A stretch of DNA of 35,690 nt from an uncultured Myxococcales bacterium (GCA_964440665.1 CAYTTF010000005.1:1-35690), one strand, 5' to 3'. Counted from the stretch's first letter, positions 1-35,690 are shown. The notes: generated by a model from the letters alone, not told the origin. Made by a program: numbers and translations.

Positions 1-118
1 CCGGCACGATTGGCAACGCTGGGACCAACGGAATGGCCGGCACGATGGGCAAGGCTGGCACCAACGGAATGGCCGGCACGATGGGCAAGGCTGGGACCAA
101 CGGAATGGCCGGCACGAC
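1..118. repeat. 36-nt in-frame tandem repeat: three full copies plus a degenerate fourth, truncated by the window edge.
   Basis: Units 1-36, 37-72 and 73-108 are near identical (ccggcacgatgggcaaggctgg[c/g]accaacggaatgg). They encode AGTMGKAGTNGM. Confidence 0.85.
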
Positions 119-377
119 GGGGATGGGCGGCGGCGCGGCCAAGAACTGCATCGACGCGATCAAGCTGAACGGCTACGCGTTCACGGGCGCATCGCCTTGC
201 AGCGCCTGCAAGGAAAACTCGACGGACAAGTCCACCCAGTGTGAAGCGATGATCAACTGCGAAGATACCGGCTACCCCTGCACCGGCAACTGTTCGACCG
301 ATTGCTTGAACACAGCGATGGGTGACGGTGTTGTCGCCGGGTGCGTCAGCAGTCTTGTGGCCGCCTCGTGCAATTGA
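1..377 (+). CDS. 3' part of a secreted repeat protein (5' end outside the window). It has Gly/Thr/Asn-rich 12-aa repeats followed by a ~80-aa domain with 10 Cys.
   Basis: The frame is open from the window edge (codons start at nt 3: GTIGNAGTNGMAGTMGKAGTNG...). The stop is at 375-377. The C-terminal part reads KNCIDAIKLNGYAFTGASPCSACKEN...CTGNCSTDCLN...SCN. I recognise no family. Confidence 0.6.
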   Translation, partial: GTIGNAGTNGMAGTMGKAGTNGMAGTMGKAGTNGMAGTTGMGGGAAKNCIDAIKLNGYAFTGASPCSACKENSTDKSTQCEAMINCEDTGYPCTGNCSTDCLNTAMGDGVVAGCVSSLVAASCN

Positions 378-392
378 CGTCGCTTACCTGAA

Positions 393-1841
393 TCAACGCG
401 GCGGTGGCGGCGCGGCGAAGGGCGCGGCCGGCGACAGAGCCGCCTCGGCGGCGGCCAAGCGCTGGCGCCAGCGGCCGGCGTCGGCGTTGCGGGGGTCGCG
501 CCGGAGGAGATCGCGGTAGGCGGTAGCGGCCTCGGCCCAGCGCCCTTCGGAGAATAGGCGATCGGCGTGGGCGACCGGCGTCTCGGCCTTGCGCGCGCTC
601 TTGTCGGACTCTTTCTTGCTGCGGGCGACGGGGGCCTCCTCGTCGGCCATGGCTTCCTCCTCGGAGGCCGCCTCGGCTCGATCTCGCTTGGCGGGGATGG
701 GAGCGCTCGCCGGAGGTGGCGGCGCGGGTGCCGCAGCGGGCGCTGATTCGGCTCGGCCGGCGCCCGCGTTCCTTTCGCGGGGCGGCGCCGCTTTGGCGAG
801 CGTGCCCGGTGATGCCTGCCGGGCCGGTGCCCCGGCGCCGCCTTCGAGATCGTTGCCCAGCCCGCCGAATCCTTTGGCGGCCGATTTTGCGGGGGCCGAG
901 CTCTTCTTTTCGGCGAGCCTGGGGTCAGAAGCGCCGCCTCCGCTGCCGCGCCCTGCGCCTTGGCGCGAAAGGCCGGATCCCTGGCGATCGAGCAGCACGT
1001 CGCCGTCGTCGGCCGCGGCCACCGGGGCGGCGGGGGTGCTCCTCGGCGGCGGCGGCTGAGCAAACGCACGGTCGGCGCGCCTGACCGCCGGTGGCTCGGC
1101 GTAGGCTTCACGGGCGACCTCGCTACTTTCTTTCGCGAGTCGCTCCGGTGCGGCTCGCCGCTTGTTTGCGATCTGCGCGGAGCCCGAGCCGAGCGCGCTC
1201 AGCCCGCCGGTAGCGCCCGGTCCGGCGTGGGCACGGACGGTGGCCTTTCCCTCGGCCGGAGCGTCGGCGGCAGGCGCGGTCGTCTCGGGCGCGGCGGCGC
1301 CCGGCGCGGCCATCTTGGGCGCAGCGGCGCCCGGCGCGGAACGCTCCGCTTCGGCTGCCGGCGCGGTCGCAGGCTCGCCGGCCGTCGTCGGTGCCGGTGC
1401 CTCGACGGGCGCCGGCACGAGGCCTTGGCGTCCGCGCTCGTACGTCTTCTCCGGTTCCATGAAGATCTTGCTCGCGAGCAGGAAGACTGCCACCGCGCCG
1501 ACCGTCGCCAGCGTCGGCAACGTCCAGCGCGCGCGCAGTCTCTCCCAGAACGTCGGGCCGGCTGGCTCGATGCGCTTTTCGGGTGCAGGTTGTCGGCCCG
1601 CGACGTCCGCGACCGCGGCGCGCAGGATCGCCTGGTGCGCCCGCGCCGGTGGCGTTTCGTCCAGCACCTGGCGCGCGATCGCGCGGGTGCTGCGGAGGCC
1701 CGCCAGCTCCGCGCGGCAGCGCGCGCAGCCACCGGCGTCGGCTTCGAGGTGGGCCTCGATCGCCGCGCGCTCGCCCTCCGGCAACTCCCCGTAGAGGAGC
1801 TCCATCATCCGCGCGCTCACGTCTTCACAGCTCTTCGCCAT
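393..1841 (-). CDS. Membrane anti-sigma factor with an N-terminal zf-HC2-like domain, one TM helix, a long Ala/Pro-rich extracytoplasmic region and a TPR-like C-terminus.
   Basis: The N-terminus reads CEDVSARMMELLYGELPEGERAAIEAHLEADAGGCARCRAEL (an H...CxxC motif). The TM helix is LPTLATVGAVAVFLLASKIF. It lies 6 nt downstream of the ECF sigma gene on the same strand. Confidence 0.8.
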   Translation of the reverse strand: MAKSCEDVSARMMELLYGELPEGERAAIEAHLEADAGGCARCRAELAGLRSTRAIARQVLDETPPARAHQAILRAAVADVAGRQPAPEKRIEPAGPTFWERLRARWTLPTLATVGAVAVFLLASKIFMEPEKTYERGRQGLVPAPVEAPAPTTAGEPATAPAAEAERSAPGAAAPKMAAPGAAAPETTAPAADAPAEGKATVRAHAGPGATGGLSALGSGSAQIANKRRAAPERLAKESSEVAREAYAEPPAVRRADRAFAQPPPPRSTPAAPVAAADDGDVLLDRQGSGLSRQGAGRGSGGGASDPRLAEKKSSAPAKSAAKGFGGLGNDLEGGAGAPARQASPGTLAKAAPPRERNAGAGRAESAPAAAPAPPPPASAPIPAKRDRAEAASEEEAMADEEAPVARSKKESDKSARKAETPVAHADRLFSEGRWAEAATAYRDLLRRDPRNADAGRWRQRLAAAEAALSPAAPFAAPPPPR

Positions 1842-1847
1842 CTGTCC

Positions 1848-2486
1848 CTATCCTGACCCCGTGGATTCGGCCGCGCCCGAGGTCACGCCGGCGCCCAGAT
1901 CGGCCAGCGCGCCGCGCAGCTTTTCGAGCGCGTAGCGCATCCGGCTCTTGACCGTCGGCTCCGACGCGCCCACCACGGACGCGATCTCGGAGAACGGCAG
2001 CTCCATCACTTCGCGCATCAAGAACACCTCACGTTGATCGTCCGGCAGCTCGGCGATGGCCCGATCGATCCGGCGTGCCGCCTGCCGGTCGGCCACCACC
2101 GCGTCGGCCGGCGCGTCGGTCGACGCGATCCGGTCGTGCAAGGTCTCGGTCGACTCGGTGCCGGCCGGCCCCGTTCTATCCAGCGAAGCCGCCTCCCGGT
2201 GAACCGCCCGGCGCGCCCGATCGATGCAGAGGTTGCGGGCGATGGTGTAGAGCCAGGTCGAAAACTTGGCGTTTCCCTTCCAGGCCGCCGTCGATTCTTG
2301 GGCGTCCTTCACCACCCGCAAGAACACCTCCTGCAAAAGGTCCTCCGCCGCTTCTGCATCTCGCGAGAAGCGGCGGAGGAAGTTCCAGACCGGTTTTTCA
2401 TGGCGGGCCAGGAGTTTCTCGAACGCGCGCACCTCGCCGGCCCGGTACGCCGTCATGAGGGCCTCGTCCGACTCGTCGCCGTCCAC
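1848..2486 (-). CDS. ECF-type RNA polymerase sigma-70 family factor.
   Basis: Region 2 reads AEDLLQEVFLRVV...FSTWLYTIARNLCIDRAR. Region 4 reads LPDDQREVFLMREVMELPFSEIASVVGASEPTVKSRMRYALEKLR. It is followed directly by the anti-sigma gene. Confidence 0.9.
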   Translation of the reverse strand: MDGDESDEALMTAYRAGEVRAFEKLLARHEKPVWNFLRRFSRDAEAAEDLLQEVFLRVVKDAQESTAAWKGNAKFSTWLYTIARNLCIDRARRAVHREAASLDRTGPAGTESTETLHDRIASTDAPADAVVADRQAARRIDRAIAELPDDQREVFLMREVMELPFSEIASVVGASEPTVKSRMRYALEKLRGALADLGAGVTSGAAESTGSG

Positions 2487-2508
2487 CAGGGCGGCATCCT
2501 CGCCGGGC

Positions 2509-3540
2509 CTAGCGCCAGCCGCAAGCGCGCCGCCATCCGGGCGGGGGGGCGGCGAAGCGGCGATCGGTCGCGGGAAACGGCTCGGCCGTAAGGCGCAGGT
2601 CGGCGTCGGAGGCGCAGGTGTCGTCGGTGCCGTCGACGGGGATCCCCATCGCGAGCAGCCCTTCGCGATCGTTGTAGCGCGCGCCCAGGACCGCTGCGGG
2701 ACGACCGGAATTGGCCCGCACGAACTCGACCTCGTAGATCTGCGAGCTCACCGCTTCCCCGTATTCGGTGCCGAGGCCGGGACGCGATTTCTTGTTGGGC
2801 GCCTGCGCTTCCGCATGCGCCCCCTTGGCACGTCCGCTCTCCAGGTCGTCGGCCATCGGCGCCTCTTCGGCGGGCGCCGACTTGTCCATGGAACGGGCGG
2901 CCGGGGGCGCTGCCGCTGCCGACGGGGCGTCATATCCGCCGCCGCCCATCGAGCCCTGTGAGCTGCGGGGGTCGTAGCGGTAGTCGCGCATCCGCGACGA
3001 TTCGGGGAGCGCCAGCGGGCGGCGGGGCGGATACAGGATCGGCGGCGGGACGTAGCGCTCGGGGAAGACGGCGACGCCGATGACGCCGACCTCGCGGGCG
3101 CTGCCGGTGCGGGCGGCGTACGAATCGCGGACGCTCGAAAAGCGAAAGGCGGCCGCCTCTGCGTGCGAGATCCGCCAGCCGTCGATGTCGACCGAGCCCC
3201 AGGCCGGGACCAGGTACCCGCGTTTGCCGCGGAAGTCGGCCGGCTTGCCGTCGACGACGTCGCGCCCGTCGACCGACACCACCGCCTCGATCCGCCGCCC
3301 CGAGTGGTTGGCGACCCGCAGCGTGTAGCGTGCGCCGAGCTGGCCGAGCACGTAGGTGTCACCATCGTATGTGTAGGTCGGCACCGGCACGCCGTCCACC
3401 AGCACGGTCATCTCGTAGCCGGCCACCCGGTCGCGCAACGCCGTCGGTCCGTTCGGGAGCGGGGACGCCGCGCACGAGTCCGCGGCCAGCAAGAGCGATC
3501 CGATTCCAAAGAGCGTGGTCAGCAAAGAGATCCTGGTCAT
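2509..3540 (-). CDS. Secreted hypothetical protein, the first gene of the ECF sigma operon.
   Basis: I chose the ATG at 3540 (MTRISLLTTLFGIGSLLLAADSCAAS, a signal peptide). It is preceded by GGAGG (minus strand, 6 nt spacer). The ORF track's longer version (to 3642) adds a non-signal N-terminus. The stop is 22 nt upstream of the sigma gene. I recognise no family. Confidence 0.65.
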   Translation of the reverse strand: MTRISLLTTLFGIGSLLLAADSCAASPLPNGPTALRDRVAGYEMTVLVDGVPVPTYTYDGDTYVLGQLGARYTLRVANHSGRRIEAVVSVDGRDVVDGKPADFRGKRGYLVPAWGSVDIDGWRISHAEAAAFRFSSVRDSYAARTGSAREVGVIGVAVFPERYVPPPILYPPRRPLALPESSRMRDYRYDPRSSQGSMGGGGYDAPSAAAAPPAARSMDKSAPAEEAPMADDLESGRAKGAHAEAQAPNKKSRPGLGTEYGEAVSSQIYEVEFVRANSGRPAAVLGARYNDREGLLAMGIPVDGTDDTCASDADLRLTAEPFPATDRRFAAPPPGWRRACGWR

Positions 3541-3656
3541 GATGAGCCTCCTGTCCCTTACCGACGCGCGACCGGCCGGAAAGATCTGGCCGCTAACTTT
3601 TCGGGGCGGCAGCGTGTCAAACGGGCGCAGCACCGAGACCACGAAGGAGACACCTC

Positions 3657-4205
3657 ATGCGCACCAAGAGCTCGCCCTATGTACGACAAGTCCTGCCACC
3701 CCAACGCCCGCGCCGGTTCGGGCTCTGGCTCCTCGGGCCGGTGGTCGCGGCCCTGGCACTCGGGGGCGTGTCCATCTCGGCCGCCCACGCCCAAGCGACG
3801 GGCGAAGGTCAGCAGGTCGATCCGACCGACGCGGGGGCGATGGCGGGCGGCTTCATGGCGCGCCGGATGGAGCGGATGCTCGACAAAGTCGGCGCGACGG
3901 CCAGTCAGCGCAGCCAGATCGAAGCGATCTGGAGCGATCTGCGTCCGCAGCTCAAGGCGATGCACCAGCAGCACGGGGCCGTGCGCCAGCAGATCGTCGG
4001 CGCTCTGACGGCAGCCACCATCAACCCGTCCACGGTCGAGCAGCTCCGGCAGCAGTCGATGACGCTCGCCAACCGAAGCTCGACGCTGCTCACGCAGGGC
4101 TTCGTTCAGACCGCCCAGGTGCTGACACCCGATCAACGCCGTCAGGTCCAGGCGATCCTGGCGCAGGAGCACGGGCACTTCCGCCACGGGCACGGGCAGG
4201 AGTAA
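3657..4205 (+). CDS. Periplasmic Spy/CpxP/ZraP-family (LTxxQ) protein with a His-rich C-terminal tail.
   Basis: An AAGGAGA RBS lies 6 nt before the ATG. There is a signal/TM segment (FGLWLLGPVVAALALGGVSISAAHA). The LTPDQ motif is at 4122-4136 (LTPDQRRQVQAIL). The tail reads EHGHFRHGHGQE. Confidence 0.8.
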   Translation: MRTKSSPYVRQVLPPQRPRRFGLWLLGPVVAALALGGVSISAAHAQATGEGQQVDPTDAGAMAGGFMARRMERMLDKVGATASQRSQIEAIWSDLRPQLKAMHQQHGAVRQQIVGALTAATINPSTVEQLRQQSMTLANRSSTLLTQGFVQTAQVLTPDQRRQVQAILAQEHGHFRHGHGQE

Positions 4206-4244
4206 CCGCAGCCGACCCTTCGCGCCATCCGGCGACCCAGGCGT

Positions 4245-4259
4245 CCAGGTTCAACCTGG
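4245..4259. terminator. Short hairpin between the convergent zraP-like gene and the small ORF, with a T-rich stretch 12 nt downstream on the + strand.
   Basis: The sequence ccaggttcaacctgg forms a stem (ccagg/cctgg), followed by cgattgggtcgtttttgtttt. It overlaps the stop of the minus-strand small ORF. The structure is weak. Confidence 0.3.
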
Positions 4260-4478
4260 CGATTGGGTCGTTTTTGTTTTGGGCGCCACGGGCTTTCCGA
4301 GACTTCTGACGACCTGAAACAGGACGGTGGCGAACAAGACGGCGAAGGCCACCATCATCGCGGCGGCGAGTCCCTTCATCGCGCTCGGCGTGGTCGGCAG
4401 GAACCTGCGACAACCTGGGCAAACCTTAGCGGTCGTGAGGACCGGTTTTCCACATCCAGTACAGGGCTTCAGTGCCAA
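4251..4478 (-). CDS. Small (75 aa) zinc-ribbon protein with one C-terminal TM helix, the last ORF downstream of mdtC.
   Basis: A TTG start is preceded by AGGAGA with an 8-nt spacer. The N-terminus reads CTGCGKPVLTTAKVCPGC (CxxC-N11-CxxC). The TM helix is GLAAAMMVAFAVLFATVLFQVV, followed by a Lys/Thr tail. Confidence 0.55.
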   Translation of the reverse strand: MALKPCTGCGKPVLTTAKVCPGCRRFLPTTPSAMKGLAAAMMVAFAVLFATVLFQVVRSLGKPVAPKTKTTQSPG

Positions 4479-4551
4479 GTTTGGTTTCTCCTGAGCGGAC
4501 TATGACGATGATACCGGACACCCGCGCGGCCTCTGGCGGGTTTCCGGAGCC

Positions 4552-7500
4552 TCAGGCCTGGGCCTGCGCTTCGGCGGCCGCCGTCTGGTGCTCGACGGCG
4601 TGGTCGCGGCGGAGGCGGTCGTGGTAGAGGTAGATCACCGGCGTCGAGAAGAGGTTCAGGAGCTGGGAGACGCAGAGGCCGCCCACGATCGTGATGCCGA
4701 GTGGGCGGCGGAGCTCGGAGCCGGCGCCCAGGCCCAGCGCGAGCGGCACCGCGCCGAACAGCGCCGCCAGGGTGGTCATCAAGATCGGGCGGAAGCGGAG
4801 CAGACAGGCGCGGTGGATCGCCTCTTTGGGATCGAGGCCTTCGTTGCGCTCCGCCTCGAGCGCGAAGTCGATCATCATGATGGCGTTCTTCTTCACGATG
4901 CCGAGCAGCAGGATCACCCCGATGAGGGCGATGATGCTGAAATCGAAGTGCAGGACCATGAGGGCGATGAGCGCCCCCAGCGCCGCCGACGGCAGCGTCG
5001 ACAGGATCGTGATCGGGTGGATCAGGCTCTCGTAGAGCATGCCGAGCACGATGTAAACGGTGAAGAGCGCGGCGGCGATCAGCCAGGGCTCGCTGTTGAG
5101 CGACGCGCCGAAGGCCTGCGCGGTTCCTTGAAAGCTGGCGTGGATTCCGGAGGGCAGGCCGATCTGCCGTTCCGCGGCGTCGATCGCTTTGACCGCGTCG
5201 CCCAGCGCGGCGCCGGGCGCCAGGTTGAAGGACAGGGTGGTGGCCGGGAACTGCCCCTGGTGCGTGACCGCCAGCGGTGTGGGCGTTTCGGTCATGTGCG
5301 CGATGCTGGGCAGCGGAACCAGCTGGCCGGCGGCGCCCCGCACGTACACGTGGACCAGCTGGTCGGGGCTGGCGTACTGCTCGGGCGTCGCCTCCAGTAC
5401 CACCCGATAGTAGTTGAGCGCCGTGAACGAGGTCGCCACCTGGCGCTGGCCGAAGGCATCGTAGAGGGTGTCGTCCACCATCTGCGCCGTGATGCCGAGC
5501 CGGCTGGCGCTGTCGCGGTCGACGTCGACCGCCAGCTCGAGCCCGGCGGTCTGTTGATCGCTCGCGACATCGCGGAGCTGGGGCAGCTTCTTCAGCTTGT
5601 CGAGGACGCGCGGGCTCCAGGTCTGCAGCTCGGCCAGGTCGGCGTCCTCCAGCGCGTACTGATACTGGGTCCGCGAGCTGCGGCCGCCCATGCGGACGTC
5701 CTGCACGGATTGCAGGAACAGGGTGATGCCCGGCACCCGCGCCAGCTGAGGGCGCAAGCGGGCGATGATCTGATCGGCGTTGCTCTTGCGCTTGGCGTAG
5801 TCCTTGAGCGTGATGAACATGGTGCCGGTGTTGCCGGCGCCGCTCGATCCGCCCACGAAGGCGATGGTGTGCGAGACGTCGGGATCCGCGTTGACGATCT
5901 TGTTCACCTTCTCCTGCGCCTTGCGCATCGCCCCGGACGAGATGTCCTGTGACGCCTCGGAAAAGCCCGAGAGCATGCCGGTGTCCTGTTGGGGAAAGAG
6001 GCCCTTGGGGACCTTGATGGCGAGGAAGACCGTGAGCCCGAGCGTGGCGGCGGTCAGGAACAGCATGACGAGTGAGTGCTCGAGCACCCAGGTGAGCCCG
6101 CGATCGTAGCCGTGGACCATGGCCGTGAAGACCCGCTCCGAGGCGCGGTAGAAACGCCCCTGGCGTTGCGCGCTGGCCGGGCGGAGGAGTCGGCCCGCCA
6201 TCATGGGGGTGACGGTCAGCGACACGACGGCCGAGATGGCGACCGCCACGCTGAGCGTGACCGCGAACTCGCGGAACAGGCGGCCGATGATGCCGCCCAT
6301 GAAGAGGATGGGGATGAACACGGCGATGAGCGAGACCGTGATGGAGATGATGGTGAAGCCGATCTGCTTGGCGCCCTCCAGCGCCGCCTGGAGCGGCGGT
6401 TTTCCGTCCTCGATGAGGCGGGCGATGTTCTCGGTCACCACGATGGCGTCGTCGACGACGAACCCGGTCGAGATCGTGAGCGCCATGAGCGACAGGTTGT
6501 CCAGGCTGTAGTCGAGGAGGTACATGACGCCGAAGGTACCGATCAGCGACAGGGGCACGGCGATGGTCGGGATGGCGGTGGCGCGCGCGCTACGCAGGAA
6601 GATGAAGACCACGGCGGTCACCAGGAACACGCTCAAGAGCAAGGTCGTCTCGACGTCGCGCACCGAGGCGCGGATGGTCGCCGTCCGATCGGAGGCGATG
6701 TCGACCTTGATGGCCGGCGAGATTGACTCCCGCAGGAACGGCAAGGCGGCCTTGACCCCGTCGATCGTCGACAGGATGTTCGCCCCCGGTTGCCGGCGGA
6801 TGATCATGAGGACGCAGCGCTGGCCGTCGATCCACCCGGCCAGACGGTTGTTCTCGACGTCGTCGAAGACCTTGGCGACGTCGCCCAGACGGATCGTCGC
6901 GCCGTTTTGGTACGAGATCACGAGCTGGCGGTAGGCGTCCGCGCCCAGCAGCTGGTCGGTGGCGGCGATGTTGTAGGTGACGGTCGCGCCGGTCAGCGTC
7001 CCCTTGGGCTGGTTGGCGGTCGACGTCGCCAGCGCGGCGCGCACGTCCTCCAAGGAGAGACCGCGGCCGGCCAAGGTCTCCTGGTCGACCTGGACGCGCA
7101 CGGCCGGCTGTTGCCCGCCACCCACGAACACCTGGCCGACCCCGCTGATTTGCGAGATCTTCTGGGCCAGGACGCTGTTGGCGGCGTCGAAGACCTGCGC
7201 CAGCGGCAAGGACTCCGAGGTGAGCGAGAGGATCAGGACCGGCGAGTCGGCCGGGTTGACCTTACGATAGTTGGGGAGGCTGGGAAGGTTGGGCGGCAGC
7301 TCGGAGAGGGAGGCGTTGATGGCCGCCTGGACGTCGCGGGCGGCGCCCGTGATGTCGCGATCCAGATCGAACTGCAAGGTGATCGACGTGGAGCCCAGGG
7401 TGTTGACCGAGGTCATCTCGGTCAGGCCGGCGATCCGCCCGAATCGCCGCTCGAGCGGCGTGGCCACCGACGAGGCCATGGTGTTGGGGCTGGCCCCGGG

Positions 7501-7653
7501 CAGTGCGCCGGAGACCTGGATGGTCGGAAAGTCGACCCGCGGCAGCGGGGCGACCGACAGGTACCGGTAGGCCATCCCTCCTGCGAGGATCACGGCAGCC
7601 GCCAACAACGACGTCGCGATCGGTCGCTCGACGAAGGGCGCCGAGATGTTCAT
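4552..7653 (-). CDS. mdtC: RND efflux permease, MdtC-like (HAE-1 type).
   Basis: The 1033-aa product starts MNISAPFVERPIATSLL...LPRVDFPTIQVSGALPGASPNTMASSVATPLER. This aligns by eye with E. coli MdtC. TM4 contains GFVVDDAIVVTEN. The start overlaps the mdtB stop (ATGA). Confidence 0.93.
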   Translation of the reverse strand: MNISAPFVERPIATSLLAAAVILAGGMAYRYLSVAPLPRVDFPTIQVSGALPGASPNTMASSVATPLERRFGRIAGLTEMTSVNTLGSTSITLQFDLDRDITGAARDVQAAINASLSELPPNLPSLPNYRKVNPADSPVLILSLTSESLPLAQVFDAANSVLAQKISQISGVGQVFVGGGQQPAVRVQVDQETLAGRGLSLEDVRAALATSTANQPKGTLTGATVTYNIAATDQLLGADAYRQLVISYQNGATIRLGDVAKVFDDVENNRLAGWIDGQRCVLMIIRRQPGANILSTIDGVKAALPFLRESISPAIKVDIASDRTATIRASVRDVETTLLLSVFLVTAVVFIFLRSARATAIPTIAVPLSLIGTFGVMYLLDYSLDNLSLMALTISTGFVVDDAIVVTENIARLIEDGKPPLQAALEGAKQIGFTIISITVSLIAVFIPILFMGGIIGRLFREFAVTLSVAVAISAVVSLTVTPMMAGRLLRPASAQRQGRFYRASERVFTAMVHGYDRGLTWVLEHSLVMLFLTAATLGLTVFLAIKVPKGLFPQQDTGMLSGFSEASQDISSGAMRKAQEKVNKIVNADPDVSHTIAFVGGSSGAGNTGTMFITLKDYAKRKSNADQIIARLRPQLARVPGITLFLQSVQDVRMGGRSSRTQYQYALEDADLAELQTWSPRVLDKLKKLPQLRDVASDQQTAGLELAVDVDRDSASRLGITAQMVDDTLYDAFGQRQVATSFTALNYYRVVLEATPEQYASPDQLVHVYVRGAAGQLVPLPSIAHMTETPTPLAVTHQGQFPATTLSFNLAPGAALGDAVKAIDAAERQIGLPSGIHASFQGTAQAFGASLNSEPWLIAAALFTVYIVLGMLYESLIHPITILSTLPSAALGALIALMVLHFDFSIIALIGVILLLGIVKKNAIMMIDFALEAERNEGLDPKEAIHRACLLRFRPILMTTLAALFGAVPLALGLGAGSELRRPLGITIVGGLCVSQLLNLFSTPVIYLYHDRLRRDHAVEHQTAAAEAQAQA

Positions 7654-10600
7654 GGCGTCCCGGGCGCCACGACCGGTGTCGCGGCGACCGGCTTGTCCGG
7701 CTTGTCCGGCCTTTCTTGCTTGGCCCGTTGGTCTTTCTGGCCTTCGTTCTCATCGGGCGCCGGGCTGGGCTTCTTGCCGCGGCGCAGGCGCGCCGCCAGG
7801 CGTTCCATGTAGAGGTAGATCACGGGCGTCGTGAAGAGGGTGAGGATCTGCGAGAGCAAGAGGCCGCCCACGATGGTGACCCCGAGCGGCCGGCGCAGCT
7901 CGTTGCCGCTCCCCGTGCCGAGCGCCAGCGGCAAGCCGCCGAGGAGCGCGGCCACCGTGGTCATCATGATCGGTCGGAAGCGCAGCAGGCAGGCCTGATG
8001 GATGGCTTCGCGGGGAGACTTCTTCTCGTCGCGCTCGGCCTCGAGCGCGAAGTCGATCATCATGATGGCGTTCTTCTTGACGATGCCGATGAGCAGCACG
8101 ATCCCGATGAGGGCTATGACCGTGAATTCGGATCGGGTGACCAGCAGCGCCAAAAAGGCCCCCACGCCGGCCGACGGGAGGCTCGACAGGATCGTGACCG
8201 GGTGGATGTAGCTTTCATAAAGCACGCCGAGCACGATGTAGACCGTCACGATCGCCGCCAGGATCAGCAGCGGCTCGGTGGAGAGCGAATCGCCAAAGGC
8301 GGCGGCCGCGCACTGGAAGTCGCCGTGCAGACCGACCGGAGCCCCCATCCCGATCACGGCCGTTCGCACGGCGTTGACGGCATCGCCGAGCGCCGCGCGC
8401 GGCGCCAGATTGAAGGAGAGCGTCACGGCGGGAAACTGCCCTTCGTGGGCGATCGAGATGGTCGTCTGCGTGCGCTCGAAATGGGCAAAGGCGCTCAAGG
8501 GAACCGCCTCGCCGCTGGCGGACCGCAGATAGATCTGGCCGAGCCCGTCGGGGTTCTGCTGGTACTGGGGCGCGACCTCGAGGATCACGCGATAGAGATT
8601 GAGCTGCGTGAAGATCGTCGACACCGGCCGCTGGCCGAAGGCATCATAGAGAGTGTCGTCGATGGCTTGCGCCGTGATCCCGATCCGGGAGGCGCTGTCC
8701 CGGTCGATGACCAGCGTCATTTGCAGCGCCCCGTCCTGCTGATCGCTGGCCACGTCGGCGAGCTCGGGGATCTTCTTCAGCCGATCGAGCACCTGGGGCG
8801 CCCAGAGCGACAGCTCCTTGGGGTCGGCGTCCTCGATGGTGTACTGGTACTGCGTCCGACTGACCTGGCTTTCGAGCTCGAGATCCTGCACGGCCTGCAG
8901 ATACACGCTCACCCCGCTGACCGCCGCCAGCTTGGTGCTCAAACGATCGATGATCTGTTGCGCGTTCGAGTGCCTCTGGTCGCGCGGTTTGAGGTTGATC
9001 GACAGGCGTCCGCTGGACAGCGTGGGGTTGCTTCCGTCGGCGCCGATGAACGACGACAGGTTCTGGACGTCTGGATCGGCGCGGACGATGTCGGCGACGG
9101 CGCGTTGGCGGTCCATCATGGCCGGGAACGAGATGTCCGGCGGGGCCTCGGTGATTCCCAGCAGCATGCCGGTATCCTGTTGTGGGAAGAGGCCTTTCGG
9201 GATCACGACCGCCAGCACGATCGTGAGCGCGATGGTCGCGACGGTGGCCATCAGCGTCAATGCCTGGTGGTCGAAGATCCACCCCAGGCAACGGTCGTAG
9301 ACCTTGACCATCCAGTCGAAGGCCTTCTCCGAGGCGCCGGCGATGCGGCTTTCGTCCTCGGGCTTGGTGGGGCGCAGGATGTGCGCGCACATCATCGCCG
9401 TCAGCGTGAGCGAGATGATCCCGGACGCGACGATCGCGATGCTGAGCGTGACCGCGAACTCACGGAACAGCCGCCCGATGACGCCGCCCATGAACAGCAG
9501 TGGAATCAGCACCGCGACCAGCGAGACGGTCAGCGACAGGATGGTGAAGCCGATCTGCTTCGAGCCCTTGAGCGCGGCGGTGAAGGGCGGATCGCCGAGC
9601 TCGATGTGCCGGGAGATGTTCTCGATCATGACGATGGCGTCGTCGACCACGAACCCGGTCGAGATGGTGAGCGCCATCAAGGTCAGGTTGTTGAGGCTGT
9701 AGCCGAGCAGCAACATCACGCCGAAGGTCGCGATGAGCGACAGCGGCACCGCGACGCCCGGGATGATGGTGGCGCGGAAGTTTCGCAAGAACAGATAGAT
9801 GACCGCGACCACCAGGACCATCGTCAGCAGCAAGGTGAATTCGACGTCCCGCACGGAGGCGCGGACGGTCTCGGTGCGGTCCGAGAGAATTTCCACCTTG
9901 ATTCCCTGTGGCAGCGAGGCCTCGAGCCGGGGCAGGAGGGCCTTCACCCGCTCGGCGACCTCGATCAGGTTCGCGCCGGGCTGACGCTGGACATTGAGGA
10001 TCACGGCGGGGTGATCGTTGGCCCAGCCGGCCACCTGCGCGTTCTCCACGCCGTCGAGCACCTTGGCCACGTCGGTGAGCCGCACCGGTGCGCCGTTGAC
10101 GTAGGCGATGATGAGCGGCCCGTACCCCGCGGCGCTCAGCAGCTGATCGTTGGCGGAGACCAGATAATTCTGGCGGGGGCCGTCCAGGTTGCCCTTGGGC
10201 TGGTTGACGTTGGCGAGCGCGAGGACCGAACGGACGTCCTCGAGGCCGAGGCCGCGACCGGCCAGCGCGACGGGGTCGACCTGCACCCGCACCGCCGGCC
10301 GCTGGCCGCCGTTCAAGGTGACCAGTCCGACACCGGAGACCTGCGACAGCTTCTGCGCCAGGATCGAATCCGCGTAGTCATCGACCACGCTCAGCGCGGC
10401 GGTGTCGGAGGTGATGGAGAGCGAGATGACCGGGACGTCGGCCGGGTTGCTCTTGCTGTAGGTGGGCGGCGTCGGCAGCGTCTTGGGCAGCAGGTTCGAC
10501 GCGGCGTTGAGCGCCGCCTGGACGTCCTGCTCGGCCGAATCGATGTCGCGATCGAGCGTGAACTGCAGCGTGATCTGCGAGCTGGCAGCGCTGCTGACGG

Positions 10601-10844
10601 ACGTCAGGTGCGCCAGCGACGGAATCTGTCCCAGCTGCCTTTCCAGCGGCGTGGTCACCGCCGAGACCATCGTGTCAGCGCTGGCGCCCGGCAGGATGGT
10701 CGAGACCACGATGGTCGGGTAGTCGACCTGGGGGAGGGCGGCGACGGGCAGCTGGTTGTAGGCGGCGACGCCCGCCACCGCGACGCCGATCATGAGCAGC
10801 GCGGTGCCGACCGGGCGTCGGATGAACGGCTCGGAGATGTTCAC
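7650..10844 (-). CDS. mdtB: RND efflux permease, MdtB-like (HAE-1 type).
   Basis: I chose the GTG at 10844 (VNISEPFIRRPVGTALL..., parallel to the MNISAPF start of mdtC). It overlaps the mdtA stop as GTGA. The N-terminus LPQVDYPTIVVSTILPGASADTMVSAVTTPLERQLG is MdtB-like, and GFVVDDAIVMIEN is present. The ORF-track start at 10940 would add 32 unrelated residues. Confidence 0.92.
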   Translation of the reverse strand: MNISEPFIRRPVGTALLMIGVAVAGVAAYNQLPVAALPQVDYPTIVVSTILPGASADTMVSAVTTPLERQLGQIPSLAHLTSVSSAASSQITLQFTLDRDIDSAEQDVQAALNAASNLLPKTLPTPPTYSKSNPADVPVISLSITSDTAALSVVDDYADSILAQKLSQVSGVGLVTLNGGQRPAVRVQVDPVALAGRGLGLEDVRSVLALANVNQPKGNLDGPRQNYLVSANDQLLSAAGYGPLIIAYVNGAPVRLTDVAKVLDGVENAQVAGWANDHPAVILNVQRQPGANLIEVAERVKALLPRLEASLPQGIKVEILSDRTETVRASVRDVEFTLLLTMVLVVAVIYLFLRNFRATIIPGVAVPLSLIATFGVMLLLGYSLNNLTLMALTISTGFVVDDAIVMIENISRHIELGDPPFTAALKGSKQIGFTILSLTVSLVAVLIPLLFMGGVIGRLFREFAVTLSIAIVASGIISLTLTAMMCAHILRPTKPEDESRIAGASEKAFDWMVKVYDRCLGWIFDHQALTLMATVATIALTIVLAVVIPKGLFPQQDTGMLLGITEAPPDISFPAMMDRQRAVADIVRADPDVQNLSSFIGADGSNPTLSSGRLSINLKPRDQRHSNAQQIIDRLSTKLAAVSGVSVYLQAVQDLELESQVSRTQYQYTIEDADPKELSLWAPQVLDRLKKIPELADVASDQQDGALQMTLVIDRDSASRIGITAQAIDDTLYDAFGQRPVSTIFTQLNLYRVILEVAPQYQQNPDGLGQIYLRSASGEAVPLSAFAHFERTQTTISIAHEGQFPAVTLSFNLAPRAALGDAVNAVRTAVIGMGAPVGLHGDFQCAAAAFGDSLSTEPLLILAAIVTVYIVLGVLYESYIHPVTILSSLPSAGVGAFLALLVTRSEFTVIALIGIVLLIGIVKKNAIMMIDFALEAERDEKKSPREAIHQACLLRFRPIMMTTVAALLGGLPLALGTGSGNELRRPLGVTIVGGLLLSQILTLFTTPVIYLYMERLAARLRRGKKPSPAPDENEGQKDQRAKQERPDKPDKPVAATPVVAPGTP

Positions 10845-12160
10845 TGTTGCGGCCGCCCGGTCGTTGTATTCGGGGACCCTGAGAGGGTCCCCGTGCCCCC
10901 CCGCGAAGGACTCTGCCGGGCTGAGCCCGGCTCCGTCCACGCGCCGGCGCCTCCCGTCCCGGCTGCCCGGCCGCTGGCGCCACCCGTTCCGCGGCCGTTG
11001 CCCGCGTCGCGCAGCGAGACGCGCGCTCCGGGACGCAGCTGGCTCTGTCCCTCGCGCACGACCCGGTCGCCCGCCGAGAGGCCCTGGGAAACGACGGCGT
11101 CCTCACCTTCGATCCGCTCCACGGTCACGTTACGCAGGTCCGCCTTCTCACCCTCGACGATGTACACGAACGTCCCCTGCGGGCCGCGCTGTACCGCCGC
11201 CGCGGGAATCACCAACGCCCCCTTGCGGACCATCAGGCGCAGGCGCGTCTTGACGAACTCGTTTGGCCACAACACATGGCTCGGATTGGAAAAGACCGCC
11301 TTGAGCCGGATGGTGGCCGTTCCCTGGTTGATCTGGTTGTCGATCAACAGAAGCTGCCCCTTGCCCAGCGTCTTCGCGCCATCTCGGCTGCGGGCTTCCA
11401 CCTCGAGCGGGCTCTGCGCTTGCTGGCGCGCAATGTCGGGCAGGTCGTCCTGCGGCAGGGTGAACAGCACCGCGATGGGATCCATCTGCGCCACCACCAC
11501 GATGCCCCCCGTGTCGGCGGCGTGCACGATGTTGCCGGGATCGACGAGGCGCACGCCGGTCACGCCGTCGATGGGCGACTTGATGCGCGCGTAGTCGAGC
11601 TGCAGCTTGGCGTTTTCGATCGTCGCCTGATCGTTTTGCACCGTGCCCTTGTATTGCTCGACCAGCGCCCGCTGGTCGTCGATCTGCTGTTGCGGCAGCA
11701 GGTGCTGCCCGCCGACCGCCTCGTAGCGATCGAGATCGCGCTTTGCCCCCTCGTACTGCCCGGTATCGCGCGCCAACGCCGCTTCTCCCTGATGGAGCAA
11801 GATGGTGAACGGACGCGGATCGATCTGCGCGAGAACCTCGCCACGCTTGACCGTCTGGCCCTCTTTGAAATCGACCCGGTCCATCCGCCCGTCGACCTGC
11901 GAGCGGACGTTGACGGTCTTGTACGCCGTGACCGAGCCAAGCCCTTCCAGATAGATCGGGACGTCGCGAATCGTGGCGTTCGAGACCAGAACCGGGATCG
12001 CGCGATCGCTCCCGGCGGCCCCGTGTCCGCTCTGGGCGGCCGCCATCTCTTCGCTTTTTCCGCAGCCGCACGCGGCAAGGACAGCAAAGGAGAGGAAGGC
12101 CGCCGAGGCGGCGACGGCGGCCAACGTCGTTCTTGGCGAAGGCTCTCTCTTGGCGTTCAT
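10841..12160 (-). CDS. mdtA: Membrane fusion (periplasmic adaptor) protein, MdtA/HlyD family, with a lipoprotein-like N-terminus and a 54-aa Gly-rich C-terminal tail.
   Basis: The N-terminus reads AAFLSFAVLAACGCGK. The body has a typical MFP layout (...VTAYKTVNVRSQVDGRMDRVDFKEGQTVKRGEVLAQIDPRPF...coiled coil...IDGVTGVRLVDPGNIV...). The start overlaps the tolC-like stop (ATGA). Confidence 0.9.
   Translation of the reverse strand: MNAKREPSPRTTLAAVAASAAFLSFAVLAACGCGKSEEMAAAQSGHGAAGSDRAIPVLVSNATIRDVPIYLEGLGSVTAYKTVNVRSQVDGRMDRVDFKEGQTVKRGEVLAQIDPRPFTILLHQGEAALARDTGQYEGAKRDLDRYEAVGGQHLLPQQQIDDQRALVEQYKGTVQNDQATIENAKLQLDYARIKSPIDGVTGVRLVDPGNIVHAADTGGIVVVAQMDPIAVLFTLPQDDLPDIARQQAQSPLEVEARSRDGAKTLGKGQLLLIDNQINQGTATIRLKAVFSNPSHVLWPNEFVKTRLRLMVRKGALVIPAAAVQRGPQGTFVYIVEGEKADLRNVTVERIEGEDAVVSQGLSAGDRVVREGQSQLRPGARVSLRDAGNGRGTGGASGRAAGTGGAGAWTEPGSARQSPSRGGTGTLSGSPNTTTGRPQQ
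10872..10892. repeat. Perfect palindrome GGGGACCCT-GAG-AGGGTCCCC, a REP-like element inside the 3' tail of mdtA, 28-48 nt upstream of the mdtB start.
   Basis: This is a 9-bp stem with a 3-nt loop read directly from the sequence. Related copies are at 18082-18104 and 25405-25426. Confidence 0.6.
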
Positions 12161-13551
12161 CGGTCCCCCAGGGCGGCGAGGAGCTGCGCGCGCGCGGAAG
12201 CCAGGTTGAACTGTGCCTGAACCCGCTGTGCCTCCGCGGTGGTGTACGCGACCTGTGCATCGCCGAGCTCGACCGCGCTGCCGAGGCCGTGCGCGTAGCG
12301 CTTTTCGGCGAGGGTGAGCTGGTCACGCGCATTCACGGCCGCCTCTTCGGCGGCGCCGATGGTGGCCTTGGCGGCCTGTATGCCCAGCCGCCCCTGCTCG
12401 ACGTCGACCTCCACTTGAAGGCGCTCCGCCGCCTCCTGCCCGGCGAGGTTCTCGAGCGTCCCTTTCGCCTCTCGCACCTGCCCGCGGGTGAGCCCGCCCT
12501 GGAAGATGTTCCAGCTCAGCACCAGACCGGCATACCAGTTGGGCACCAACCCGTCGATCGCGACCCCGTTGTCCGAGACATTGGCGATGGCGCCCAGGCT
12601 CGGGGCGTAAGCGCCGCGCAGCGAGGCGACGGTCAGCTCCTGTGCGCGCCGCTGATCCACCAGGTTGGCGACCTCCGGGCGGACGCGGAGGGCGCGGTCG
12701 GCAAGTGGGCCGGAAGGGCCGTCCTCGCCGGGGACTGGTTGCATTTCTTCGTCGGTGATCGCGAACCGCCCCGCCACCGGGACCCCCATCGCCTGCGCGA
12801 GCTGCGCCTCGGCCACCTCGAAGTTGTTCTGTGCCATCACCAGCTGGACCTTTGCGTTGGCCAGCGCCGTCAGGACCGTCGCGAGGTTGATATCTGGCTG
12901 GATGCCGGTCTTGACGAACGCCCGGGTCTGCTCCACGTGTTTCTCCTGGTTCCGCAACGACTCTTCTGCGACCGCCACCAGATCGTGCTGCGCCCGCACC
13001 TGGAAGTACGCGCGTCGGACGTTGAGCAGCGTCTGCAGCTCGGCGGTACGCGTGTTGTCGAAGGCCGCGTCTCGACTGGCGCCGGCTGAGCGCCATTTGC
13101 CGCTGGTCAGGCCGAAGTCGTAGATGAGCTGCGTGGCCGTCGCCCCGAAGAGAAAATAGTTGTACTTCGGATCCCAGCTCACGGGCGCGGTGTTGGTGCC
13201 GGTCGTACCTGTGCCGGTCGTGCCTGTACCGGTCATCCCTGTGCCGGCCGTGCCGGCGGGTAGGGCGCCCGGACGCGGCGCGAAGTTCCCGGTCGAACGC
13301 TCGTAGGTTCCGTTCAAGGTCACCTGGGGCAGGTACCCGGACCGCGACTCCTCGACGCGGCCCTCGGCCGCCTCGAGCAGGCCGTGCGATTGCTGGATCG
13401 TTGGTTGGTTGCGGAGCGCCGTCGCCTCCGCCTGGCTCAGCGTCAGCGACGTCACCGGCGCATTCGGATCGTCGGAGGTCGGCGCCGCCAGAACGAATCC
13501 TCCGATCAGCACGAGGGGAAGCAGCAGAGCGACGAGATGGCGGGGCGGCAT
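12157..13551 (-). CDS. Outer membrane efflux factor, TolC/OprM family, the first gene of the efflux operon.
   Basis: I chose the ATG at 13551 (MPPRHLVALLLPLVLIGGFVLAAPTS, a signal peptide). The body shows two TolC-type repeat halves (LTLSQAEATALRNQPTIQQS...; ...LTLAEKRYAHGLGSAVELGDAQVAYTTAEAQRVQAQFNLASARAQLLAALG). The longer ORF (GTG 13638) would run through the predicted sigma54 promoter. Confidence 0.87.
   Translation of the reverse strand: MPPRHLVALLLPLVLIGGFVLAAPTSDDPNAPVTSLTLSQAEATALRNQPTIQQSHGLLEAAEGRVEESRSGYLPQVTLNGTYERSTGNFAPRPGALPAGTAGTGMTGTGTTGTGTTGTNTAPVSWDPKYNYFLFGATATQLIYDFGLTSGKWRSAGASRDAAFDNTRTAELQTLLNVRRAYFQVRAQHDLVAVAEESLRNQEKHVEQTRAFVKTGIQPDINLATVLTALANAKVQLVMAQNNFEVAEAQLAQAMGVPVAGRFAITDEEMQPVPGEDGPSGPLADRALRVRPEVANLVDQRRAQELTVASLRGAYAPSLGAIANVSDNGVAIDGLVPNWYAGLVLSWNIFQGGLTRGQVREAKGTLENLAGQEAAERLQVEVDVEQGRLGIQAAKATIGAAEEAAVNARDQLTLAEKRYAHGLGSAVELGDAQVAYTTAEAQRVQAQFNLASARAQLLAALGDR
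13196..13255. repeat. Four in-frame copies of a 15-nt tandem repeat inside the tolC-like gene, encoding a Thr/Gly tract (TGTGMTGTGTTGTGTTGT).
   Basis: The units are gtgccggtcgtacct, gtgccggtcgtgcct, gtaccggtcatccct and gtgccggccgtgccg. Confidence 0.75.
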
Positions 13552-13610
13552 GGAGCGGCGACGTTTACCTGTAAGGCCAAAGACTGAGATCGGGAAGCGT
13601 GCTCGGGCAC

Positions 13611-13626
13611 CGCAACAAACGAGCCA
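13611..13626 (-). promoter_or_regulatory. Candidate sigma54 (-24/-12) promoter for the tolC-mdtABC operon.
   Basis: The minus strand reads TGGCTCGTTTGTTGCG, against the consensus TGGCACG-N4-TTGC. The GG and GC dinucleotides have exact canonical spacing. It lies ~60 nt upstream of ATG 13551, and a sigma54 activator gene is divergently encoded next door. Confidence 0.55.
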
Positions 13627-13722
13627 GAGCGGTACCACCTGTGGCGTTCCTCTGGTCAGGCGGATTCCGGGGCGCTAACCTGTATCAATTCTGGACACCT
13701 GTCAGTCGTGTGGGCAGCCCGT

Positions 13723-13746
13723 GACCGCGGCGAACGAAGCGCGGTC
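13723..13746. promoter_or_regulatory. Inverted repeat GACCGCG-N10-CGCGGTC, a candidate enhancer/UAS or operator in the divergent tolC/kinase region.
   Basis: It has 7-bp perfect arms and lies ~100-135 nt upstream of the sigma54 element (minus-strand orientation). It is also ~25 nt upstream of the kinase start. Confidence 0.3.
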
Positions 13747-13769
13747 GCACCAACCGAGCGGTATCGCGC

Positions 13770-15217
13770 TTGCTTGATACGCGGCGCGTGCGCCTCGGCC
13801 GACCCATCCGTCACCGTCTGCTGACCGTGGCGGTGCTCGGGCTCCTGACCGCGGCGCTCTCCGCCGATGCCCTTTACCGCGCCATCTCGGTCACCCGCGC
13901 GCAGCGCCTCGAGCGCGGTCGAGAGGCGGTGCGGGACGAGATCGACCGGCTGGCGGCGCAGGCGACCCCCGGGGCCCCCTCGGTCTCTGCCGCCGCCGTC
14001 TCTCCCATCGTCGGAATGCGGGGCGGTGTCGCGCCGGCTGCGAACGGGGCGCAGGCGATCGCGTCCGGGGTGCCGCTCGCCTGGTGCGCCGGCCTGGGGT
14101 CGCTGGCGGCGCGGGCATCTGGCGCCGGCGCACCCGTCGAGAGCGAGACCGAGATCGACGGCGGTCAGCTGGTCGCCCGGATGGTCCGGATGTTCCCCGA
14201 TCGCCTGCTGTGGGCCGCCGTGCTGGTTCGCCCTTCTCCAACCTTGCAGACCTGGCGCCTTCTGGTGGTGGCGCTGGCCTTTTCGGCGCTGCTCCTGGTG
14301 GCCAGCGCTTCGTACTCGCTCGTCACCGTCAATCGTGCCGCGGGCGCTCTGCGGGGCGCGCTGGCGGCGCTCGCCGACGATCTGACCGCGCCGGTGCCCC
14401 GCTTCCAGGTTCGAGAGCTGGACGACATTGCGGTCGGGATCGATACGCTGGCGCGGCGTTTGGAGGAGTCGCGCCGGATCCAGGAGAGGATGGTGGGGGA
14501 TCTCGCGCGACAGGAGCGGTTGGCGGCGCTGGGGCGGGTGGTCGCCGGCGTCGCGCACGAGGTGCGGAACCCGCTGGCCTCGATCAAGCTGCGTCTCGAC
14601 CTTGCGATCCGCGCCGAGGCCGCGCTCCCCAGCGCCGCGCGCTCCGCCATCGATCACGCCTCGTCCGAGATCATGCGGCTCGATCGGTTGGTCGCCGATC
14701 TCTTGATCGTGGCCGGACGGGCCGTCGGGACGCGAGCGTCGCTGGACGTAGGGTCGCTGCTGCGCGCGCGGGCCGAAGCCCTCGGTCCGTGGGCGGGGTT
14801 GCGGCGCATCGTCATCGACGTCCAGGGGCATGGGGAGGCGACGGTCGACGGGGACGCGCTGGCGCGCGCGCTCGACAACGTTCTGCGCAACGCGGTCGAG
14901 GCGTCGCCCGATGGCGCGGCGGTAGAAGCGACTGTCGAAGACGACGGGAGCTGGCTGCGCGTCCGGATTGCCGATCGGGGCGCGGGCGTGCTGCCCGGGC
15001 GGGCCGGCGAGATCTTCGAGCCCTTCTTCACCACCAAGCCGGACGGCACGGGGCTAGGGCTGGCAATCTCGCGGGCCATCGCGCGGGCGCACGGCGGCGA
15101 TCTGATCTACGGGCGACAGGGCGAGGTGACCCATCTCGAGCTCACGCTGCCGCAGGCCGGAGTTGCGGCCGGCGCGGGCGGACCGCGGCTCGATCTCCAG
15201 GCGCAGGCCGGTCGCGC

Positions 15218-15221
<4 letters not shown>
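13770..15221 (+). CDS. Membrane sensor histidine kinase (two TM helices, periplasmic loop, HAMP-like linker, HisKA, HATPase_c), ZraS/NtrB-like.
   Basis: The start is TTG at 13770 (GTG at 13788 is an alternative). The H-box is [15 protein letters not shown], the N-box [12 protein letters not shown]1 DRGAGV and G2 [18 protein letters not shown]. The stop overlaps the regulator start (ATGA). Confidence 0.88.
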
Positions 15222-16567
<1,346 letters not shown>

Positions 16568-16602
16568 GTCCGTCGCTGCCGAACCCGTGCTAGTCGTAGG
16601 CA

Positions 16603-18030
16603 ATGGCTGACGCGCATCCGGGCGATCTCGCGGCGCGCGATCTGGCGGTGTTCTGGCACCCGTGCAGTCAGATGCGGGACTACCGCGACTTTCCGCCGCT
16701 GGAGGTGATCGGGGCCCACGGCACGCGCCTCGAGCTGGCGGACGGCCGCACGATCCTGGACGCGATTTCCAGCTGGTGGTGCAAGGCGCTCGGACACGGC
16801 CACCCGCACCTGGCGGCGGCCCTGCGACGGCAGCTCGAGACCTTCGAGCATGTCATCACCGCCAACACCACCAGCGCGCCGCTGGTGCGCCTGTGCGAGC
16901 GTCTGCTGGCGGCAGCCAACGGTCAGCCACCGGCGGTGTGGGGGCCCTCCGCGGCGCCGGGACGCCGGCCGGGACACTTCGGCAAGGTGTTTCTCGCGGA
17001 CAACGGATCCACCGCCGTCGAGATCGCGCTCAAGATGGCGCTGCAGGCGCAGGCGCAGCGTGGCGCGCCCGGGCGCACGCGCTTCGCCGCCTTCGAAAAC
17101 GGCTACCACGGCGAGACGGTTGGAGCGCTCTCCGTCGGTGATCTCGACCTGTACGCGGCGCCCTTTCGCGCGCTCTGTTTTCCGGTTCGGCGGATGGGCG
17201 GGCTGCCATACCGACGCGGCCCGCACGATCCGGCCTGGCTCGAGGCGGGCGGCAGCTGGCCCGCCATCGAAGCCGCCCTCGAGGCCGAGGCCGACACGCT
17301 TGCCGCCATCGTGTACGAGCCTGTGCTTCAGGCCGCCGGTGGCATGCGCTTCTTCAGTCCCGATCTGCTGCGCCGTCTGCGCGCCTGGGCCGACGCGCAC
17401 GGCGTCTATCTGATCGCGGACGAGATCGCGGCGGGAATGGGCCGGCTCGGCGCCATCTTGGCCAGTCACCTGGCCGAGGGCGCCGGCCGGTTGTCGGTGG
17501 CCGCGATTCCCGATCTTGCGGTGCTCTCCAAGGGCCTCACGGCCGGAACGCTTCCGCTTTCGGCGGTGTTGACCACCGACGCGGTCTACGCGCTCTTCGA
17601 CGCGGACTATGGCGACGGGCGCGCGTTCCTGCACTCGAATACCTTTACCGGCAACGCGCTCGCGGTGGCGGTGGCGAACGCCGTGCTCGACGTCTTCGCG
17701 GCCGACGACATTCTCGGCCGGGTCCGGGCGCTGGCGCCGCATCTGCGCGCGGCGATGGAATCGGTGGCGGCGTCGCGACCGTATCTACGCGGCCTGCGGG
17801 CCTGCGGCCTGGTGGCGGCGGTCGATATCTGCGCCGCCGACGGCACCCCGCTCGATCCGCGCCGTCGCACCGGCTACGCGGCCTATCGGGAGGCGGTCCG
17901 GCGGGGGGCGTTGCTGCGTCCGCTCGGCGACACGATGTACCTCTTCCCGCCGCTCACCGCGACGGCCACCGAGATCGACCAGATGGCCGCCATCCTCGCC
18001 GACAGTCTCGACGCCGTCGTGGGGGGCTGA
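16603..18030 (+). CDS. bioA: Adenosylmethionine-8-amino-7-oxononanoate aminotransferase (class III PLP aminotransferase).
   Basis: It contains FWHPCSQMRDY...ELADGRTILDAISSWWCKALGHGHPHL (the BioA-type SSWW motif), DNGSTAVEIALKMA, and a PLP-Lys context LSKGLTAGTLPLSAV. Confidence 0.8.
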   Translation: MADAHPGDLAARDLAVFWHPCSQMRDYRDFPPLEVIGAHGTRLELADGRTILDAISSWWCKALGHGHPHLAAALRRQLETFEHVITANTTSAPLVRLCERLLAAANGQPPAVWGPSAAPGRRPGHFGKVFLADNGSTAVEIALKMALQAQAQRGAPGRTRFAAFENGYHGETVGALSVGDLDLYAAPFRALCFPVRRMGGLPYRRGPHDPAWLEAGGSWPAIEAALEAEADTLAAIVYEPVLQAAGGMRFFSPDLLRRLRAWADAHGVYLIADEIAAGMGRLGAILASHLAEGAGRLSVAAIPDLAVLSKGLTAGTLPLSAVLTTDAVYALFDADYGDGRAFLHSNTFTGNALAVAVANAVLDVFAADDILGRVRALAPHLRAAMESVAASRPYLRGLRACGLVAAVDICAADGTPLDPRRRTGYAAYREAVRRGALLRPLGDTMYLFPPLTATATEIDQMAAILADSLDAVVGG

Positions 18031-18081
18031 TCGCGTGAGTACCGACGGGCTTTGCCCGGCGGGACTCTTCGCGGGGGGTCT

Positions 18082-18104
18082 AAGGGACCCTTTGAGGGTC
18101 CCTT
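18082..18104. terminator. Bidirectional hairpin between convergent bioA and the Omp85-fusion gene, and a member of the GGGACCC palindrome family.
   Basis: The sequence aagggaccc-tttga-gggtccctt forms a 9-bp stem with a 5-nt loop. There is no clear U-tract on either strand. Confidence 0.45.
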
Positions 18105-18110
18105 TCAAAA

Positions 18111-21100
18111 TCAGAAACTGGCGGCGGCGACCCAGTACAGCCGATCGCCGCCGCCGGTGGCAAACCCGTGGGCGTAGCCGAGCTCCACCTGGCCACCGAG
18201 GTAGTAGCCCAGACTGAATTGGAAGTGGGCCTCGGCGCCCGCGTCGGTCTTGAGATCGCGGCCCTGGAACGGGCCCTGGAACGCGTTTCCGATGTCCGTG
18301 AAGAGGACGCCCCAGATCCGGCGAAGGTAGAAGGGGAAGGTGTCGTAGCCTTTTTCGATCCAGACCAGCGGCGCGCGGTACTCCGCCGAGAGCAGGACGT
18401 AGTTGTCGCCTTGGAGGTAGTTCGCCGGATAGCCGCGAAGCGCGGCGTACTGGTACTGGTTGAGCAGGACCGCGCGCAGGACGTCCTGCGGGGAGTAGCC
18501 CCCGAGACTGAAGAAGTCGCGCGTGTCGCCGATGCCGAAACCGCCCGCGGCCATCACCGCGAACGCGTGCAGACGCGCCCACGGGGGGGTCAGATACTCG
18601 GTCCAGGAGCCGCTCACCTCGGTGGTGCGGAACCGGCCGCCCAGGATTGGGTTGGAGAAGCGCAGGTTGAGGTGAATGATCCGCCCCTCCTGGCTGCTGA
18701 TCGAATAGGGCCAGCCGTGCGCGTCGTTGAACGACCAGCCGAGGTGCAGATCGGCGTACGGTCCCTGCTGGGGTTTGATCGTGATGCCACCGGTCGGCTC
18801 GCCGACGGGGATCCGGTCGGTGGGAGCGTAGGCCGCGTAGTCGTAGCTGATGCCGAGGTCGCCCTGCGCGTCGGCGGTGTGCAGAATCGGCAGGTCGCTC
18901 CCGGCGGTCAGGTTCTCGGAGCGCTGCCGGTAGTTGAGGTTGGTGCCGTCGACGATCAGGCCCGGCGTCATCTGATCGGTGCGCGAGACCGTGACGCTGA
19001 ACGAGGGCCAGAGCCGGTTGTAGCTGTAGGAGACGTAGCCGGACGCGTCTCCGTTGGATGGAAGCAGGAGCTCGAATCCGACCGCGTGGTTGCCGACCGG
19101 ATCACCGACGCTGGTGTTGAGCTGGAACGTATTACCCAGACCGAGCGGATCCGGGAGAACCTGGACGTTCCACTGCCGCGGGTACATGTACTTCCAGGGC
19201 GCGTAGGGAACGATCCGCTGCGGGATGGGGAGCGCGGCGGCGTCTTCCGGCGCGGCATCGGGCGAATCGGTCTCGGCGTCGGGATCGGGGGAGGCGTCGA
19301 GGCGCGCGTTGGCGTAAGGCTGCGCGGGCAAGAACTGGCCCGGATCGTAGGGTAAAGACCAGAGGTCGAAGCCGTCCGAGGTGAAGCCGGTGAAGACCAG
19401 GCGGCGACCGTCGGGCGAGACGACGGGCTGGAACGCGCCCGCCAGAACGTTCGTCACCTGGAAGAGCCGCCCGGTGCGCAGCTCGTGGGCGTAGATGTCG
19501 TTGATGCCGCTTCGATCCGACGAGAACAAGATGAACCGTCCGTCGGGCGAAAACCGCGGATCGATGTCCATGGCCCGATCGACCGAGATCGCGCGGTCGG
19601 TGGCGGCCGCGAGATCGTAGATGTGAATGTCTCGAAAGCCGCCCGGCTTCCAGCGCGAATAGGTGATGAGCCGACCGTCGGGCGACCAGGCTGGTGTGAA
19701 GGCCAGCCCCGGCGCTCCCGGCTGGAGGACGCGCGGCGTCCCCCCATCGATTGGCACCAGCGCCAGCTCGCGCGTTCCGGGTCCCACCAGCACGCAGGCG
19801 ATCTGCCTCCCGTCGGGCGAGACGTCGGGCTCGTGCGCGCGGGCGCCGCGCGTGAGCTGCCGGATGGTGCCGGCCGCGACGTCGAGGCGAAACAGATCGT
19901 TCCATCCCAGCTCGGGATTGCCCGAGATGCGCAACGGCAGCGGCAGATAGTTGACCCGCGGAAAGATCAGCGCCTGCCCGTCGGGCGTCGGTGCCGCCGG
20001 ACCGCCCCCTTGCATGTCGGCGATCCGTTGATGGGCGCCGGTCTCCGGATTCAGACGGACGTAGGCCGGCGACTGATCGTCGTTGGCGCGGTGATAGACC
20101 AGCGTGCCATCGCGGAAAAATCGTCCGCCGGGACCCTCGCTGCGCGGCGACGGCGCCTCCCGGGTGAGGCGGGTTGCGACGGTGAGGGGCCGCCGTTGCG
20201 CCTCCTCGGCCTCCAGGGTGTAGCGGTGCGCGATTGATCGCCTCCAGTCGTCCCAGAGGCCGGGGCCGAACAGTCCGACGTAGCCCTGGCCGACGGTTTC
20301 GGCGACCGTGCGGTTGAGGGCGCCCGGGATGCAGGTGTCGGCGTAGCGGTGGGAGATCTCCTGGATCTTGGCGGGGCCGTAACGATCTTCGATGTAGCGC
20401 AGCACGTTTGATCCATAGGCGTACGCCGCCGTCCCGCCGGGGTAGGCCAGCGGGATCGCCGAGATCTGATCGATCCCGAAGAGCCGCCCCTCGAGGAACG
20501 GCACCCGCAGGTGCATGTCGAAGAAGCTGCTGCGTAAGCGACCGGCGGTTGTCTGGCGGGACTCCATCAGCACCGCCATCCCCTCGATGAACCACGTCGG
20601 CTCCGAGAGGTTCGGCGCGAAGGTCCTCCCCATGATCGTGTTCAGGAGGAGCGCGCAGGGGCTCAGCATGGTGTCCAGGTGGACCACGTGCGTGAACTCG
20701 TGCGTGACGAGCAGCTTGACGTAGTCGTCGAAGTCGTTCAGCTCGTCGAGCGAGCCGGGTGGCGCGCCGAAGGCCAAGATGTAGTTGTAAGGGATGGAGG
20801 TGGCGAGCCCGTTGGCGTCATCGGTGTTGTCGTCGAGGGTGATGTGCACGCGGCCGCTCGGCCGCCAGTTGAGATAACGGGTGATGAGCCGGTAGGCGCG
20901 CTCGGCGATGTGGGCCGCTCTTTCGGCAAACTTCTGTTCCGCCGGATAGAAGTGGATCTCGAAGTGCGGGGTTTCCAGCGTGTACCAGGTCGCACGCGGC
21001 AGCCGGGGCGTCGGCAGCGCCTCGGCCGGCTCCTCGATGGTGTCGGCACGGGCGCCGCGGGCCAGGGCAAAAAACGCCACCAGGACGAGGCCGGCCCTGG

Positions 21101-21113
21101 CGTGCTTTCGCAT
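18111..21113 (-). CDS. Outer-membrane multidomain protein with a signal peptide, an HExxH metallopeptidase-like region, TolB-type PD40 beta-propeller repeats and a C-terminal Omp85/surface-antigen-type beta-barrel.
   Basis: The signal peptide is MRKHARAGLVLVAFFALARGARA. HEFTH is encoded at 20688-20702 (LLVTHEFTHVVHL). There are four SPDGR repeats (SPDGRQIACV, SPDGRLITYS, SPDGRFILFSSDRSG, SPDGRRLVFTG). The barrel signature is FFSLGGYSPQDVLRA...LRGYPANYLQGDNYVLLSAEYRAPL, and the protein ends in a terminal aromatic (...WVAAASF). Confidence 0.8.
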   Translation of the reverse strand: MRKHARAGLVLVAFFALARGARADTIEEPAEALPTPRLPRATWYTLETPHFEIHFYPAEQKFAERAAHIAERAYRLITRYLNWRPSGRVHITLDDNTDDANGLATSIPYNYILAFGAPPGSLDELNDFDDYVKLLVTHEFTHVVHLDTMLSPCALLLNTIMGRTFAPNLSEPTWFIEGMAVLMESRQTTAGRLRSSFFDMHLRVPFLEGRLFGIDQISAIPLAYPGGTAAYAYGSNVLRYIEDRYGPAKIQEISHRYADTCIPGALNRTVAETVGQGYVGLFGPGLWDDWRRSIAHRYTLEAEEAQRRPLTVATRLTREAPSPRSEGPGGRFFRDGTLVYHRANDDQSPAYVRLNPETGAHQRIADMQGGGPAAPTPDGQALIFPRVNYLPLPLRISGNPELGWNDLFRLDVAAGTIRQLTRGARAHEPDVSPDGRQIACVLVGPGTRELALVPIDGGTPRVLQPGAPGLAFTPAWSPDGRLITYSRWKPGGFRDIHIYDLAAATDRAISVDRAMDIDPRFSPDGRFILFSSDRSGINDIYAHELRTGRLFQVTNVLAGAFQPVVSPDGRRLVFTGFTSDGFDLWSLPYDPGQFLPAQPYANARLDASPDPDAETDSPDAAPEDAAALPIPQRIVPYAPWKYMYPRQWNVQVLPDPLGLGNTFQLNTSVGDPVGNHAVGFELLLPSNGDASGYVSYSYNRLWPSFSVTVSRTDQMTPGLIVDGTNLNYRQRSENLTAGSDLPILHTADAQGDLGISYDYAAYAPTDRIPVGEPTGGITIKPQQGPYADLHLGWSFNDAHGWPYSISSQEGRIIHLNLRFSNPILGGRFRTTEVSGSWTEYLTPPWARLHAFAVMAAGGFGIGDTRDFFSLGGYSPQDVLRAVLLNQYQYAALRGYPANYLQGDNYVLLSAEYRAPLVWIEKGYDTFPFYLRRIWGVLFTDIGNAFQGPFQGRDLKTDAGAEAHFQFSLGYYLGGQVELGYAHGFATGGGDRLYWVAAASF

Positions 21114-21228
21114 CGCGCGGGATTCTAGCCGCGCTGGCCGCTCCGGCGAAACAGGTCGTCTGCCCGGGGCCCTGGTAAGGGGGCCGCTTCGTGGTTAATC
21201 TCTGCGTTCTTCAACCGAGGAGTCGGGC

Positions 21229-21654
21229 ATGAAAAGGTCGGCAACAGCGAACTGGAAGGGTGGCCTCAAGAGCGGGAAAGGAACGTTTTCCGCGGCAAGC
21301 GGTACCTTTTCCAACATTCCGTACGATTTCGCGCAGCGGTTCGAAAGTGGCGCCGGGACCAGCCCGGAGGAGCTGATCGCGGCGGCGCACGCCAGCTGCT
21401 TCTCGATGGCGCTGTCGGGTCAGCTCGAAGCGGCGGGCCTGCCGCCCGAGAACGTCGACACGCGCGCCACCGTCACGCTCGAGAAGGTGGAGGGCGGATT
21501 CGCCGTCACCGCGTCGCACCTCGACGTGACGGTGAAGCTCACCACGCCCGACCGCGAAAAGTTCGACAAGGCCGCCGAAGCCGCTCGCTCGGGGTGCCCC
21601 ATCTCCAAGCTCATGTCGAGCGCCAAGATCACCCTCGACGCCCGCCTGGCGTAG
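21229..21654 (+). CDS. osmC: OsmC-family peroxiredoxin / osmotically inducible protein C.
   Basis: The 141-aa product reads MKRSATANWKGGLKSGKGTFS...TSPEELIAAAHASCFSMALS...ARSGCPISK, with the two conserved Cys. A GAGGAG RBS is present. Confidence 0.9.
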   Translation: MKRSATANWKGGLKSGKGTFSAASGTFSNIPYDFAQRFESGAGTSPEELIAAAHASCFSMALSGQLEAAGLPPENVDTRATVTLEKVEGGFAVTASHLDVTVKLTTPDREKFDKAAEAARSGCPISKLMSSAKITLDARLA

Positions 21655-21655
21655 C

Positions 21656-22498
21656 TCAGCGGGTGCGGCTCAGATCGCGGCAGATCCGGAGGTGGCGTAG
21701 CGCGGCGCCGTAGTCGCCCGCCAGATCGTAGAGGCGGGCGACGTTGTAGTGGGCATCTGCGTTGCGGCCGTCCACGGTGATGGCGTCCCCGTAGGCCTCG
21801 AGGGCCGCGTCGTTGCGCCCCTGATCTTCCAGCACGACGCCCAGGTTGAAGAGCGCGGTGGGATCGTTCGACCGGATCGCCAGCGCCTGGCGATAGTGCG
21901 CCTCGGCGGTGGGGAGATCGCCACGCTCGTGCAGGATGCGTCCCAGGTTGATGTGCGCATCGGCATGCTCGGGGGCCTGCATCAGGACCTGCCGGTAGCT
22001 GGCCTCGGCCTGTTCGGGATCGGCCTCGTCGACGTCGCACCCGATCTCATAGATCTCGTCGGTGGAAGGGGGCACCACGTCGCCGCCGGACGGAACCGCC
22101 GACCGGGAGGGAAGCATCGCCATCGGCGCGCTGCCGGGATCGATGAACGGGCCGTTGAAAGCGAGCAGCACCTGGCCCGACTCGGCTTGCCAGCGGGTGT
22201 TCCCTTCGTGGACCACGACCGACGACCCCTCGGCCTGGAGCTGCATGCCGGTCAGCGGCCGGGTGTCGGGGAGACGCGCGCGCAGCTTCTTGAGCGCCAG
22301 CCGCACGCGGTGGGGGCGGATGCGCTGGCGAACCAGCTCCTCCGCCTTGCGAAGCAGGAGGAGATCCTGGAATGAAAACCGCAGCTCGCCGCGCTGGCCG
22401 TGCTCGGGCGACAGGACGCCCGAGCGCAAGTAGGCGCGCAACCGGCCCGAAGAGACGCCGATCATGCGCGAAACATCCTGGGTCGTGTAGCCGCTCAA
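21656..22498 (-). CDS. MerR-type HTH protein fused to C-terminal TPR repeats.
   Basis: The N-terminus reads YTTQDVSRMIGVSSGRLRAYLRSGVLSPE...FSFQDLLLLRKAEEL. The C-terminus has TPR-like units (AEASYRQVLMQAPEHADAHINLGRIL, AEAHYRQALAIRSNDPTALFNLGVVL, ALEAYGDAITVDGRNADAHYNVARLY). Confidence 0.75.
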   Translation of the reverse strand: MSGYTTQDVSRMIGVSSGRLRAYLRSGVLSPEHGQRGELRFSFQDLLLLRKAEELVRQRIRPHRVRLALKKLRARLPDTRPLTGMQLQAEGSSVVVHEGNTRWQAESGQVLLAFNGPFIDPGSAPMAMLPSRSAVPSGGDVVPPSTDEIYEIGCDVDEADPEQAEASYRQVLMQAPEHADAHINLGRILHERGDLPTAEAHYRQALAIRSNDPTALFNLGVVLEDQGRNDAALEAYGDAITVDGRNADAHYNVARLYDLAGDYGAALRHLRICRDLSRTR

Positions 22499-22561
22499 GC
22501 GCCGCGAATATAGCAGCGCACGGTTGTGGCGGGGCCGCCAGTTATTGGCGCGCTATGAGGG

Positions 22562-22579
22562 CGTTGCCGTGAGGCAACG
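22562..22579. terminator. Hairpin in the Ku / MerR-TPR intergenic region.
   Basis: The sequence cgttgcc-gtga-ggcaacg forms a 7-bp stem with a GNRA-like tetraloop. There is no U-tract, so its function is uncertain. Confidence 0.3.
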
Positions 22580-22625
22580 GGGAGCGAAGCGAACCATGCC
22601 CGACGCCGTGCCGCCCGGAGGCGGC

Positions 22626-23528
22626 CTATCGCTTTCGTGCCCGCTTGCGATCGGCAGCCGGAGTCTCCTCCGAGCGGTGCGCGGCCCGGCGCGACGCGGG
22701 CTCATCGGCCGCCTCCGCGTCCGGCGCCGGCGCGGCTTCCTTGGTCCGCGCCGCCGCCTTGCCGAGGCTGGCCTTGAGCGCGGCCATTAGATCGATGATC
22801 CGGGCCGGCTCGGGCGCCGGCGCGCTCTCGGAGATGTCGTGCCCCTGCACCTTGCGGTCGATATCGGCTTGGATCCGCTCCCGGACCTCGTCGTGGAAGA
22901 GCGTCGGCTCGAACGTCTCGCTGGCGATCTGGTCGATGAGCTGCTTGGCGAGCTTGAGCTCCGGCTCACGCACCTCCCCGCCTGGCAGCGGCACCTCGGC
23001 CATCGGCCGGACCTCGTCGGCGTAGAGCAGCTCCTGCAGAATCAGCGCCCGCCCGTCGGCCGAGGGGCGCAGCATCACCAGATACTGCTTGCCTCGGGCG
23101 GCGTAGCGGGCCAGCGCGGCGCGGCCGGTCTCGCGCATCGCCTCCGCCAGCAGCAAGTAGGCCTTGTCTCCCCCCTTTTCTGGCCCGAGATAGTAGGGGC
23201 GCTCGAAGTAGATCGGATCGATGGCCGCCAGCGGGACGAACGCCGCGATGTCGATGCTCTGGGTCGCCTTCTCCTCGAGGGACTTGAGCTCCTCGGGGGT
23301 GAAGGTCACGTACTGGTCCTTGGCGAACTCGTAGCCCTTCACCATGTCGTCGCGGCTGACGGCCTCGCCGTCGCGGGGGCAGATGTACTGCTGCTTGAGC
23401 CGCGAGCCGCACTTCTTGTGCAGCAGGTTGAACGATATGGCGGCGGAGCTCTGGGTGGCCGGATAGAGCCGCACCGGGATCGACACCAGACCGAAGGAGA
23501 TGGTCGCGCCTGCGATTGCTCTTGCCAT
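22626..23528 (-). CDS. ku: Ku DNA end-binding protein (bacterial NHEJ).
   Basis: It starts MARAIAGATISFGLVSIPVRLYPATQS...ISFNLLHKKCGSRLKQQYICP...MVKGYEFAKDQYVTFTPEEL...FERPYYLGPEKGGDKAYLLL. The C-terminal tail is basic (...DRKRARKR). Confidence 0.93.
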   Translation of the reverse strand: MARAIAGATISFGLVSIPVRLYPATQSSAAISFNLLHKKCGSRLKQQYICPRDGEAVSRDDMVKGYEFAKDQYVTFTPEELKSLEEKATQSIDIAAFVPLAAIDPIYFERPYYLGPEKGGDKAYLLLAEAMRETGRAALARYAARGKQYLVMLRPSADGRALILQELLYADEVRPMAEVPLPGGEVREPELKLAKQLIDQIASETFEPTLFHDEVRERIQADIDRKVQGHDISESAPAPEPARIIDLMAALKASLGKAAARTKEAAPAPDAEAADEPASRRAAHRSEETPAADRKRARKR

Positions 23529-23573
23529 GGTTTGTACGCCAGTGTATCCGAATGTAGGACAACTGCCAAAAAC

Positions 23574-24287
23574 CTATCCGGGCGTCTCCGCAACCGCCAG
23601 CATCTCACGGAGTCGATTGGCCGCCGCCGGTCCCTTGCCGGCGTCCTCGTGTTTGAAGAAGACGTAGGCGCAGGTCCAGGGCTGGGCCTGGAGGTGCTCG
23701 GCCCAGCGACCGATCGCGACGTCGTCGTAATCCGTCCGGCGCAGGCGCAGGTAGCCCCAGTCGGCGGTGGCCTCGAGCGGCGTCTCCATCTCGTCCGACT
23801 CGGCGATGCAAAGCGCCGCCCGGCGTGCCCGCAAGCAGTCGTAGACGTCGTCGGAGAACCAGGACAGGTGGCGAAACTCCAGCGCGGCCGAGAGACCGGC
23901 CGGCAGCGCCGTCAGAAAGGCCTCCAGGAGCGGGAGATCCTTGCGCAGGAACGGGGGCAGCTGGAACAGCACGGGGCCGAGCTTGTCGCCGAGGGCGTGC
24001 GCCACCTCCGCCAGCCGTTCGACCGCCGCCGCCGTGTCGGCGAGCCGTTTGTCGTGCGTGATCTGCCGCGGGCTCTTGAGCGAAAAGCGAAACCCGGGCG
24101 GCGTCTCGGCCGCCCAGCGGGAGAGAACCTCGGCCGTCGGCATCCGATAGAACGTATTGTTGATTTCGACCGCCGCCAGACGCTCGGCGTAGTAGGCCAG
24201 CATCTTGGTGGTCGGCATCTTCTCGGGGTAAAAACCGCCCCGCCAGGCCGGGTAGCTGAAGCCGCTGGTGCCGATCAAGACGTGCAT
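23574..24287 (-). CDS. DUF72 (YecE/UPF0759) family protein.
   Basis: It reads MHVLIGTSGFSYPAWRGGFYPEKMPTTKMLAYYAERLAAVEINNTFYRMP...FSLKSPRQITH...GPVLFQLPPF...EFRHLSWF...ALCIAESD. It lies 45 nt upstream of ku on the same strand. Confidence 0.88.
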   Translation of the reverse strand: MHVLIGTSGFSYPAWRGGFYPEKMPTTKMLAYYAERLAAVEINNTFYRMPTAEVLSRWAAETPPGFRFSLKSPRQITHDKRLADTAAAVERLAEVAHALGDKLGPVLFQLPPFLRKDLPLLEAFLTALPAGLSAALEFRHLSWFSDDVYDCLRARRAALCIAESDEMETPLEATADWGYLRLRRTDYDDVAIGRWAEHLQAQPWTCAYVFFKHEDAGKGPAAANRLREMLAVAETPG

Positions 24288-24385
24288 GGGTCCGATTCGC
24301 GTGGGGTGGCGCGCCGCTCGTGGGTGAGGCCCTTTTCGCGCGTAGGAGTTTGCTTAAAGACCGCGCTCGTCGGTAAACTATCAGA

Positions 24386-25321
24386 ATGACGCGCGACCGC
24401 GTCGCCAATCCGCTCGACGACACGACGCGGACGGCGCAAGCCCCCGAGGCGCCCGTCGTGGCGGATGGCCAGACCCATGCGGCCTGCCTGGTGGTGCTCT
24501 CGGGATCCAGCGTCGGGGAGATGTACCGACTCGAGAAGGAGCGGGTGGTCCTGGGCCGCGGCGACAAGGTGGACCTGCGCCTCATCGACGACGGCATCTC
24601 CCGCGAGCACGCGCAGATCCTCAAGGAGGGCGAGCAGCACCTGCTGGAGGATCTCTCCTCGACCAACGGCACCTATTGCAATGGCGAACGGGTGCAGCGG
24701 CACGCGCTCGCCGAGGGGGACAAGATCCTGCTCGGGTCGACGACCATCCTCAAGTTCAGCTACCAAGATCGTCTCGACGAGATGTTTCAACGGCAGATGT
24801 CGGAGTCGGCCCTGCGCGATGGTCTGACCCGGGCGTTCAACAAGCGCTACTTCACCGAGCGGATCGACAGTGAGTTTCAGTACGCCAACCGGCACCGCAC
24901 GCCCCTGTCGCTGATCTTCATCGACATCGATCACTTCAAGCGGATCAACGACGTTCACGGTCATCAAGCCGGCGACTACGTCCTCACGCAGCTGGCGACG
25001 CTGCTCATGAGCATGCTCGGTGAAGAGGAGGTGCTCGCGCGTTACGGCGGCGAGGAGTTCGCCGTCATCGCGCGCGGCTCGGAATCCCCGGCGGCCTCGG
25101 TGCTGTCGGAGCGCATGCGCGCGGCCGTGGCCGCCCATCCGTTTACCCATGAAGGCGCCAGCATTCCCGTGACCGTCAGCGTGGGGGTCGCTTCCGCGCC
25201 GGCCCCGGGCCTCCGTGCGGCGGCCGACCTGGTCGCGCGCGCCGACGAAACCATGTACACCGCCAAACGCGCCGGCCGAAATCGCGTCTGCGTCGCAGGC
25301 GAGACGCCGCCGCCCAAGTAG
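24386..25321 (+). CDS. FHA-domain diguanylate cyclase (FHA + GGDEF).
   Basis: The FHA domain reads VVLGRGDKVDLRLIDDGISREHAQIL...LEDLSSTNGTYCNGERV. The GGDEF domain reads RTPLSLIFIDIDHFKRINDVHGHQAGDYVL...RYGGEEFAVI...ADETMYTAKRAGRNRV. Confidence 0.9.
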   Translation: MTRDRVANPLDDTTRTAQAPEAPVVADGQTHAACLVVLSGSSVGEMYRLEKERVVLGRGDKVDLRLIDDGISREHAQILKEGEQHLLEDLSSTNGTYCNGERVQRHALAEGDKILLGSTTILKFSYQDRLDEMFQRQMSESALRDGLTRAFNKRYFTERIDSEFQYANRHRTPLSLIFIDIDHFKRINDVHGHQAGDYVLTQLATLLMSMLGEEEVLARYGGEEFAVIARGSESPAASVLSERMRAAVAAHPFTHEGASIPVTVSVGVASAPAPGLRAAADLVARADETMYTAKRAGRNRVCVAGETPPPK

Positions 25322-25404
25322 AGCCAAGATATAGGGCCAATAACGCAACGTCGCAGCGCGCGGGGGAGGGCGGGCTTAGCGGCCGGAGCTGATCGCGGGG
25401 GGTT

Positions 25405-25426
25405 GGACCCTCTCAGGTCAGGGTCC
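25405..25426. repeat. Palindrome GGACCCT-N8-AGGGTCC between convergent FHA-GGDEF and aat. It is the third member of the GGGACCC family and a possible terminator.
   Basis: The sequence is ggaccct-ctcaggtc-agggtcc. It shares GGACCCTCTCAGG with the minus-strand reading of the 10872-10892 copy. Confidence 0.45.
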
Positions 25427-25432
25427 CACGTC

Positions 25433-26107
25433 TCACGTGAAGGTGGCTGCCACGGTCAGCGCCCGCCGGAGGCGCGCCAAGTATTCCGAGCGCGGGATGG
25501 CGGTGGCTCCCAGGCGGGCCAGGTGCGGCGTCGGCACCTGCGCGTCGAGCAACGTGAACCCGCCGGCGCGCAGCCGCTCGATCAAGTACCCGACGGCGGC
25601 CTTGGAGGCGTCGGTACGGCGGTGGAACATCGACTCGCCCCCGAAAAACCCACCCAGCGCGACGCCATAGAGCCCACCCACCAACGCCTGGTCCTCCCAG
25701 ACCTCGACACTGTGGGCCAGGCCCATCCCATGGAGCTGGCCATAGGAACGCACGAAATCATCCGTGATCCAGGTGGACGGCCGGTCGGCGCCGGCTTCGG
25801 CGCAAGCGCGCATGACACCCTCGAAATTTCGGTCGATGGTGAACCGCCAGCCCGCGCGACGCGCGGCACGTCCAACGCTCCGATGCGGACGCCACGAGCC
25901 GAGCTCGAAAACCGCCCGCGGGTCGGGCGACCACCAGGTCAGAACTGGATCGGACGACCAGGGAAAAATCCCGGCGCGATACGCGGCGACCAGCGTTTCC
26001 GGCAGCAACTTGCCGCCCAGCGCGACCAGGCCGTTCGGAGCCGAGTCCGACTCCGAGGCCACCTGCACCGGCACCGGGCCGCGTTGCGACCGGTCGTTTG
26101 GATCCAC
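25433..26107 (-). CDS. aat: Leucyl/phenylalanyl-tRNA--protein transferase.
   Basis: It contains NGLVALGGKLLPETLVAAYRAGIFPWSSDPVLTWWSPDPRAVF...STWITDDFVRSYGQLHGMGLAHSVEVWEDQALVGGLYGVALGGFFGGESMF. This aligns closely by eye with E. coli Aat. Confidence 0.9.
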   Translation of the reverse strand: MDPNDRSQRGPVPVQVASESDSAPNGLVALGGKLLPETLVAAYRAGIFPWSSDPVLTWWSPDPRAVFELGSWRPHRSVGRAARRAGWRFTIDRNFEGVMRACAEAGADRPSTWITDDFVRSYGQLHGMGLAHSVEVWEDQALVGGLYGVALGGFFGGESMFHRRTDASKAAVGYLIERLRAGGFTLLDAQVPTPHLARLGATAIPRSEYLARLRRALTVAATFT

Positions 26108-26116
26108 CCGCGCAGT

Positions 26117-26416
26117 TTACGCTTGATGGCTGGCTTCGGTCCCTTTCGATTGGGGCTCGACCGGCGAGCTCACGGCCTGCGTCGGCTCGGGGGCGTTGGT
26201 GTTGGCCACCTCGCGCGAGCGCCGGCGACCGCCGCTCACCATGCCGCCCTTGCGTCCTGCCTCGCGGGCTTCCCTGGAATCGAACTCGTGCGCCGTGCCT
26301 TTTTGATGGGCGGCCTTTCCACCCTGCGACGAAATCTGGCGCTGACGCGTCCGGTCCATGCTCGCGAAACCACGTCCACGGCTCTCGACTTTTTCGGTGC
26401 TGTTGCTGATCGACAT
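26117..26416 (-). CDS. KGG-repeat general stress protein (YciG-like).
   Basis: The 99-aa product contains SSQGGKAAHQKGTAHEFDSREAREAGRKGG. A GAAGAAGGGA RBS region is present. It lies 9 nt upstream of aat. Confidence 0.75.
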   Translation of the reverse strand: MSISNSTEKVESRGRGFASMDRTRQRQISSQGGKAAHQKGTAHEFDSREAREAGRKGGMVSGGRRRSREVANTNAPEPTQAVSSPVEPQSKGTEASHQA

Positions 26417-26545
26417 GACGGTTCCCTTCTTCCGCGGATCTTTGTCCCGCGTAGTGTCCAGACGGAGTGCTCACGAAAAAACTGCGCACGATCCCGCTGC
26501 GGGAACAGGGGGCGGGGAACAATAATCTCGACGGGATGCGGGACT

Positions 26546-27052
26546 TCAGCCTTCGGGCAGCTCATCTGGATCCAGCTCGACCATTCCGGGGACCGGCGGG
26601 GGACGGTTTCCCGGTGCGCTCGGATCGCGCACGGCGAGGACCTTGACGCGAAACTCGATGTCGCGGCCGACCAGGGGATGAAGCAGGCGGACTTTGGCCG
26701 CGGCGTCGTTCACGGACAGGATCTTGAATCGGACCGGTGCGCCGGAAGTCGGATCCTTGGCTTCGAAGACCGCTCCGGGCTCGATCTGGGTCCCTCCGGG
26801 AAAGACGCTACGCGCCATTTCGGTCACGGGAAGAGAGTCTTCGGTGCCGAACGCCTCGCGGGCAGGAACCTCCCCTTGCTTCTCGTCGCCCGGACTGAGT
26901 CCTTCCAGGCGTTTCTCCAATCCGGGCAGCATTTTGCCTTCGCCGTGGACATAGCGGATCGGCCCGCTGCGGTCCGATGATTCGATGACCTCCCCACCTT
27001 TGACCTTGAGCTCGTATTCGAGCTCGACGGTGCGACCCGGAGCGATTTTCAT
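26546..27052 (-). CDS. FKBP-type peptidyl-prolyl cis-trans isomerase, SlyD/SlpA-like (with an insert-in-flap region and no His tail).
   Basis: It reads MKIAPGRTVELEYELKVKGGEVIESS...IRYVHGEGKMLPGLEKRLEGLSPGDEK...LLHPLVGRDIEFRVKVLAVRD. Confidence 0.88.
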   Translation of the reverse strand: MKIAPGRTVELEYELKVKGGEVIESSDRSGPIRYVHGEGKMLPGLEKRLEGLSPGDEKQGEVPAREAFGTEDSLPVTEMARSVFPGGTQIEPGAVFEAKDPTSGAPVRFKILSVNDAAAKVRLLHPLVGRDIEFRVKVLAVRDPSAPGNRPPPVPGMVELDPDELPEG

Positions 27053-27278
27053 GGGGCCGATCGTAATGCTCCGGCGCGCACTTTAAAAGGTGATCGAAAC
27101 GTCATCGTGGATTCAATTCGGGAGCGCGCGTAAGATGGGAAATGGTGGATTCTCGGGCGATCGGCTGACGAAATCGCCGTGTTTCCGCCACCGACTGAAG
27201 ATATCCAGAGCTTCCTCGCGAGAAAGGCCCGCTGTGAGCATAGGTTCCCCCCAGCCTAGGGTTCGACGCTCGCCTTCG

Positions 27279-30200
27279 ATGTTCCACCGACCGGTCTGCC
27301 CGAAGAGCGGGGCCGTCGGGGCATGGACATTGGGCCGTGCCGCCGTTGCCGCCGCGGCCGTTGTCGTCGCCATCGCCGCCCTGGGCGTGGCGGGCGGATG
27401 TGGTGGCGGGGCGCAGATCCGGCAGCCCGACGCGGGTGCAAAGACCGATGGTCCGACAGTCATGGATGGTGGGGGAACGGACTCGCACCATGGCGAGGGG
27501 CCCGGGATCGCCCTCGGGCAGCCCTGCACGGACGCGGCGAAGTGCGGATCGGGCATTTGTGTGGACGGCGTCTGCTGTAACACCGCCTGCGACGGCGCGT
27601 GCCTGACCTGCGCCGCCTCGGGCAGCGTCGGCACCTGCGTCCCGGCCGATGTCGGCACCAATCCACGGAACGGCTGCACCGACATGGGCGCGGCCAGCTG
27701 CGGGACCGATGGTCTCTGCGACGGCACGGGGAGCTGCGAGAACTACGCCGCCGGCGTGACCTGCCAGCAGCCGGGATGTACCGGATCGACGCTGCTCTTC
27801 GCGGGACGCTGCGATGGCGTGGGGACCTGTGTGACACCGGCGAGTCAGTCGTGCGCGCCGTGGACCTGCGGATCGACGGGCGCCTGCAAGACCACCTGCT
27901 CGGCCGATGCCGACTGCACGGCGGGCAACTTCTGCGTCTCGGGAAGCTGCGGGCTCAAGCCGCCCGGCGCGACTTGCGGCGCCGGCGGCGATTGTAAGTC
28001 GGGAATCTGCGCGCAGGGCGCTTGCTGCGCGACGGCCTGCACGGGCAACTGCAAGTCCTGCGCGCTCACCGGGAGCGCGGGGACCTGCACGAACGTGCCG
28101 AGCGGGCAGGATCCGCAGGGGCAATGCGCGGACGCCCTGGCGCCGAGCTGTGGCACCAACGGCTCCTGCGACGGTATGGGCGCCTGTCAACTCTACCCGT
28201 CGACCACGATCTGCGGCACCAACACTTGCACGGCGGGCACGGAGACCCTGGCCGGAAAGTGCGACGGCCTCCTCGGCGTTTGTCAGGCGGGAACGACGCA
28301 GAGCTGCGGCGCCTACGCTTGCGACACGACCGGCGTCTGCAAGACCAAGTGCGCGGTCGACGCGGATTGCGCGTCTGGAGATTTCTGCATCGCCACGGTC
28401 TGCGGAAAAAAGGCGACCGGCGCGGCCTGCGCCGCGGGCGGCGACTGCACGTCGAACCACTGCGAGCAGGGCATCTGTTGCAATACCGCCTGCACGGGGA
28501 CCTGCATGTCGTGCGCCCTGACCACCAGCCTTGGCACCTGCACGCCGGTGGCTCTCGGCGCCGATCCACTCAATCAGTGTCCGGATGTCGCCGCCACCAA
28601 CCCGTGCGGGACCAACGGGTCGTGCAACGGCGCCGGCGCCTGCCAGTTCTACCCGGCGGGGCTAAATTGCGGCGCCGTCTCGTGCACCGGCTCGACGCTG
28701 ACCCAGGCGCGAACCTGTGACGGCGCCGGAACCTGTCGCGCGGCGATGACCGCGATGTGCGTGCCCTACGTCTGCGGGACGGCGGCTTGCAAGACCACCT
28801 GCGCCTCGACCGCGGACTGCGTTTCGCCCAACGTCTGCACCAACGGTAGTTGCGGAAAGAATCCGATCGGCGCGACCTGCGCCGTGGCCGCCGATTGCGG
28901 GTCCGGTTTCTGCGCGCAAGGTGTCTGCTGCAATTCGACCTGCACGGGCACCTGTCAATCGTGCGCGCTGGCGGGCAGCGCCGGCACCTGCTCGCCCGTG
29001 CCAGCGGGCGCGGCGCCCAACCCCACCACCCAGTGCACGACGACGACCGCCTCGACTTGCGGCACGGACGGGATGTGTGACGGCGCCGGAGCTTGCCGGA
29101 AGTACGTGAGTGGCACGCAATGCGGTGCCGCGACCTGTACCGGTACCAACTTCAAGCCCCCGAACCTGTGCGACGGCACCGGCACCTGCGGCACGGTCAC
29201 CCCAACGACCTGCGGCGGCAATCTCATCTGCGGTACGAACGGCCAGTGCAAAGCCACCTGCGCGTCCAGCGCGGACTGCGTCGCGCCCAACCTCTGCAAC
29301 ACGACGACTGGCACCTGCGGTCTCAAGGGGAGCGGGACGACCTGCGGCGCCGGGGCGGAATGCGCGTCCGGGTTCTGCCAACAGGGCGTCTGTTGTTCGA
29401 GCGCCTGCACCGGCACCTGCCAATCGTGCGCGCTCGCCGCCACGGCGGGAACATGTACCAACGTTCCCCTCGGTCAGGCGCCGAACCCGACGAGCATGTG
29501 CTCGGATCTCGGCGCCACGATGTGCAAGACGAATGGCCTCTGCGACGGAACGGGAAAGTGCCAGCTCTACGGCACGACGACCACCTGCGCGCCCGCGACC
29601 TGTTTGGGCTCCACGCTCACCCCGCCACAGACCTGCGACGGCGCCGGCAACTGCAAGACCGTGACCTCGACGCTGTGTGATCCTTACGGGTGCGGTACGA
29701 CCTCCTGCAAGACCACCTGCGCCGCCAACACCGATTGTGCGACGCCGGCCACTTGCAACACCACGACCGGCAGCTGCGGCAAGCTGTCGCAAGGCGCGGC
29801 CTGCACGACGGCCGCCTCCTGCGCCTCCGGGTTCTGCGTCAACAGCGTTTGCTGCAACAACGCCTGCACCGGAATCTGCACGGCGTGCAACCTGGCCGGC
29901 AGCCCCGGGACGTGCACCTCGATTCCCGGGGGGAGCCCGCCGAATCCCACCACCCAGTGCACCAACACCGGCGCCGCTACCTGCGGAACGAACGGGTTCT
30001 GCAACGGCAGCGGGGCGTGCCAGAAGTACGCCTCCGGCACCAGCTGCGCGGCGGCGACCTGCACCGGATCCAGCCTGACCGGCGGGTCGACCTGCAACGC
30101 GAGCAGCATGTGCGTCGCCCCCGCGCCGACCAGCTGCAATCCCTACATCTGTGGCGCTGGCGCGTGCAAGACCACCTGCGCGACCACCGCCGACTGCGTC

Positions 30201-30713
30201 CCCCCCGACGTCTGCACGGGCACCGTGTGTTCTCCGCCCGCGACGCTGTCGGTGGCGCTCAAGGCCGTGAATATTGGGAACGTCCAGTTCATAACGATCA
30301 ACGTCCACCTCACCAACAACGGGACATCGGCAGTTCCGCTCACCCAGGTCACGGTTCGCTACTGGTACACGCTGGACGGTGGCACGGCGACGCAGACCCC
30401 GAACTGCGACTACACCTTCCTGCCCGGCAACTGTTCATCCATCGTCTACAGCGCCTCGTCGTTCGTGACGATGGCCACCCCCAAAGCGACCGCCGATCAC
30501 TACTTCCAGTTCGGGTTTGCGAGCGGCGCGGGCAGCTTGGCCGCCGGCGGCGGTACCACCAGCGACATGCAGCTCCGCTGGAACAAGAACGACTTCACGA
30601 ACTTCACGCAGACGAACGACTATTCGTACAACGCCTCGACGACCGCCTGGGTCACGACCACGAAGGTCACCGCCTATCTGAACGGCGCCCTCGTCTACGG
30701 CACCGAGCCGTAG
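27279..30713 (+). CDS. Giant Cys-rich surface lipoprotein with six ~150-aa Cys-rich modules and a C-terminal CBM3 cellulose-binding module.
   Basis: I chose the ATG at 27279 (MFHRPVCPKSGAVGAWTLGRAAVAAAAVVVAIAALGVAGGCGG, a lipobox-like AGGC); the start is uncertain. The last ~157 aa align by eye along their whole length with the clostridial scaffoldin CBM3a (VTVRYWYTLDG, PNCDYT, ADHYFQFGF, LRWNKNDFTNFTQTNDYSY, VTAYLNGALVYGTEP). Confidence 0.82.
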   Translation: MFHRPVCPKSGAVGAWTLGRAAVAAAAVVVAIAALGVAGGCGGGAQIRQPDAGAKTDGPTVMDGGGTDSHHGEGPGIALGQPCTDAAKCGSGICVDGVCCNTACDGACLTCAASGSVGTCVPADVGTNPRNGCTDMGAASCGTDGLCDGTGSCENYAAGVTCQQPGCTGSTLLFAGRCDGVGTCVTPASQSCAPWTCGSTGACKTTCSADADCTAGNFCVSGSCGLKPPGATCGAGGDCKSGICAQGACCATACTGNCKSCALTGSAGTCTNVPSGQDPQGQCADALAPSCGTNGSCDGMGACQLYPSTTICGTNTCTAGTETLAGKCDGLLGVCQAGTTQSCGAYACDTTGVCKTKCAVDADCASGDFCIATVCGKKATGAACAAGGDCTSNHCEQGICCNTACTGTCMSCALTTSLGTCTPVALGADPLNQCPDVAATNPCGTNGSCNGAGACQFYPAGLNCGAVSCTGSTLTQARTCDGAGTCRAAMTAMCVPYVCGTAACKTTCASTADCVSPNVCTNGSCGKNPIGATCAVAADCGSGFCAQGVCCNSTCTGTCQSCALAGSAGTCSPVPAGAAPNPTTQCTTTTASTCGTDGMCDGAGACRKYVSGTQCGAATCTGTNFKPPNLCDGTGTCGTVTPTTCGGNLICGTNGQCKATCASSADCVAPNLCNTTTGTCGLKGSGTTCGAGAECASGFCQQGVCCSSACTGTCQSCALAATAGTCTNVPLGQAPNPTSMCSDLGATMCKTNGLCDGTGKCQLYGTTTTCAPATCLGSTLTPPQTCDGAGNCKTVTSTLCDPYGCGTTSCKTTCAANTDCATPATCNTTTGSCGKLSQGAACTTAASCASGFCVNSVCCNNACTGICTACNLAGSPGTCTSIPGGSPPNPTTQCTNTGAATCGTNGFCNGSGACQKYASGTSCAAATCTGSSLTGGSTCNASSMCVAPAPTSCNPYICGAGACKTTCATTADCVPPDVCTGTVCSPPATLSVALKAVNIGNVQFITINVHLTNNGTSAVPLTQVTVRYWYTLDGGTATQTPNCDYTFLPGNCSSIVYSASSFVTMATPKATADHYFQFGFASGAGSLAAGGGTTSDMQLRWNKNDFTNFTQTNDYSYNASTTAWVTTTKVTAYLNGALVYGTEP
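27516..30230 (+). repeat. Six diverged tandem protein-level modules (~450 nt each) within the Cys-rich gene.
   Basis: The VCC/ICC/ACC-x3-C-x3-C-x2-C landmark recurs at ORF-track aa 162, 312, 463, 613, 768 and 921. Each unit has about two dozen Cys by my count. The recurring motifs are CxSGxCxxGxCCxxxCxGxCxxC, CGTxGxCDGxGxC, xCDGxGxC and G(A/x)CKTxCxxxxDC. Confidence 0.8.
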
Positions 30714-30738
30714 ACGCCGAGCCGATCCGAAAGTCGAA

Positions 30739-30755
30739 GGCGGGCTTTGCCCGCC
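30739..30755. terminator. Hairpin GGCGGGC-TTT-GCCCGCC, 26 nt after the stop of the Cys-rich gene.
   Basis: It has a 7-bp GC stem and a 3-nt loop. The same core (CGGGCTTTGCCCG) occurs at 18046-18058 after bioA. There is no U-tract. Confidence 0.4.
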
Positions 30756-30817
30756 GGAGAAACCGCCCGTCGAGCAAGATCCGGCCCCGGCTCTCGTCGG
30801 GGGTGGGCCCGGGTGAG

Positions 30818-30842
30818 GTGGGAGGGGCGCAGCCCCTCCCAC
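30818..30842. terminator. Strong hairpin immediately after the stop of the STAS/SiaC-like gene (minus strand).
   Basis: The sequence gtgggaggggc-gca-gcccctcccac forms an 11-bp perfect stem. It ends 1 nt from the TAG at 30844-30846. Confidence 0.5.
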
Positions 30843-30843
30843 G

Positions 30844-31227
30844 CTACGTGATGTCGATCGTGACCAGGTTGGGCGCGAAAGCGCGGAGCGCCTGGAGGCT
30901 GCGCGACTGCCACTGAGCGGCCGGATCGCTGAGGAACCGGATGCGATAGTGGTTGTCGGTGCGCTCGTCGACCTGGGCGATCCAGCGGACGAACTCTTTG
31001 AGACAGGACGAGTTCATGAACACCAGCTCGCGAAAGTCGGCGACCACTTCACCCATGTGGTTGCGCTTGGCTTCGTCGTCGACCGAATCGAGGAAGGGAC
31101 CGAGCGGCGCGTTGACGCGCAGATCCGCATTTCCCCACAGCCGCATGACCAGAGCCTGGCCGTCGACCGCGGCGGTGGCCTCGAACTCCGTGTCCTTGAT
31201 CCCCGTGATCTGAACGGCCGCTGTCAT
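30844..31227 (-). CDS. Small (127 aa) STAS-fold / SiaC (DUF1987)-like protein downstream of the Ser/Thr kinase.
   Basis: The ORF is clean, with the expected GC3 bias. The segment ...EVVADFRELVFMNSSCLKEFVRWI...YRIRFLSD resembles, from memory, the LxYxN(T/S)SSxK core of DUF1987/SiaC. Family assignment is not verified. Confidence 0.5.
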   Translation of the reverse strand: MTAAVQITGIKDTEFEATAAVDGQALVMRLWGNADLRVNAPLGPFLDSVDDEAKRNHMGEVVADFRELVFMNSSCLKEFVRWIAQVDERTDNHYRIRFLSDPAAQWQSRSLQALRAFAPNLVTIDIT

Positions 31228-31286
31228 AGGCTCATTTTCAGTCTACCACGGCCCCAGGCGACCGCCCATCGGCCCGAGAGGGCTCG

Positions 31287-33011
31287 TTACTCGAACGGGT
31301 CGGCCTTCTTGTCGTCGGGTGCGGCCGGCGTCGCCGCGGCGGCGGCCGCTGGCGAGCTTTCGTCGCGGCGGGGGTGCGAGCGGCGGTGGGGGCGTTGCGG
31401 GTGGGCCGCTGCTTTCGCGGGCTGCGCCACGGGCGCTGCGCTCGGCGTCGCCGCCGGCGCGGCGGTGGGAGTCGCGCCGGCGGGTGCGACGGACTCGGCG
31501 GGAGGCGGTGCGGATGCCTTCGTCGCCGCTGGGTCGGATGGCGAGATTCCGGGCGGCGCGCCGGGTGGCTCGGATTTTTGTGGTTCGGCGGCCGGCGTCG
31601 CCAGCGGGGCCGCGAGCGCCGGCGGTCGGTCGCGCTCGGCGCCTGCCGACGCCGGTGGGCGGGCGAGCATCCAGGCGCCCGCGGCGGTGATCGCCGCCAG
31701 CACCGCCAGGCCGCCGTAGACCCAGACGCGATCGCCTTTGCTGGGGGCCGCGACCGAAGACGGCGATGACGGCGCCGTCTGGCTTTGGGGCTGGCTACGG
31801 GATCCCCGACTGCGGGATCCCTGGCTGCGGGATCCCCGACTCTGTGTCCCCGTCTGCGCATCGGTGCCGAGCCGGAGGCCCGACGACGAGAGGCCCGGGC
31901 GGAGCGCCATCGTCGGTCCCTGCGTCACCGGTTCGGCACCCAGCGCAGCGATGCGGGCATTGCCCTGTTCGACCGGCTCGACCTCCATGTCCAGCGCCGC
32001 GGTCGCGGTCTTGCGCCATTGCAGGAACTCCGGCGCGAAGAGTCCCTTCATGTAGCCCGCGACCTGCTGCGGGCTGAACCCGTCGTTGGCGAAGGCGTAT
32101 CGCTCGAGCGCCAGCGCCATCTCGTGCGCGCTCGAGTAGCGCGCGTCGCGCCGCTTGCGTAGCGCGCGCATCACCACCGCCTCGAGCTCTGGTGGAACGT
32201 CGGCCACCTCCGACGGCCGCGGAATCGGATCGTCGACGATGGCGCGCATCGTCGCGAGCTCGGTCTCGCGCTTGAAGAGCCGGCGGCCGGTCAACACCTC
32301 CCACAAGACGACGCCCAGCGCGAAGACGTCGGCGCGGTGATCGACCTCTTCGGCGGAGGCCTGCTCCGGCGACATGTACTCGATCTTTCCCTTGAGACCG
32401 CCCGGGCTGGTGTGCGCGACGCGACCGAACGCGCGCGCCACGCCGAAGTCGATCAGCTTCACCGCCCCTTCGAATGAGACCAGGATGTTTTGCGGCGAGA
32501 CGTCGCGGTGGACGACGCCCAGCGGTTGACCGTCTCCGTCGGTGAGGCCGTGCGCGTAGCCGAGCCCGCTCGCGGCTTGCGCGATCAGGTAAGCGGCCAG
32601 CGCCGGGGTGGGGGGCCGTCGCTCGCGCGCGGCCTTGCGCAGCACCGCCGACAGCGGCTTCCCCTGCACCAGCTCCATGGCCAGGAAATACTCTTCGCCG
32701 TCGTGCCCGACCTCGATGATGCGCACGACGTTCGGGTGATCGAGCAACGCCGCCAGGCGCGCCTCGTCGAGGAACATCCGGATGAACTGACTGTTGGAGG
32801 CGAGATGCGGCAAGATCCGCTTGACGACGATGAGCGTGCGAAAGCCGGGGAGCTCGCCGGAGAGCGCGAGGTAGACCTCCGCCATCCCGCCGGTCGCGAG
32901 ACGCCCAATGATTTGAAAGCGCCCCAGGCGCCTGACCGCTTCGTCCATCCCGTTGCGAGATTGCGAGAGCCGCCCGCCCTGGCGGAGATCGGAGGGCGTA
33001 CCGACGGTCAT
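31287..33011 (-). CDS. Membrane-anchored Hanks-type Ser/Thr protein kinase with a Pro/Ala-rich extracytoplasmic tail.
   Basis: I chose the ATG at 33011 (ATG 32948 is an alternative). The G-loop is GRLATGGMAEVYLA, the Lys motif IVVKRIL, the catalytic loop HRDVSPQNILV, then DFGVAR and YMSPEQ. The TM helix is VWVYGGLAVLAAITAAGAWMLA. Confidence 0.88.
   Translation of the reverse strand: MTVGTPSDLRQGGRLSQSRNGMDEAVRRLGRFQIIGRLATGGMAEVYLALSGELPGFRTLIVVKRILPHLASNSQFIRMFLDEARLAALLDHPNVVRIIEVGHDGEEYFLAMELVQGKPLSAVLRKAARERRPPTPALAAYLIAQAASGLGYAHGLTDGDGQPLGVVHRDVSPQNILVSFEGAVKLIDFGVARAFGRVAHTSPGGLKGKIEYMSPEQASAEEVDHRADVFALGVVLWEVLTGRRLFKRETELATMRAIVDDPIPRPSEVADVPPELEAVVMRALRKRRDARYSSAHEMALALERYAFANDGFSPQQVAGYMKGLFAPEFLQWRKTATAALDMEVEPVEQGNARIAALGAEPVTQGPTMALRPGLSSSGLRLGTDAQTGTQSRGSRSQGSRSRGSRSQPQSQTAPSSPSSVAAPSKGDRVWVYGGLAVLAAITAAGAWMLARPPASAGAERDRPPALAAPLATPAAEPQKSEPPGAPPGISPSDPAATKASAPPPAESVAPAGATPTAAPAATPSAAPVAQPAKAAAHPQRPHRRSHPRRDESSPAAAAAATPAAPDDKKADPFE
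31795..31839. repeat. Three in-frame copies of a 15-nt tandem repeat in the kinase juxtamembrane linker, encoding GSRSQGSRSRGSRSQ.
   Basis: The units are ctacgggatccccga, ctgcgggatccctgg and ctgcgggatccccga. Each contains GGATCC. Confidence 0.8.
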
Positions 33012-33078
33012 CTTCCCAACAACTCCAGCAGCTTCAGATGGTGGGGTCAAGTTGGGCAGGGCACGGTGGCGCAATCTT

Positions 33079-33092
33079 GGCGGATATCCGCC
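33079..33092. promoter_or_regulatory. Perfect 14-bp palindrome GGCGGATATCCGCC in the kinase/lipoprotein divergent intergenic region, a candidate operator.
   Basis: I read this directly from the sequence. It overlaps a weak sigma54-like motif (TGGCGCAATCTTGGC, 33067-33081, + strand). Confidence 0.3.
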
Positions 33093-33188
33093 GCCGTCTG
33101 CGCACATTGGGCGACACGAATTGGTCCGGGGCGGGTCGCGGAGGTCCCCGGGTGGCCGTCGGGACGTGGCCGTTTTGAAGTCGCCGGT

Positions 33189-33194
33189 TATAAT
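33189..33194 (+). promoter_or_regulatory. Consensus TATAAT hexamer in an AT-rich patch, a candidate -10 element for the downstream lipoprotein gene.
   Basis: The context is ggtTATAATgagactttttAGGGAGatttagcctcTTG. The hexamer lies 27 nt before the TTG start at 33221. No good -35 is present at 17 nt. Confidence 0.3.
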
Positions 33195-33220
33195 GAGACT
33201 TTTTAGGGAGATTTAGCCTC

Positions 33221-35077
33221 TTGCATAACCACACTTATTGGTCGTTCGTCAGGTTGTTTGCGCTCGCGGGCACCCTGGCCGGGTTTGGGTGCGCGGGCGT
33301 CAAAGCCAAGGGGTCCGCGACGGGGACCGCCGGGTCGAACGGCAGCGCCGGCTCCGGGGGCGGCCTGGTGACGGGAACCGGCGGGAGCGGCTCAGTCATG
33401 CCGGCGAGCTGCAACGGTCCCTGCACCGACTTCCCGCCCGATCCGATCAACACCAACATCCCGTCGGTCGATCCCGCGATGTTCGGGACGCCCAGCGGTT
33501 CGGGTCCGTGCGTGACCGAGCCGGAGGATGGGAGCTTGTTCCCGAACAATTGGCTCCGGCCGCGGGTTCGCGTCCCGGGCGCGGCCTACATGAAGATCAC
33601 CGTCCACGCCGACCTGGAGGCGAACGACCTCACCGCCTACGCGAGCGGCGAGACCTGGAAGATGCCGGACAACATCTGGAAGGGTCTGGCGAGCCACGTG
33701 ATCCTGCAGCTCGTCAGCGTGACCGTGCAGCTGCCGTCGGGTGGGGCGACGACCGTGAGATTCCAGATCGCGCCGGTGGGCGCCGGCGGCAGCCTGGTGT
33801 TCTGGGCGGCCAATCCGATGGCCGCCAACAAGGATCCCGTGCAGGCCCTTCCGACCGACTCCGACCTGCAGGGCTTCGCGGTCGGCGACGAGAAGACGAC
33901 CGAGGCGTTGAATACGGCCAATCTCAAACAACAGGTTTTTCTTCAGGACGGGTCAAACACCCACACCCCGGTGTGCATCGGTTGCCACACCGGGACACCG
34001 GACGGCAACTACGTCGCCTTCGACGACGCCTGGCCCTGGTCGGCCGCGTTCGCCGGCGTCAAACCCGACATCTCCGGTCAGGCCTTGCCCGGCTATCTCG
34101 GGTACAACTGCACGACGCCCGGGACGTCGAGCACCTGCTCGGGCTCGAAGACCTTCGTCCAGTATCCGTGGGCCGGGCCGCTGGCGTTCTCGCCCGCGCA
34201 CTGGAAGACCGGCGATCGGATCGCAATCGTGGCGTCGCAGCTCGCGCCTTCGGATCTGACGACGCCCTGGAACACCGACGACAAGCTGCCGGGAAACCTG
34301 GTCTGGATCGACACCGAGAGCACGCAGACGCAGCAGACGTCGCTCTCTGTTCCGGTGACCCCGGTGCCGGGCACGTCGTTCGGATATCTCGCGCACACGG
34401 GTGACCTGGGCGGTGCCTCCTTCCCGAACTGGAGCGCGGACGGCAATACCATCGTCTATGCGTCGACCGTTCCGGGTACCTCCGCGCAACCGGGGGATCA
34501 GGACGGGCGGCTCAACCAGGGGACCACCGATCTGTATTCGATCCCTTACGCCAGCCGCGCGGGCGGCGCGGCGACCCCGGTGCCGGGCGCGTCGTCCACC
34601 GGGCTCGAGGAGTACTACCCGGCCTTGTCGCCCGACGACCGGCTGCTGGCCTTTACCGCCGTGCCGGCCGGGCAGGGCATGTATGCGAACAAGAACGCCG
34701 AGCTCTACGTTGTGCCGTTCGGTCAGGTCGATACCAACCCGATCCGGCTCACGGCCAATGCACCGCCCAGCTGCACCAATGTGCTGAGCCCGGGCGTGAA
34801 CAACCACTGGCCGAAATGGTCGCCGGCCGCGACGGTGGCCGACGGCAAGACCTACTACTGGATCGTCTTTTCTTCCAATCGCTACGGGCTTCCGTCGCAG
34901 AACGACGCGAAGGGGAATACGGTTCAGATATCGCAGCTCTATATCACGGCCGTCGTCGTCGACGAGGTTGGGCCGCCGGTCAGCTACCCGGCGATCTATC
35001 TCTGGAATCAGTCGCAGGCTACGCTCAACACCACCCCGGCGTGGCAAGACTTCCACATTCCGATCGTCATCGACTGA
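33221..35077 (+). CDS. Lipoprotein with a Gly/Ser/Thr linker, a single CxxCH motif and C-terminal PD40 (TolB-like) repeats.
   Basis: The TTG start has an AGGGAG RBS 10 nt upstream. The lipobox is LAGTLAGFGCAG. CIGCH is encoded at 33974-33988. PD40-like segments are FPNWSADGNTIVYAS, YYPALSPDDRLLAFT and HWPKWSP...YWIVFSSNR. Confidence 0.7.
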   Translation: MHNHTYWSFVRLFALAGTLAGFGCAGVKAKGSATGTAGSNGSAGSGGGLVTGTGGSGSVMPASCNGPCTDFPPDPINTNIPSVDPAMFGTPSGSGPCVTEPEDGSLFPNNWLRPRVRVPGAAYMKITVHADLEANDLTAYASGETWKMPDNIWKGLASHVILQLVSVTVQLPSGGATTVRFQIAPVGAGGSLVFWAANPMAANKDPVQALPTDSDLQGFAVGDEKTTEALNTANLKQQVFLQDGSNTHTPVCIGCHTGTPDGNYVAFDDAWPWSAAFAGVKPDISGQALPGYLGYNCTTPGTSSTCSGSKTFVQYPWAGPLAFSPAHWKTGDRIAIVASQLAPSDLTTPWNTDDKLPGNLVWIDTESTQTQQTSLSVPVTPVPGTSFGYLAHTGDLGGASFPNWSADGNTIVYASTVPGTSAQPGDQDGRLNQGTTDLYSIPYASRAGGAATPVPGASSTGLEEYYPALSPDDRLLAFTAVPAGQGMYANKNAELYVVPFGQVDTNPIRLTANAPPSCTNVLSPGVNNHWPKWSPAATVADGKTYYWIVFSSNRYGLPSQNDAKGNTVQISQLYITAVVVDEVGPPVSYPAIYLWNQSQATLNTTPAWQDFHIPIVID

Positions 35078-35690
35078 TCGCCGCCTTGGCGCTCGCTTCG
35101 GCCATAGGCGGCGACGGGCGGCCAGCACGCGCAGCATCCGCGGGCGGCGTCGAACCGGCGCCGGTGGGCGCTCAGTCGATCGCGTTTGGCCCCTGGTCGT
35201 TTCGAGCGCCGAAAGGTCCGGCGGGCTTCCGCGACTGGATGCCGGCGCTCGTGCCGGGCTGTGTCCACACCGACCTGTTGCGGGACGGCAAGATCCCCGA
35301 TCCGTTTTACGGCGCCAACGAAAAGTCGCTGCAGTGGATCGATAAGACCGAGTGGGAGTACCGGTCGACTTTCGTCGCCGACGCGGCGCTCCTGCGGCGG
35401 GAGCGGATCGAGATCGCTTTCCAGGGGCTCGATACCTACGCCGAGGTCTCGATCAACGGGGCGCGGGTGCTGTCGGCGGACAACATGTTTCGATCGTGGC
35501 GGGCCGAGATCAAGGGGCACGTCGCGGCGGGGAGCAACCTGGTGGTGGTGCGCTTCCGCTCGCCGATCGCGGTGGCCAAGCCGATCTACGATCGCCTCGG
35601 GTACACGCTGCCGGCGGTGAACGATCAGGCCCCGGAGATGGTCAGCATGTTCACGCGCAAGGCGCCCTACCACTACGGGTGGGACTGGGG
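35041..35690 (+). CDS. GH2 beta-mannosidase, 5' part only (it continues past the window end).
   Basis: Frame 1 is open to the window edge; the complete-ORF track does not list it. The translation reads ...FGPWSFRAPKGPAGFRDWMPALVPGCVHTDLLRDGKIPDPFYGANEKSLQWIDKTEWEYRSTF...TRKAPYHYGWDWG, a typical beta-mannosidase N-terminus. The start is uncertain. GTG 35041 gives a signal-like MARLPHSDRHRLIAALALASAIGG and overlaps the upstream gene by 37 nt. GTG 35164 is the alternative. Confidence 0.78.
   Translation, partial: MARLPHSDRHRLIAALALASAIGGDGRPARAASAGGVEPAPVGAQSIAFGPWSFRAPKGPAGFRDWMPALVPGCVHTDLLRDGKIPDPFYGANEKSLQWIDKTEWEYRSTFVADAALLRRERIEIAFQGLDTYAEVSINGARVLSADNMFRSWRAEIKGHVAAGSNLVVVRFRSPIAVAKPIYDRLGYTLPAVNDQAPEMVSMFTRKAPYHYGWDW

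Follow-up and report, generated by a model that had tools for sequence, protein, structure and literature searches.

The open reading frame on the minus strand at 18111..21113 of the window (the whole stretch of 35,690 nucleotides analysed here) encoded a protein in which a Sec signal peptide, a gluzincin-type domain, a six-bladed TolB-like PD40 propeller and a 16-stranded BamA/TamA-type Omp85 barrel were confirmed, in this order. The reading that we favour, with reasonable though far from full confidence, is that of a zinc metallopeptidase tethered to the outer membrane and facing the periplasm, with the propeller as a substrate-binding or gating element.

Architecture, gene and family

The initial annotation had claimed that the POTRA domains of an Omp85 protein were replaced here by an HExxH peptidase-like region and a propeller, and this was supported by our results: the C-terminal region was an Omp85 barrel, no POTRA domain was detected, and the HExxH region had both a predicted third metal ligand, the invariant E177, and a model matching gluzincin metallopeptidase folds only. 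The smaller elements that it had listed were also recovered, namely the signal peptide of the 1000-residue ORF, with Sec-type features at the N-terminus, the HEFTH motif, lying exactly at nt 20688-20702, the four clear SPDGR-type PD40 repeats, to which two degenerate cores were added, and the C-terminal Omp85 hallmarks with the terminal Phe. HMM annotation returned PD40 and Bac_surface_Ag (PF01103) and no Pfam peptidase match at E ≤ 1 in the protein itself. The full-length AF2 model (pLDDT 78, pTM 0.77) contained a 16-stranded barrel and, between it and the propeller, nothing but a linker.

Genuine and well conserved though it is, this architecture is not new, having been catalogued in 2014, when Heinz & Lithgow (Front Microbiol 5:370, PMC4104836) defined a 'WD40-like' Omp85 subfamily in which PD40/WD40-like repeats precede the Omp85 barrel, POTRA domains are missing and the propeller finds its best structural match in TolB. 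In Table S3 of the same paper this subfamily has a column headed 'aminopeptidase hit', filled for most members, with the Phyre templates c1z5hB, c4kxdA, c3qnfA and c4fgmA at ~99% confidence. The protein studied here had, ahead of its Omp85 barrel, PD40 repeats and no POTRA domains, as well as a TolB-matching propeller with an aminopeptidase-like region upstream, and 3qnf, 4fgm and the tricorn-interacting factor F3, which are structures of Table S3 or belong to their families, recurred among the Foldseek matches of its N-terminal domain. It did not differ in kind from the subfamily, and we consider it, on the basis of its architecture, a new member from Polyangia. The 2024 literature ascribes 'divergent WD40 and peptidase domains' to the WD40-like subfamily and calls it 'not well characterized'; our literature search for experimental or biochemical work on any of its members found none.

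The ORF was complete, with an ATG start, 1000 codons and a stop codon at 18111-18113. Comparison with three orthologues gave an overall dN/dS of 0.18-0.23 and 0 internal stops, showing that the gene is real and constrained. It is vertically inherited in Polyangia, and its host is a soil myxobacterium. The upstream neighbour was a divergent OsmC gene and the downstream neighbour a convergent aminotransferase gene, so that the ORF was apparently monocistronic; a conserved partner gene adjoining the distant family members was looked for and not found, and therefore the gene reads as stand-alone. No TamB-like or BamD-like neighbour gene was found either. ExbB and ExbD genes preceded one paralogue, and this context was confined to it.

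The signal peptide, read by eye from the sequence, comprised residues 1-23 (MRKHARAGLVLVAFFALARGARA; 21045..21113, minus strand), with a basic n-region, a hydrophobic core and an A-x-A site followed by DT. By the same inspection the signal-peptide region had no twin-Arg and no Cys, hence no lipobox Cys, indicating that the protein is not a lipoprotein; a lipobox-like motif was present in only 1 of 95 relatives.

The family was large: 3058 homologues were found, and the N-terminal domain was matched by 4,997 cluster representatives (50% identity). Conservation was counted in 95 diverse relatives that were 25-39% identical overall, with a mean column identity of 25%, and Pfam families matched by two or more members at E ≤ 1 were surveyed in 49 diverse relatives. 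Only 16 columns were invariant in the 95 members, and H138, E139, H142, E177, G178 and E184 were among them. All three domains were under purifying selection (dN/dS 0.13-0.31), with the lowest values in the peptidase (0.13-0.16) and the propeller (0.13-0.18); it is in these two, and not in the barrel, that the protein is constrained most.

The N-terminal gluzincin-type domain

The N-terminal domain (approximately residues 40-306; 20196..20996, minus strand) was modelled by AlphaFold with a pLDDT of 87.5 and a pTM of 0.86 as a five-stranded sheet followed by a helical bundle. Foldseek matched this model to gluzincin (clan MA(E)) peptidases only, of families M1, M30, M9 and M61 (E 4e-5 to 1e-3), at modest query-normalised TM-scores of 0.42-0.54; as all the top matches belonged to these four families, the model appears to have a thermolysin-like fold, as gluzincins do.

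The HEFTH motif (residues 138-142; 20688..20702, minus strand) lay on the helix 128-148 and contained two His predicted to be zinc ligands and the predicted catalytic Glu. H138, E139 and H142 were each conserved in 95 of the 95 members. The chance expectation for an HExxH motif at such composition is ~0.02 per protein. The predicted third zinc ligand, E177, was found in the sequence WFIEGMAVLME (residues 174-184; 20562..20594, minus strand), on the helix 174-187, so that the HExxH motif was followed by a Glu on the next long helix, as in the gluzincins M1, M9 collagenase, M30 hyicolysin/lugdulysin, M61 and Peptidase_MA_2. In the motif W-x-x-E-G-x-A-x-x-x-E defined by this sequence, E177, G178 and the second invariant Glu, E184, were present in 95/95 members, A180 in 92/95 and W174 in 83/95. 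The spacing from HExxH to Glu was 33 residues in 73 of the 95 members and 34 in the protein encoded at 18111..21113, and a candidate transition-state Tyr, Y231, was conserved in 94/95.

This domain did not reach the threshold of any curated peptidase family in Pfam or NCBIfam. Its best NCBIfam matches were flagellinolysin (E = 0.0018) and MXAN_6640_HExxH (E = 0.015), both far below the cutoffs, while weak Peptidase_MA_2 matches were obtained with 8 of the 49 relatives (best E = 2.2e-4) and weak matches to the BSP, M9 and M61 Pfam models were also seen among relatives. It appears, then, to be a separate gluzincin family without a Pfam model.

M1 aminopeptidases have a GxMEN exopeptidase motif and an HExxH-x18-E spacing, and their motif corresponding to W-x-x-E-G-x-A-x-x-x-E is 'WLNEGFASYVE', which the motif found here resembles. 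However, GxMEN was absent in 95 of the 95 members, the spacing was 33-34 instead of 18, and the protein was devoid of the other M1 domains. An M1 aminopeptidase identity was consequently rejected and, because of the missing motif and the different spacing, the domain is, judging from its sequence, probably an endopeptidase.

The propeller, the linker and the barrel

The second domain was a six-bladed TolB-like PD40 propeller (approximately residues 330-588; 19350..20126, minus strand), recognised by Pfam PD40 (E = 1.5e-21), the NCBIfam TolB propeller (1.3e-26), a sequence match to PDB TolB and a Foldseek match to 2ojh (target-normalised TM 0.72). SPDGR motifs were present at residues 432, 477, 522 and 566 and, with the degenerate cores FFRDGT (335) and TPDGQ (376-380), made a total of six blade cores, at 335, 378, 434, 479, 524 and 568; residues 381-411 formed a long hairpin insertion. 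Although TolB was the best match and likewise has a six-bladed PD40 propeller, an identity with the TolB of the Tol-Pal system was rejected: the N-terminal alpha/beta domain of TolB was missing, and TIGR02800 scored 93.5 bits, under its equivalog cutoff of 343, matching only the propeller part (positions 186-351 of 418). Some relatives had precomputed Pfam matches to Tricorn_N and Tricorn_2nd. Propellers are also combined with peptidases in the tricorn protease and the S9 family; unlike these, the protein described here had no serine-peptidase domain, the partner of the propeller being a predicted zinc gluzincin and the whole module being covalently anchored to an outer-membrane barrel.

A TolB-like propeller, together with an N-terminal domain that no curated peptidase family recognised above its threshold and the ExbB/ExbD genes ahead of one paralogue, could also mean that the HExxH domain is an inactive pseudo-peptidase that binds peptides or proteins, in a module acting as a TolB-like tether or scaffold of the envelope. 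Pseudo-enzymes usually lose their catalytic residues, whereas the general-base Glu, the three predicted zinc ligands and the candidate Y231 were kept across a family of 25% identity; moreover, the TolB N-terminal domain was missing, the TIGR02800 match was limited to the propeller positions and the ExbBD context existed in one paralogue only. We thus hold an inactive domain to be quite improbable.

A Pro/Ala/Asp-rich linker (residues 589-643; 19185..19349, minus strand) separated the propeller from the barrel, in the position that POTRA domains occupy in BamA/TamA. In the AF2 model its pLDDT was low and it formed no beta-alpha-alpha-beta-beta unit, and its length varied between 35 and 169 residues across the family. 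No POTRA Pfam match was obtained in the protein at E ≤ 1, and no POTRA family was among those matched by two or more of the 49 diverse relatives, confirming what had been supposed at the outset, that these domains are absent. The well-studied Omp85 members (BamA, TamA, TpsB, Toc75 and Sam50) all act via POTRA domains and, lacking them, the protein falls outside the classical Omp85 definition. PMC4490367 describes POTRA domains as the substrate-interacting elements of Omp85 proteins.

The barrel (residues 644-1000; 18114..19184, minus strand) ended in a C-terminal Phe and had, according to DSSP on the predicted structure, 16 strands between residues 644 and 999. Foldseek matched it to the barrels of TamA, BamA and FhaC (E ~1e-10, target-normalised TM 0.6-0.73), and the family profile matched D. 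radiodurans BamA (E = 6.6e-7). Pfam PF01103 scored 25.6 bits over residues 658-972, narrowly above its gathering cutoff of 24, and was also matched by 24 of the 49 relatives (best E = 1.9e-12). The hallmarks FFSLGGY (LGG at 870), LRGY (892-895) and EYRAPL (911-916) preceded the terminal Phe.

Two motifs, (V/I)RG(Y/F) at the L6 tip and (F/G)xDxG on strand 13, define the lid lock of these barrels, and the F form of the second is typical of BamA and TamA (PMC4490367). Both were found here: LRGY (18429..18440, minus strand) at the tip of the long loop joining strands 11 and 12, with R893 conserved in 93/95 members and G894 in 95/95, the first position being Leu (84/95) instead of Val or Ile; and FTDIG (residues 938-942; 18288..18302, minus strand) within the 13th strand (928-945), with F938 in 78/95, D940 in 91/95 and G942 in 82/95. 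The barrel therefore resembled those of BamA and TamA in its 16 strands, L6 motif, F-form strand-13 lid lock and C-terminal aromatic residue, and together these results bore out its assignment as an Omp85 barrel; the part predicted to be periplasmic differed, consisting of a putative enzyme and a propeller without POTRA domains. A BamA/TamA identity was rejected, owing to the missing POTRA domains and the 15.4 bits obtained with NCBIfam BamA NF058613 against a cutoff of 1050. Some homologues carry the NCBI name 'BamA/TamA family outer membrane protein', a label that applies only to the barrel.

A barrel of BamA/TamA type with both lid-lock motifs conserved, and the NCBI name given to some homologues, would also fit a protein that is primarily a factor for outer-membrane protein assembly, with a BamA barrel, a BamB-like propeller as a docking platform and the HExxH domain as an accessory, which was the reading of Heinz & Lithgow 2014 (PMC4104836). 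We regard this as unlikely, because the POTRA domains, which interact with substrates in Omp85 proteins according to PMC4490367, are absent, the propeller is of the six-bladed PD40/TolB type while the prototypical BamB is eight-bladed (PMC11358297), the strongest constraint falls on the peptidase and propeller, the complete predicted zinc site is invariant and the NCBIfam BamA score is very low with respect to its cutoff.

Proposed function and significance

The location of LRGY in L6, the loop that joins strands 11 and 12, and of FxDxG on strand 13 placed, by parity, the N-terminus of strand 1 on the periplasmic face; since the first strand starts on the side opposite L6, the module of 640 residues that precedes it would be periplasmic. 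We propose that the protein would be exported by Sec and its barrel, with an intact L6 lid lock, inserted in the outer membrane, leaving these residues hanging in the periplasm on the flexible Pro/Ala/Asp-rich linker. H138 and H142 of HEFTH and E177 would bind zinc, with E139 as the general base, giving a tethered periplasmic endo- or oligopeptidase. By analogy with the tricorn protease and the S9 peptidases, the propeller may select or gate the substrates, which could be unfolded polypeptides or peptides cleaved at the inner face of the outer membrane, with possible roles in envelope-protein turnover, quality control or peptide processing. The initial annotation had suggested an outer-membrane-anchored peptide-processing machine; the architecture on which this was based stood, through the folds and the conserved site, while its peptidase activity and its periplasmic side are what we infer.

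Myxobacteria secrete many proteases and a long flexible linker could in principle thread a pore, so that the peptidase, with or without the propeller, might instead be a passenger, which the barrel would export to the surface or release, in a type V-like manner, for predation or feeding. This possibility was raised by Heinz & Lithgow for another enzyme-Omp85 subfamily, the 'Metallo' group (PMC4104836), and the original model of PlpD was of such a kind (PMC11116518). However, the enzyme domain of PlpD stays in the periplasm, and moving a domain in its folded state across an Omp85 barrel of 16 strands has been argued by the same authors to be unfavourable on energetic and structural grounds (PMC11116518). 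In addition, the F-form BamA/TamA lid lock closes the extracellular face, and the presumed passenger would have ~600 residues forming a globular propeller and a helical domain, not a beta-helix, making export very improbable.

For the tethered periplasmic peptidase that we favour, PlpD is the best functional analogue, because its enzyme domain has been shown experimentally to be periplasmic, and it is the only characterised enzyme-Omp85 fusion (PMC11116518). Both proteins are fusions in which an N-terminal enzyme-type domain precedes an Omp85 barrel; PlpD is a homodimeric patatin-like phospholipase with one POTRA domain (PMC11116518), whereas the protein described here has a metallopeptidase-type domain and a propeller, and no POTRA. 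A more speculative functional parallel is BepA, a soluble, separate M48/TPR zinc metalloprotease that docks onto BamA/BAM in OMP quality control. In both systems a zinc metalloprotease, predicted in our case, would act where an Omp85 barrel faces the periplasm; here it is a gluzincin of another family, and it is covalently linked to a barrel of its own that has no POTRA domains.

That the lid lock is so strictly conserved points to a possible role of the barrel beyond anchoring the enzyme. Because this BamA/TamA-type feature is kept, the barrel could receive, at the membrane, beta-barrel or other envelope polypeptides that are nascent or have stalled, and pass them on to the gluzincin-propeller module covalently attached to it, or form a polypeptide-conducting pore coupled directly to the periplasmic peptidase, a proposal to which we give a low probability. 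If true, the form that hands over polypeptides would be a counterpart of the BAM-BepA pair in quality control, made of one polypeptide and independent of POTRA domains, and either form would be a mode of action so far demonstrated for no Omp85 protein.

Omp85 proteins are central to outer-membrane biogenesis, and for their WD40-like subfamily our analysis added the residue-level gluzincin site, the lid-lock motifs, the blade count, the selection on each domain and the family size. The complete conserved site, a peptidase and propeller that are the most constrained parts, a retained lid lock and a stand-alone gene sharpen the existing hypothesis, with E139, H138, E177, R893 and D940 as concrete testable residues and a clear prediction of topology. 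If the enzyme is active, it would be the second outer-membrane-tethered periplasmic hydrolase on an Omp85 scaffold, after PlpD.

The gene and its N-terminal domain

The ORF at 18111-21113 (minus strand), in a window of approximately 68% G+C, was a real gene encoding 1000 residues. It evolves under purifying selection: comparison with three orthologues (82-92% identical) gave an overall dN/dS of 0.18-0.23 and zero internal stops. Taken domain by domain, the peptidase (0.13-0.16) and the propeller (0.13-0.18) had lower ratios than the barrel (0.24-0.31). The N-terminus (MRKHARAGLVLVAFFALARGARA|DT), which had no lipobox, reads as a Sec-type signal peptide, in agreement with the initial annotation. 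The motifs proposed there were likewise recovered, namely HEFTH at residues 138-142 (nt 20688-20702), four SPDGR repeats (residues 432, 477, 522 and 566) and the C-terminal hallmarks LGG (870), LRGY (892), EYRAPL (911) and a final Phe. The chance expectation for HExxH in a protein of this composition was about 0.02. Rfam, promoter and terminator scans showed nothing relevant to the gene; two terminator-like hairpins fell within the signal-peptide codons, in a number not above that of shuffled sequences.

No curated peptidase family was matched by Pfam at E <= 1 in the window protein and no Pfam model covers its N-domain (residues ~40-306), while two NCBIfam HExxH families gave very weak matches below their thresholds (flagellinolysin, E = 0.0018; MXAN_6640_HExxH, E = 0.015). 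Among 49 diverse relatives, eight had weak Pfam matches to Peptidase_MA_2 and a few touched BSP, M9, M61 or DUF1570; the precomputed PF26549 and PF26550 matches on relatives belonged to the propeller families Tricorn_N and Tricorn_2nd. An exhaustive HMMER search of cluster representatives with residues 25-330 as query returned 4,997 representatives of 50%-identity clusters at E <= 1e-3, 764 of them at E <= 1e-30. Of the 150 best, most were 930-1040 residues long and had the N-domain match at their N-terminus, so the three-part architecture is the norm for this module.

An alignment of 95 full-length members (25-39% identical to the query, mean column identity 25%) contained just 16 invariant columns, among them H138, E139, H142, E177, G178 and E184, and Y231 was conserved in 94 members. 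The extended motif was W-x-x-E-G-x-A-x-x-x-E. Between HExxH and E177 of this motif, 73 of the 95 sequences had a spacing of 33 residues; in the window protein it was 34. Many database entries of this family (P0120 and P0121-P0176) were metagenomic gene calls with frameshifts or truncations, which can make the active site appear lost; P0120 had out-of-frame sequence in place of the HExxH region.

A PDB sequence-profile search found no relative of the N-domain, and its relatives surfaced by fold comparison alone. Because the Foldseek list for the whole model was crowded with propeller and barrel matches, the N-domain was modelled separately with AlphaFold2 (pLDDT 87.5, pTM 0.86). In this model HExxH and E177 were on successive long helices behind a five-stranded sheet, and the Foldseek matches were exclusively gluzincins (E 4e-5 to 1e-3, query-normalised TM 0.42-0.54), including the M1 enzymes IRAP, ERAP1/2, PfA-M1, tricorn-interacting factor F3 and APN as well as M30 lugdulysin, the peptidase domain of M9 collagenase G and one M61 enzyme. 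The peptidase-like region of the initial annotation thus has a predicted third-ligand Glu, the invariant E177, and gluzincin fold matches for its model. Taken together, alignment and model indicate that the N-domain is a gluzincin domain with the full set of conserved active-site residues and a predicted zinc site.

M1 enzymes are recognised by the spacing HExxH-x18-Glu. Assignment to the M1 aminopeptidases in the strict sense was rejected, since GxMEN, the exopeptidase motif of M1, was missing in all 95 members and the Glu spacing was not x18, which places the N-domain outside that group. The domain has the look of a gluzincin family in its own right, and would more probably be an endo- or oligopeptidase. 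The module (window 20196-20996, minus strand; relatives P0177-P0313) could form the basis of a new curated family of peptidases.

Propeller, linker and Omp85 barrel

The PD40 repeats of the window protein were matched by Pfam (E = 1.5e-21) and TolB propellers were recovered in PDB sequence searches. Identity with TolB itself was rejected, because the NCBIfam TolB model matched the propeller part only and reached 93.5 bits where its cutoff asks for 343. The full-length AlphaFold2 model (42 input sequences, mean pLDDT 78, pTM 0.77) showed the alpha/beta N-domain at ~40-306, the propeller at ~330-588 and a poorly ordered linker at 589-643, and it matched the TolB-like propeller 2ojh with a TM of 0.72 in Foldseek. 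Six D-G blade cores (335, 378, 434, 479, 524 and 568) indicated a six-bladed propeller. In the model, a long hairpin of two strands (381-396 and 399-411; window 19881-19973, minus strand) was inserted in the second blade, and it could be a contact element to the peptidase or the barrel.

The linker was rich in Pro, Ala and Asp, and its length in the family ranged from 35 to 169 residues. It had no beta-alpha-alpha-beta-beta unit, so that a hidden POTRA domain was not apparent, and Pfam gave zero POTRA matches at E <= 1 in the window protein; the absence of POTRA proposed in the initial annotation was borne out by both results. Identity with BamA or TamA was rejected, as POTRA, a defining feature of theirs, was looked for and not found.

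Pfam assigned residues 658-972 to PF01103 (Omp85) with 25.6 bits, the gathering cutoff being 24, and a PDB search with the family profile reached Deinococcus radiodurans BamA (E = 6.6e-7) and TamA. The modelled barrel had 16 strands (644-999), with a long loop separating strands 11 and 12, and Foldseek matched the full-length model to the TamA, BamA and FhaC barrels (E ~1e-10, target-normalised TM 0.6-0.73). Maier et al. (2015, PMC4490367) describe two signatures of the Omp85 superfamily, (V/I)RG(Y/F) at the tip of loop L6 and (F/G)xDxG in strand 13, with F in BamA/TamA and G in TpsB proteins. In our protein, LRGY (892-895) was located between strands 11 and 12 and FTDIG (938-942) within the thirteenth strand. 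These two lid-lock motifs were well conserved in the 95 diverse relatives (R893 in 93, G894 in 95 and D940 in 91), 70 of which had Phe as the C-terminal residue. The barrel belongs to the BamA/TamA type and has the lid lock; the number of strands, the fold matches and both motifs uphold the Omp85 proposal. The earlier structural interpretation has accordingly stood on each point that had been set in advance for its refutation (barrel, absence of POTRA, metallopeptidase ligand and fold).

Genomic context and distribution

Of the two genes flanking the target, that for OsmC is divergent and that for a class-III aminotransferase is convergent; upstream, a MerR-HTH/TPR regulator gene and a Ku gene share the target's strand (window 21656-23528, minus strand). 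When conserved gene context was read from orthologue loci, the order Ku, MerR/TPR, (OsmC), target was kept in nearly all the Polyangia orthologue loci fetched (L002-L047), the opposite-strand OsmC insertion being found in the closer relatives. This kept order points to vertical descent of the gene within Polyangia, at a constant place in the chromosome. Distant relatives (33-36% identity) had varied neighbourhoods with no common partner gene, and no TamB-like, TpsA-like or BamD-like neighbours were found beside them.

A paralogue, P0021 (70% identical to the target), shares its MAG with the orthologue P0026. At its locus (L001 = L046; CAVSAG010000002.1, 2338-11021) it directly followed, on the same strand, genes for a TonB-dependent receptor and a fused ExbB/ExbD and three unannotated ORFs, overlapping the last of these by 13 nt. 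A TonB/ExbBD link as a general feature was rejected, because this was the single such locus among those fetched.

The relatives at least 54% identical all came from Polyangia/Myxococcota soil MAGs; the breadth of the family beyond Myxococcota is taken from the accession list of Heinz & Lithgow (2014, PMC4104836). Source records name the members 'Tol biopolymer transport system component', 'PD40 domain-containing', 'hypothetical', 'DPP IV N-terminal domain-containing' or 'BamA/TamA family', and the name 'metallopeptidase' was absent from them.

Elsewhere in the window, another PD40-repeat protein (618 aa; 33221-35077, plus strand; Pfam PD40 E = 2.9e-10) was encoded ~12 kb from the target. In a complete RND efflux operon (4552-13638, minus strand), two tandem AcrB-type pumps (7650-10940 and 4552-7653) were accompanied by a membrane-fusion protein (10841-12160) and an outer-membrane factor (OEP, 12157-13638). 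The sole Pfam match of a 1207-aa ORF (27090-30713, plus strand) was a C-terminal CBM_3 cellulose-binding module (1064-1140), which left ~1000 residues with no Pfam match.

Place among Omp85 proteins and proposed mode of action

To our knowledge, L6 is extracellular in every solved Omp85 structure. As the LRGY loop corresponds to L6, strand 1 would begin at the periplasmic face, and the 640-residue enzyme module in front of it would be periplasmic unless translocated. PlpD is the sole characterised fusion of an enzyme to an Omp85 barrel, its patatin domain has been shown experimentally to be exclusively periplasmic, and moving a folded domain across a barrel of this kind is regarded as unfavourable (PMC11116518). 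From this topology and the precedent of PlpD we propose that the protein is most likely a periplasmic zinc peptidase tethered to the outer membrane. Its substrates would be peptides or unfolded polypeptides found at that membrane's inner face. By analogy with tricorn, S9 peptidases and TolB, whose propeller binds proteins, the propeller would bind or filter them. Given the conserved lid lock, the barrel may take part as well; that the protein is a self-contained Omp85-plus-protease machine for quality control or polypeptide processing seems to us rather improbable.

The Omp85/TpsB superfamily was divided into ten subfamilies by Heinz & Lithgow (2014, PMC4104836), among them the 'WD40-like' one, which has PD40 repeats where POTRA would be and for which TolB was the closest structural match. 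The main text of that paper takes the subfamily for a fusion resembling BamA-BamB and says nothing of a peptidase. The column 'best aminopeptidase hit' of its Table S3 gives Phyre confidences of ~99% for this subfamily to the templates c1z5hB, c4kxdA, c3qnfA and c4fgmA; three of these structures or their families recurred among our Foldseek matches of the N-domain. Of two 2024 publications, one ascribes 'divergent WD40 and peptidase domains' to the subfamily (PMC11358297) and the other counts it with the subfamilies that 'have not been well characterized' (PMC11116518). The window protein is a further member of this catalogued subfamily. As to whether the architecture had been characterised, on which the initial annotation was undecided, it has been catalogued since 2014, and no experimental or structural work on the WD40-like subfamily came up in full-text literature searches. 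The subfamily would be recognisable to a specialist, and the novelty is limited to a residue-level refinement of a known architecture. The clean gluzincin site, together with an enzyme module constrained more strongly than the barrel, makes this family a useful, directly testable lead.
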